From NCBI RefSeq assembly GCF_000020025.1, contig NC_010628.1, positions 7,800,001 through 7,832,000 on the forward strand: a stretch of DNA of 32,000 nt, given 5' to 3'. Below the pieces are notes generated by a model that saw only the letters and a program-made list of their open reading frames with translations, did no database searches and had not been told where the DNA came from. How positions within the stretch are numbered: position 1 is the stretch's first letter; each line of letters begins with the position of its first letter. The position numbers were made by a program, and so were the translations under genes. Origin of the DNA: Nostoc punctiforme PCC 73102 (GTDB lineage Bacteria > Cyanobacteriota > Cyanobacteriia > Cyanobacteriales > Nostocaceae). Below are positions 1 to 32,000 of this stretch, piece after piece.

Positions 1-1
1 G

Positions 2-505
2 GCTACACGCTTGCGCGAACGAGGTTACAGTGAAGCGGCATTTGAAATTTTGCAAGCTGGAGATCATTCAGATTTTCAGCGATCTGTTAGGGCAGATTAC
101 TTTCGTGATTTAATTCCGGTTTATACTTTTGCCACACTTCATGCTATTCAAGCAGAAGAGCGCTTACAATCTGGTTTCTGCATTTATTTTTTAGTATCGG
201 ATGGAAAAGTTAGCAATATTAACTGGACTGAACGCGCTCGTCAGCATTTGATTAATCCTGATTCAGACTCTCGTATTCATCCTTGCTTACTAGCTGTACT
301 ACGGGGCTTGCATTTTATTGAAGCTGAACGAGGTGTGTACAAAAGTCAACTTAGCCCAGTACTAGATCCATTTAGTTGGATATCGCCTAATACAGTTGAG
401 GAGGCTGGTGAAGTGAAAGTTCTCCACTCCCGCCGCAAAGGACAGGTATTACTTAATTATCGCGCTGTACTCACCTACGTTTCTCAAGTTCTGCACAGGA
501 AGTAA
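2..505 (+). CDS. Hypothetical protein, probably 5'-truncated by the window edge; first member of a coupled pair with the giant helicase-like ORF
   Basis: The frame is open from nt 2, with no stop before the listed TTG at 11. The stop TAA (503-505) overlaps the ATG (505-507) of the next ORF. I recognised no family motif. Confidence 0.5.
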   Translation, partial: ATRLRERGYSEAAFEILQAGDHSDFQRSVRADYFRDLIPVYTFATLHAIQAEERLQSGFCIYFLVSDGKVSNINWTERARQHLINPDSDSRIHPCLLAVLRGLHFIEAERGVYKSQLSPVLDPFSWISPNTVEEAGEVKVLHSRRKGQVLLNYRAVLTYVSQVLHRK

Positions 506-3500
506 TGGAATCATCCTTTCTACAACAAGCCTCTATTTGGGGGCAGATATTTGAAATTGCTGTTAAACGCGGTGTTTTACAACAGTTGATTCACAGAAAC
601 TTACTGTTGAACGATCATCCTGTTTTCCAGCTTTGGCAATCTCACAAAAATGCAGATGTCTCCCACCAACTGGTGAAAGCATTCAAAATAACAGATCCCA
701 ATCACAAAGAATGGGTAGAAACAATGCTGCGTCATCTGCTGGTACTTGGCTATGGTTTAGGTTGGACAACAATGCGTGAATGTCTCCACCACAGTCAAAT
801 TAAACAACCTAAACTAGAAGCAATTTGGTGTCCATTGACATTGCCAGGGCAGCAAATGCAACGAGATGAAGAAAAAGAAGAGACAGCAAAAGCATTTCAA
901 GAAACTTTCAATATACCAGGGAAACCAGATGAGAACTTAGTCAACCGAGGACAACCAGCCAGAGCCGATTTTATTTTATGGCTGTCCAACGAATTTAGTT
1001 CCCACAGAAACACAGATAAAGATGAAGTAATACCCTCTAAAGACTTTAAAAATGTCTTCTCCCAGCCAAATGATCTAAAGCACAAAAAAATTGAGAATTT
1101 AATTCTCTGTTTGGAATTTTCGTATAACGCACCCATCAAATTTGCAGATTTTAAAAATGAAGCTCCTCACACAGAAGAAATAAGTCGTTATGCACGTTAC
1201 ATGGAATCACGGGGGGTCTTCTCTAGAGTTTGTGCAGAGGTTGAGGGTGAAGAATTTTCTCTCTCTAAAAGGCTGGAAAGTTTTCTGTCAGCATTTAGCG
1301 GTCAAGATAAACCATTATTCAAGCTCTGTCAGTCATCATCTTATACTGAGCGCCTGATTCATGTGTTACGCAAGTGTAAACGCTTAGAAGGAAGTTGTCA
1401 TGCTAGAGCGATCGCTGTCACATCCAATGGTATTGAAAGTCTTGCTGCTCAATTCTGGGGTGTGGAATCTGAACCAGATACTAGAGCCAAGTTAATGAAA
1501 TCTTTGGGGCAAGCATATTGCAAGGCTAAACATTCAGATGATGATGTGCCGCTCGATCTAGATGCAGAAATTCTTTTGGTGTTCAAGAAGCTCTTAGGAG
1601 GACTACCGTCTGCTTTTAAAGAACAAGCAAAGTCTCTAGCTGAAAAACCGCCTTTAGGTCAATACTCCCACTTTCTCTTTCATGAAAATGTGACGGACTT
1701 TTACAACCCAATGGGTGAAATTAGCAAGGATGAGGCGATCGCATCTATTGAAGACCACAACGCATTACATGAGTTTTTTGGTAGCGACCCAGTTACACAA
1801 ATTGCTAATTTTGTCAATCAAATCAATCCTAACAAGGAAACAATTCCTCTGCGACAAGTACACGAAGCAGCAGTTTTTGTCGGTCTGAGTGCTGCTCAAG
1901 TCGGTAAAATTAACGTCCTAGCTTTGGAAGGAAATCCGGGTATTGGTAAAACTACTGCTGTGATTAAATTTCTTAAACAGCAGTCTCAAGGCTTCTTATT
2001 TTTTTATCTCAGTCCGCGAGTTGTAATTAATCGAGATGTTACTGACAAACTTGCTAGAGAAAACGAGCAACCCACAGGGATATTAACTATCACCAGTAAT
2101 AGAAATTTGATTGATGCAGTTCCCGAATGGTATAAAAAACAGGTTCAGCAAAACAATTTTCCACCCTATAGTATCGATAGTGCTGTTGTTGTTGATGGTA
2201 TTGAAAAACTCATACGTCCTCTTGGCAGTATCTTCTTCCTAACGCCAGAACAAGAACTTGATATTGATTGCAATATAGTCGGCTCGACTCGCTTTAAACG
2301 CCGTCTTAACGAAAGAGATTACAGCATAGAATCTCTTTACAGCCCTGGTGTATTGGGTACGATCGCAAAGTCAGCCCGCAAATTGCTAGAAGCCAACCCG
2401 CAGGTTAATCAGCTAGTAATGACTGCTGCTATTCAAGGTTATCGGACACTCAACGATCAATCAACCACAGTTAATGCCTTCAATAACTTATTTGCAAAAA
2501 AAGCCGATACTAAAGCTGGAAAGAATGAACGTTCAGCATTTGCAGCGCGGATTCCCACTATAGTTGTCATGGTAGATGAACTCGCTGGTGATGGTGCAGG
2601 AGCGCCCTTTGTCCGTAAGGTAGCAGAATGGTTGGAACAGCAATTTATTAAACCTTTTGATACAAATCGATCTCCGTTTAAAATTGTGCTAATTCTGGCT
2701 GATGCCTCACTCAGCAATGAAGTTGTATTGGATAGCTTTTTGAACTCAGGCGATCGCGCTCCTGATAAAGTACTAATAAGTCAGAGTCGAGGTGAAGCAG
2801 CGTTTCGGGTAACAGGCACTCATACAAAAATTGGCCCCAAAAAACACCCAACACTACACGTCATGACAAATAGCTACCCCGCCAGTAAACTCACTATTGA
2901 CTACAGTATTAGACTCTCTCCCATTAAACCAGGCCAAAACAGTGACGGTAGAGAGCAGACAATTAGACAAGCAATTCGAGAAAAATCAGAAGAAGAGTCA
3001 CTGACAAATGCCTACTTAGAAATTAAGGATGGTTTACACAAGGGAGTAGAGCAGTTAATTTTCTTTGCTCAGGATAAAGCTTTTCTACGTCAGTTACAGG
3101 AAAAATTGACCACTGGTAAAGAAGCTCTCCTAAAAAGGGGAGAGGTGGAGGTTTTGGATCAAAGTGTATCACCCGATCAGCGATTGAAATTAGTAAAGCC
3201 GCCACGACGAGATGAAGTTAGGGTTTTCCTCATGACTTCTTCAGGTGCAAGAGGTGTTTCTTTCCCAAAAACAGATTGCATTATTGCTGCAATCCCCCGA
3301 TTTAATATTGAAGCCGCTTTAATGGAAATAGCGCAATTAATTTACCGTGGTAGAGGAATGTATACAAATCCAGAAACCGGAATGGAGGTTTCTGGAGATA
3401 ACAAAGATAGACGGTTAGTTATGCTAATCAATGATTTCATCATTGAAAGAGAGGACATTGATGCCAAAAGACTATGGTTGCGTCAGTCCAGCGATTTATT

Positions 3501-4461
3501 GACTTTGCTGGTAATGCTGCGCTCTACAATTCATACTCGCATTAAAGGTGATGCAGGACTTAATAAAAATAGAATTGCATTTGTCCCAGTTGGCTCTGTT
3601 GGAGATGAAGAATTATTGCGTTTGATGTCTGATGATTTATTAGATTTATTGCGTGAAGCCAAAATTTTTATCAGCGATAGTCACCCTCAAGAAGCAAAAG
3701 CAATTGTGAAAAAAGCCGAGCAGTTAACTGCAAACATCTTTAAGCATTTTGACTTGAGAGGTCAATCATTAGAGAAAAATGCCAAATCTTATGCAAATTA
3801 TCAAACTTTACAAGCTTTGGTTAAAGCTGTTTCTAGAATTCAGAGTTCTTTATTGCCATCTTTAGATAGTGATGCGCTAGAGATACCTGATAGTCTAACT
3901 TGTATAGGCCCTTTCTGGATAGAAGATTGGAGTGATCGCCAAACTGAAGAAATATTTAGCTTTGAAGCATGGAAAGCTGATATTAAACAAAATAGCAGTC
4001 GTCTTTTAGGACTATTAAAAGAAATTGCCGAAAGCAAGAAGTTCAAATTTCCCTCAAAACTCAAACGCCCTGCCAACGAACTATATAAGTTATTGAGTCG
4101 GGAACAAGAAGGATTTGTTATTGAATCTTCCACACGTCAAGCATTGAAAACTAAAAATATAGTTGTAGGTTTACCCCTCGACTATCCCCATTTCTGGAAT
4201 GAGCAATCAGAAGATGATACCCGCCAACAAGTATTAGAAGATCCCCAAGCTTGGAGAAGTGCGCTAGGACGTTCTCTAACTCCTCAAGGCTTAATCATAC
4301 CTGTAGTACCTCACTATCGAACATTTCCTTGGGTAGCTGTGGCAGGTAGGCGGATTTTTACACAATTAGAAACAGTTTTTAGCGATCGCTACTTTATGGC
4401 ATCCAGTGAATTAAATCTTCTTAATACAATATTGCTTGAAGATGAAGCAGATAACAAATAG
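505..4461 (+). CDS. Large SF2 helicase-like P-loop NTPase (1318 aa) with unassigned N-terminal (about 450 aa) and C-terminal (about 360 aa) regions
   Basis: Motifs are in canonical order. Motif I / Walker A is GNPGIGKTT (nt 1930-1956). Motif Ia-like is FFYLSPRVV. Motif II is VVMVDELAG with D691-E692 (nt 2575-2580). Motif III-like is LILADASLS. Motif V-like is LMTSSGARGVSFP (nt 3232-3267). Motif VI-like is QLIYRGRG (nt 3334-3357). It is a single uninterrupted 3.96-kb ORF. Confidence 0.8.
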   Translation: MESSFLQQASIWGQIFEIAVKRGVLQQLIHRNLLLNDHPVFQLWQSHKNADVSHQLVKAFKITDPNHKEWVETMLRHLLVLGYGLGWTTMRECLHHSQIKQPKLEAIWCPLTLPGQQMQRDEEKEETAKAFQETFNIPGKPDENLVNRGQPARADFILWLSNEFSSHRNTDKDEVIPSKDFKNVFSQPNDLKHKKIENLILCLEFSYNAPIKFADFKNEAPHTEEISRYARYMESRGVFSRVCAEVEGEEFSLSKRLESFLSAFSGQDKPLFKLCQSSSYTERLIHVLRKCKRLEGSCHARAIAVTSNGIESLAAQFWGVESEPDTRAKLMKSLGQAYCKAKHSDDDVPLDLDAEILLVFKKLLGGLPSAFKEQAKSLAEKPPLGQYSHFLFHENVTDFYNPMGEISKDEAIASIEDHNALHEFFGSDPVTQIANFVNQINPNKETIPLRQVHEAAVFVGLSAAQVGKINVLALEGNPGIGKTTAVIKFLKQQSQGFLFFYLSPRVVINRDVTDKLARENEQPTGILTITSNRNLIDAVPEWYKKQVQQNNFPPYSIDSAVVVDGIEKLIRPLGSIFFLTPEQELDIDCNIVGSTRFKRRLNERDYSIESLYSPGVLGTIAKSARKLLEANPQVNQLVMTAAIQGYRTLNDQSTTVNAFNNLFAKKADTKAGKNERSAFAARIPTIVVMVDELAGDGAGAPFVRKVAEWLEQQFIKPFDTNRSPFKIVLILADASLSNEVVLDSFLNSGDRAPDKVLISQSRGEAAFRVTGTHTKIGPKKHPTLHVMTNSYPASKLTIDYSIRLSPIKPGQNSDGREQTIRQAIREKSEEESLTNAYLEIKDGLHKGVEQLIFFAQDKAFLRQLQEKLTTGKEALLKRGEVEVLDQSVSPDQRLKLVKPPRRDEVRVFLMTSSGARGVSFPKTDCIIAAIPRFNIEAALMEIAQLIYRGRGMYTNPETGMEVSGDNKDRRLVMLINDFIIEREDIDAKRLWLRQSSDLLTLLVMLRSTIHTRIKGDAGLNKNRIAFVPVGSVGDEELLRLMSDDLLDLLREAKIFISDSHPQEAKAIVKKAEQLTANIFKHFDLRGQSLEKNAKSYANYQTLQALVKAVSRIQSSLLPSLDSDALEIPDSLTCIGPFWIEDWSDRQTEEIFSFEAWKADIKQNSSRLLGLLKEIAESKKFKFPSKLKRPANELYKLLSREQEGFVIESSTRQALKTKNIVVGLPLDYPHFWNEQSEDDTRQQVLEDPQAWRSALGRSLTPQGLIIPVVPHYRTFPWVAVAGRRIFTQLETVFSDRYFMASSELNLLNTILLEDEADNK

Positions 4462-4865
4462 TTAATGTACGCTTAGGAATTACTTAGCGCAAAGTCAAAT
4501 TTTCAACCAAACTATAAGAGTAAAACACATATATACTATACTATGCAATCCTTTATTTGGAATAGAAGAAGCATAGGTATCTCGCCCGTCTTTTAACGGG
4601 CAAGATTCCCAAGCCATAAGCTGTCTCAAAACAGTATTGAATGGATATCGTAAATAATTGCTAGTTTTGAGTCGGGCGATTACACCAGAAATACAGTTAA
4701 CTTGATTAAAGATGGTTGAAAATTGTAAAACAATCAACCATCCATAGATCCAATCAATCCAAGTCAAAATCAAAGATAAATTCGGAATTACCTTGAAGTT
4801 TTGAGATTGACAAATTACCGATACATTAAAAGCTTTATAGCAGTTTCAACAACTACGGTTGACAG

Positions 4866-5132
4866 TTATCCAAAATTACAAAAATCATCTACGCGGATAT
4901 CCCGCCAAATATCAGAAATTTGCCAGCCGGAATTGCCAACAGATTGGACTATGGGATTATCGCGCAATGGAATGTAGTCGGGTTCTCTCGGCTCTGGAAT
5001 CGCTACTGGTTGCTCATCAACTACAGGGGGTGAAAAATTGACGGTATCAGCTTGAAGATTTTGGTCTTCAGCCTCTTGGATTTCCATCATTTTCTTCAGG
5101 GTCAGCGTGTCAGATTTTTTGATGATCTTCAT
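4866..5132 (-). CDS. Small hypothetical protein (88 aa, acidic and Pro-rich middle)
   Basis: ATG-initiated ORF in an otherwise low-coding gap. It competes with an overlapping + strand ORF (4859-5041). No recognisable motif. Confidence 0.3.
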   Translation of the reverse strand: MKIIKKSDTLTLKKMMEIQEAEDQNLQADTVNFSPPVVDEQPVAIPEPREPDYIPLRDNPIVQSVGNSGWQISDIWRDIRVDDFCNFG

Positions 5133-5469
5133 ATCTATTAATTAAAAGTTTTCATTCACTGAATATCAAAGTCATTAGCTGAAAAGTCAGATGACAACAG
5201 AGTTGTAAAAAGTCGTGGGTGAAATGAGTGTTAATAATTGCACGGAATAAACAAGATACACTAAATCTCTGGAAAATACGAGTCCCCTGCTGAGGAATTT
5301 CTTAATCGAGTGCAAATCTCTATTTTGGTACAGATGCCTTAGCATAATTTTGCACAAATGCTTTGAGCAATTTACACTACTGCTTTAGAGTAAGTCCAAG
5401 GCCGTTTTGTGTTTTAGACTCAATCAAGCCTGATAATAGAGGGTTAAGAGTTCTCGCTGTAAAGGAGCA

Positions 5470-6204
5470 TTGAGAAACTTGTCAGGTCATAAAGGAAAAA
5501 TCCTGGTAGTAGACGACGAAGCGAGCATACGTCGGATTTTAGAGACGCGTCTTTCCATGATTGGCTATGATGTCGTCACAGCTAGCGATGGTGAAGAAGC
5601 TTTGTCAACTTTTCGTGTATCCACTCCTGACTTAATAGTTTTGGATGTGATGATGCCAAAGCTCGATGGCTACGGTGTATGCCAAGAATTACGGAAAGAG
5701 TCAGATGTACCAATTATTATGCTTACAGCCTTGGGAAACGTAGCCGATAGGATTACTGGGCTAGAGTTAGGTGCTGATGACTACATGACAAAGCCTTTCT
5801 CTCCCAAGGAGTTAGAAGCTCGGATTGCCTGCATACTAAGGCGATGCTTCCATAAAACTAGTGTCAATACCACTCCTAATTCCACGATAATTCGTGTGGG
5901 CAATCTCAAAATTGATACAAATAAGCGGCAAGTCTATAAAAACGAGCAACGCATTCGCCTGACAGGTGTGGAATTTAGCTTACTAGAGTTGTTGGTAAAC
6001 AATTCTGGAAAAGTTTTTTCCCGATTAGAAATGTTGCAGCTATTGTGGGGTTGCGTACCAGGACTTCATTTAGACACCCGTGTAGTAGATGTGCATATCT
6101 CCCGATTGCGGACAAAGGTAGAAGATGACCCCAACTTACCAGAGTTGATTATCACAGCAAGAGGTAGTGGTTATTTTTTCCCACGAATTATTGAATCACA
6201 GTAG
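5470..6204 (+). CDS. OmpR-family response regulator, RpaB/Ycf27-like
   Basis: The receiver domain (ILVVDDEASIRRILETRLSMIGY, DVMMPKLDGYGVCQELRKESDVPIIMLTAL, ITGLELGADDY) is near-identical in blocks to RpaB as I recall it. The C-terminal winged helix has TRVVDVHISRLR. AAGGAG lies 4 nt upstream of the TTG start. Confidence 0.85.
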   Translation: MRNLSGHKGKILVVDDEASIRRILETRLSMIGYDVVTASDGEEALSTFRVSTPDLIVLDVMMPKLDGYGVCQELRKESDVPIIMLTALGNVADRITGLELGADDYMTKPFSPKELEARIACILRRCFHKTSVNTTPNSTIIRVGNLKIDTNKRQVYKNEQRIRLTGVEFSLLELLVNNSGKVFSRLEMLQLLWGCVPGLHLDTRVVDVHISRLRTKVEDDPNLPELIITARGSGYFFPRIIESQ

Positions 6205-6358
6205 GAGGAAATTGAAGAAGAATTCCAAATCCAGAAATAAGTGCTTGATTTAGCTACTACCCAAAACAAACCATTAGATAGATGAAGAATTAGTCAGATG
6301 ATGATACTTTCAGATGATGAAAAGTCAGTAATAACTCCATTGTAAAAAAGTAGCTATT

Positions 6359-6997
6359 ATGATCGTTGTCCATCATCTTAACAACTCGCGATCGCAGCGC
6401 GTGCTATGGCTGCTTGAAGAATTAGGGATTGATTATGAAATTAAGTTCTACGAACGCGACCAGAAGACGATGCTTGCACCAGCATCCCTGCGTGAAGTCC
6501 ATCCCCTCGGCAAGTCACCAGTAATCACTGATGCAGAAAATACTGTTGCTGAGTCGGGCGCTATCATTGAATACATCGTCGATCGCTACGGTAATGGTCA
6601 GCTAATCCCGCTATCTGGTACGCCAGAGCGTCTGCGCTACACTTATTGGCTGCATTATGCCGAAGGCTCTGCAATGCCACCTCTGGTAATGAATCTTCTC
6701 TTTAACCGTTTTGGTACAGGAGACAGCGTAAACGAAGGATTTATCGCACCCCAAATTAAGCTTCACTTTGACTATATAGAAGGTGAACTTCGCAAAAGTA
6801 CATGGTTCGTAGGCGAAGAATTCACCGCCGCCGATATCCAAATGAGCTTTCCTTTGGAAATAGTCGCTATGGAAGCCGAACTCATCTCAAGCCGACCGAA
6901 AATTAAACAATTTATCGAGCGCATCCATACGCGGCTTGCTTACAAACGCGCTCTTGAACGCGGGGGCAGATACGACTTCGCCAATAGCATTCAATAA
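6359..6997 (+). CDS. Glutathione S-transferase family protein
   Basis: N-terminal thioredoxin-like GST signature: SRSQRVLWLLEELGIDYE, HPLGKSPVI, ESGAIIEYI. Confidence 0.85.
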   Translation: MIVVHHLNNSRSQRVLWLLEELGIDYEIKFYERDQKTMLAPASLREVHPLGKSPVITDAENTVAESGAIIEYIVDRYGNGQLIPLSGTPERLRYTYWLHYAEGSAMPPLVMNLLFNRFGTGDSVNEGFIAPQIKLHFDYIEGELRKSTWFVGEEFTAADIQMSFPLEIVAMEAELISSRPKIKQFIERIHTRLAYKRALERGGRYDFANSIQ

Positions 6998-7350
6998 TTC
7001 TTGTACCAATTTCAAATAATTAGAAACTGGTTAATGTTGCATTTATAACATCATCAGTCCCATCTTCTTGTAATTAAGTAGAAGTTGCCAGGAGCTTCTG
7101 GAGTTATTTTCAGAAGTTAGATGAAAGACAGCCATCCCCAATTCCACAAATCCTGCTGAAGCCGCAACAGCTTTTACATTTATAGGCATTAACTAGCAGT
7201 TTCTGCAATCAATGCCGTAGTTCCTTGAACGTCCGGTAGATTGGTAAAGATTGTGGTATCATTGCACCACAATGATACCGTAATTTTGTCTAGATATAGA
7301 ATTCTATCGCTCTGCCAACGGTAGATTATTTCTGAAAGGAGTTTGCTGCA

Positions 7351-8220
7351 ATGTCCACAACACCAACTACTCGACTAATTTTGGAGACTTTACTCCCCCA
7401 TCTGAAAGTAGCAGCAGCTTATGCCCATTTTCTTCAACCAAAAATTGCTGCACTTCCCGCCAAAGGAGAAGGAAACAACTTTTTTAGTGCTGCACTTACT
7501 GATGCGGATGTGGCTATTCAAAATCTAGTAGAAGTAGTATTACTGGGCACTTTTCCAGATATTCGCTTTTATGGAGAAGAGTATGCAAGTTCTAACAACA
7601 CAAAGTATTTTCGTGCTACCGAACTCGGTTCAAAAGGTGATTACTTAGTCACACTCGACCCCATCGATGGTACAAAGTTTTACATGGATGGACATTCTAA
7701 TTACCAAATTATTCTCAGTATTCTAAATTCAGATGATTTTGAAGCCGTAATCGCCATTTCTCCTGCCCAAAACATTTATTTTTATGCCCTTCGAGGTGAA
7801 GGTGCTTTTAAAGGGACTCTGGAGATGAGCTTAGAAGCCTGTGCCCCATTACATATAACATCTGCCAAACCTGCTATTTTGTTGGGATGGGCAATGAATT
7901 CTATTGGACATTTACTAAAAGATCGATATCAAGTAATCGATATAGCGGCTGATTACTCTAGTGATATTCAAATCCCTAATCTTAATGGTATTCTCACTGG
8001 TGACTTGAGTGGAGCAGTGATTAAATCGGGTAAATTTATTGATGTTGCTGCACTCGCTTTTATTGTGAAAGAGGCTGGTTGGATTGTAACTACTCTGGAT
8101 GGTTCGACTTTACCGCCACTGCATACTTGCCAAAACTATAGCCTGCCTGGATTGGTAATAGCTACCTCAAAATCTGTTCATCAAGATTTACTGAAAGCTG
8201 TGCAAAGCCTAGCTGTTTGA
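7351..8220 (+). CDS. Inositol monophosphatase / FBPase-family phosphatase
   Basis: LDPIDGTKFY metal-binding motif, plus a C-terminal D-x-AA...EAG block (FIDVAALAFIVKEAG). Confidence 0.75.
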   Translation: MSTTPTTRLILETLLPHLKVAAAYAHFLQPKIAALPAKGEGNNFFSAALTDADVAIQNLVEVVLLGTFPDIRFYGEEYASSNNTKYFRATELGSKGDYLVTLDPIDGTKFYMDGHSNYQIILSILNSDDFEAVIAISPAQNIYFYALRGEGAFKGTLEMSLEACAPLHITSAKPAILLGWAMNSIGHLLKDRYQVIDIAADYSSDIQIPNLNGILTGDLSGAVIKSGKFIDVAALAFIVKEAGWIVTTLDGSTLPPLHTCQNYSLPGLVIATSKSVHQDLLKAVQSLAV

Positions 8221-8264
8221 GGGTAAATAAGTAGTTAATTATTTGCTAACTATCCCTAAACAAA

Positions 8265-9242
8265 ATGAAAATCTGTATTGTTGGCGCAGGTGCAATCGGT
8301 GGATATTTAGGGGCAAAACTGGCACTGGCAGGTGAAGCAGTGACGCTAATTGCACGTGGTTCCCATTTAGAGGCGATTCAAAAAAATGGGCTGAAGTTGC
8401 TCATGGCAGACGGTTCTAGCCAAATTGCTACTCCGTTGGCAACTAGTAATATTCAGGAAGCGGGGCCACAAGATGTAGTAATTCTAACTGTAAAGGCTCA
8501 CAGTGTGCCTGCGATCGCACCCTTTCTCCCTGCACTATACGATTCTCACACAATGGTGGTGACAGCCCAAAATGGCGTTCCTTGGTGGTACTTTCGTCAA
8601 CATGGCAGTGAGTATGAAGGTACGCGGATTCAATCTGTCGATCCAGATGGGATTATTGAAGCTAGTATCGGTGCTGAACGTGTTATTGGTTGTGTGGTTT
8701 ATCCGGCAACTGAGATAGTTGAACCAGGTGTAATTAAGCATATTGAAGGCGATCGCTTTACTCTCGGTGAAATCGATGGTAGTAAAACAGAACGCATCCA
8801 ATTATTAGCACAGACTTTAAAACACGCAGGATTCAAAGCACCAATCCGCAATCAGATTCGCACGGAAATTTGGATTAAGTTGTGGGGGAATGTGGCGTTT
8901 AATCCCATCAGTGCTTTAACTGGTGCGACTTTAGAGGATATTTGCCGCTATCCCCTTACGCGTGAACTAGCGCGGCTTATGATGAGTGAAACTCAAGCGA
9001 TCGCAGAAAATTTAGGTATAAAGTTTGGCATTACTTTAGAACAGCGAATTAATGGGGCAGAAAACGTTGGTGCCCATAAAACCTCGATGTTACAAGATAT
9101 TGAAGCCGCACGCGCTACGGAGATAGACGCTATTGTTGGCGCGGTGGCAGAATTGGGAAAACTGACTCAAATTCCCACGCCTTATATTGATGCTATTTAT
9201 GCCAGCGTTAAGTTGCTAGAGGCGACTAAAGTGGGAATTTGA
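8265..9242 (+). CDS. panE: 2-dehydropantoate 2-reductase (ketopantoate reductase)
   Basis: N-terminal Rossmann motif KICIVGAGAIGGYLG. ApbA/PanE-type length, with a C-terminal block (KTSMLQDIEA...TEIDAI) typical of the family. Confidence 0.8.
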   Translation: MKICIVGAGAIGGYLGAKLALAGEAVTLIARGSHLEAIQKNGLKLLMADGSSQIATPLATSNIQEAGPQDVVILTVKAHSVPAIAPFLPALYDSHTMVVTAQNGVPWWYFRQHGSEYEGTRIQSVDPDGIIEASIGAERVIGCVVYPATEIVEPGVIKHIEGDRFTLGEIDGSKTERIQLLAQTLKHAGFKAPIRNQIRTEIWIKLWGNVAFNPISALTGATLEDICRYPLTRELARLMMSETQAIAENLGIKFGITLEQRINGAENVGAHKTSMLQDIEAARATEIDAIVGAVAELGKLTQIPTPYIDAIYASVKLLEATKVGI

Positions 9243-9243
9243 C

Positions 9244-9273
9244 GAACCACAGAGACGCAGAGAACACAGAGAG
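9244..9273. repeat. Single arm of a dispersed short repeat (GAACCACAGAGACGCAGAGAACACAGAGAG)
   Basis: 24 of 27 positions match the right arm of the hairpin repeat at 11710-11736. It sits immediately after the panE stop. Confidence 0.6.
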
Positions 9274-9370
9274 ATGATAAATAGAGAGGATTTTTGCATC
9301 AGTTGTGGGATATTTTTTTATTTGGAATTCTCTTAAGGTGCGGAATGTAAATTATAGAATTATCAAGTTC

Positions 9371-10861
9371 ATGAAGAAAAAGAAAGCATGGCTATTAACA
9401 ATACTGGTTGTAGCGGTAGTAGGAATTAGCATCATTACAGGACATAGTAATTCTTTAAAAGCTGTCTCATCTTTAGGGAAAGACACGCTGACGATGATTA
9501 CTTCCCCAGATTATCCTCCTTATGAGTTTTATGATACTAAAGGAGGCGATCGCCAAATCGTTGGCTTTGATATAGATATTGCCAAAACCCTTGCTGAAAA
9601 ACTAGGGTTTAAGCTTCAAATAATGGAATCAGATTTTAATGGATTAATTCCTGCACTCCAAGCAAATCGCGCTGATTTTGTCATGGCTGGAATGACTCCG
9701 ACTCCAGAACGTCAGAAAAATATTGATTTTTCAATTATTTATTACGAAGCTAAAGATACAATTGTCGCTCCTAAAGGTAGCAATCTGAAGCAACCCCAAG
9801 ATTTACTAGGAAAAAAGCTTGGGGTACAACTAGGAACCATACAAGAACAAAATGCTCGGAAAATTTCTCAAAAAGTTGCGGGTATTCAGTTAAAGCAACT
9901 TAATAAAGTCCCAGAAGTAGTTCAGGAAATCAAATCTGGGCGAATTGATGCCGCAATTGTTGAGGATACCGTCGCTAAGGGATTTGCCCAAGCTAACCCA
10001 GATTTAGAATTTAATACTATTCCGTCAGAGGAGGCAAGTGGCTCGGCGATCGCTTTTCCTAAAGGTTCTTCTTTTGTAGAACCCTTTAACAAAGTCCTTC
10101 AACAAATGAAGGACGATGGCACATTGGCTAAACTAGTAACCAAGTGGTTTTCACAGAATACCGCCGCCAATTCTGTATCCTCAACTCCTGCCAAAGGCGG
10201 ATTAAATCTTGACTTCACCAGAATTCTTCCAGACATTCCCTTTATTCTGCGGGGAATCCCTTTAACTTTGTTGTTCACGCTATTATCTGTAACCTTGGGG
10301 TTAATCTGGGGAACAATCCTGTCTTTATTAAAAATTCTCGGTATCAAACCGCTTACCTGGGTTGCTAACGCCTATACCTCTGTTTTTCGAGGTACACCTT
10401 TGCTATTACAGTTGGCATTGGTTTACTACGCAACACCTCAGCTTACAGGCTATGACATTTCCGCATTGGAAGCAGGGGTGCTAACTTTTACCCTGAATTC
10501 TGGCGCTTATATGTCAGAAACTATTAGGGGTGGAATTCAGGCGGTGGATAAAGGACAAAGTGAAGCGGCGATGTCTATGGGTGTTCCCTATTGGTTGATG
10601 ATGTGGGATGTGATTTTGCCCCAAGCATTGAAGAATATTCTCCCAGCATTGGTAAATGAAACTATCGGATTGCTCAAAGATTCCGCGCTGGTGTCAACCA
10701 TTGGGGTGGTGGAAATATTACGCAGCGCCCAAATCGTTGGTGCAAACAAATATATTTATTTTGAACCACTGCTATTTGCAGGATTAATTTACTATGTTTT
10801 GGTAATGGGCATGACCTTGGGTGCATCCGCTTTAGAAAAGAGGTTACGGGAAAGTGAATAA
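9371..10861 (+). CDS. Polar amino-acid ABC transporter, fused periplasmic substrate-binding domain plus permease
   Basis: The N-terminal signal/anchor is MKKKKAWLLTILVVAVVGISII. The family-3 SBP domain has DYPPYEF, GFDIDIA and ADFVMAGMT. It is followed by a HisM/GlnP-type permease (FRGTPLLLQL and the EAA-loop region SEAAMSMG). The listed ORF starts at GTG 9305; ATG 9371 is preferred because it begins the signal peptide. Confidence 0.8.
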   Translation: MKKKKAWLLTILVVAVVGISIITGHSNSLKAVSSLGKDTLTMITSPDYPPYEFYDTKGGDRQIVGFDIDIAKTLAEKLGFKLQIMESDFNGLIPALQANRADFVMAGMTPTPERQKNIDFSIIYYEAKDTIVAPKGSNLKQPQDLLGKKLGVQLGTIQEQNARKISQKVAGIQLKQLNKVPEVVQEIKSGRIDAAIVEDTVAKGFAQANPDLEFNTIPSEEASGSAIAFPKGSSFVEPFNKVLQQMKDDGTLAKLVTKWFSQNTAANSVSSTPAKGGLNLDFTRILPDIPFILRGIPLTLLFTLLSVTLGLIWGTILSLLKILGIKPLTWVANAYTSVFRGTPLLLQLALVYYATPQLTGYDISALEAGVLTFTLNSGAYMSETIRGGIQAVDKGQSEAAMSMGVPYWLMMWDVILPQALKNILPALVNETIGLLKDSALVSTIGVVEILRSAQIVGANKYIYFEPLLFAGLIYYVLVMGMTLGASALEKRLRESE

Positions 10862-11588
10862 TGTAGTAATTCGCACGGAATTCTTATGTAAATCCTTTGG
10901 CAAACTCGATGTACTCAAAGATATTTCCACTGAGTTTTATCAGGGAGAAGTGGTTGCTATATTAGGCCCTTCTGGTTCAGGTAAGTCTACCTTTCTGCGA
11001 TGTATAAACTTACTAGAACAACCCACCAGAGGCAGAATCTACTTTCACGAGCAAGAAATTACCAAGCCTAAGACAAACATTGCGAAGGTGCGTCAGTATT
11101 TGGTGATGGTATTTCAACATTTTAATTTGTTTCCCCACATGAATGTGCTGGAAAATGTCACCTATGCACCCATAAAGGTGAAAGGAATAAACAAGCAAAA
11201 AGCACAAGAGCATGGCTTAGAATTGCTTGCTAAGGTAGGTTTAGAGTCAAAAGCTAATGTGTACCCATCCAAACTATCTGGGGGACAAAAACAGCGAGTA
11301 GCGATCGCTCGGGCATTAGCAATGGAACCAGAGATGATTTTATTTGATGAACCCACCTCTGCATTAGATCCCGAAATGGTTAAGGATGTGCTGGAAGTGA
11401 TGAAAGATTTAGCGCTATCTGGGATGACAATGGCGATCGTTACTCATGAAATGGGGTTTGCAAGAGTTGTTGCCAATCGGATTATGTTCCTCGACCAGGG
11501 AATTTTAGCAGAAGATACTACTCCTGGTGAGTTTTTCCAAAATCCTCAGTGCGATCGCGCCAAGCAGTTTTTAGAAAAAATGCTTTAG
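10854..11588 (+). CDS. Polar amino-acid ABC transporter ATP-binding protein (GlnQ/HisP type)
   Basis: Walker A GPSGSGKST, ABC signature LSGGQKQRVAIARAL, Walker B ILFDEPTSALD. The GTG start overlaps the upstream permease stop by 8 nt. Confidence 0.9.
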   Translation: MNNVVIRTEFLCKSFGKLDVLKDISTEFYQGEVVAILGPSGSGKSTFLRCINLLEQPTRGRIYFHEQEITKPKTNIAKVRQYLVMVFQHFNLFPHMNVLENVTYAPIKVKGINKQKAQEHGLELLAKVGLESKANVYPSKLSGGQKQRVAIARALAMEPEMILFDEPTSALDPEMVKDVLEVMKDLALSGMTMAIVTHEMGFARVVANRIMFLDQGILAEDTTPGEFFQNPQCDRAKQFLEKML

Positions 11589-11672
11589 AACAATTGAAAT
11601 TTGCCGCTTTTCTTGTATTACTAAACTAGCCCTTTCAACGTGACTCGTAAAATAAGATTGTTTTTTCTCAGC

Positions 11673-11730
11673 GTTCTCTGCGCCTCTGCGGTTTAAAAGT
11701 GATTTATTTAACCGCACAGGCGCAGAGAAC
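11673..11730. repeat. Inverted-repeat hairpin element between convergent genes; possible bidirectional terminator
   Basis: The left arm GTTCTCTGCGCCTCTGCGGTT (11673-11693) pairs with the right arm AACCGCACAGGCGCAGAGAAC (11710-11730), with one mismatch at 11685/11718 and an A/T-rich 16-nt loop. The same repeat family occurs at 9244-9273. Confidence 0.6.
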
Positions 11731-11843
11731 ACAGAGTAAAGAGCTTAAAGAGGAATTTATTGACCAAAATTTTTATTCACCTTGAAAAATTTTTAATGCA
11801 TCTCAATGCAATGCCAATGCGTTCCTCTGAAACAAGATTATCC

Positions 11844-13394
11844 CTACTTTCTCAACCGAAAACGCACCGGCATTCTATCAGGCGGATAAATCAAAAGGTT
11901 CTGCTGTAACTGTTCCAGAGATGAGCGACCGTTGACCAACTCCCAGTCAAAGTAGTAAACCAGTAGTGCCAGCATCATCGTTCCTTCCAGCATTGACAAA
12001 TGCTCTCCCAAGCAACGATGAGAACCTGAGCCAAAGTCTATCATTGGCAGTTGACTATTTTCCTTACCCTTCTCTAACCAACGCTCTGGCAAAAATTCAT
12101 CGGGATGAGAATATACTTCTGGATCTCGTCCAGCAGCAAGCATTGACCAGTATATTTTTGTGCCACGAGGAATAACCGTACCCTCAATAACAGTGTCACG
12201 TTGAGCCTCCAATGAAGTCGAGCCAGAGGCGACGGAATAAAGGCGCAAGGTTTCCTTGAGAATAGCGCGGATGTAATTCAATTCCTTGAGGCTTTCTCCA
12301 TTAATAGTGCCTTGACTTTCCCAAACTTGGTCAACAACGGCCTGTGCCTGATGAAAAACTCTTGGATTTAAAGCCAACTCTCCTATTGCAAAAGATAAAG
12401 TATGGGCCGTGGTATCAGTACCAGCGATTAAAAGTTCAATAACTTCTGCTACTAGTGTTTCCCGATTGTATTTTGGTTCTTTGGCAGCTATTTTCACCAA
12501 CATTGATTCTTGGAACAAAGGACTTACCTGTGTTAAATCCGTTTGATTTTGTTCTCTCATCTGTAAAGCTAAGTCTACACGGGGAGTAATAAACTCCTCT
12601 AAATATCGCCTTGCTGCCCAATAATCTCGTGAGTTCTTAGTTGGCAGATACTTCATCCATATCTTCTCACCAGTAGCTACCCGTAGGAACCGATAGCCTA
12701 CAATAGACATCGCCTCGTACACCTTGAGAACATCAAGGGGTTGTCCTTCATTAGTAGCAATGTTTTTATCCACAGGAATGCCCAGTACAAGACAGGAAAT
12801 CACCCTCATTGTTAGTTCTACAAACAGAGGATCTACCTGAACTTCTGGTGAGGCAACTGACTGAATTTTTTCGATTATTTGCTCGCAAGCTTGGTTAATA
12901 ATTTCCACATATTTAGAGAGACCGCTAGAACTGAATTCCGGGTTCCAAGCCTTGCGTCTGTACTGCCACTCACTTCCGTTTTGACCTAAAAGAATGGGCC
13001 CACCAATGTCGTTCCAAGCTTTGCTAGCTCGCTGTGACCTAATTAAGCTACCGTCTCTCATCCCATTAACAATGGTGTCTTCGATAACTTTTGGCTTACT
13101 CAAAACGAGAACTGGAAAGCCAGTCCAGTAAACATACATTGGGCCTAGCTGCTGGCTCCAATCAAACAATAATTGAAAGAATTTCTTCTCTTTGACTGCT
13201 GCTAATACTTGAGGAATATTTCCTAATAGCCAGTGTCTCTTAGGAGAGGGAAAGGACTGTAGAGATTTGTAAGTGTTCTTTTGTTTCCACCACCGCCAAC
13301 CAAATATTCCCGCTGTGCTAGTAATGCCTAAAGCTGTAACTAAATATGGAAATGAATCAGAAAAAGTAATTTGAGCAGCAATCTGTTGGAACAT
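11844..13394 (-). CDS. Cytochrome P450 with an N-terminal hydrophobic anchor
   Basis: Heme-thiolate loop FGSGSHRCLGEHLS, I-helix LIAGTDTTAH, K-helix ETLRL. The N-terminus has a hydrophobic stretch (YLVTALGITSTAGIFGW). ATG 13394 is preferred over the listed TTG 13415. Confidence 0.85.
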   Translation of the reverse strand: MFQQIAAQITFSDSFPYLVTALGITSTAGIFGWRWWKQKNTYKSLQSFPSPKRHWLLGNIPQVLAAVKEKKFFQLLFDWSQQLGPMYVYWTGFPVLVLSKPKVIEDTIVNGMRDGSLIRSQRASKAWNDIGGPILLGQNGSEWQYRRKAWNPEFSSSGLSKYVEIINQACEQIIEKIQSVASPEVQVDPLFVELTMRVISCLVLGIPVDKNIATNEGQPLDVLKVYEAMSIVGYRFLRVATGEKIWMKYLPTKNSRDYWAARRYLEEFITPRVDLALQMREQNQTDLTQVSPLFQESMLVKIAAKEPKYNRETLVAEVIELLIAGTDTTAHTLSFAIGELALNPRVFHQAQAVVDQVWESQGTINGESLKELNYIRAILKETLRLYSVASGSTSLEAQRDTVIEGTVIPRGTKIYWSMLAAGRDPEVYSHPDEFLPERWLEKGKENSQLPMIDFGSGSHRCLGEHLSMLEGTMMLALLVYYFDWELVNGRSSLEQLQQNLLIYPPDRMPVRFRLRK

Positions 13395-13577
13395 AAATCC
13401 GCCTTTGCTCAACAAAAACTTAGATTATTCAGATACTACCGTATTGTTTCCAGATTGGTTCAGCGCGGTTCTCTGTTGAGTGGTTTCTAAAGAAAATCTA
13501 AAGGTAGCAAATAGCGATCGCCTGAAAACAGGATAATGCAGCTGAACAGGTTAATTATTCCCATTCAACCTAGAATT

Positions 13578-14156
13578 ATGGCATCTCCACCGAAAATCCT
13601 CGCCTTTGCCGGCAGCACTCGGATTGATTCTTACAACAAAAAATTGGTAAAAATCGCGGCGGCTGGCGCTAAGGCAGCAGGCGCAGAAGTGACTTATATA
13701 GACCTCCGCGATTTGCCCCTACCTCTGTTTGATGAAGACTTGGAAGCTCAACAAGGACTACCTGCCAATGCCCGCACTTTTAAAGATTTGATGATTTCTC
13801 ATCAAGGATTGCTGATTGCTTCGCCGGAATATAACAGTTCACTCACAGCAGTTTTGAAGAATGCCATTGACTGGGCATCTCGTCCAGCCCCAAATGAAGC
13901 ACCGTTGGCTGCTTTTGCAGGGAAGGTTGCTAGTATTATGAGCGCTTCCCCAGGCGCTCTTGGTGGTTTACGGGGGTTGGTTCATTTGCGCTCTATTTTG
14001 GGAAACATCAAAGTTTTGGTACTTCCTGACCAGGTAGCCGTACCCAAAGCTTATGAAGCCTTTAATGTCGATGGCACGTTAAAAGATCCTAAACAGCAAC
14101 AATCTATTGAGCAGTTAGGGGATGGCTTAACAAAGATATTGCTGAAGCTCAATTAA
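13578..14156 (+). CDS. NAD(P)H-dependent FMN reductase family oxidoreductase
   Basis: KILAFAGSTRIDSYNKKL, SPEYNSS and LKNAIDWASR are typical of the FMN_red family. The ATG at 13578 (MASPPKIL) is preferred over the listed upstream start at 13536. Confidence 0.8.
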   Translation: MASPPKILAFAGSTRIDSYNKKLVKIAAAGAKAAGAEVTYIDLRDLPLPLFDEDLEAQQGLPANARTFKDLMISHQGLLIASPEYNSSLTAVLKNAIDWASRPAPNEAPLAAFAGKVASIMSASPGALGGLRGLVHLRSILGNIKVLVLPDQVAVPKAYEAFNVDGTLKDPKQQQSIEQLGDGLTKILLKLN

Positions 14157-14161
14157 ATTCT

Positions 14162-14533
14162 TCAATTTGACAGTAGATAGCGAATACCTATCATTAGCAC
14201 AAAGATGCCATACAGCTTTTTCATCAACTCACTGCTAATAAACGGCTGATTTGCAAACAATGCCCCGAAAAAGTTACCCACGATTAAACCAACTGCAATA
14301 ATCAGGGCATATTTGATATTAAGATTACCGTTGCGATGGTAAACCAAGGCTGCTAAAATCCCGATTGGCAAAATTTGAGCAGCCACAGATGTTCCTGTAG
14401 CTAACTTCTGATCCAAACCAATTACTAACACCATTGCCGGAATCATAATTGCGCCGCCACCGATACCAAACATTCCACCAGCAATGCCAGAAACTAAACC
14501 GATTAACAACAGTTGGATCGAGATATTAGACAT
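14162..14533 (-). CDS. Half-size TauE/SafE (DUF81) family membrane protein
   Basis: 123 aa and highly hydrophobic, with about 4 predicted TM segments. It has Gly-rich GIAGGMFGIGGGAIMIP and the GTS motif seen in TauE/SafE proteins. Confidence 0.7.
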   Translation of the reverse strand: MSNISIQLLLIGLVSGIAGGMFGIGGGAIMIPAMVLVIGLDQKLATGTSVAAQILPIGILAALVYHRNGNLNIKYALIIAVGLIVGNFFGALFANQPFISSELMKKLYGIFVLMIGIRYLLSN

Positions 14534-14556
14534 AAAAATAGTTGATATATTGCAAA

Positions 14557-15522
14557 TTACAAATTTACCGTATTAGACAAAATAGATTTGGCTAGCATTC
14601 CATGCACGCCTTTTTGCGGACTGTTCACAACTTGAGTAATGTGAAAATTTACAGCTAAACTACACAATACATAAGCATCTTCTGGCGATAAATTTGCAAA
14701 GCGTTCCAGAAAATCAATCATATTTTTTAAAGCCAATTCTAAGGCTTCATCTAAGGTTTGAGCAAAGCCCATTGTGATGATATGAGTTGGAGTTTCAGCT
14801 ATTGGTGTTGTCAGTTTTAAATCCTTGCGAAGTTTGAGGGTAATTCTACCATTCATGGAAGTTTCAATGGCGGTAACATTTACTTCACCATCTCCCTGTG
14901 CAGAATGCCCATCACCAATAGAAAATAATGCACCTGGTACGAAAATCGGCAAAAATAAACGAGAACCAGCTTGTAATTCCCGGTTGTCGATATTACCACC
15001 GTAAGAACCTGGTGGGACAGAAGTTCGAGAAGTTTCTGGGGTAGCGACACCAAGAATTCCAAAAAACGGTTTGAGGGGAATTTTTATGCCAGCACCCGCC
15101 GGAAATTCCGCGATATTGTTTGCTAAATCCAGAGGAATGAATCTCAACGCAGGTTGAGGAAACTGATGTCGTAAAGCTCCCCAACCTGGACGAATGGCAT
15201 TAAAGCCAACGGGTACACTAGGTGCGATCGCATCTAATTGTACTTCTAAAACATCCCCTGGTTCGGCATCACGTATATAAATCGGCCCTGTGAGTAAATG
15301 CGGCCCCCCAGCAATCTTGCGTTCTGGTAGAAAATTTTGGCAGATATCGAGAAATTCTGGTGTGACAAATTCTGGTGGTGCTTTGTCATAAACGTAGTAA
15401 CCAGTATAAGTTTCCACATCAACTGTATCGCCAGAATCAATAGTGAGCGCTGGTTTTAACAGATGGGAGAAACCACCCAGATGTACGGTTTCTTTTGATG
15501 CTTTTAAAAGATGATGAGTCAT
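14557..15522 (-). CDS. Acetamidase/formamidase family protein
   Basis: Family-typical blocks: TIDSGDTVDVET, GPHLLTGPIYI, GGNIDN, FSIGDGHSAQGDGEV. The ATG at 15522 (MTHHLL) is preferred because the longer listed ORF would overlap the upstream PIN-like gene. Confidence 0.8.
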   Translation of the reverse strand: MTHHLLKASKETVHLGGFSHLLKPALTIDSGDTVDVETYTGYYVYDKAPPEFVTPEFLDICQNFLPERKIAGGPHLLTGPIYIRDAEPGDVLEVQLDAIAPSVPVGFNAIRPGWGALRHQFPQPALRFIPLDLANNIAEFPAGAGIKIPLKPFFGILGVATPETSRTSVPPGSYGGNIDNRELQAGSRLFLPIFVPGALFSIGDGHSAQGDGEVNVTAIETSMNGRITLKLRKDLKLTTPIAETPTHIITMGFAQTLDEALELALKNMIDFLERFANLSPEDAYVLCSLAVNFHITQVVNSPQKGVHGMLAKSILSNTVNL

Positions 15523-15559
15523 CGCTGTTTTGTTTTTAATCACCGAAAGGTTGAAAGAA

Positions 15560-16057
15560 TTAGTCCGTCTCCCCTGCTTGCTGGAGCGCAACAGCGATGA
15601 CTGTTTCACTCAGTCGAATTCCTCTGTTTATCATACGCTCAATAGCTTGCCGCATTAACACAGGATATCCTTCTTGTTTAGCACGCAATAAAATGCCAAT
15701 AGAACCTGTGAGCTTAAGACCACTCAATCTAGCAATCCGCCTACCAACAGTCTCATCAATACATACAGTTTGAATGCTTTCATTTAAAGCTAATTGAATT
15801 ACAGATGCTTCGCCTAAATCCAAAGAGTTGAGCAAAAGAGGTGAAATATTAAGTGGAGTTAGCCATTTTTGTAGCCAGGTTGCTGCCTCAAATTCTGCGA
15901 CTGCAAACCCACTTTTACCTCCAGCAAGTAATTCTTGACAAACTTCAAAAGGAACAAGCACTTGAGTGTATAGCTGCAATACGTCTAAATCACCAAGAGC
16001 CGCTACTAAACTAATTATTGGAGCAGTATTAATGACGATTATCTCAGTTTTAGGCAT
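15560..16057 (-). CDS. DUF3368 PIN-like putative toxin
   Basis: The N-terminus IVINTAPIISL, the downstream acidic residues, and the size are typical of DUF3368 proteins. The ATG at 16057 overlaps the stop of the upstream UPF0175 gene by 8 nt. Confidence 0.7.
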   Translation of the reverse strand: MPKTEIIVINTAPIISLVAALGDLDVLQLYTQVLVPFEVCQELLAGGKSGFAVAEFEAATWLQKWLTPLNISPLLLNSLDLGEASVIQLALNESIQTVCIDETVGRRIARLSGLKLTGSIGILLRAKQEGYPVLMRQAIERMINRGIRLSETVIAVALQQAGETD

Positions 16058-16304
16058 TCTGTAAATCAGCAAGAAGTTCATCTTCTGTTAAATCAATCAT
16101 AGCCACTCCATAATGATGCAAATTAAGTAAAAAAGAAACTCGATCTGTATCTACTAGTGCAGCTGCCATACCAGAAGATAGGCGTTTCATTTCAAACAGT
16201 TTTACTGCCATTGCCCATTTAGCTTCTTGTTCAAATTGTTCCCTTGTCTGTTGTAAGGCATCTGGAAGTGTCTCTGGGTAGTTAATTTTGATTTGCAATG
16301 ACAT
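16050..16304 (-). CDS. UPF0175-family putative antitoxin
   Basis: 84 aa. The pattern EAKWAMAVKLFEMKRLSSGMAAAL is characteristic of UPF0175 proteins, which usually precede DUF3368 genes. Confidence 0.7.
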   Translation of the reverse strand: MSLQIKINYPETLPDALQQTREQFEQEAKWAMAVKLFEMKRLSSGMAAALVDTDRVSFLLNLHHYGVAMIDLTEDELLADLQNA

Positions 16305-16402
16305 AGGCTAAATTATTCTTTCGTAATGTAACTTTTCCCTTACTCTACATTGTTAAGTAGTGAATCACCATACTCTGGAGCGTGAAATTTTTTCAACTTA
16401 CG

Positions 16403-17023
16403 TCAAGCTTCAGATGAAAGGATACCTACTAGAACTCGTACCAAATCTTCTAAACCTTCAGGAACACGATAAAGTTTAATATCTTCTGTAATTAGCTTTT
16501 GTTGCCTATTGAGTGTACCAAATTTCCAGTCATCTCCATTAGTAACTGCGCCAAATAAAAGTGATGATTGATCGTCTAGACTCTGATCCAGAGCTATTAA
16601 TTCTACTGCGAGTTGTGTAACCCCTCTTCTAATATCTGATTGTTTTGCTTCAATTACCAATAAAGAGTTAGATTTATGTAAGTAATAATCCAAAGTACCT
16701 TTGAGCTTTTCATCCACATTAATTGGATACTCACTATATAGTTGAGCTTTTGTTTGATCGCAAATTTCAGCAAGGATAGGAGCAATCATAAATTCTCTGA
16801 TTGATATCTCAGCCATCGGGTTAAAAAGCTTTATATTACGCTGTAAGTAATTTTGTAAAAATTCTAAATAGCTAACTTCAGCAAAGTATATTGGTAATTT
16901 TAGCTCTGTACGTTCGTAACTGTACTCAAACTCAGCTACTACATCTATTGTTGGATTAGGTAACAAAAAGTATTGAATAAAAGTGTAACTTTGATCGGGT
17001 TTTAAAATTCTATATTTACTCAT
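16403..17023 (-). CDS. PD-(D/E)xK-type restriction-endonuclease-like hypothetical protein
   Basis: A candidate catalytic core is GTLDYYL followed by LLVIEAKQSD (D...E-x-K on consecutive predicted strands). No other recognisable domain. Confidence 0.5.
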   Translation of the reverse strand: MSKYRILKPDQSYTFIQYFLLPNPTIDVVAEFEYSYERTELKLPIYFAEVSYLEFLQNYLQRNIKLFNPMAEISIREFMIAPILAEICDQTKAQLYSEYPINVDEKLKGTLDYYLHKSNSLLVIEAKQSDIRRGVTQLAVELIALDQSLDDQSSLLFGAVTNGDDWKFGTLNRQQKLITEDIKLYRVPEGLEDLVRVLVGILSSEA

Positions 17024-17174
17024 GATTTTTATCGCTAATGAACTACACTGGAGATATTACGAATTACAATTAGGAATTAATAATTGATCTGATTATCTCA
17101 ATAATTTGCTAAACTCCAACTTTGGGGATAGCAAATAAGAACAATTTGAGCAGGGAATTTGGAGGGGTTGCAGA

Positions 17175-18407
17175 GTGGCTGATGATGAACGCATAGTCAA
17201 TGCACAACAGATAAATCCAAAAGACTTTTCATGGGGATTATGGCCTGTTGTGCCACTCTACCCTTATGGCAGGCGGCAGACAATCCGCAAAGAAGTGATT
17301 AAGGACACAATCTGGAATTTTGACCAGATTCAGGGCATTTTCTACGTAGTTGTGCCAATTCGCATGACTGTTGTTAAGCTCGAAGCCGGGGGTCTTCTCA
17401 TCTATGCGCCTGTTGCACCAACCCCAGAGTGCATCAGGCTTGTGAATGAGTTGGTGGCGGAACACGGTAAGGTTAAGTACATCATCCTGCCGACTATCTC
17501 CGGTATAGAACACAAAGTCTTCGTCGGCCCCTTCGCCAGATATTTTCCGACTGCACAGGTGTTTGTGGCTCCCCATCAGTGGAGTTTCCCGCTAAATCTG
17601 CCCCTTAGCTGGCTTGGTTTACCCCCAAAACGGACTCAGGTACTCCCAGAAGATAGTAGCAAAACACCCTTTGCTGACGAGTTTGATTATGCAATGCTGG
17701 GTCCCATCGACCTTGGCCCTGGTCGATTTGCGGAAGTTGCTTTTTTCCACAAGCGATCGCATACTCTTTTAGTAACAGATTCTGTGCTTTCTATCCCAGA
17801 CGATCCACCTGCGATCGTTTTATTAGATCCATATCCCCTACTATTCCATGCCAAGGATCGTGCTTCTGATATTGTTGCAGACATTCAGGTAAATCGCCGT
17901 AAGGGTTGGCAGCGCATCTGTCTGTTTGCTTTGTACTTTCAACCAAGCGCACTAAATATACCCCAATGGAATAAGGTGTTGCAAGATGCCTTAAAAGCAC
18001 CAGAACGCTCAAAGAAAGCTTACTTTGGATTGTATCCTTTTAAATGGAATCCAGATTGGCAGCGATCGTTTGATGCCCTGCGAGGTGATGGGCGGTTGTT
18101 TGTTGCACCAATTTTACAGACGTTGATTCTCAACCGCGCACCACAAGAAACCATCGACTGGGCTGATAAAGTTGCTAGTTGGGACTTCGAGTGGATTATT
18201 CCCTGCCACTTTGATGCACCGATAAAAGCCCAAGCCTATCAGTTTCGTCAAGCTTTCTCTTTTTTGGAAAAGCAGCCTGCTGTTAGTGGGGGTTTATTCA
18301 GCAGTAGCAGCTATCCCTTACCAGAGGAAGATTTTAAAGCACTTAGGGAAATCGATACAGGTTTAAATAAGTTGGGCATTGTGCCAGCACCAAAGGAGAA
18401 GGTGTAG
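17175..18407 (+). CDS. DUF4336 domain protein (conserved in cyanobacteria and plastid lineages)
   Basis: Recalled family blocks: WPVVPLYPYGRR, IWNFDQ and RMTVVKL. GTG start. Confidence 0.65.
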   Translation: MADDERIVNAQQINPKDFSWGLWPVVPLYPYGRRQTIRKEVIKDTIWNFDQIQGIFYVVVPIRMTVVKLEAGGLLIYAPVAPTPECIRLVNELVAEHGKVKYIILPTISGIEHKVFVGPFARYFPTAQVFVAPHQWSFPLNLPLSWLGLPPKRTQVLPEDSSKTPFADEFDYAMLGPIDLGPGRFAEVAFFHKRSHTLLVTDSVLSIPDDPPAIVLLDPYPLLFHAKDRASDIVADIQVNRRKGWQRICLFALYFQPSALNIPQWNKVLQDALKAPERSKKAYFGLYPFKWNPDWQRSFDALRGDGRLFVAPILQTLILNRAPQETIDWADKVASWDFEWIIPCHFDAPIKAQAYQFRQAFSFLEKQPAVSGGLFSSSSYPLPEEDFKALREIDTGLNKLGIVPAPKEKV

Positions 18408-18622
18408 GATAATTTTTTATAACTGCTGTGCTAGAGAATTAGAAATTGCTATGACTGCAAAACTATAGTGCTTCTATTTTTGATTTCTAAATTAAACTTT
18501 GGCATTCAATTAGCTTGTAAATTCTTACCAGAGAACTAAGACTAATTCCTTCTATTGACTGTGGTCAAGTTCATAGATTAGTTGGTTAACTTGAGAATAG
18601 CAACTATTAAAGATGAAAAAAG

Positions 18623-18799
18623 ATGAATAAGACATTACTAACGATTTTGATGCTTGCACTGTTACTCTTATTCATCATTTCTCCCTTTGCTGCCCTTGCT
18701 AGTTTGATGCTGTTAGTGTTAGTTTCGGCATTTTTCTCTTTACTGGTAAACTTGTTTCAAGCCATAATTGCTGGTGACACCAACCCAAAAGGGTCATAA
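18623..18799 (+). CDS. Small hydrophobic protein (58 aa), below the ORF-track cutoff
   Basis: ATG 18623 to TAA 18797-18799 translates to MNKTLLTILMLALLLLFIISPFAALASLMLLVLVSAFFSLLVNLFQAIIAGDTNPKGS, with two hydrophobic segments. It competes with an antisense ORF (18699-18959) that has no features. Confidence 0.4.
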   Translation: MNKTLLTILMLALLLLFIISPFAALASLMLLVLVSAFFSLLVNLFQAIIAGDTNPKGS

Positions 18800-18948
18800 G
18801 GGGACTTCCAAATAAAAAAATATCCCATCGCTTTAAGGGCAGGGAGCAGGGGGAGGGAAAATCGTAGTTAAGTAAAGAGATTGGATAATTTATTTTTTGG
18901 AGTTCCCTAAAAGCAAAATTAAAATAAAGAGAGGATTTTAAAACTATT

Positions 18949-19455
18949 TCAAAAATCAATTTTCATCTTAAAAGAGATGCTACCAATTCGGTTGATTATT
19001 TCGCTACCAAGAATGATTTCAAAGCCAAACCTTTTATATAAACTCAAGGCTGGATTTGTCGCTCTGATACTAAGTGATATTGATGAATAAGATGTTTGGG
19101 CTGCTGCTAACAAATGTGTGAGTAACTGCGTTCCTATACCTTTATTTCTATGTTGGGGAAGAATGGCAATAGCTAGTTCAGGAGTTTGATCGTCAACATA
19201 GCCATATCCTTTATTTTCACCTGTCAATAGACGCAGCCATGCAGATCCTACTGGCTGATTACTAGTTTCTAGAATAGCGATGAAGCCGCTATCATCTTTA
19301 CGTCCCCAATTTTTAACATATTTTGCCAAATCAGGATTATTTATGGCATCCTGCACTGTCAGATTACCTTCTTTTTCCAGATGCGCTGCTTCATAAAGCA
19401 TTTGCCAGAGAAAAGGCTCATCTTCCTGTGTCAATGGACGAGTAGAATAATCCAT
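18949..19455 (-). CDS. GNAT-family N-acetyltransferase
   Basis: Acetyl-CoA binding motif A is QHRNKGIGTQLL; size is 168 aa. Confidence 0.8.
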   Translation of the reverse strand: MDYSTRPLTQEDEPFLWQMLYEAAHLEKEGNLTVQDAINNPDLAKYVKNWGRKDDSGFIAILETSNQPVGSAWLRLLTGENKGYGYVDDQTPELAIAILPQHRNKGIGTQLLTHLLAAAQTSYSSISLSIRATNPALSLYKRFGFEIILGSEIINRIGSISFKMKIDF

Positions 19456-19484
19456 AACTCATGCCCCATCCGCTTGTGTAAAAT

Positions 19485-20039
19485 TTAGGATAATTTACTC
19501 AGTGGTGTTGGTAAACCGTCAATGCTGACAAGATTTTTCTTCTGTTGATATTCTCGAACTCCCTCTTCACCTTTTTTACTAGCCCAGTTTACTAAAGTCT
19601 GGCGCTGACCCTGATATTCATAAAGTGGTACGCCAAAACCACAAGAAGTCTGTACTTTTTCAATATCAGCGACGATAATTTGGCGAGTTCCAGGCATTGG
19701 TAAAAACAGAGAGTACAGAGAGTCCCAGTCTGGAGAACTCGGTAAAATCGTGTTTCCTTGACCGTAAAGACGTAGGATACACGCAGGTTCTTCAAAGGCG
19801 CAAAACATGAAGGTTATCCGCCCATTTTCTTGCAAATGGGCTGAGGTTTCGTTACCACTGCCTGTAAGGTCTACGTAACCGACTTGCTTGGGAGAGAGAA
19901 CGCGAAAGCATCCTAAACCTTTAGGAGATAGATTAACATGACCCGTAGGACTCAAGGGTGCAGAGCCAACAAAGAAAAGGTGTTGGGCTGCAATAAAGTC
20001 TTGCAGTTCGTCTGTAATACAGTCAAAAAGTTTAGACAT
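19485..20039 (-). CDS. Pyridoxamine 5'-phosphate oxidase-family (FMN-binding split barrel) protein
   Basis: Blocks HVNLSPKG, DLTGSGNET and NGRITFMFCAF match the PNPOx-like family as recalled. Confidence 0.7.
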   Translation of the reverse strand: MSKLFDCITDELQDFIAAQHLFFVGSAPLSPTGHVNLSPKGLGCFRVLSPKQVGYVDLTGSGNETSAHLQENGRITFMFCAFEEPACILRLYGQGNTILPSSPDWDSLYSLFLPMPGTRQIIVADIEKVQTSCGFGVPLYEYQGQRQTLVNWASKKGEEGVREYQQKKNLVSIDGLPTPLSKLS

Positions 20040-20280
20040 AGACTGTCTGATTTATATTCACATACAAATTTCTCATCTTCTCAGCCTATGCCTTAGCTAA
20101 ATATCTAGCAAGGCCCAATTGCCGATGTCTGAGCAAATGGGAGTTTGGAGTTAGGAAAAGTATTAAGTAAGTGTAGGCATAAATAATTCTCTTTGGGATA
20201 AGGCAATAGGCAATAAGCATAAGAGTTTTAGCCTAGTTCCTTTTTATTTACGATAGTTTGATTTTATTGTGCCAACTTGC

Positions 20281-20805
20281 TTACTGTCTCATATACCGAC
20301 TAGCCATTTGGATGGCATCAGCGATATCTACATCACCATCACCGTCAGCATCCAAGAAGGAATTCAATACAGGATTCCCGCCAGCTTGGGGATTTTGAGC
20401 ATTTGCACCTGATTGCAAAAAATTCAGGACTAAAGGTACTGCTAAAGGTAGCAATTGTTGAACTATACCAGCATCCAATCCAGTGCGCTGGGCAGCAACT
20501 TGAGCTACCTGTTGTTGTATCTGAGGAGAAAACAGCGAATTGACGGCTTGGGGATTAGGTGAAGTTCCAGCATATTGATTCACTAAACTTTGTGCGGCTT
20601 CATTACCATCTGTGGCTTGCTTGTCTTGTAAAGCGGAACGCACTTGACCACCCACAATTGACAAGACTGATTGAATGGTAGAAGGGTCTGCACCAGTACT
20701 TTGGCTTAATTGCTGTACAGTGTTAATAATTCCTCCCAGTTGCCCTAAGCTACCCTGTTGATTAGGATTAGCAACTGCACCAAGAATTTGATCGAAAAGT
20801 CCCAT
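20281..20805 (-). CDS. DUF937-like protein with a C-terminal Asp-rich Ca-binding-like loop
   Basis: The N-terminus GLFDQILGAV plus Gln/Gly-rich repeats are typical of DUF937. The C-terminus has DADGDGDVDIAD. The ATG at 20805 is preceded by AAGGGAGAA, so it is preferred over the listed TTG 20871. Confidence 0.65.
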   Translation of the reverse strand: MGLFDQILGAVANPNQQGSLGQLGGIINTVQQLSQSTGADPSTIQSVLSIVGGQVRSALQDKQATDGNEAAQSLVNQYAGTSPNPQAVNSLFSPQIQQQVAQVAAQRTGLDAGIVQQLLPLAVPLVLNFLQSGANAQNPQAGGNPVLNSFLDADGDGDVDIADAIQMASRYMRQ

Positions 20806-20962
20806 AAATTTATTTCTCCCTTTGTTCTCAAAAAGCTTGCCAAAACTGGCTTGAAGTGTTTGTGTAGGCAAACTTTCGTCAGTCCACTAAAAAGATTTAA
20901 ACACGCAACCTTATACTTGCTGTTGATTATTATGAAAAAATTAACTTTGGAAAGCTACTAAC

Positions 20963-21943
20963 TCAAGGATGAGAAATTGGTAAAGTTATACCTGCGGTGG
21001 GCAGAGCCAACGCAAACTCTGTACCTTTATCTAACTCAGATTGACAGGTAATCTTACCTTTATGTTTTTCTACCACAATTTGAGATGCGATCGCTAGCCC
21101 TAAACCAGTACCAATGCCTCGTGGTTTGGTGGTAAAAAATGTTTCAAATATCTTTTTCTGATTTTCTGGTGAAATACCAGGGCCGTTGTCGGCAATTCGC
21201 ACTATTACCAAATCATTCTCCCAGCATTCTGTGATAATAGTGATTTCAGGGACAAATTCGGGATTTTCAGCCGATTTTTGCTCCAAAGCATCAAGTGCAT
21301 TGCTGAGAAGATTCATAAATACTTGATAAAGTAAACCTGTGTAGCCTGGAACCTCTGGAATCTCTCCATAGCTGCGAACAAGGTTAATGCCATTTTTCAG
21401 GCGATTGTTCAGAATCAACAATGTACTATCTAGACAAGCATGTAGCTCGACTAACTGGGCTTCCCCATCGTCTAAACGAGAGAAATCTTTCAAACTTCGG
21501 ACAATTTCTCGCGTGCGTTCAGCACCAATTTTCATTGAATTAAAGAGTTTTGGCAAATCGACTTCTAGAAACTCCAAATCAATTTCTTCTGCTAGATTTT
21601 GTACAGCAGTGGAAGGCTGAGGAACTTCGGCTTTATATACTTGCAGTAATGCTAATAAATCGTCAGTATAGGTTTTCGCGTGTACGAGGTTGCCAGAAAT
21701 GAAATTTACAGGATTATTAATTTCGTGGGCGACACCAGCCAGCATTCTTCCTAAACTAGACATTTTTTCACTTTGAATTAGTCGGACTTGGGCTTCGGCT
21801 TGTTGTTCTTCTAAAAGGTGCTTCACCTGTCGAATTAGCTGGTTAAGGGAATTAGTTAAAGCCCCAACTTCATCTTGAGTAATTACGGGCGCTTGCAAGT
21901 CAAAATTGGCTTCTTGGCTAACTTTTTGGGCGATATCTGTCAC
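20963..21943 (-). CDS. Histidine kinase core (partial HAMP, HisKA, HATPase_c); apparently the 3' part of a disrupted gene
   Basis: H-box GVAHEINNPVNF, N-box LLSNALDAL, G1 DNGPGI, G2 GTGLGLAI. The only in-frame start is GTG inside the HAMP-like segment. The frame is open a further 20 codons upstream, encoding a TM-like segment AIAAILAFYTSTIIAYPIKAV. Confidence 0.75.
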   Translation of the reverse strand: MTDIAQKVSQEANFDLQAPVITQDEVGALTNSLNQLIRQVKHLLEEQQAEAQVRLIQSEKMSSLGRMLAGVAHEINNPVNFISGNLVHAKTYTDDLLALLQVYKAEVPQPSTAVQNLAEEIDLEFLEVDLPKLFNSMKIGAERTREIVRSLKDFSRLDDGEAQLVELHACLDSTLLILNNRLKNGINLVRSYGEIPEVPGYTGLLYQVFMNLLSNALDALEQKSAENPEFVPEITIITECWENDLVIVRIADNGPGISPENQKKIFETFFTTKPRGIGTGLGLAIASQIVVEKHKGKITCQSELDKGTEFALALPTAGITLPISHP

Positions 21944-21947
21944 CGCT

Positions 21948-22145
21948 TTAATCGGATAGGCAATGATTGTACTGGTGTAGAAAGCCAGGATAGCAGCGAT
22001 CGCCTATTACCAACCCTGCTGTCGTTCCTAAAACTGCAACTCTCAAAGCCAAACCGTATCCATAAAAGATTTTTTGCCGAATACTAAGGCGATGGAATCT
22101 TTGTTGAACCCAGTTAAAGTATTTTAATTTAGGTATCGCAGTCAT
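21948..22145 (-). pseudogene. N-terminal fragment (TM1 region) of the same histidine kinase, in a different frame
   Basis: From ATG 22145 it reads MTAIPKLKYFNWVQQRFHRLSIRQKIFYGYGLALRVAVLGTTAGLVIGD, then runs out of frame into a stop. The frame switch coincides with GGCGATCGC at the junction. Confidence 0.6.
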
Positions 22146-22265
22146 GGTATTACTCGTTGTTGAATTTTTTACTAAGTGGTTTTTCATCAAAAACAAGAAA
22201 TCCAGCCGCAAGTGAGAACACATTTAATACAAAATTCGCTCTTAGTTTATCAAAAGGGGTTTTTT

Positions 22266-22320
22266 CTACCCTGGTCAAAAATACTGAAACTATGAAGATT
22301 ATAAGTATCTGCCTACTGAA
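22266..22320. repeat. Copy 1 of a ~55-nt direct repeat
   Basis: 46 of 55 positions are identical to 22477-22531 by manual alignment (core CTGGT..A.ACTGAAACTAT.AAGAT....AG.ATCTGC.TACTGAA). Confidence 0.7.
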
Positions 22321-22408
22321 TGTTGATAGAAGAAGAGCAGAGGAAGAAGGGGAGCAGGGGAAAAAGGCTGAACCCAAGCTTATTGACATATAGAATTATT
22401 TATTGTGG

Positions 22409-22429
22409 GGGTACAGCATTGCTGTGCCC
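22409..22429. repeat. Short GC-rich hairpin (GGGTACAGC-ATT-GCTGTGCCC), Nostoc-type dispersed palindrome
   Basis: A 9-bp stem with one G-U position and a 3-nt loop, located between the two direct-repeat copies. Confidence 0.5.
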
Positions 22430-22476
22430 TTAAGTTTCACCGTCAAAGGTTCAGATTTTGCAAAAGCTGCTTCTTA

Positions 22477-22531
22477 CTACTCTGGTAAGAAAGACTGAAA
22501 CTATTAAGATCAGAAGCATCTGCTTACTGAA
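22477..22531. repeat. Copy 2 of the ~55-nt direct repeat, ending 23 nt upstream of the GTPase start codon
   Basis: See copy 1. Similarity extends weakly upstream, with CAAAAG preceding both copies. Confidence 0.7.
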
Positions 22532-22554
22532 ATACCCACTAATCTTTCCTAGCC

Positions 22555-24108
22555 ATGCCTCTGTCGCGCATAGTAACGCTAATTGTTGGTCTGATAGTCA
22601 TTTTGGGGCTAGCCCTATGGCTAATTGATTCCCTATCACGCCTTTATTGGCAATTGTCCTATTCGCCGTTGCTTGGCAATTTGCTGCTGTTGCTGCTGAT
22701 TGTTCTTATAGGAGCCTTGGTTGCGGCTTTTGTCTATTATGTATTGGTAATTCAAGCTGGGGAAAAGCGATCACGCCGCAACCCCAAGCGAGTAACTGCG
22801 GCGCAAATTCCTGCTGCTAAATCTGACGCTGCTTCTACAACTCTCCAAGCTGTGCGCCAACAGGTAGCGCAAATTCAAGATGAAGTCACACGTCAAGCTT
22901 TATTAAGTCGATCGCGGGAGATTGAAGCGAATTTAGCACGCGGTGAAATTCAAGTAGTGGTATTTGGTACGGGGAGTGCTGGCAAAACTTCCCTAGTTAA
23001 TGCAATTATGGGACGCATGGTAGGTCAAGTAGATGCACCGATGGGTACAACCCAGGTTGGAGAAACCTATTGTCTGCGGTTGAAGGGATTAGAACGCAAG
23101 ATTTTAATTACAGATACGCCAGGGATTTTAGAAGCAGGGGTGGCGGGAACAGAACGAGAACAAATGGCGCGAGAACTGGCAACAGAAGCAGATTTACTGT
23201 TATTTGTGGTGGATAATGACTTACGACGCTCAGAATATGAGCCGTTGCGCGGGTTAGCAGAAATTGGTAAGCGATCGCTCCTAGTTCTCAACAAAACCGA
23301 TTTATATACAGATGAAGATAAAGAATCCATCCTCGCTAGGTTGCGTCAACGGGTACGGGGATTTATTGCTACTAATGATGTGGTGGCGATCGCAGCTAAT
23401 CCCCAATCTGCACAACTAGAAACCGGCGAAACTTACCAGCCGGAACCAGATATTGTCCCTTTACTGCGACGCACGGCTGCTGTTTTACGCGCCGAAGGTG
23501 AAGATTTGGTGGCGGATAATATTCTTTTGCAATCTCTGCGATTGGGAGACGAGGCGCGAAAACTCATCGATGGTCAGCGTCGCCGTCAAGCTGACAAAAT
23601 CGTAGAACGATTCCAGTGGATTGGTGCCGGTGTAGTATCAGTTACGCCAATACCAGTGGTAGATTTATTAGCGACAGCAGCTGTTAATGCTCAAATGGTT
23701 GTGGAAATTGGCAGAGTCTACGGCTGTGAATTGAATATGGAACGGGGACGAGAGTTAGCTCTTTCTTTAGCGAAAACTATTGCTAGTTTGGGCATTGTCA
23801 AGGGAGCAATTCAATTATTATCTACAGCGTTGCAACTTAATGTTGCTACCTTTCTTATTGGTCGGGCGATTCAAGGTGTGACAGCAGCTTATTTAACGCG
23901 AATTGCTGGTAAAAGTTTTATTGAATATTTTCGTCACGATCAAGATTGGGGTGATGGGGGAATGACAGAAGTTGTGCAGAAACAGTTTCAAATTAATCGC
24001 CGAGATGAATTTATTAAAGCTTTTATTCAAGAAGCGATCGCGCGAGTGGTGAAGCCGTTACAAGATAAATCTGAAGTAATTGAACATGATGAAGAAGTCA
24101 ATAGTTAA
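22555..24108 (+). CDS. Membrane-anchored GTP-binding protein with a C-terminal DUF697-like domain
   Basis: Two N-terminal TM segments. G1 is GTGSAGKTS, G3 is DTPG, G4 is NKTD. The C-terminal hydrophobic region resembles DUF697/YcjF. Confidence 0.8.
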   Translation: MPLSRIVTLIVGLIVILGLALWLIDSLSRLYWQLSYSPLLGNLLLLLLIVLIGALVAAFVYYVLVIQAGEKRSRRNPKRVTAAQIPAAKSDAASTTLQAVRQQVAQIQDEVTRQALLSRSREIEANLARGEIQVVVFGTGSAGKTSLVNAIMGRMVGQVDAPMGTTQVGETYCLRLKGLERKILITDTPGILEAGVAGTEREQMARELATEADLLLFVVDNDLRRSEYEPLRGLAEIGKRSLLVLNKTDLYTDEDKESILARLRQRVRGFIATNDVVAIAANPQSAQLETGETYQPEPDIVPLLRRTAAVLRAEGEDLVADNILLQSLRLGDEARKLIDGQRRRQADKIVERFQWIGAGVVSVTPIPVVDLLATAAVNAQMVVEIGRVYGCELNMERGRELALSLAKTIASLGIVKGAIQLLSTALQLNVATFLIGRAIQGVTAAYLTRIAGKSFIEYFRHDQDWGDGGMTEVVQKQFQINRRDEFIKAFIQEAIARVVKPLQDKSEVIEHDEEVNS

Positions 24109-24397
24109 ATAATTCAAAATTCAAAAACAAATGCGCTTCCTGTTATTAGGTGTGCAAAAGTCAAGGTAAAAGAAGAATCGATCAAACAGCAACTCTTTAA
24201 AACGGATATTTAAAGTGTATTAGGTCCATTTTTTTGCTGTTGTAATTTAGCCAAAAGATGGTGAAATCACATAATGCATCATTAGATTTTCTATTTTCCC
24301 AAGTTGTTTAGGTAAGATTCTTTTTCACAAATAATTGATATAGTTAAGTAAAACTTATGCAAATCAGTCAATTTATTTGAATTCTTTATAAAGTATG

Positions 24398-24423
24398 TTA
24401 ACTGTCTTAACTGTCTTAACTGT
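24398..24423. repeat. Tandem 9-mer (TTAACTGTC, about 2.9 copies) in the AT-rich region upstream of the A-T-R gene
   Basis: Read directly: TTAACTGTC TTAACTGTC TTAACTGT. Confidence 0.8.
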
Positions 24424-24660
24424 TCTTGCATTCCTATTAAAAGTCTGAGACGTTAAGAAAGATAAAGTGTAGTGTTATGCATTCCAATCAATTTGGAGAG
24501 CTTAAACAATTACAACGACAGTAACAACTAGTAAACTAAAGTCTACTTACAAGCCGCAGCAAGCATCTGGAACGCTTAAGCAAGTCTTTGTTAGTTTCGC
24601 TTGCTGCAATTAGGTATGAAAAGTTTTGTCCTATAAATCTTTGCTCAAAAAATAAATTCT

Positions 24661-27600
24661 ATGATTTTTGGCAGTCTATACCCTGACATTCCTATCCCTA
24701 AACAGCCACTGACAGAATTTGTCTTGCAACGAGCAATAAATTTAGCCGACAAACCAGCCCTTATTGAAGGACTAACTAACAGGATAATAACATATAAACA
24801 ACTAGTCGAGTCAATTCGTAAAATTGCTTGTAGCTTGGCAGCGCGTGGCTTCTCCAAGGGAGATGTTTTAGCTATTTACAGCCCTAATATTCCGGAATAT
24901 GCGATCGCTTTTCATGCCGTAGCAACTTTAGGTGGGATTATCACCACAGTCAACCCATCCTACACCGCAGAAGAACTGGCATATCAACTCAATGATGCTG
25001 GAGCAAAACATCTCATCACCATCCCAGACCTTGTAGGGCAAGCATTAGAAGCGATTGGTCACTCAAAAGTAGAGGAAGTATTCGTATTTGGTGAAGCAGC
25101 TGGAGCTACCCGATTTTCTGTACTTTTAGAAGGTGAAGGAGAAATACCAAAAGTACAAATCAATCCACAAGAAGATTTAGTAGCCTTGCTCTACTCTAGT
25201 GGTACTACTGGTATGCCTAAAGGTGTAATGCACACCCACCATTCATTTGTGGCCAACTTTCACCAATTCCAAAACTGCGAGCCAGTCAGCAAGGCTGATG
25301 CAATTATCGGAGTTTTACCTTTTTTTCACGCCTATGGCCTGGTCATGCTGAATTACAGCCTGGCTTGCGGTGCTACTGTTGTGACGATGCCGCGCTTTGA
25401 TTTAGAAGCCTTTGTGAGCCTGATTGAAAAGCATAAAATCACCCGTATTCACATCGTTCCGCCAATTTTGCTGGCATTAGCAAAGCAGCCAATAGTAGAT
25501 AAATACGATCTTTCGAGCTTGCGAGTGCTGACTTCTGGAGCAGCACCACTTAGCCATCAATTGATCGAAGAGTGCGAACAGCGTCTGACTAATTGCGTTG
25601 TTAAGCAAGCATACGGAACGACAGAAACCTTTGTGACCACCTACACTCCAGATGAACGTGACAAAATCAAGCCTGGTTCAGTAGGTCAATGTCTCCCTCA
25701 TGTTGAATGTCAAATCGTAAATGTCGATACCCAACAACCATTAGGTTTTAATCAATCAGGAGAGTTGTGGGTACGCGGGCCGCAGATCATGAAAGGCTAT
25801 TTGAATAATCCCGACGCAACTGCCAGCACAATCAATCGAGATGGTTGGTATCACACTGGTGATATTGTCTATATTGACGAAGACGACTACTTTTACATAG
25901 TCGATCGCATCAAAGAATTGATTAAGTGTAATGGCTACTCCATAGCACCGGCAGAATTAGAAGCAGTATTGTTGAGTCATCCGGCTGTCGCTGATGCTTG
26001 TGTAGTCAAGAGTCCTCATCCTAGTAGTGGGGAAGTTCCCAAAGCTTTTGTCGTACTAAAAGCCGCTGCCACTGCACAGGAAATTATGGAGTTTGTCGCT
26101 GGTCAAGTTGCACCGCATAAAATGATCCGCAGACTTGAATTTGTGGACAAAATTCCCAAATCGCCTTCTGGCAAAATTTTGCGCCGCATATTGGCACAAC
26201 AAGAACTGACAAATATCAAAGCAGCATCCTCTGACGAGCAACCATTGGAGCAACGATTAGAATTTTTAGAACAGTTAGATGATGGTTCTTTGGGTCAACG
26301 TCAAGAACTATTAATTGCTTACATTCGAGAGCAATTTGTCAAAGTTTTAGGCATCAATACTTCTCAAAATCTGGATATAGAGAAGCCTTTGCATGAACTG
26401 AGGCTTGATTCTCTCATGAATATCGATTTGAAGAATCGTATTGATACTGAATTAGGGGTAGACATACCCATAGATATGTTGCTTGGTAACTCCAATATCA
26501 ACCAATTGGTAAATTTATTGCTTCAGCAACTAACAGCGAAAAACACAATTATCTCAAAAAAATCATCGGCTGAATTAGCAACAGATTTGAATTCAGAAGT
26601 TGTTTTAGACTCTACTATATTTCCTGAATACCCATCTGAGTCATTTGTAACTGAGCCTGCTGCTATTCTCTTAACTGGAGCTACAGGCTTTTTAGGAGCT
26701 TTTTTACTTCAAGAACTGCTGTTAAAAACCCAGGCGGATGTTTATTGTTTGGTACGTTCTACTGATGCTAGATCAGGGAAGATGAGGATTCAAAATAACT
26801 TAGAATCCTATGGAATTTGGCATGAAGATTTTGCTGAGAGAATTATTCCTATTTTAGGTGATTTATCTCAACTAATGTTAGGTTTGTCATTACAAGATTT
26901 TCAAAAAATGAGCAGCATCATTGATACGATCTATCACAACGCTGCTTGGATTAACTATGTTTATCCCTATTCAGCATTAAAGCCTACCAATATTTTAGGA
27001 ACTCAGGAAATATTGAGATTGGCGAGTCGTGTAAAAATCAAGCCTGTACATTATATTTCCACTATTGCTGTTTTTGAGTCACCTGCTTATTGGGGAAAGG
27101 TAGTAACTGAATCCGATCAACTCGATCATAGTGAGGGAATGAAACTTGCTTACTCCCAAAGTAAATGGGTGGCAGAAAAGTTAGTGATGTTAGCGAGTGA
27201 CAGAGGAATTCCAGTTTCAATTTATAGATCACCATTTATTTCTGGGCATAGTCAAACAGGCGCTTGGTATAAAGATGATGTGATTTGCCGCACCATCAAA
27301 GGCTGTATACAAATTGGGAGCATGACAGACATCACTGACACCTTAGATTTAGCCCCTGTGGATTACCTCAGCCAAAGTATTGTGTATTTATCACAGCAAA
27401 AAGATTCTCTTGGCAAGGCTTTTCACTTAAATAATCCTCAATCTATTTCTTGGCGAGAACTAACTGATTTTATCCGTTCTCTTGGCTATCAGATTGAGCA
27501 TATTGCTTATCACGATTGGCAAACACAACTAAATAATTCTGTCCGCTCTCAGGAAAATCCTTTGTATCATCTCTTGCCTTTTTATCAAAAGCATTATCAA

Positions 27601-27765
27601 CAATCAACCGATCCCAAAATTAGTTGTTTAGCAACACAAAATGCTCTTACAGTAAGTTCAATAAGGTGTCCTCCAGTGAATGAACAATTGCTCAATACCT
27701 ATTTTTCCTATTTTCTTCGTAGTGGTTGGTTGGGCGTGTCGCTACCCTCGAATAAATTGGCTTAA
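24661..27765 (+). CDS. NRPS-like carboxylate reductase: 4-coumarate-CoA-ligase-like adenylation domain, carrier domain and thioester reductase (A-T-R)
   Basis: The 4CL-like N-terminus is MIFGSLYPDIPIP. AMP-binding motifs are SSGTTGMPKG (nt 25195-25224), YGTTE, GWYHTGD and PKSPSGKILRR. The carrier Ser is in LRLDSLM (Ser584, nt 26410-26412). The reductase has LTGATGFLG (nt 26674-26697) and YSQSK. Confidence 0.9.
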   Translation: MIFGSLYPDIPIPKQPLTEFVLQRAINLADKPALIEGLTNRIITYKQLVESIRKIACSLAARGFSKGDVLAIYSPNIPEYAIAFHAVATLGGIITTVNPSYTAEELAYQLNDAGAKHLITIPDLVGQALEAIGHSKVEEVFVFGEAAGATRFSVLLEGEGEIPKVQINPQEDLVALLYSSGTTGMPKGVMHTHHSFVANFHQFQNCEPVSKADAIIGVLPFFHAYGLVMLNYSLACGATVVTMPRFDLEAFVSLIEKHKITRIHIVPPILLALAKQPIVDKYDLSSLRVLTSGAAPLSHQLIEECEQRLTNCVVKQAYGTTETFVTTYTPDERDKIKPGSVGQCLPHVECQIVNVDTQQPLGFNQSGELWVRGPQIMKGYLNNPDATASTINRDGWYHTGDIVYIDEDDYFYIVDRIKELIKCNGYSIAPAELEAVLLSHPAVADACVVKSPHPSSGEVPKAFVVLKAAATAQEIMEFVAGQVAPHKMIRRLEFVDKIPKSPSGKILRRILAQQELTNIKAASSDEQPLEQRLEFLEQLDDGSLGQRQELLIAYIREQFVKVLGINTSQNLDIEKPLHELRLDSLMNIDLKNRIDTELGVDIPIDMLLGNSNINQLVNLLLQQLTAKNTIISKKSSAELATDLNSEVVLDSTIFPEYPSESFVTEPAAILLTGATGFLGAFLLQELLLKTQADVYCLVRSTDARSGKMRIQNNLESYGIWHEDFAERIIPILGDLSQLMLGLSLQDFQKMSSIIDTIYHNAAWINYVYPYSALKPTNILGTQEILRLASRVKIKPVHYISTIAVFESPAYWGKVVTESDQLDHSEGMKLAYSQSKWVAEKLVMLASDRGIPVSIYRSPFISGHSQTGAWYKDDVICRTIKGCIQIGSMTDITDTLDLAPVDYLSQSIVYLSQQKDSLGKAFHLNNPQSISWRELTDFIRSLGYQIEHIAYHDWQTQLNNSVRSQENPLYHLLPFYQKHYQQSTDPKISCLATQNALTVSSIRCPPVNEQLLNTYFSYFLRSGWLGVSLPSNKLA

Positions 27766-27849
27766 CTGTTACCAATTAAGCAATTTTAATAGGATTAAAA
27801 ATTACGCTCAAATAAGCCCATTTTTAATTAGTATTTAGGACTAAAACTC

Positions 27850-28332
27850 ATGTCTGACATTAAAAAACTGGGTTCATCATGGATCATAAATTGGTTTTTT
27901 GGTTTTAACCAGATTCCTACAAACGAAGATAGCAGCATTTATATGAAATCTGTTTTAACTTGTGCTAAAGCAGATGGAGTTATCTCACCAGAAGAAAAGG
28001 ATTGGGCACTTGGATTCTGTGCATCTTGGGGAGTAGCAGACTGGGTGATCGAAGATCTAAAAACTTATGAAGCTGATGAAGCTCTAGAAGAAGTAATTGC
28101 TCGCTCTCCTCAAGTATCTATGGCACAAAGAGATATACTTCTGTCTGCAATTTGGGTTTCTGCTGCCGATGGAGAACTTCATGAAAAGGAAAAAGCAAAA
28201 ATTCGGAAAATGGCTACTATTTTAGGGATAAAAGAAGAAATAGTAGACCAGTTGGAGCAGCTACAACAAGAAGAAGCAGCACTACGACAGAAACGCCTTA
28301 ACCTCTTATATCCTCAGAAAAGCCCCTATTAA
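27850..28332 (+). CDS. TerB-like (tellurite-resistance TerB fold) small protein, paralog 1
   Basis: Two TerB-style repeats, CAKADGVISPEEKDW and VSAADGELHEKEKAKI. It is a paralog of 31209-31703. Confidence 0.65.
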   Translation: MSDIKKLGSSWIINWFFGFNQIPTNEDSSIYMKSVLTCAKADGVISPEEKDWALGFCASWGVADWVIEDLKTYEADEALEEVIARSPQVSMAQRDILLSAIWVSAADGELHEKEKAKIRKMATILGIKEEIVDQLEQLQQEEAALRQKRLNLLYPQKSPY

Positions 28333-28443
28333 TTAATCATCTGGCGTTGCTGATTGCAATATGAATATTGGTGTAGAGATGCTTCACAGAAGATTTGAAT
28401 ACCTGAATTCAGCAATGCCATTTTCTCTTGATTGAGAATTTTT

Positions 28444-29487
28444 ATGTTTCAAACTCAATTACAACATCCTACAAGTAAAGACGAAATGCAGACTACACAA
28501 ACATTAAAACAAATTATCGCTGGTGCTTGGATTACGCAAGGTATTTATGTAGTTGCTCAACTTGGTATTGCAGATTTACTTAAGGATGGTTCTAAAAGTT
28601 ACGATGAATTAGCAACAAAAACTGGTGTAGATGCCCGATCCCTCTACCGACTACTACGCGCCCTTGCCAGTGTTGGTATATTTGCTGAAGGTAATTCAGG
28701 CTACTTTGAGTTAACACCCGTTGCCGAAAGTTTGCAAAGCGATCGCACCGATTCCCTACGTGGTTATGCTATCAAGTCTGGTCAAGCCTGGGAATGGCAA
28801 CCTTGGGGACATCTACTTGAAAGTATCAAAACCGGAAAACCTGTATTCAAAAATATTTTCGGGATGGAGAGATTTGATTACCTAGCCACAGACCCTTCTG
28901 CATCTAAAATATACACCCAAGCTATAAGTAGTATTTCTGGCGAACAAGATGCAGCGATCGCAGCTGGTTATGACTTCTCATTCATCCACAACTTAGTTGA
29001 GGTTGGAGGTGGAAATGGTACTTTGATAGCCTCGATTCTCAAATCGAATTTGACAATGCAGGGGATTTTATTTGATTTACCCCATGTAGTTGCAGATGCC
29101 AAACCTGTGATTGAAGACCTGGAACTACAAGATCGTTGTCAACTAGTCGGTGGGAACTTCTTTGAATCAGTACCCACAAGTGGAGATGCTTACTTGCTAC
29201 GGTATATTATTCACGATTGGGATGATGAAAGAGCGATCGCCATCCTGAAAAATTGCTACCAAGCGATGCAGCCTGACGGCAGATTGCTGCTAGTCGAAAT
29301 GGTTATACCTCAAGGCAACGAACCATTCTTTGGCAAACTCCTCGACTTGCAGATGCTCGTGAATTATGGCGGCCGTGAACGGACTCAAGCTGAGTATCAA
29401 GTCCTATTAAAAACAGCAGGTTTCTCATTGACAAAAATTTATCCAGTAGCACCTCCAATCAGCATAATTGAGGCTATTCGCCTATGA
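28444..29487 (+). CDS. Class I SAM-dependent O-methyltransferase (COMT/Methyltransf_2 type with an N-terminal dimerisation domain)
   Basis: A winged-helix dimerisation region (GIADLL...LYRLLRALASVGIF), SAM motif LVEVGGGNG, DLPHVV, and a C-terminal GRERTQAEY. ATG 28444 is preferred over the listed TTG 28432. Confidence 0.85.
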   Translation: MFQTQLQHPTSKDEMQTTQTLKQIIAGAWITQGIYVVAQLGIADLLKDGSKSYDELATKTGVDARSLYRLLRALASVGIFAEGNSGYFELTPVAESLQSDRTDSLRGYAIKSGQAWEWQPWGHLLESIKTGKPVFKNIFGMERFDYLATDPSASKIYTQAISSISGEQDAAIAAGYDFSFIHNLVEVGGGNGTLIASILKSNLTMQGILFDLPHVVADAKPVIEDLELQDRCQLVGGNFFESVPTSGDAYLLRYIIHDWDDERAIAILKNCYQAMQPDGRLLLVEMVIPQGNEPFFGKLLDLQMLVNYGGRERTQAEYQVLLKTAGFSLTKIYPVAPPISIIEAIRL

Positions 29488-29600
29488 AACGGAACAGGGA
29501 ACGGGCAACAGACAACAGGAAAACAAGTCTCCGTTCCCGCCACCAAGAGGCTTGGTAAATCATTTTTTGACACAACACTCATAGTTTTAAGGTAAATACC

Positions 29601-30776
29601 ATGAAGCAAAATTTGATTGAAACTTTACTAGACATTTCAGAACAGGAAAAAGAGCGGCTTTTAGCAGCCATCCAAATTGATGCTATTACTGAAAGTCCAT
29701 ATCTAGAAAAGGAATCAACAGAATCACAAGAGTACAGACAATTTTTCCAATCACTCTTCCAAGAGATACTTCATTTTGAAGATAACGAGCAGCAATTACT
29801 TTTTGAAATAGCAAGATATGTGCGTCATAAGTATTTGGAAAATAAAGGAAATTTAAGAGGTGTGATTGAGATTACTAATGCTTGCGAAAGGAGTTGTAAT
29901 TATTGTCCAATGAGAATTGAAAATGAAGAATTAGGAGATCGTTACAATTTTTCTAGCGAAAAAATATTAGAAACCGCCATAGAAATCAAAGAAGCAAAAA
30001 TTCCCATTGTATTCATTCAAGCAGGTGAAATTAAAGCAACGACTAAAACCGTATCTAGAGCCATACCTAAAATTAGACAACTTTTTGAGAATAACGTCAT
30101 AATCCTTCTAAATCTTGGTGATAAACCTAAAGAAGATTACACAATACTCAAAGAAGCTGGCGCAAATCAATACATTATTAAATTTGAAACGAGCAATTGG
30201 AATTTACACAAACAAGCTAGAGGATACCTCTTATCCGATCGCCTCAATAGAATCGATGATCTATTAAGTTTAGGATATGAGGTGGGAAGCGGAACAATTG
30301 TCGGTTTAAAAGCAGTAAATGCCAATGGGAAAATCGAAATTGAACAAACTCCAAAGATGCTGGCGAACGATCTCCTACTTGCCATGAGGAAAAAAGTTCA
30401 TATGTGTAGTGCGTCTCCTTTTGTACCTGGTAAAGGTACTCCACTAGCTCAAATGAGTGCGGGCAACGCTAGTATGACTTTAAATTGGATGGCTTTAGCC
30501 AGAATTATGATGCCAAAAGTTATGATACCTAGTGTAAGTGCTCTTAATGTTTTATTAGGACAAGATGGTCAGTTAAAAGGACTGCAAGCAGGGGCAAATA
30601 CGATCACCGTGAATTTTACCCCTCCCAACTATCAAGACCAGTATGCTATTTACAGTAAACAAAAACGGTACAAAGTCAAATACGAATATGCTTTAGATAT
30701 TATGGAAAAAGCAGGTATCGAGCCAATTTTATTGCCTAACATGCCTAGCCGGAGTTTTTTACTCTCTCAAAATTAG
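29601..30776 (+). CDS. HydE/PylB-like radical SAM enzyme with a ~60-aa N-terminal extension
   Basis: CERSCNYC (CX3CX2C, nt 29883-29906). From memory it is collinear with Thermotoga HydE blocks: IEITNAC..C.YC, IQAGE, EAGANQYIIKFETSN, LGYEVGSGTIVGL, SPFVPGKGTPLA, ALARIMMP and GANTITVNFTP. Confidence 0.8.
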   Translation: MKQNLIETLLDISEQEKERLLAAIQIDAITESPYLEKESTESQEYRQFFQSLFQEILHFEDNEQQLLFEIARYVRHKYLENKGNLRGVIEITNACERSCNYCPMRIENEELGDRYNFSSEKILETAIEIKEAKIPIVFIQAGEIKATTKTVSRAIPKIRQLFENNVIILLNLGDKPKEDYTILKEAGANQYIIKFETSNWNLHKQARGYLLSDRLNRIDDLLSLGYEVGSGTIVGLKAVNANGKIEIEQTPKMLANDLLLAMRKKVHMCSASPFVPGKGTPLAQMSAGNASMTLNWMALARIMMPKVMIPSVSALNVLLGQDGQLKGLQAGANTITVNFTPPNYQDQYAIYSKQKRYKVKYEYALDIMEKAGIEPILLPNMPSRSFLLSQN

Positions 30777-30799
30777 AACTTCCCACTGCTTAAAGAGGA

Positions 30800-30904
30800 C
30801 TTACGCAACTGAGGGAGAACTGAATGCGGTGGTTCAAGTCTCCCGATCAAGCGCAGCAATTATTAGCAGCAAAATTAGCCCTGTTCTGTCACTTTTCGGA
30901 TTAA
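30800..30904 (+). pseudogene. IS6-family-like transposase C-terminal remnant
   Basis: It translates to RGLTQLREN*MRWFKSPDQAQQLLAAKLALFCHFSD*. This resembles the conserved IS6-type C-terminus (..RER.MRRFKS...AQRFLS.....NHF) with an in-frame stop. No upstream transposase body is present. Confidence 0.4.
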
Positions 30905-31208
30905 GCCAGTAGTAAATAAAACCTTTTACCCAGAACAATAAAATTTTTTAAATTGATTCATTGCACTAATTAGATTATTGAATCCAAGCAATAAATTGAG
31001 CAGTGAATTAAGTTATATTTCTCTTAATAAATTAGCATTTATTTATCATCAAAAATAGCTTTTTAAATTTAAAGGCTATTGTATTTGAATGCATTTTTGA
31101 ACATTGAAATAATACAATAAATAAGATTTTTTTAATGTTCAACTATTAGCTTTTTATGCAATGATTAAATTTGTAAATTACAAAATTAAGTAATTTTAGG
31201 AAACAGCA

Positions 31209-31703
31209 ATGACGACAGATATCAAAAAGCAAGAAGATTTAGGCATTTCGTGGTTGTTCCAAGAACAGTTTGGTTTTTCACAGATTCCATTAAACCAATC
31301 TTATGAAGCTTACTTTAAATCGCTGCTTGTTTGTGCTAATGGCGATGGCACATTAGCAGATGCAGAAAGAGATTGGGTGATTGGATATGCCTCTGCCTAC
31401 AACCGCGATCCTGCAATTATCGAAAAACTCAAAGTTTACAAGGCTGATGAAGATCTAGAGACACTATTTAGTGGAGATCCTTTAATTATTGAAACACGCC
31501 GTTCCCTACTCCTTGATGCAATACAAGCTTGTGCTGCTGACGGCGAATATAGCGAAAAAGAACGGGCGGTAGTACTCAAAGGAGCAAAGGCACTCAATAT
31601 TTCTGAAGACGAGTTGAAAAAGATTGAAGAAATCTATTTTGAGACAGTCAAACTCCGTGAAAAACGTCTAGCAGTCCTGTATCCCAAAGGTTTACCTTAC
31701 TAA
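31209..31703 (+). CDS. TerB-like small protein, paralog 2
   Basis: It has CANGDGTLADAERDW and CAADGEYSEKERAV repeats. It shares the N-terminal FGF.QIP and the C-terminal LR.KRL..LYP...PY with 27850-28332. Confidence 0.65.
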   Translation: MTTDIKKQEDLGISWLFQEQFGFSQIPLNQSYEAYFKSLLVCANGDGTLADAERDWVIGYASAYNRDPAIIEKLKVYKADEDLETLFSGDPLIIETRRSLLLDAIQACAADGEYSEKERAVVLKGAKALNISEDELKKIEEIYFETVKLREKRLAVLYPKGLPY

Positions 31704-31793
31704 ATCAACTCTTATCTTACAAGAGATAAATTTAGTAAGTTGATTGTATTTCTCTCGGTTAGTAGTCCGCTCTATTAATTCTTTCGGGCTACC

Positions 31794-31841
31794 ATATCCC
31801 CGACTTCTTCAAGAATTCGGGGATATAACCGCCTTTTTTTT
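31794..31841 (+). terminator. Candidate intrinsic terminator after the second TerB-like gene
   Basis: A perfect 10-bp stem, ATATCCCCGA (31794-31803) with TCGGGGATAT (31817-31826), has a 13-nt loop and is followed 7 nt later by T8 (31834-31841). Confidence 0.55.
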
Positions 31842-32000
31842 GATACTTCTACCCAAAACGATGAATATAGTAATTATCCTGGGTGAAATCATATTTTTAA
31901 TAGTCATTTTCTCGCTATTTAACTGACTCATTGGCATAATCTTCAAGCAGGTCACTAAAGTTTCTTGACTGCAAGGAAAAACTGCAATTATCAGCTTCCT

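Follow-up and report, generated by a model that had tools for sequence, protein, structure and literature searches.

Organization of the Locus

The window analysed here is a stretch of 32,000 nucleotides from Nostoc punctiforme PCC 73102 (contig NC_010628.1, positions 7,800,001 to 7,832,000), at the start of which lie the 3' end of a gene for a partner protein, a complete gene for a large helicase and a low-coding spacer, Table 1. The initial annotation had described the large frame, an upstream frame open from nt 2 and an overlap of stop and start codons between them; re-translation returns the large frame as given, and both the open upstream frame and the overlap, through which the two genes are translationally coupled, are present in the sequence. 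It had also taken the partner to be small. Longer contigs of identical sequence (L001-L003) establish instead that the full gene encodes 1061 aa, with nt 2-502 supplying residues 895-1061 (the last 167 codons), the last part of a PIWI-like domain. The gap of approximately 1 kb that had been noted downstream is indeed low in coding content; no Rfam match is found in it and promoter or terminator patterns are not in excess.

Table 1. Features of the two genes and of the adjoining spacer in the window
Feature	Position (nt)	Strand	Remarks
Partner gene, 3' end	1..505	+	frame open to window edge; stop TAA 503-505
Invariant C954	179-181	+	partner PIWI-like domain
Invariant H998	311-313	+	partner PIWI-like domain
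Invariant D1016	365-367	+	partner PIWI-like domain
TAATG stop/start overlap, partner and helicase	503..507	+	AGTAATGG at 501-508
Helicase gene	505..4461	+	1318 aa; N. punctiforme WP_012412531 / ACC84592
Helicase N-terminal domain, aa 1-450	505..1854	+	family unrecognised; polar signature
Signature residue D155	967-969	+	helicase N-terminal domain
Signature E204-x-S206	1114-1122	+	helicase N-terminal domain
Signature D268-K269..K273..Q276...S279-Y280	1306-1344	+	helicase N-terminal domain
SF2 ATPase core	1924..3360	+	six motifs; Pfam Helicase_C
Motif I LEGNPGIGKTT	1924-1956	+	GNPGIGKT = aa 476-483
Motif Ia YLSPRVVIN	2005-2031	+	SPRVVIN = aa 503-509
Motif II MVDELAGDGAGA	2569-2604	+	DELA = aa 691-694
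Motif III LADASLSN	2695-2718	+	DAS = aa 733-735
Motif V LMTSSGARGVS	3229-3261	+	TSSGARG = aa 911-917
Motif VI IAQLIYRGRGM	3328-3360	+	QLIYRGRG = aa 944-951
Helicase C-terminal region, aa ~1031-1318	3595..4458	+	function unassigned; conserved tail ELNLLNTILLED
Low-coding spacer 3' of operon	4462..5469	.	only short ORFs
Short conserved ORF in spacer	4866-5132	-	within 4462..5469

The same arrangement recurs in related loci. In 59 of 80 species-level loci the partner lies directly upstream of the helicase, the remainder being mostly cut by contig ends or decayed; TAATG or TGATG is the commonest junction context and the median spacing of the two aligned genes is 14 nt (59 intact loci). Both genes occur together on four plasmids, and in the one genome where they are unlinked both are still present. 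Identities of partner and helicase correlate with r = 0.99 over 62 loci, so that the two co-diverge, and the two-gene layout is repeated in a second, distant sub-family, for which hhalign gives 98.9% with the partners and 100% with the helicases. The pair matches no model in PADLOC-DB 2.0, NCBIfam or Pfam except Helicase_C. The proposal of an uncharacterised module therefore holds as regards coupling, co-occurrence and the lack of a named defence or repair family in these collections, and fails in casting the partner as a small accessory.

The Helicase

The product of the second gene is, by its predicted model, a DExH/Ski2/Lhr-like SF2 translocase. All of its ATPase motifs (I, Ia, II, III, V and VI) are invariant in an alignment of 62 homologues, which also bears out their original placement and the numbering of K482, D691 and E692. 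An insertion of ∼180 aa separates motifs Ia and II and a β-rich insertion lies between motif III and the second RecA-like domain. Pfam finds Helicase_C only (aa 845-936, E 5e-6; present in 37 of 37 family members), in agreement with the earlier statement that aa 1-450 and 960-1318 contain no recognised domain. The AF2 model, which spans aa 1-1200 and hence omits the last 118 aa, has a pLDDT of 83.4, and the nearest folds by Foldseek are MLE/DHX9, Brr2, HrpA, MrfA and Lhr.

The N-terminal domain carries a polar signature, D...(E/D)xS...(D/E)K..K..Q...SY, kept in four sub-families, including those of Trichormus, Acinetobacter and Acetobacter, and the predicted order of elements is helix 65-95, strand 102-108, strand 156-162, strand 198-206 and helix 219-234. 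Judged from sequence, the signature may be a PD-(D/E)xK-like nuclease site, with Ser in place of the usual Lys of (D/E)xK; Pfam, PDB and hhalign searches do not support a nuclease assignment. Family searches with the C-terminal region gave no match; its invariant columns are E1051, E1140, W1142, P1224, W1250, Y1296, E1302, N1304 and N1307.

The Partner

No sequence match to the partner is found in Pfam, NCBIfam, PADLOC or PDB. The Pfam Piwi and pPIWI_RE models match none of 51 family members and a PDB sequence search with the superfamily profile gave nothing, so that a sequence link to any Argonaute is lacking. The AF2 model, built on an alignment of 64 sequences, has a pLDDT of 83.8 and a pTM of 0.83, with 885 of 1013 residues at pLDDT of at least 70. 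Its best 36 PDB matches in Foldseek are all Argonaute or PIWI proteins, a single superfamily sampled from bacteria, archaea, plants, insects and mammals, with probabilities of 0.75-1.00 (at least 0.84 in all except one). RsAgo is the best of these (4.5e-8), and the others include Ago10, SIWI, hAgo2, and AfPiwi with a target-normalised TM-score of 0.42-0.45; the TM-scores are modest, 0.2 when query-normalised. By predicted fold the partner is thus probably a very divergent Argonaute-like protein, whose C-terminal ∼450 aa form a MID-PIWI lobe in the model and whose N-terminal half (∼600 aa) has no assigned domains.

Pocket and active-site assignments in the partner are based on alignment and secondary structure. 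In the MID part a candidate 5'-end-binding-pocket motif, Y700-x3-Q704...Q719...K738 (full-length numbering here and below), has the form (Y/R)x3(Q/K/Y)...Q...(K/R) across three sub-families and sits on helix-strand-helix elements of the model, in the order known for Argonaute MID domains. The PIWI part shows no evident canonical DEDX tetrad. The putative MID motif is similar to the Y-x3-K...Q...K that ApsB shares with long-B pAgos (PMC11096173) and to the Tyr, Gln and Lys of the DdmE MID pocket, Y363/Q376/K405 (10.1101/2024.05.10.593530).

Distribution and Neighbours

Relatives are found in 159 of 185,579 species genomes, scattered across several phyla, with a patchy occurrence in cyanobacteria, Methylococcales, Burkholderiales, Chloroflexota and on plasmids, the latter including Cupriavidus, Acetobacter and Acinetobacter plasmids and cyanobacterial conjugative plasmids. 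Proteobacterial copies adjoin BREX, type I R-M, HEPN and HNH/WYL genes. Neighbours include BREX PglZ/BrxL, SbcCD-like, Eco57I/T5orf172, HsdR, TerB-BrxCD-DEAD, integrase and AAA_11/AAA_12 (DUF4011-type) helicase genes; no particular neighbour is seen repeatedly. Some ten copies have suffered a deletion, an interruption or a frameshift, several of them in Nostoc, and two paralogous sub-families can coexist in a single genome. Across Nostoc the upstream flank (purH, DUF6429) is shared and the downstream flank varies, including among strains in which the genes are identical; one strain with an identical pair carries different downstream genes from about nt 5369 onward. Nostoc sp. LPT, Nostoc sp. 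B(2019) and Lyngbya aestuarii have ApsAB-like loci besides this cassette.

The initial annotation had counted syntenic core genes next to housekeeping genes as evidence against a defence module, and part of that pattern is present, with purH synteny in Nostoc and copies in other cyanobacteria mostly among housekeeping genes (smpB, fumC, pheT, purS/purQ, znuA). For this reason a defence role is something that we infer. Distribution and neighbours taken together are more easily reconciled with an accessory role in defence than with a core one.

Interpretation

Our best reading is that the locus is an undescribed, self-contained two-gene cassette, Argonaute-like protein plus helicase(-nuclease), that uses a nucleic-acid guide to interfere with incoming DNA, for example of plasmids and phages, to which we assign a probability of roughly 0.6; the pair would probably represent a new family of guide-directed DNA-defence systems of the kind known from DdmDE, ApsAB and PIWI-RE. 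By analogy with DdmDE, ApsAB and type I CRISPR Cascade-Cas3, from which we infer guide binding and the chemistry of guide and target, the Argonaute-like protein would hold a short guide, recognise complementary foreign DNA and, once bound to its target, recruit or activate the helicase. The helicase would then load on the displaced strand and translocate with ATP, in a direction likewise presumed, and the DNA might be degraded or nicked via the helicase N-terminal domain or by host nucleases.

An unlikely alternative makes the partner a nuclease of the NurA/EndoV kind, with an RNase H fold and no need of a guide, that would act with the helicase on DNA ends or damaged DNA in the manner of HerA-NurA; such processing could serve defence, by sensing and degrading the free ends of phage DNA, or else repair. 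Helicases that work with RNase H-fold nucleases are already familiar (HerA-NurA), the partner is unlike Argonautes in sequence, and E832/E833, D891, H998 and D1016 are invariant in its PIWI-like domain. NurA (E 0.014) and Endonuclease V (E ∼0.05), which are RNase H-like folds, do come directly after the Argonautes in the Foldseek ranking, but the Argonaute matches are 5-6 orders of magnitude better and span ∼470-570 aligned columns including the MID domain, which is missing from NurA and EndoV and whose pocket-like motif is kept across sub-families. Further, NurA works with hexameric HerA/FtsK ATPases and not with SF2 helicases.

Less probable still is a non-immune, housekeeping complex of filamentous cyanobacteria for genome maintenance or for surveillance of RNA-DNA hybrids (R-loops), spread occasionally by horizontal transfer. 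The chromosomal location and purH synteny in Nostoc, the housekeeping neighbours, a native GC content without anomaly and the presence of the repair helicases Lhr and MrfA among the nearest bacterial folds all favour this explanation, but it accords poorly with a pair that is confined to a small minority of species, is repeatedly deleted or disrupted within Nostoc, travels on plasmids and beside defence genes and an integrase, has a downstream flank differing between strains with identical genes and can be present as two sub-families in one genome. That the Argonaute likeness is a model artefact, and that a stand-alone helicase is scaffolded or regulated by a partner unrelated to Argonautes, is highly improbable, given a model confident over most of its length, 36 consecutive top matches from one superfamily followed by others of the RNase H-like fold class, and a conserved motif at the expected place of the MID pocket.

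Comparison with Known Systems

Hachiman, Druantia, DISARM and Mokosh had been suggested for comparison; because the partner has 1061 aa and an Argonaute-like predicted fold, DdmDE, ApsAB and pPIWI-RE are the appropriate set. Membership in classical pAgos, pPIWI-RE, DdmDE or ApsAB was considered and the cassette fails the tests for each.

Like DdmDE of Vibrio cholerae, in which DdmE is a long-C pAgo and DdmD a helicase-nuclease, the cassette is a two-gene module of an Argonaute-type protein without a canonical DEDX tetrad and a large SF2 helicase effector, with the same proposed logic of guide-directed recognition followed by helicase recruitment. However, DdmDE has no sequence similarity to either protein; DdmE structures are absent among the 50 Foldseek matches listed for the partner and DdmD from the best 50 of the helicase. 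The gene order is reversed, the Argonaute-like gene being first in the cassette, and the partner greatly exceeds DdmE in size. In DdmD the helicase is N-terminal, the PD-(D/E)xK nuclease C-terminal and translocation 5'-3', whereas in the cassette helicase Walker A begins at residue 476, the sole nuclease-like signature is N-terminal and the nearest folds are 3'-5' DExH/Lhr helicases.

ApsAB of E. coli ST38, an antiplasmid system whose family reaches cyanobacteria, likewise pairs an Argonaute-like protein, whose affinity shows only in its structure and MID-like motif, with a helicase of ∼1300-1450 aa (PMC11096173). ApsA differs in that Walker A lies close to the N-terminus and the nuclease is C-terminal, and ApsB in its size (∼700-790 aa), its downstream gene and, reportedly, the lack of an RNase H/PIWI fold (PMC11096173). 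When cassette profiles are aligned with cyanobacterial ApsA-like and ApsB-like proteins (first 399 aa), hhalign probabilities are 0.5% and 0.1%, and the cassette accessions are not found in the ApsAB family tables of PMC11096173.

The pPIWI-RE proteins, ∼1000 aa long and with an unrelated N-terminal region, form a bacterial PIWI family of deep divergence; they are encoded in operons with an SF2 helicase and a restriction-endonuclease-fold domain, are patchily distributed (cyanobacteria included) and have a predicted role in guide-dependent restriction (Burroughs et al. 2013, PMC3702460). Their operon has three genes (REase - DinG helicase - PIWI) in contrast to two (PIWI-like - helicase), and our helicase is not DinG-like since it has no DEAD_2 or Helicase_C_2 Pfam match, conservation across sub-families is lacking for the four Cys tested in its N-terminal domain and the nearest folds are DExH/Ski2. 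Long-B pAgos include the best structural match of the partner, RsAgo, and are catalytically inactive and reliant on co-encoded effectors, but homology to the partner is undetectable in sequence, the partner is ∼300 aa longer and the effector of those with associated nucleases is a stand-alone nuclease rather than a helicase. Finally, and as an analogy only, type I CRISPR Cascade-Cas3 has a guide-bearing module that recruits a helicase with a nuclease domain fused to its N-terminus; the cassette differs in being without a CRISPR array, cas genes or an HD domain and in that its recognition module would be one Argonaute-like protein.

Organization and Linkage of the Gene Pair

The gene that runs off the left edge of the window is considerably longer than the initial annotation had assumed. 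Its frame is open from nt 2 to the TAA at 503-505 and is joined to the helicase gene by the TAATG stop/start overlap at 503-507, within AGTAATGG, both as described earlier; the "small partner" of that description is, however, incorrect, since public contigs with identical sequence establish that the truncated ORF is the end of a gene encoding 1061 aa, of which the window contains only the last 167 residues. On the same contigs this partner gene is preceded by a divergently oriented DUF6429 gene and by purH. Translation of the helicase ORF, from Nostoc punctiforme PCC 73102, gives a product 100% identical to WP_012412531/ACC84592, annotated at source as "helicase-related protein". This anatomy is established computationally.

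Positions of the helicase gene, of other features in the window and of a related cassette on a Trichormus plasmid
Feature	Position	Strand	Remarks
Helicase gene	505-4461	+	1318 aa, ORF translation
Conserved short ORF in spacer	4866-5132	-	88 aa in the ORF list, 74 aa as called on public contigs
Cytochrome P450	11844-13415	-	Unrelated to the pair
Secondary-metabolism-like cluster: NRPS-like adenylation-PCP-reductase (1034 aa), O-methyltransferase, radical SAM enzyme	24661-30776	+	Unrelated to the pair
Second-sub-family cassette, Trichormus plasmid C	L093:4369-11075		AVA_RS29110/29105

Linkage was counted over 80 loci with the helicase that were retrieved from species-representative genomes. The full-length partner lies directly upstream on the same strand in 59 of the 80, at a median distance of 14 nt, with a TAATG/TGATG overlap as the commonest junction; 6 to 8 loci are cut by contig ends and about ten are decayed copies. 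Decay takes the form of internal deletions that fuse partner and helicase remnants, a frameshift, 5' truncations and, in one copy, an insertion of 1.1 kb at residue ∼748 of the helicase, accompanied by a duplicated 3' fragment. Decayed copies are found in Nostoc and relatives (loci L024, L040, L048, L066, L035, L019, L020, L054 and L085). Only one genome has both genes unlinked, ∼330 kb apart; these are located on the same 1.2-Mb Leptolyngbyaceae contig (L075:9989-13711 and L091:8001-11003), and the helicase and partner products, at 1240 and 1000 aa, are shorter than usual. Identities to the Nostoc pair correlate between partner and helicase with r = 0.99 over 62 loci, and the same gene order is preserved on a Cupriavidus megaplasmid, an Acetobacter plasmid and two Acinetobacter plasmids. 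A third gene that regularly accompanies the pair was looked for without success, the neighbors changing from locus to locus. Co-occurrence, which the initial annotation had set as a check on its proposal, is thus borne out, and by computation the two genes form one linked unit.

A Predicted Argonaute-like Fold for the Partner

The Nostoc partner matches nothing in Pfam, NCBIfam or PADLOC and nothing among PDB sequences, even with a 64-sequence profile, and a superfamily profile also found no Argonaute. Pfam Piwi (PF02171) gave no match at E ≤ 1 in 43 partner members and none at E ≤ 0.1 in 8 divergent members. The 64-sequence alignment served as input for an AlphaFold2 model; the first aligned sequence (P0121) lacks the initial 48 residues of the gene product and is otherwise identical to it, so that the full-length numbering used here is P0121 numbering plus 48. 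With this model (pLDDT 83.8, pTM 0.83) the best 36 Foldseek matches in the PDB are all Argonaute/PIWI proteins, headed in E-value by Rhodobacter RsAgo (4.5e-8) and including Arabidopsis Ago10, silkworm SIWI, human Ago1 and Ago2 and the yeast Ago C-lobe; Archaeoglobus Piwi (AfPiwi) is matched over ∼470 columns with a TM score, normalized to the target, of 0.42-0.45. Computation therefore provides an Argonaute-like fold, and the C-terminal ∼450 residues are predicted to form a MID-PIWI lobe. NurA and Endonuclease V, which are other PIWI-like RNase H folds, rank directly below the 36.

Inside the predicted MID region Y700-x3-Q704...Q719...K738 shows little or no variation within the family, and in the model and the secondary structure these residues fall on successive helix, strand and helix elements; the same positions read R-x3-K...Q...K and Y-x3-Y...Q...R in two distant sub-families. 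As a sequence pattern the motif resembles the guide 5'-end pocket motif Y-x3-K...Q...K of long-B pAgos and ApsB (PMC11096173) and the Tyr/Gln/Lys pocket of DdmE (10.1101/2024.05.10.593530). The PIWI-like part has a variable N/D-E/D at the end of β1 and, at the end of β4, in place of an expected Asp, His or, in the plasmid sub-family, Lys, while E832/E833, D891, H998 and D1016 are invariant. A canonical DEDX catalytic tetrad, which is expected of active Argonaute clades only, is not evident because the fourth strand ends in His or Lys.

Among the rival explanations the one with most weight takes the partner to be a NurA/EndoV-like nuclease that needs no guide and pairs with a helicase. It draws on the rank of NurA and Endonuclease V in the fold search, and has to be set beside the 36 Argonaute/PIWI proteins that precede them and the MID-like motif.

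Source annotations of some homologues are misleading (P0135, P0176, P0002), with a CHAT label on two partners and a JGI "L-rhamnose mutarotase" on one helicase. The label "CHAT domain-containing protein" is rejected, as there is no CHAT match in the members scanned against Pfam, P0176 among them.

The Helicase and Its N-Terminal Domain

All of the SF2 motifs listed by the initial annotation are present in the order that it gave, and its numbers for K482, D691 and E692 are correct: GNPGIGKT (476-483), SPRVVIN (503-509), DELA (691-694), DAS (733-735), TSSGARG (911-917) and QLIYRGRG (944-951). These six are without variation across 62 aligned homologues, at identities down to 45%. Walker A, DExx and motifs III, V and VI are ordered within two RecA-like domains, as required of an SF2 helicase, and the ATPase site is, on this computational evidence, intact. 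Pfam returns Helicase_C (aa 845-936) and weak P-loop matches, nothing else, for the Nostoc protein, for which NCBIfam and PADLOC-DB 2.0 have no match; Helicase_C is present in 37/37 helicase members. Searches against PDB sequences with single sequences and profiles (phmmer/hmmsearch) yielded marginal DEAD-box RecA2 matches only. The structural model, which covers residues 1-1200 and leaves the last 118 outside, has a pLDDT of 83.4 and gives 398 helicase matches at E ≤ 1e-3 in Foldseek, the closest solved folds being DExH/Ski2-type and related helicases (MLE/DHX9, Brr2, HrpA, MrfA and Lhr).

PD-(D/E)xK nucleases are built on an αβββαβ core with D...(D/E)xK catalytic residues. Predicted elements of the helicase N-terminus follow in the order helix, strand, strand starting at D155, strand with E204 and helix, an order that would be compatible with such a core. 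The main family conserves the polar set D155, E204-x-S206 and D268-K269..K273..Q276...S279-Y280, which three distant sub-families keep as D, E/D-x-S and (D/E)K..K..Q...SY. Four sub-families thereby retain D155 and E/D204, with Ser at the +2 position where Lys is usual, and the (D/E)K..K..Q...SY helix is conserved after E/D204. We consider a PD-(D/E)xK-type nuclease in this region a candidate, as a hypothesis only. The N-terminal 450 residues have no family match in Pfam or PDB sequences and no hhalign support for a nuclease, and the helicase profile showed no hhalign signal with a YqaJ (lambda-exonuclease-like) nuclease from L005. In the whole-chain fold search the helicase core dominates the matches, and comparison with viral structures (Foldseek) returned helicases only and is uninformative on the N-terminal domain. 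The C-terminal region shows no conserved D...(D/E)xK signature in the 62-sequence alignment. A metal cluster formed by C109, C202, C243 and C275 was also considered and rejected as unlikely, since the distant sub-families do not preserve these four cysteines of the main family.

Distribution and Genomic Context

Helicase relatives are found in 159 of 185,579 species genomes, including many cyanobacteria but also Methylococcales, Chromatium, Burkholderiales, Chloroflexota and Acidobacteria, and among 1.84 billion representative proteins only 336 match the partner family at E ≤ 0.001. A distant second sub-family, with 330 clusters, is frequent in cyanobacteria; in it a helicase of ∼1210 aa comes after a protein of ∼1005 aa, the two often encoded by overlapping genes, on chromosomes and on conjugative plasmids such as plasmid C of Trichormus variabilis ATCC 29413. 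Profile comparison of main and second sub-families establishes whole-length homology for the partners (98.9% probability, 937 columns) and for the helicases (100%, 1157 columns). On plasmid C the genes after the cassette encode a Sacsin-domain protein and a hypothetical protein of very large size; other loci of this kind are L097 and L098, and Capilliphycus salinus has both sub-families in one genome.

Defense genes adjoin the cassette in 3/3 proteobacterial chromosomal loci inspected and on 2/2 Acinetobacter plasmids. Its neighbors are BREX genes (PglZ, BrxL), a HEPN protein, SbcCD-like and AAA_13 genes and prophage recombination genes in Methylomonas; an Eco57I-type methyltransferase, a T5orf172 protein and a single AAA_11/AAA_12 + MTES_1575 helicase in Rhodocyclaceae; an integrase, ParA/KfrA, a TerB-BrxCD-DEAD trio and HsdR in Methylosoma; and HNH nucleases, a WYL regulator, a DUF4011 helicase and HigB on the Acinetobacter plasmids. 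On the Acinetobacter piscicola plasmid (L092:13002-15008) an HNH gene (PtuB-like HNH in PADLOC) starts 29 nt past the helicase and is followed by a WYL-domain regulator, the same place being taken on the other plasmid by the DUF4011 helicase and HigB. Most cyanobacterial loci inspected have no defense neighbors, and cyanobacterial cassettes mostly sit amid housekeeping genes.

The low-coding gap of ∼1 kb that had been reported after the pair does contain short ORFs only. Rfam finds nothing in it, promoter and terminator patterns are not in excess, and its conserved minus-strand ORF has no family match. In a strain whose pair is 100% identical to that of the window, sequence diverges ∼908 nt past the helicase stop (window ∼5369 onward), and a 453-aa gene, a BrxC_BrxD ATPase and a split DEAD/Cas3-like helicase (L002:8110-13161) replace the response-regulator/GST genes of the window. 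A related TerB, BrxC_BrxD and DEAD trio follows the pair in Methylosoma (L089:13996-20286). The BrxC_BrxD/DEAD genes look like a separate three-gene candidate defense cassette, and the site like a variable hotspot.

Second in weight among the rivals is a housekeeping repair or R-loop surveillance complex, and here the objection of the initial annotation, that conserved synteny with housekeeping genes would argue against defense, holds in part. The upstream flank (purH, DUF6429) is common to Nostoc species and housekeeping neighbors prevail in cyanobacteria; the downstream flank, on the other hand, varies between species and even between strains with 100% identical pairs, one of which has the BrxCD/DEAD cassette there, and distribution is patchy. 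What is generally looked for in systems directed against mobile elements is enrichment beside defense genes or on mobile elements and a patchy, HGT-like distribution; of these, patchy occurrence and plasmid carriage are seen here. The cassette looks accessory, horizontally mobile and often lost; in Nostoc, where GC content is native with no anomaly at the cassette, it looks to have been settled for a while at the edge of a variable region.

A Probable Guide-Directed Interference Module

The best-supported reading, by analogy, is that the pair is probably a guide-directed interference module. The Argonaute-like partner would bind a short guide through its MID pocket and, so loaded, recognize complementary invader DNA; the translationally coupled helicase would then be recruited or activated at the target and translocate on the displaced strand, and the target would be damaged by the helicase N-terminal domain or by host nucleases. 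We infer guide binding, guide chemistry, nuclease activity, polarity and the defense phenotype from DdmDE, ApsAB and Cascade-Cas3. The third and weakest rival, that the Argonaute likeness is a modeling artefact, has against it the confidence of the model and the conservation of the MID-like residues.

More broadly, and with a probability that we place a little below one half, the partner may represent an unrecognized deep branch of Argonaute/PIWI proteins, as remote as pPIWI-RE or Med13, with at least two sub-families and several hundred mostly cyanobacterial clusters, that is obligately paired with a DExH helicase carrying a nuclease-like N-terminal domain and that arose as a programmable helicase-nuclease independently of DdmDE, ApsAB and pPIWI-RE; its PIWI domain may keep a non-canonical active site (E832/E833, D891, H998, D1016).

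Plasmid elimination by Argonaute-type proteins that pass a recognized target on to a helicase-nuclease, as in DdmDE and ApsAB, is a recent discovery in bacteria, and proteins of this type are candidates for programmable DNA tools. If our reading is true, the cassette would be a further such family, not visible from sequence alone; it would enlarge known PIWI-fold sequence space and could account for the barriers that Nostoc and Anabaena model strains present to conjugation and transformation. It is missing from Pfam, NCBIfam and PADLOC, yet conserved in cyanobacteria, methanotrophs and Acinetobacter plasmids, and a database-invisible PIWI-fold family with an obligate helicase partner, widespread in cyanobacteria and also plasmid-borne, should be of interest to specialists. 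The cassette would also illustrate that structure-based re-annotation of "hypothetical protein + helicase" pairs can expose immune systems that profile databases miss.

Comparison with Known Systems

The earlier view that motif details and architecture do not match Hachiman, Druantia, DISARM or Mokosh agrees with PADLOC-DB 2.0.0, in which neither protein from Nostoc, Methylomonas or Acinetobacter has an HMM match; the sole PADLOC match is a weak one of mad8 (E 1e-4) to the P-loop region of the Trichormus helicase. Over all Pfam, NCBIfam and PADLOC scans (both proteins, 43 + 8 partner and 37 helicase homologues) only Helicase_C and generic P-loop matches were obtained. A literature search by topic and by accession number found no description of the pair, which appears to be undescribed so far.

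In outline the cassette resembles DdmDE, ApsAB and the predicted pPIWI-RE triad, yet it differs from each in what defines membership. It is set apart from classical pAgos by the absence of a Pfam Piwi sequence match in 51 partner members, the MID-PIWI fold being matched on the predicted model only. The pPIWI-RE system is a three-gene operon in the order REase, DinG-type helicase, pPIWI-RE, and the pPIWI_RE family overlaps DUF3893/DUF3962 (PMC3702460); Pfam pPIWI_RE models match none of the 51 members, the cassette has two genes with the PIWI-like gene first rather than three with PIWI last, and its helicase is without DinG features. DdmDE combines the long-C pAgo DdmE with DdmD, an N-terminal helicase plus C-terminal PD-(D/E)xK nuclease (10.1101/2024.05.10.593530), whereas the cassette helicase, with Walker A at residue 476, has the opposite domain order; DdmE and DdmD structures are not among the Foldseek matches listed for either model. 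In ApsAB, apsA, encoding a helicase plus C-terminal nuclease, lies upstream of apsB, encoding a MID-only Argonaute-like protein (PMC11096173), so that both gene order and domain order are opposite to those of the cassette. Comparison by hhalign with cyanobacterial ApsA-like and ApsB-like proteins, covering the first 399 aa of those, gave 0.5% and 0.1% probability, accessions of the pair are absent from the family tables of the ApsAB paper (PMC11096173), and three genomes carry ApsAB and the cassette as separate loci. The finding is real and more specific than the initial annotation had it. While the concept of an Argonaute-type protein with a helicase is already known from DdmDE, ApsAB and the predicted pPIWI-RE triad, we class the cassette as a variation on the Argonaute-like plus helicase(-nuclease) theme that is new in both sequence family and architecture.

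Follow-up and report, generated by a model that had tools for sequence, protein, structure and literature searches.

A candidate aryl-aldehyde cassette with a HydE-like radical SAM enzyme and TerB-like proteins in Nostoc punctiforme PCC 73102

What could a carboxylate reductase, an O-methyltransferase, a radical SAM enzyme and two TerB-like proteins produce together? The question is raised by five open reading frames (ACC84612-ACC84616), all on the + strand, in a 32,000-nt stretch of Nostoc punctiforme PCC 73102 DNA, referred to here as the window. A preliminary description had reported five co-directional genes with gaps of 84, 111 and 113 nt between the first four (the second counted from the ATG at 28444), and both the ORF coordinates and all family assignments were borne out. 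It had recognised no described pathway; a literature search found none either, and nothing on this cluster. Most likely, the five-gene set serves to make a methoxylated aromatic aldehyde from an aromatic acid. The locus contains the following features.

24109-24660, + strand: AT-rich upstream intergenic region, a probable but unmapped promoter region
24661-27765, + strand: ORF 1, A-T-R reductase, 1034 aa, ACC84612
27850-28332, + strand: ORF 2, TerB-like protein 1, 160 aa, ACC84613
28444-29487, + strand: ORF 3, O-methyltransferase (OMT), 347 aa from the ATG, ACC84614
29601-30776, + strand: ORF 4, HydE-like radical SAM enzyme, 391 aa, ACC84615
30777-31208, + strand: AT-rich spacer of 432 nt between the radical SAM gene and the gene of TerB-like protein 2 (TerB2)
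31209-31703, + strand: ORF 5, TerB-like protein 2, 164 aa, ACC84616
31786-31841, + strand: intrinsic-terminator-like hairpin with U8 at the 3' end of the cluster

The first gene defines the type of chemistry. In Pfam, ACC84612 matches an AMP-binding domain (PF00501, 318 bits), a PP-binding domain (PF00550, 43.6 bits) and NAD_binding_4 (PF07993, 224 bits), and it exceeds the thioester reductase model TIGR01746 (331 bits, cut-off 213). A 4-coumarate ligase (4CL)-like A domain at about residues 1-515 is followed by the carrier serine, Ser584 in LDSL, and an SDR-type R domain with TGATGFLG and YSQSK. The catalytic motifs are intact (A3 SSGTTGxPKG, the A10 lysine, the carrier serine, TGxxGxxG and YxxxK), and K505, S584, T672-G679 and Y831-K835 are invariant in 28 A-T-R orthologues. 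By these domains and motifs, ACC84612 meets the criteria for a predicted NRPS-like carboxylate reductase (A-T-R). With CAR (PDB 5msc/5msp) and the NRPS-like aryl-acid reductases it would share adenylation of the acid, a thioester on the phosphopantetheine arm and reductive release by an SDR-type R domain carrying TGxxGxxG and YxxxK; aromatic acid substrates are likely. In contrast to CAR, ACC84612 has a 4CL/luciferase-type A domain (408 bits to plant 4CLs, the best solved relatives of this domain, against about 179 to CAR structures), and its gene shares a cassette with those of an OMT, a radical SAM enzyme and TerB-like proteins. The NCBIfam CAR equivalog NF041592 is matched below its cut-off (267.8 bits against 1300). 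The closest solved relative of the R domain is MxaA (340 bits). The likeness to plant 4CLs (Nt4CL2, 5bsm; Pt4CL1, 3a9u) covers the full A domain (residues 2-512, about 40% identity), and the pocket His and Tyr are kept (H223, Y225). 4CL is a free-standing enzyme forming CoA thioesters, whereas ACC84612 is fused to T and R domains; the acceptor is therefore inferred to be the carrier arm rather than CoA, although this chemistry is deduced from sequence only.

Which acid is reduced can be approached through the neighbours of orthologous A-T-Rs, 65-90% identical to ACC84612. These include a salicylate synthase (TIGR03494, 335 bits, cut-off 325), an OMT with a cyanobacterial chorismate lyase (NF037993, 265 bits against 175) and TerB2, two lyase-like genes with DAHP synthase and a Zn-ADH, and PAL with an A-T-C protein, a CCoAOMT-type methyltransferase, a P450 and an SDR. 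The presence of salicylate synthase, chorismate lyase, DAHP synthase and PAL beside orthologues leads to the reading of the A-T-R as an aryl-acid reductase. Some orthologues adjoin separate ADH or ApbA-type reductases, so the release of an aldehyde rather than an alcohol fits but remains inferred. The identity of the acid is likewise an inference. An aryl or cinnamoyl substrate had been suggested; the aryl part is supported by these neighbours and the 4CL relatives, while a cinnamate is less likely, as the 4CL code is absent. Of the positions which we take to form the hydroxycinnamate pocket of Pt4CL1 (Y236, S240, K303, G306, G331, P337 and V338), ACC84612 retains Y236 and G331 only. The changes are S240M, K303T, G306A and the replacement of Gly336-Pro337-Val338 by Phe-Val-Thr, plus a four-residue deletion. 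Because of the altered code and the deletion, a shorter, benzoate-type acid is argued to be a more likely predicted substrate than a cinnamate-type acid.

The mechanical ORF of the OMT opens at TTG 28432 (351 aa), but the ATG at 28444 (347 aa) is the start used in the orthologues and in ACC84614. The protein matches Methyltransf_2 (PF00891, 174 bits) and Dimerisation (PF08100, 45.6 bits) and carries the SAM motif VEVGGGNG and the catalytic His in IIHDW; it is thus a predicted class I plant/bacterial-type O-methyltransferase with a dimerisation domain. No NCBIfam equivalog was matched over its cut-off. The phenol-type assignment made earlier agrees with the closest structures, which are bacterial aromatic natural-product methyltransferases (310 bits to PDB 6c5b). 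With 6c5b, CalO6, MmcR and DnrK, the OMT shares both domains, the SAM motif and the catalytic His.

The radical SAM enzyme, ACC84615, carries CX3CX2C as CERSCNYC (residues 95-102; C95, C99, C102) and matches PF04055 with 52.4 bits (cut-off 29.5), and by motif and domain it is a predicted member of the radical SAM superfamily. Since the SAM cluster motif accounts for three of its four cysteines, no auxiliary cluster is expected. It also has an N-terminal extension of about 45 aa. HydE is both its best NCBIfam match (TIGR03956, 185.6 bits, under the cut-off of 254.6) and its closest solved relative (160 bits over 316 residues); PF06968 (BATS, 22.9 bits), ThiH (33.5 bits) and HydG (29.7 bits) are matched more weakly. 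With HydE, as with PylB and BioB, the enzyme shares CX3CX2C and an alignment across the TIM-barrel core and the BATS region, but it stays under the HydE cut-off, lacks the auxiliary cluster, has the extension and has no Hyd partners. Neither the 32-kb window nor any related locus contains hydF, hydG or an [FeFe]-hydrogenase gene. Its identity as the [FeFe]-hydrogenase maturase was rejected on the score and the missing hydF, hydG and hydrogenase neighbours. Biotin synthase-type sulfur insertion was dismissed as well, for want of auxiliary Fe-S ligands and with 76.8 bits to BioB (TIGR00433) against a cut-off of 225.

The nearest relatives of ACC84615 outside the cluster are at most 49% identical, and in four of the five contexts examined, those at 43-48% have carrier proteins and stand-alone adenylating enzymes as neighbours. 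We know of no HydE-branch radical SAM enzyme that makes an aromatic acid. In nosiheptide biosynthesis, NosL makes 3-methyl-2-indolic acid, and the ligase NosI attaches it to a carrier. The likeness of NosL-NosI-NosJ lies in an aromatic acid that is formed by a BATS-group radical SAM enzyme and transferred to a carrier protein by an ANL-type ligase. It is an analogy only, as NosL belongs to the ThiH/HydG branch, no reductase releases the product, and there is no cluster-level homology.

The trio of A-T-R, OMT and radical SAM genes recurs in at least six distinct genomic neighbourhoods. TerB-like genes recur with it but vary in position or number. The dN/dS values of all five genes lie between 0.05 and 0.42 (0.26 or less in 13 of 14 comparisons), and all five are under purifying selection. 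Recurrence with differing flanks and low dN/dS argue that the gene set is more than chance. The preliminary description had looked to co-occurrence and synteny across relatives for support of a five-gene cluster, and the trio is indeed retained despite different flanks. The cluster of five holds only in part: across the loci compared its composition varies, as the TerB genes can be missing and can change place within the locus. None occurs in the radical SAM-type locus of Scytonema PRP1 or beside any of the A-T-R orthologues at 66-68% identity. TerB-like genes adjoin the A-T-R in radical SAM-type, salicylate-type and lyase-type loci, and a TerB-like 1 orthologue (81% identical) is also found at the salicylate-synthase locus.

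In the lyase-type sister locus, chorismate lyase fills the exact slot of the radical SAM gene, between OMT and TerB2, and in the loci seen the OMT is always accompanied by one or the other. The OMT of N. punctiforme is 84% identical to the lyase-paired OMT, which has 23 private substitutions against 2-12 per radical SAM-type OMT. The A domain appears to follow this exchange. Ten of about 1030 columns separate six radical SAM-type A-T-Rs from two nested loci without the gene, and four of the ten align to the 4CL substrate pocket (G293/A, F324/C, V325/L and T326/N). A switch of pocket residues with the presence of the radical SAM gene suggests a radical SAM step before adenylation. This comparison involves just two non-radical SAM loci inside the clade, a neighbour-joining tree without support values and 4CL pocket positions taken as described in the literature. 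With FVTTY and TMTTH, the radical SAM-type A-T-Rs show two pocket variants, and a rule of one substrate for each context would therefore be too simple. The lyase-type pocket also occurs in A-T-R orthologues without a nearby lyase (loci L018 and L030).

The TerB-like proteins match PF05099 with 38.1 bits (TerB-like 1) and 24.6 bits (TerB-like 2, borderline against a cut-off of 24.4). They are paralogous (43% identity), and TerB-like 2 scores 132 bits to PDB 2ou3, which is TerB-like 1 itself. The 2ou3 entry lists 1H-indole-3-carbaldehyde as ligand (PMC2954221); the coordinates and the deposit header were not inspected. Because the crystal contains an aromatic aldehyde, both proteins are proposed as aldehyde binders that probably hold the aromatic aldehyde product of the cassette. 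This lends support to the metabolite handling suggested earlier for the pair. The ligand was picked up from the E. coli host or its medium, and the pocket may be a generic aromatic one. This is a small family, confined to Nostocales (55 matches, every one at least 72% identical). A homologue of TerB-like 1 (79% identical) lies on a Nostoc plasmid, away from any A-T-R, beside a gene fusion of a TerB domain and a carotenoid cleavage oxygenase, an aldehyde-forming enzyme; the TerB domain of this fusion is borderline (25.2 bits against 24.4). With TerB (PF05099; Klebsiella 2jxu; the DjlA N-terminal domain), the proteins share the domain match and repeated D-G...E motifs. They differ from classical TerB in their Nostocales restriction, aromatic-aldehyde crystal ligand and aldehyde-forming genomic partners, and TerB-like 1 scores merely 14 bits to 2jxu, with no ter operon. 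As terA, C, D, E and Z are absent from the window and related loci, the gene content does not support a tellurite-resistance system. Nor does it fit a known anti-phage defence system: PADLOC gave weak TerB-domain matches to candidate PDC-S48 only (23 and 18 bits) and none for the A-T-R, OMT or radical SAM enzyme.

In the proposed scheme, whose step order is inferred, the HydE-like enzyme would make or remodel the aromatic acid ahead of adenylation, by a reaction that is itself inferred; it is placed here because chorismate lyase holds its slot in the sister locus. With the OMT, which would methylate a phenolic hydroxyl, it may form a two-gene "acid module" in place of the OMT and chorismate lyase of that locus. 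The 4CL-like A domain would adenylate the benzoate-type acid and transfer it to the carrier as a thioester, from which the R domain and NAD(P)H would free the aldehyde. Both TerB-like proteins would bind it for sequestration, hand-off or self-protection, the physiological role being conjectural. A probability of about 0.5 is given to this complete explanation. Its core, the reduction of an aryl acid to the aldehyde and the binding of aldehyde by the TerB-like proteins, is considered quite probable; the placement of the radical SAM enzyme upstream of adenylation stays tentative, at slightly less than even odds. The methoxylated aromatic product of the preliminary description is supported; its later radical step is less likely than one that precedes the reductase. 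The cassette is an inference resting on no known product or enzyme activity. For Nostoc commune, p-hydroxybenzaldehyde is cited among its compounds (reference 47 in PMC12928648). Among NRPS-like carboxylate-reductase clusters the locus would be an undescribed variant, with a plausible new role for the TerB-like family.

In vitro, Thermotoga HydE can use thiazolidine carboxylates as substrates. With HydE as closest solved relative, the radical SAM enzyme could be a late tailoring enzyme of the same aryl-aldehyde cassette, acting on the carrier thioester, the free aldehyde or an aldehyde-cysteine thiazolidine. Its gene stands last among the biosynthetic genes of the run, the carrier proteins beside its 43-48% relatives would fit tethered substrates, and an acid drawn from primary metabolism other than 4-hydroxybenzoate would explain the altered A-domain pocket. 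This arrangement is possible but doubtful: it does not account for the lyase in the exact slot or for the OMT never occurring, in the loci seen, without either the radical SAM gene or the lyase gene, and late tailoring alone does not require the pocket switch. An indole aldehyde, for which the radical SAM enzyme would make an indole carboxylic acid from tryptophan for reduction by the A-T-R and binding by the TerB-like proteins, is an unlikely product, proposed by analogy. It would match the 2ou3 ligand, the BATS-domain group, which also includes Tyr/Trp lyases, and the fact that the radical SAM gene is the sole candidate acid-supply gene present. However, the enzyme is much nearer to HydE, PylB and BioB than to ThiH or HydG, the ligand is of E. 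coli origin, TerB-like 1 orthologues also occur with salicylate synthase, and an unsubstituted indole acid has no hydroxyl for a phenol-type OMT so close to the lyase-paired one.

The aromatic reading itself would fail if the A-T-R were a fatty-acid or amino-acid reductase yielding a lipid aldehyde or alcohol or an amino aldehyde. The architecture is shared with MxcG and Lys2-type reductases, and among NCBIfam models the A domain scores best with subfamilies of long-chain fatty-acid CoA ligases. No ligase model is matched above its cut-off, however (406 bits against 476 for the top), and the 4CL relatives, the aryl-acid neighbours of orthologues and the aromatic natural-product type of the OMT make this very improbable. 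There is little reason, too, to regard the TerB-like proteins as bystander stress proteins next to a trio, or fewer genes, that cooperate. Their varying number and position, their absence in Scytonema PRP1, the conserved sequence upstream of TerB2 and the plasmid homologue without an A-T-R would speak for separate functions, but the genes follow the A-T-R through rearrangements in three cluster types, the family is small and Nostocales-restricted, the TerB-like 1 crystal contains an aromatic aldehyde, and the plasmid copy again adjoins aldehyde-forming enzymes.

The AT-rich flank and the hairpin noted earlier were both confirmed. GC content is 30% at 24001-24500, upstream of the A-T-R, where TTAACTGTC occurs three times in tandem at about 24398-24424; an Rfam search of 24109-24660 gave no match. 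The 432-nt spacer probably provides TerB2 with a promoter and 5' UTR of its own, as predicted from about 60 nt just 5' of the start that are kept in every orthologous locus, the lyase-type locus included, and contain the near-palindrome TTTGTAAATTACAAA (31170-31184). The hairpin has a compound stem (31786-31834) and U8 (31834-31841), with -24.1 kcal/mol and z = -4.95; a simple terminator scan did not pick it up, owing to the 3-8 nt that the scan allows for the inner loop. The GTPase upstream in the window is a slr1306/DUF697 protein that scores only 51 bits with the HydF model, whose cut-off is 325. Downstream of the cluster in Nostoc sp. LEGE 12450 come an unrelated Ser/Thr kinase and then sensor kinases.

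The five-gene cluster is real, and the interpretation given in the preliminary description is supported. The open reading frames (ORFs) were found where they had been placed, all on the same strand, and an exact-sequence look-up matched their products to ACC84612 to ACC84616:

24661-27765, + strand, A-T-R, a protein with 4CL-like adenylation, carrier and thioester reductase domains (ACC84612)
27850-28332, + strand, TerB-like 1 (ACC84613)
28444-29487, + strand, O-methyltransferase, OMT (ACC84614); ATG start as in the orthologues and the GenBank protein, the mechanical ORF beginning at a TTG at 28432
29601-30776, + strand, HydE-like radical SAM protein (ACC84615)
31209-31703, + strand, TerB-like 2 (ACC84616)

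The gaps between the first four genes (84, 111 and 113 nt) had been given correctly, and an AT-rich spacer of 432 nt precedes the fifth. The AT-rich boundary and terminator-like hairpin reported earlier were recovered as well. The intergenic DNA upstream of the A-T-R gene has about 30% GC, and a stem at 31786-31834 followed by U8 (-24.1 kcal/mol, z = -4.95) makes a good candidate for a terminator downstream of TerB-like 2. Pfam and NCBIfam confirmed the domain calls. No description of the cluster was found in the open literature by locus tags, accessions, the wording 'HydE-like' or cyanobacterial carboxylate reductases, in agreement with the earlier statement that no described pathway was recognised.

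The proposal that the five genes form one set holds for its core. The order A-T-R, OMT, radical SAM is constant in loci with unrelated flanks. The TerB-like genes vary, and none is present in Scytonema sp. PRP1. Purifying selection acts on each of the five (dN/dS 0.05 to 0.42, and at most 0.26 in 13 of 14 comparisons).

Gene content of loci carrying the radical SAM gene (rSAM, radical SAM; T1 and T2, TerB-like 1 and 2)
Window; L008: N. punctiforme; Nostoc sp. LEGE 12450: A-T-R, T1, OMT, rSAM, T2
L013, L014: Nostoc sp. ATCC 53789: A-T-R, OMT, rSAM, T2
L001: 5.9-Mb JGI contig: A-T-R, T1, OMT, rSAM
L003: Scytonema sp. PRP1: A-T-R, OMT, rSAM; TerB-like gene absent
L009-L012, L019: Nostocales MAG and soil metagenome contigs: A-T-R, OMT, rSAM, T2, T1

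The genes for a DUF697 GTPase upstream and for kinases downstream were not counted as members: only close Nostoc strains share them, at one and the same chromosomal site, and the other loci lack them. Across the window, L008 and L013 (22555-31703), the flanking GTPase is 99.4-99.8% identical between strains, compared with 85% to 99% for the cluster proteins. Against ATCC 53789, dS ranges from 0.07 (radical SAM) to 0.29 (A-T-R), and the presence of TerB-like 1 differs between close strains. This mosaic divergence, together with the variable TerB-like 1, suggests recombination within the locus.

The A-T-R protein carries AMP-binding, PP-binding and NAD_binding_4 domains, and the thioester reductase domain scores 331 bits with TIGR01746, above the cut-off of 213. 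The catalytic motifs (A3, A10 Lys505, carrier Ser584, TGATGFLG and YSQSK) are invariant in 28 orthologues. The closest solved structure to the R domain is MxaA (340 bits). The cassette operates like carboxylic acid reductase (CAR) and NRPS-like reductase pathways, but the protein falls outside the CAR equivalog, reaching 268 bits against a cut-off of 1300. Full-length orthologues with 65-91% identity occur in many Nostocales and are spread far more widely than the radical SAM gene.

The neighbours of these orthologues are informative on the substrate. In Scytonema sp. HK-05, where A-T-R is 75% identical, the next gene encodes a salicylate synthase (TIGR03494, 335 bits, cut-off 325), and upstream of A-T-R lie TerB-like 1 (81% identical), an unknown gene of 145 aa and a homologue of TerB-like 2. 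The metagenomic locus L020 contains, in this order, A-T-R (87% identical), OMT (84% identical), a cyanobacterial chorismate lyase (NF037993, 265 bits, cut-off 175) and TerB-like 2. In an Aphanocapsa MAG, two lyase-like genes lie 5' of A-T-R, and a DAHP synthase and a Zn-ADH lie 3' of it. On the Nostoc sp. C117 chromosome (L032, 2654-14372), a 75% identical orthologue is found with a PAL-type ammonia-lyase, a CCoAOMT-type methyltransferase, a P450, an SDR and an A-T-C protein with 63% identity to the window in its A domain; judged by its genes, this cluster looks like an undescribed phenylpropanoid-type pathway. Orthologues at 66-68% identity stand alone or next to an ApbA-type reductase. The neighbour genes therefore mark A-T-R as reducing aromatic acids derived from chorismate or phenylalanine, on the strength of this pattern and without activity data. 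Separate alcohol-forming reductases in some loci fit the release of an aldehyde by A-T-R.

The 4CL-like A domain had been taken to indicate an aryl or cinnamoyl acid. The aryl part stands, given the neighbour genes and the fact that the nearest solved structures are plant 4-coumarate:CoA ligases (408 bits), but the domain is not a canonical 4CL and the canonical pocket is lost. Of the pocket residues described for Pt4CL1, the domain retains Tyr236 and Gly331 alone. In place of the Gly-Pro-Val-Leu-Ala-Met loop of 4CL it has Phe-Val-Thr, together with a deletion of four residues, and this replacement points to a shorter, putatively benzoate-type substrate. PMC12928648 cites p-hydroxybenzaldehyde (its reference 47) as a compound of Nostoc commune, which fits the cassettes with a chorismate lyase.

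In L020, the chorismate lyase occupies the exact slot of the radical SAM gene in N. punctiforme, between OMT and TerB-like 2, and in the loci seen OMT is always paired with one or the other. On this basis, OMT and its partner look like a two-gene module that would deliver a methoxy-aryl acid. The closest structures to OMT are bacterial aromatic natural-product methyltransferases, namely 6c5b (310 bits), then AlpH, CalO6 and MmcR. In a neighbour-joining tree of 18 A-T-R proteins, those of L020 and L018 (a Scytonema-type locus), both from loci without the radical SAM gene, nest among the proteins of radical SAM loci at 85-90% identity. Only 10 of about 1030 columns distinguish the six radical SAM-type proteins, all alike, from this pair. 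Four of these columns (G293/A, F324/C, V325/L and T326/N) align to the 4CL substrate pocket, where a rough calculation gives about 0.1 of the ten expected by chance. The OMT of the lyase-type locus has 23 private substitutions, compared with 2-12 for each radical SAM-type OMT. The simplest reading would be that radical SAM-type cassettes process an acid other than 4-hydroxybenzoate. A strict rule that the lyase-type pocket always goes with an adjacent lyase was not upheld, as it fails in the homologous locus L030; L031 ended at a contig edge.

What the radical SAM protein does is less certain. Its closest solved structure is Thermotoga HydE (160 bits), followed by PylB and BioB. It is not a true HydE, which was rejected on score (185.6 against an equivalog cut-off of 254.6) and genomic context. 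It has only four cysteines in total and thus no auxiliary cluster; sulfur insertion as in BioB was ruled out since the auxiliary-cluster cysteines are absent. An N-terminal extension of about 45 aa is missing from more distant relatives, and identity falls from 87% within the clade directly to 49% or less. Five contexts of relatives at 43-48% identity were examined, and in four of them the relative adjoins carrier proteins and stand-alone adenylating enzymes. These four (L005, L007, L033 and L034) come from other phyla and resemble natural-product clusters. One is aryl-polyene-like and includes a halogenase, another, in Streptomyces, has two 2OG oxygenases and a TPMT-type methyltransferase, and the remaining two are those of S. 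viridifaciens pKVP1 and B. mycoides p539. Such contexts support a link to carrier-dependent acid activation, and the relatives appear, from sequence comparison, to be an uncharacterised radical SAM subfamily.

The step could lie before or after adenylation. The exchange with chorismate lyase and the pocket switch lead us to infer, tentatively and at somewhat less than even odds, that the radical SAM protein helps to make or remodel the aromatic acid before it is adenylated. We know of no HydE-branch radical SAM enzyme that forms an aromatic carboxylic acid. The nearest mechanistic analogy would be NosL/NosI/NosJ, in which a radical SAM enzyme yields an aromatic acid that is loaded by an ANL ligase. 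A late tailoring role remains possible, with an aldehyde-cysteine thiazolidine among the conceivable substrates.

TerB-like 1 and TerB-like 2 are paralogues (43% identity) that are not part of a ter system. TerB-like 1 is the protein of PDB entry 2ou3, apart from an N-terminal Gly and a QQE-to-YYY surface mutation. A structural-genomics ligand survey lists 2ou3 with bound 1H-indole-3-carbaldehyde (PMC2954221, Table 2). The crystallised protein had thus captured an aromatic aldehyde, the product class proposed for the neighbouring A-T-R, with the reservations that the ligand may stem from the E. coli host or medium and that the pocket residues are unchecked. The TerB-like 1 family is small and comprises 55 matches, every one at least 72% identical and confined to Nostocales. 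TerB-like genes accompany A-T-R despite rearrangements, in loci with radical SAM, chorismate lyase or salicylate synthase genes. Moreover, on the Nostoc sp. UHCC 0302 plasmid NZ_CP151102 (L035, 9001-12709), a 79% identical TerB-like 1 homologue precedes an ORF of 167 aa that has the C-terminal motif of a carotenoid oxygenase and is probably a pseudogene or remnant. Past it, a 760-aa protein joins a borderline N-terminal TerB domain (25.2 bits) to an RPE65/carotenoid-cleavage-oxygenase domain (490 bits). Carotenoid cleavage oxygenases yield aldehydes, and this arrangement is independent evidence for the aldehyde link. Based on the 2ou3 ligand, the linkage to A-T-R and this neighbourhood, the two TerB-like proteins are proposed to bind the aldehyde product, which would serve sequestration, hand-off or protection. 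A role as RiPP-like substrates through a shared C-terminal 'PY' was discarded, the C-terminus being variable (PL or extended in the homologous loci L015, L020 and L025), as was a defence system, for which PADLOC gave only weak matches to the TerB domain.

Comparative evidence thus supports well a core that converts an aryl acid to an aldehyde, with TerB-like aldehyde binders, to which we assign a probability of about 70%. That the Nostocales TerB branch is a dedicated aromatic-aldehyde binder and, at the same time, the HydE-branch protein builds or remodels an aromatic carboxylic acid remains unlikely on present evidence. If both were true, the TerB branch would travel with aldehyde-forming enzymes, and in one case be fused to one, as carrier or sink for a reactive product, the radical SAM protein would replace chorismate lyase as substrate supplier for A-T-R, and the reaction might extend to its relatives at 43-48% identity in biosynthetic clusters of Streptomyces, Bacillus and others. 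If the main model holds, the cassettes form a modular aryl-aldehyde family in Nostocales with a single reductase and exchangeable acid suppliers, and the model points to an uncharacterised HydE-like branch that recurs in biosynthetic clusters of several phyla. To our knowledge, no role has been assigned to the TerB-like family although a structure has been solved since 2007, and this would be its first ligand-based function. Aromatic aldehydes are reactive and bioactive, and proteins dedicated to binding them would represent a new principle of self-protection or delivery. A-T-R and its pocket variants would be useful biocatalysts. N. punctiforme is a genetically tractable model cyanobacterium, so the predictions are directly testable.

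Several features of the non-coding DNA and flanks were also recorded. Every orthologous locus keeps about 60 nt 5' of the TerB-like 2 start (31150-31208), also where a lyase stands in the place of the radical SAM gene. They contain the near-palindrome TTTGTAAATTACAAA (31170-31184) and may be an operator or 5' UTR element; an NtcA site was ruled out, the spacing being incompatible with the consensus GTA-N8-TAC. Rfam gave no matches at E up to 1 across 24000-32000. A weak terminator-like hairpin at 29542-29566 (6-bp stem, T-rich tail), in the gap between OMT and the radical SAM gene, could attenuate read-through. An ApbA-type reductase gene at 8265-9242, 15 kb upstream, is only 26% identical to the ApbA beside distant A-T-R orthologues and is a different gene. 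A cytochrome P450 gene on the - strand and an NADPH-dependent FMN reductase gene diverge from each other at 11844-14156, about 10 kb before the cluster; no evidence ties this pair to the cluster. The only family match of a 1318-aa ORF at 505-4461 is a weak Helicase_C (27 bits).

In Scytonema-type loci, a small gene (about 100-145 aa) lies immediately 5' of A-T-R (L015, 9499-9936; L003, 5080-5445; L018, 9537-9857), and TerB-like genes are absent in two of these three. The small gene has no family matches, and no remnant of it is left in the window. In L003, a 46-aa piece (11974-12111) with 61% identity to the middle of OMT, about 800 nt 3' of the radical SAM gene, is a trace of a rearrangement or a duplication. 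Upstream of A-T-R, TTAACTGTC occurs three times in tandem at 24398-24424, and a related copy spans the A-T-R stop codon (27755-27770).

Follow-up and report, generated by a model that had tools for sequence, protein, structure and literature searches.

The 391-residue radical SAM (rSAM) protein encoded at 29601..30776 on the forward strand of the 32,000-nucleotide stretch of Nostoc punctiforme PCC 73102 DNA analysed here (the window; the cassette genes described below lie on the same strand) represents, by sequence comparison, a divergent lineage, confined to the Nostocales, within a broad and unnamed sister family of the hydrogenase maturase HydE (the "CPMR" group of radical SAM proteins, from biosynthetic clusters). 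The reading that we prefer, with a probability of roughly 0.6, is that it is a functional HydE-sister enzyme working in one module with an O-methyltransferase (OMT) and an A-T-R enzyme to make a small aryl aldehyde or aryl alcohol that bears a methoxy group.

The ORF, read from its ATG start, is a real gene and purifying selection acts on it: orthologs are 87-97% identical, dN/dS against them is 0.16-0.27, and the 391-residue length and N-terminal extension are kept in all seven aligned sequences (the window's and those of six ortholog clusters). The window DNA is 95.4% identical to that of Nostoc sp. LEGE 12450 over 10 kb. The protein scores well above the cut-off of the radical SAM profile PF04055 (52.4 bits against 29.5), passes marginally for the BATS domain (PF06968; 22.9 against 22.2), and is modelled by AF2 (pLDDT 93.4) as a full (beta-alpha)8 barrel of eight strand-helix units. 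Direct reading of the sequence places the CX3CX2C motif of the radical SAM cluster (C95, C99, C102) at 29883..29906, and the translation contains all six of the HydE-type blocks named in the first-pass annotation: CERSCNYC (residues 95-102), FIQAGE (138-143) and ETSN (196-199), followed in the C-terminal half by GSGTIVGL (229-236), PFVPGKGTPLA (273-283) and GANTITVNFTP (331-341). There are four cysteines, three in CX3CX2C and C269, with none beyond it; since C269 is the only cysteine outside the motif, the sequence leaves no possibility of an auxiliary Fe-S cluster and predicts a single [4Fe-4S] cluster. Sequence and model together predict a functional radical SAM enzyme of the BioB/HydE/PylB class.

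Two features are peculiar to the Nostocales clade. At residues 1-55 (29601..29765) lies an acidic helical extension, which the first-pass annotation had put at ~60 residues: the acidity is right (12 D/E against 5 K/R in residues 1-58, net charge about -7), and the length is corrected to ~55 residues beyond typical family members and ~33 beyond Thermotoga maritima HydE (TmHydE). It is predicted to be helical (AF2; pLDDT 89-95), is present in all orthologs aligned, and is missing from most sister-family members in the family alignment. The other feature is a ten-residue insertion, VNANGKIEIE (residues 239-248, 30315..30344), which follows the GxIVGL strand, is modelled by AF2 as a beta-hairpin (E237-239/E245-248), and aligns with a gap in 30 of 30 other family members.

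HydE is the nearest characterised relative of this protein, and is both its top NCBIfam match and, by Foldseek, its top structural match. TmHydE is ~31% identical, superimposes with a TM-score of 0.85-0.88 and is collinear over ~315 residues (37-352 of the window protein; phmmer 6e-46), which bears out the collinearity asserted at first pass. The position of CX3CX2C, the QxGE, ETx, GxxxVGL, PFxP..TPL and GAN blocks and the barrel fold are shared, and many residues are invariant in HydE and the sister family alike, among them (HydE/window numbering) R54/R86, Q107/Q140, E161/E196, R180/R214, Y303/Y348 and Y306/Y351; two others are conservatively changed (R159 to K194, T269 to S313). Met224, the thioether ligand of the Fe(CO)2CN species in HydE (PMC10114646), aligns with M268, which is invariant across the family alignment. 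Unlike HydE, the window protein carries all eight of the residues that are invariant in the sister family (M104, K194, S270, V312, S313, Q324, T336 and R356). Conversely, T134, R155, R279 and M291, four residues that do not vary among the 12 named HydE proteins, are L169, Q190, Q324 and T336 in the window protein, and in the sister family at large these positions are L (94%), S (93%), Q (99%) and T (98%). M291 is part of the HydE backflow valve, and the S3 site of HydE is described as containing one Thr and two Arg, unnumbered (PMC10114646), which we infer from the alignment to be T134, R155 and R279. The cysteines of the C-terminal auxiliary cluster of TmHydE (C311, C319, C322) also have no counterpart; that cluster is dispensable and is missing from a subset of real HydE proteins (PMC10114646), so its loss does not separate HydE from non-HydE. 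The comparison of pocket and auxiliary-cysteine residues advocated at first pass thus divides: the methionine ligand is kept, and the four HydE-invariant residues and the auxiliary cysteines are not.

The profiles point the same way. Against the HydE model TIGR03956 the window protein scores 185.6 bits, 69 below the cut-off of 254.6; the TmHydE ortholog, serving as control, scores 372.1, and other sister-family members score 205-254.6, the best of them at or just under the cut-off. PylB (methylornithine synthase) is the second-best match in family and fold (TIGR03910, 99.6 bits against a cut-off of 348.2; TM-score 0.82 and 23% identity to PDB 3T7V). The BioB model TIGR00433 gives 76.8 bits against 225, and BioB is 18-20% identical in the fold alignment; Foldseek TM-scores to HydE, PylB and BioB lie between 0.82 and 0.88. 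Judged by these scores the protein falls outside HydE, PylB and BioB and is neither HydE nor a hydrogenase maturase; in line with the first-pass proposal, no profile puts it into BioB or another characterised subfamily.

Where it does fall is shown by two HMMs, one made from 82 family sequences with the window's orthologs withheld, the other from 12 proteins named HydE at their source. HydE and the sister family separate reciprocally on these and on neighbor-joining (NJ) trees, and the window protein scores 416 bits with the family HMM against 225 with the HydE HMM. On HydE-rooted NJ trees it nests within the sister family on a long branch; the Nostocales clade is at most 50% identical to everything else and is sister to ~170 other sequences, and the NJ tree offers no close sister clade whose gene context could be borrowed. 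Some intermediate clades (P0380, P0381, P0383) score almost equally on the two HMMs. The family is found in at least 139 species genomes of many phyla, including actinomycetes (with obligate aerobes such as Streptomyces), Verrucomicrobiota, Alphaproteobacteria, Acidobacteriota, Firmicutes and several other cyanobacteria; JGI, NCBI and UniRef often label its members "biotin synthase". A search of the literature on HydE-like or HydE-homolog cluster enzymes and on "Franean1_4349" returned nothing relevant, and no characterised member of the family was found. The first-pass proposal of a repurposed HydE/PylB-type enzyme survives as to enzyme class, non-maturase function and small-molecule cassette; the C-S or C-C chemistry or rearrangement put forward with it is conjectural, and the notion of a one-off repurposing of HydE gives way to a large sister family.

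What company does this family keep? Up to 5 kb from the rSAM gene the density of AMP-binding ORFs is 5.7 per 100 kb, as against 0.88 at 5-10 kb (a 6.5-fold enrichment); such ORFs are present in 46 of 89 family loci belonging to five different context types; methyltransferases of three families adjoin the rSAM gene in four context types, and carrier proteins appear in types B, D and F. There are also independent natural fusions, of the rSAM protein to an AMP-ligase (P0362, P0396) and to a class I methyltransferase (P0365, P0376, P0379, P0384), and each of these scores higher with the family HMM than with the HydE HMM. Neighborhoods and fusions thus tie the sister family to AMP-forming ligases and methyltransferases: across phyla it apparently forms a module of rSAM protein, methyltransferase and AMP-forming enzyme devoted to one small carboxylic acid. 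An AMP-ligase is missing altogether from context type C, which comprises 26 cyanobacterial and Verrucomicrobiota loci, and P0010, the closest non-orthologous relative examined, lies in a purine-biosynthesis operon. Since the AMP-ligases beside family members are only 20-32% identical to the adenylation (A) domain of the window, they do not share one substrate. The idea that they are co-evolving partners is unsupported: plant 4-coumarate:CoA ligase (4CL) is nearer to the window A domain than the family's neighbors are. Nor is there support for an ortholog group joining the window OMT to the rSAM-adjacent OMTs of Exiguobacterium and Kitasatospora, which are 34-36% identical to it (216-222 bits by BLAST, as against 310 bits by phmmer to the unrelated 6c5b); the partner that recurs is a methyltransferase of some kind, and not members of a single ortholog group.

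A parallel to such modules comes from nosiheptide biosynthesis (NosL/NosI/NosJ/NosK/NosN), where the rSAM enzyme NosL turns an amino acid into an aryl carboxylic acid and an AMP-ligase transfers that acid to a carrier protein; other enzymes at work nearby are an alpha/beta-hydrolase and a HemN-like rSAM protein. The same types of partner recur around the sister family in context types C and D. It is an analogy of logic and not homology: NosL belongs to the ThiH/HydG branch, and is 15-16% identical to the window protein with a TM-score of ~0.6 to its model. (Two other comparisons were considered and dropped. The second rSAM protein of the type C loci, ~490 residues long, was tried as HydG-like, but by eye its motif and sequence (HIPFCEKKCVFCHY) are HemN-like. 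ArsL, the C-As bond-forming rSAM enzyme of arsinothricin synthesis with its ArsM and permease partners, was tried as a template for the pattern of rSAM protein, methyltransferase and transporter; its architecture differs, BgArsL having 428 residues with CX3CX2C at 194-201 (PMC8552651).)

In the window, the A-T-R gene (24661..27765; 1034 residues with 4CL/luciferase-type adenylation, carrier (T) and thioester reductase (R) domains) lies two genes upstream of the rSAM gene, and the OMT gene adjoins it. The first-pass annotation had set the rSAM gene between the other two. The actual order is A-T-R, a TerB-like protein (27850..28332, 160 residues, Pfam TerB 2e-9), OMT (28432..29487), rSAM, an AT-rich spacer of 432 bp, and a second TerB-like protein (31209..31703, 164 residues, TerB 3e-5), a paralog that shares ORF cluster c69 with the first. 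All of the genes from 24661 to 31703 are on one strand and probably form an operon; no Rfam family matches in the window, where promoter and terminator scans stay at background, and neither intergenic region searched (24109-24660, 30777-31208) holds a convincing precursor-peptide (RiPP) ORF. The OMT (351 residues from TTG 28432, or 347 from ATG 28444) is a class I enzyme of the COMT/Methyltransf_2 type (Methyltransf_2 3e-51, with a dimerisation domain), and its best PDB relatives are natural-product enzymes of methyltransferase fold (6c5b at 2e-91, AlpH, CalO6, MmcR). The cassette is mobile in the Nostocales: A-T-R, OMT and rSAM stay together while their flanks vary (L001, L003, L091), the OMT gene always being immediately upstream of the rSAM gene in orthologous loci. 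The first TerB-like gene is optional (present in L001, absent from L003 and L091), and the second is kept 3' of the rSAM gene in L009, L010 and L091; further downstream, the syntenic Nostoc loci L009 and L091 contain only kinases and sensor proteins.

The A-T-R enzyme is well defined by its domains (AMP-binding 8e-95, PP-binding, NAD_binding_4 2e-66). Its R domain scores 331.2 bits against a cut-off of 213 for TIGR01746 and has the TGATGFLG and YSQSK (YxxxK) motifs. It shares the A-T-R order, the phosphopantetheine site and an SDR-type R domain with bacterial and fungal aryl-acid and carboxylic acid reductases; its A domain differs from theirs (NF041592 is below cut-off), and from the NRPS type, in belonging to the plant 4CL/luciferase clade. 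The best PDB matches of the A domain are plant 4-coumarate:CoA ligases (1e-121, ~40% identity), and yet the hydroxycinnamate pocket of 4CL is not preserved: among Y236, S240, K303, G306, G331, P337 and V338 of Pt4CL1, only Y236 and G331 are kept, S240 being replaced by M (V in the MAFFT alignment), K303 by T and G306 by A, with a four-residue deletion after G331 in the P337/V338 region. S240 and K303 are the residues of Pt4CL1 that bind the 4-hydroxyl group. (A technical note: the identities of all seven residues agree with the numbering of the 3A9U sequence.)

Which acid does this enzyme reduce? One comparison is with cassettes in which A-T-R homologs 75-77% identical to the window's, with the TerB-like gene retained, lack rSAM: Scytonema sp. 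HK-05 (L092), where a salicylate synthase (TIGR03494, 335 bits, cut-off 325) replaces OMT and rSAM, and Nostoc sp. C052 (L095), where the replacing genes encode a chorismate-binding enzyme (read as isochorismate synthase), an isochorismatase and also an aldo-keto reductase. In view of this partner swap, the A-T-R enzymes of these two cassettes probably reduce small aryl acids, and by analogy the window enzyme may be taken to do likewise. The three cassettes would have a common "aryl acid in, aldehyde out" architecture, and differ in the putative acid-supply genes, chorismate-utilising enzymes in the one case and OMT with rSAM in the other. The A-domain pockets of rSAM-type and salicylate-type cassettes differ at 4-5 positions (V/L, A329/I, FVTT/CV[SN]L); the acid in the window cassette is therefore not salicylate.

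The preferred reading can then be spelled out as follows. The A-T-R enzyme would activate a small, probably aromatic, carboxylic acid, tether it and release it reductively as aldehyde or alcohol; OMT and rSAM most likely supply or tailor that acid, the OMT methylating a hydroxyl group of the same scaffold and the 5'-deoxyadenosyl radical of the rSAM enzyme making or remodelling the small carboxylate, so that the product would be a small aryl aldehyde, or an aryl alcohol, with a methoxy group. That the rSAM enzyme acts before adenylation, supplying or modifying the acid, is a tentative element to which we give somewhat less than an even chance; the partner swap is as compatible with "tailoring" as with "supply", and the Nostoc acid could be 4-hydroxybenzoate or another acid from primary metabolism. 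Aromatic substrate, order of steps and type of reaction are read from genes and their context, and what is suggested at the level of the family may not transfer to the window clade because of its long branch and unique insertion. A more ambitious version, doubtful at present and perhaps one chance in a handful or slightly better, is that the protein founds a functionally new radical SAM family, bound to a methyltransferase and an adenylating enzyme as closely as gene fusion, which would provide an undescribed radical route for making or remodelling small aryl acids, taking the place of chorismate-utilising enzymes, and would feed aryl-polyene-like, PKS, NRPS-like and peptide-linked pathways in many phyla; in a sharper variant the family would direct a HydE-type attack on a heteroatom (sulfur, for example) at an organic molecule, and the methyltransferase would cap what results.

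How do other explanations compare? HydE attacks the sulfur of 2-substituted thiazolidine-4-carboxylates with the 5'-deoxyadenosyl radical (PMC10114646), and that of complex-B likewise; chemistry of this kind could be retained for late or on-line tailoring of a thiazolidine or other cysteine S-conjugate: the aldehyde released by the R domain would condense with cysteine to a thiazolidine, the rSAM radical would attack its sulfur, and the resulting nucleophile would then be methylated. The invariants common to HydE and the family, the retention of M224 as M268 and the conservative changes at R159 and T269 lend this some plausibility, as do the methyltransferases that are fused or adjacent in other clades: they belong to the TehB/TPMT type, whose families are known to methylate S, Se and Te. 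The window methyltransferase, however, is a COMT-type OMT, and an R domain is found only in the Nostocales cassette: because the conserved residues also occur in contexts without a reductase, an aldehyde-derived substrate cannot be general for the family, and we regard this proposal as unlikely. Less likely again is an amino-acid mutase like PylB, converting a proteinogenic to a non-proteinogenic amino acid that is then adenylated. The rank of PylB as second-best match and the PylB/PylC logic are in keeping with the ligase association of the family and with the carriers of context types B, D and F. Against it stand the TIGR03910 score, far under its cut-off of 348, the A domain, which is of the 4CL/luciferase and not the amino-acid-activating NRPS type, and the sister cassettes, which feed chorismate-derived aryl acids to A-T-R homologs. 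When the window ORFs were searched for pylC and pylD, neither an ATP-grasp gene nor one resembling PylD turned up in the cassette. What is favored for the window enzyme, by analogy, is only the order of events in the PylB pathway, in which a single-cluster rSAM enzyme converts a primary metabolite to a building block, whose activation falls to an ATP-dependent ligase; here the partner ligase is of the 4CL type instead of an ATP-grasp enzyme.

Could the protein nevertheless be a true HydE, or a maturase serving some other organometallic cofactor, with its partners elsewhere in the genome? HydE does top every search, and the auxiliary-cluster cysteines are no guide in either direction. The partners of HydE are HydF, HydG and HydA, those of the window protein OMT and A-T-R reductase. 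As the first-pass annotation had said, none of the three hyd genes is in the window (among the ORFs of at least 100 residues that were scanned, a set that leaves out ORF 17238-17576, antisense within another ORF), nor do their products appear among the genes annotated by Pfam in the orthologous loci L001, L003 and L091; the GTPase upstream of the cassette (22555-24108) is of the slr1306/DUF697 type, with 51.5 bits for the HydF model against a cut-off of 325.6. Such local absence is weak evidence, because a true hydE can be unlinked: neither hydF nor hydG lies within 8 kb of that of Sporomusa acidovorans, a locus intended as a positive control and uninformative as such. What makes a genuine HydE very improbable is the shortfall on TIGR03956, a model whose proteins tracked HydF in 189 of 189 genomes in phylogenetic profiling (PMC3226654), together with the replacement of four HydE-invariant residues, the fixture of the gene in a cassette with OMT and A-T-R, and the presence of obligate aerobes among the family's hosts. 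[FeFe]-hydrogenase is reported to be absent from all cyanobacteria examined in published surveys (PMC4463661), in agreement with the first-pass statement. Least probable of all, and hardly to be entertained, is biotin synthase or another sulfur-inserting enzyme, which has in its favor the database labels of homologs and the weak BATS match. HydE homologs are known to have been misannotated as BioB (PMC10114646), the BioB profile score and identity are low, and one cysteine outside CX3CX2C makes the auxiliary [2Fe-2S] cluster that would donate sulfur impossible.

If the rSAM enzyme merely tailors a minor aromatic aldehyde, then the outcome is a useful correction of annotation and little beyond. 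Some members of the family have scores equal to the HydE cut-off, so that HydE could be annotated in organisms that lack a hydrogenase. With its three to five genes the Nostoc cassette offers a compact way in, and a close relative occurs in Nostoc sp. ATCC 53789, which can be cultured and has a complete genome sequence; the salicylate-synthase sister cassettes are a natural "swap" control that narrows the class of substrate; and the rSAM-ligase and rSAM-methyltransferase fusions are ready constructs for enzymology. The substrate of HydE has only recently been assigned, and radical attack on a metal-bound cysteine sulfur is unusual chemistry. A sister family that keeps many of the HydE invariants, and dispenses with T134, R155, R279 and M291, shows this scaffold put to use beyond hydrogenase maturation.

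The radical SAM protein encoded at 29601-30776 (plus strand; ATG start, 391 aa) is a single-cluster, full-barrel enzyme of a family sister to HydE, fixed beside an O-methyltransferase (OMT) and an aryl-acid-type A-T-R enzyme (4CL-like adenylation, carrier and thioester reductase domains); members of the family are coupled both to methyltransferases and to adenylating enzymes. That the gene is real and maintained is clear from its orthologs, which remain full-length (clusters of 391-397 aa, 87-97% identity), and from a dN/dS of 0.16-0.27 against three of them. All of the motif blocks named in the first-pass annotation are present (CERSCNYC, FIQAGE, ETSN, GSGTIVGL, PFVPGKGTPLA, GANTITVNFTP), and the collinearity with HydE that it described is borne out: Thermotoga maritima HydE (TmHydE) is the top sequence match among solved structures (6e-46, query residues 37-352), with PylB and BioB next. 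AlphaFold2, given a 33-sequence alignment, predicts a complete (beta-alpha)8 barrel (pLDDT 93.4, pTM 0.93), for which Foldseek finds TmHydE first (TM 0.85-0.88, 30-32% identity), then PylB (TM 0.82) and BioB (0.82-0.84). The N-terminal extension, predicted to be helical, is acidic as described (12 D/E, 5 K/R); its supposed length of ~60 aa holds approximately against typical relatives (~55) and fails against TmHydE (only ~33). Further peculiarities are a 10-aa insertion and GLKA replacing GLPG, and the branch formed by the window copy is long and idiosyncratic within its family.

Is it, nevertheless, a HydE? Four lines of sequence evidence agree that it is not. Pfam assigns only the generic Radical_SAM (52.4 bits, cut-off 29.5) and BATS domains, the latter marginally. 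The NCBIfam ranking is headed by the HydE equivalog model TIGR03956 (185.6 bits), followed by PylB (99.6) and BioB (76.8), and no model of release 20 reaches its own cut-off; firm placement in another subfamily, such as BioB, is thus not found either. The TIGR03956 score lies 69 bits under the cut-off of 254.6, a TmHydE ortholog reaching 372 with the same model; TIGR03956 proteins tracked HydF in 189 of 189 genomes in phylogenetic profiling (PMC3226654). Two purpose-built profiles, one from 12 source-named HydE proteins of Thermotogae and Firmicutes (55-96% identical to TmHydE), the other from 82 family members with the Nostocales orthologs left out, give the window protein 225 and 416 bits, respectively, family members 219-305 and 469-568, and HydE proteins 545-628 and 290-316. 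In HydE-rooted neighbour-joining trees (BLOSUM distances, without bootstrap support) the family is monophyletic, with the nine Nostocales sequences as a long internal branch that has no close sister.

Residues T134, R155, R279 and M291 (TmHydE numbering) are invariant in 12 of 12 HydE proteins; the family has L (94%), S (93%), Q (99%) and T (98%) in their place, and the window protein L169, Q190, Q324 and T336. From the alignment we take the first three to be the threonine and two arginines of the HydE S3 site. That site is described, unnumbered, as one Thr and two Arg in a review of HydE structure, which also makes M291 part of a backflow valve (PMC10114646). The other conserved methionine of HydE, M224, is retained as M268; R54, Q107, E161, T162, R180, Y303 and Y306 are among the residues common to HydE and the family, and R159 and T269 are conservatively replaced by K and S. 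Part of the HydE scaffold is therefore shared and the HydE-specific positions are changed, the placement of these residues in a pocket being putative.

The rival readings can be weighed against this pattern. BioB-type sulfur donation is excluded because the window protein, with four cysteines in all (95, 99, 102, 269), carries a single cluster; the marginal BATS match notwithstanding, a BioB has a negligible chance of being correct. The missing auxiliary cluster is no argument against HydE, some HydE proteins having none (PMC10114646). Local neighbourhood is likewise a weak test of HydE identity: within 8 kb of a true hydE of Sporomusa acidovorans (P0209, at locus L090) there is neither hydF nor hydG nor hydA. 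A true HydE, favoured by the ranking of structures and models and opposed by all four lines of evidence, is nonetheless very improbable. A radical attack of the HydE kind on sulfur in a cysteine adduct, which would draw on the shared scaffold, we consider unlikely. A PylB-like amino-acid mutase, second in both rankings and well below the model's cut-off, is a still poorer prospect.

The family to which the window protein belongs is widespread. A search of 5.8 billion proteins returned seven ortholog clusters; identity then drops from 87% to 50%, below which proteins 313-367 aa long follow in their hundreds (41-50%), many labelled 'biotin synthase' or 'radical SAM protein'. When one genome per species was scanned by pattern, relatives turned up in 139 species: Streptomyces, Amycolatopsis, Allokutzneria, Micromonospora, Nocardia, Burkholderia, Paenibacillus, Salipaludibacillus, Verrucomicrobiota, Acidobacteriota, Alphaproteobacteria and Chloroflexota are among the hosts, together with ~12 cyanobacteria (including Crocosphaera, Cyanothece, Desmonostoc, Chroococcopsis and Gloeomargaritales). 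Family invariants are CPMR after the cluster motif, K194, S270, V312, S313, Q324, T336 and R356. Members score 205-254.6 bits with TIGR03956, P0010 exactly at the cut-off. This protein (L089, 10001-10942), the closest non-orthologous relative examined (49% identity), lies inside a purine-biosynthesis operon (purL/Q/D, folD, purN, purC/E, TrmB regulator, the radical SAM gene, purM, purH) and is a candidate HydE mis-annotation or may point to some unrelated role of its clade. Exhaustively searched by profile, 1.84 billion representatives yielded 706 clusters at E <=1e-30. Because their scores run down from 475 bits to the HydE range without a break, and some clades are near-equal with both profiles, the HydE-like radiation comprises several unnamed clades and not one sharp sister group.

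In the window the cassette reads A-T-R (24661-27765), a TerB-like gene (27850-28332), OMT (28432-29487), the radical SAM gene, a 432-bp spacer and a second TerB-like gene (31209-31703), all on the plus strand; contrary to what had been supposed, the radical SAM gene is therefore not flanked by the A-T-R gene. For the OMT two starts compete, TTG at 28432 (351 aa) and ATG at 28444 (347 aa, as JGI/NCBI call the orthologs). The two TerB-like proteins (~160 aa each) are paralogous, bracket the OMT-radical SAM pair and share an N-terminal W..FGF.QIP and a C-terminal LYP...PY motif; across cassette variants their genes go with A-T-R and not with the radical SAM gene. They may serve in resistance, or in handling a metal or the product. 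The order A-T-R, OMT, radical SAM is kept in L001 (JGI Nostocales), L003 (Scytonema sp. PRP1) and L091 (Nostoc sp. ATCC 53789); since the flanks of these cassettes differ, with IS605/TnpB genes near two of the three, the cassette looks mobile.

The OMT is of COMT type, its nearest structures being natural-product methyltransferase-fold enzymes (6c5b, AlpH, CalO6, MmcR). The carrier and reductase domains of A-T-R look intact (DSL, TGATGFLG and YSQSK motifs; TIGR01746, 331 bits), and its A domain is closest to plant 4-coumarate:CoA ligases (1e-121). Among seven Pt4CL1 pocket residues (all seven identities agree with the 3A9U numbering), only Y236 and G331 are kept; S240 and K303, which we take to make hydrogen bonds to the 4-hydroxyl, are replaced by M or V and by T, respectively, and a four-residue deletion follows G331. 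Relatives of this A domain at ~50% identity (P0310, P0325, P0330, P0335, P0340, P0345) are fused to alpha/beta-hydrolases that JGI labels 'pimeloyl-ACP methyl ester carboxylesterase'; these fusions, and the methyltransferase and hydrolase neighbours of the radical SAM family, may be read as an echo of BioC/BioH methyl-ester logic.

Relatives of A-T-R outnumber those of the radical SAM protein in Nostocales (~45 clusters, 65-91% identity), and their partners vary. Scytonema sp. HK-05 (L092, 6840-12742; A-T-R 75%) has TerB, a small ORF, A-T-R and a salicylate synthase (TIGR03494, 335 bits, cut-off 325; best PDB matches MbtI and Irp9). Nostoc sp. C052 (L095, 6380-13493; 77%) has TerB, A-T-R, a chorismate-binding enzyme (given as isochorismate synthase in that cassette), an aldo-keto reductase and an isochorismatase. 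A-T-R is joined by an FAD oxidoreductase in Scytonema sp. PCC 10023 (86%) and preceded by an ApbA-like reductase in Calothrix sp. HK-06 (66%). As neighbours vary around a homologous A-T-R, its lineage is the fixed core of a modular cassette. The A-T-R substrate in HK-05 and C052 is evidently a chorismate-derived hydroxybenzoate, judging by gene content, and OMT plus radical SAM enzyme take the slot that putative acid-supply genes hold in the sister cassettes. The A-domain pocket has V, A329 and FVTT in the radical SAM-type group but L, I329 and CV[SN]L in the salicylate-type group, so the acid of the window cassette is probably akin to salicylate, not identical.

ORFs were called and clustered at 89 loci, recurrent clusters were annotated with Pfam, and context types were set by hand from the clustered ORFs, with antisense ORFs of high-GC genomes filtered. 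Type A is the Nostocales cassette. Type B (Alphaproteobacteria, Verrucomicrobiota) is an aryl-polyene-like set (MMPL, LolA, acyltransferase, AMP-ligase, ACP, FAD halogenase-like enzyme) with a divergent radical SAM gene and then GT2. Type C (cyanobacteria, Verrucomicrobiota) has an LTXXQ protein, the radical SAM gene, a class I methyltransferase, EamA, a HemN-like radical SAM protein and an FHA-ABC transporter. Type D (actinomycetes, Burkholderia) runs from a Frankia_peptide-like ORF through B12-radical SAM, an unknown, a hydrolase, the radical SAM gene and MFS to AMP-ligase, PCP, 2OG oxygenase and Asp hydroxylase, some loci adding a TPMT/TehB-like methyltransferase or OMT. Type E (Firmicutes) has B12-radical SAM, AMP-ligase, the radical SAM gene and sometimes OMT; type F (actinomycetes, Chloroflexota) has PKS, the radical SAM gene, AMP-ligase and hydrolase. 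Type C loci, exemplified by L071 (7366-13162, Crocosphaera chwakensis CCY0110), include L059, L064, L073, L075 and L083, and L021-L051 of Verrucomicrobiota; the methyltransferase has a signal- or anchor-like N-terminus, the LTXXQ protein is periplasmic, EamA is a transporter, the HemN-like protein is ~490 aa, and 0 of 26 loci have an AMP-ligase.

The density of AMP-binding ORFs is 5.7 per 100 kb up to 5 kb from the radical SAM gene, and 0.88 in the 5-10 kb zone of the same loci. Such ORFs occur in 46 of the 89 loci, in nearly all of types A, D, E and F and in none of type C, counts that overstate independent events, the loci being phylogenetically non-independent; the independent units are five ligase-containing context types and six fusion clusters. 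Next to the radical SAM gene, types A and C and some D and E loci have methyltransferases of three unrelated families. Natural fusions bear out both associations: P0362 (771 aa) and P0396 (813 aa) join the radical SAM protein to an AMP-ligase, and P0365, P0376, P0379 and P0384 to a class I methyltransferase of TehB/Methyltransf_25 type. P0369 (825 aa) carries two radical SAM units, its N-terminal cluster motif being similar to that of the type C HemN-like protein; it appears to fuse both type C radical SAM enzymes. Every one of these scores higher with the family than with the HydE profile. The fusions are predicted proteins, for which gene-calling errors are conceivable, yet the same architecture occurs in separate 50%-identity clusters. 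Radical SAM enzyme, methyltransferase and adenylating enzyme thus constitute a recurrent functional module.

A Pfam scan of ORFs of at least 100 aa (one antisense ORF excepted) shows no second BATS-type radical SAM protein in the window and, as the first-pass annotation had it, no HydF or [FeFe]-hydrogenase domain; published surveys report that cyanobacteria examined for [FeFe]-hydrogenases lack them (PMC4463661). Directly upstream of the cassette lies a membrane-associated GTPase (22555-24108; MMR_HSR1 and DUF697, slr1306 family), rejected as HydF at only 51.5 bits (cut-off 325.6); the weak match comes from the GTPase domain and could mislead. Synteny of this gene is confined to the closest Nostoc strains (L009, L091) and does not extend to L001 or L003. 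Just upstream of it an indel of ~525 bp (window ~22000, L009 1874-2399) separates the window from Nostoc sp. LEGE 12450 in DNA otherwise 95-98% identical (95.4% over 10 kb). By Pfam the remaining ORFs are housekeeping or unrelated genes (response regulator, GST, inositol monophosphatase, ketopantoate reductase, ABC transporter, P450, FMN reductase, formamidase, DUF4336 protein, GNAT, histidine kinase). A TauE/SafE sulfite-exporter ORF (14162-14533, minus strand; 123 aa, profile positions 1-110 of 237 only) is probably a truncated gene. The 1318-aa product of 505-4461 (plus), whose sole Pfam match is a weak Helicase_C (5e-6), is possibly a defence or mobile-element helicase; a 164-aa ORF without matches precedes and overlaps it.

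What, then, might the enzyme do? The family's conserved residues are near-invariant across very different pathways, which suggests that its substrate is a common small metabolite and not a pathway-specific late intermediate; an aldehyde-derived substrate cannot be the general one, because the reductase occurs in type A only. The partner swap and the aryl-polyene-like type B context point to an aromatic acid. We propose, with a probability of about 0.6, that the radical SAM enzyme makes or remodels a small hydroxy-aryl carboxylic acid, which OMT would methylate and A-T-R would then reduce to the aldehyde. That the steps follow in just this order is a tentative suggestion, for which we would not quite offer even odds. 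The lost 4-hydroxyl-binding residues of the A domain would fit a methoxylated substrate, if weakly. ArsL, considered as a model for its logic of radical SAM enzyme, methyltransferase and permease, has a different architecture (PMC8552651).

The protein is of a familiar enzyme class but of an uncharacterised family with an uncharacterised reaction. A literature search turned up no account of a HydE homolog within a biosynthetic gene cluster, and none of the L092 and L095 cassettes, whose gene content predicts a product of salicylaldehyde or dihydroxybenzaldehyde type for Nostocales.
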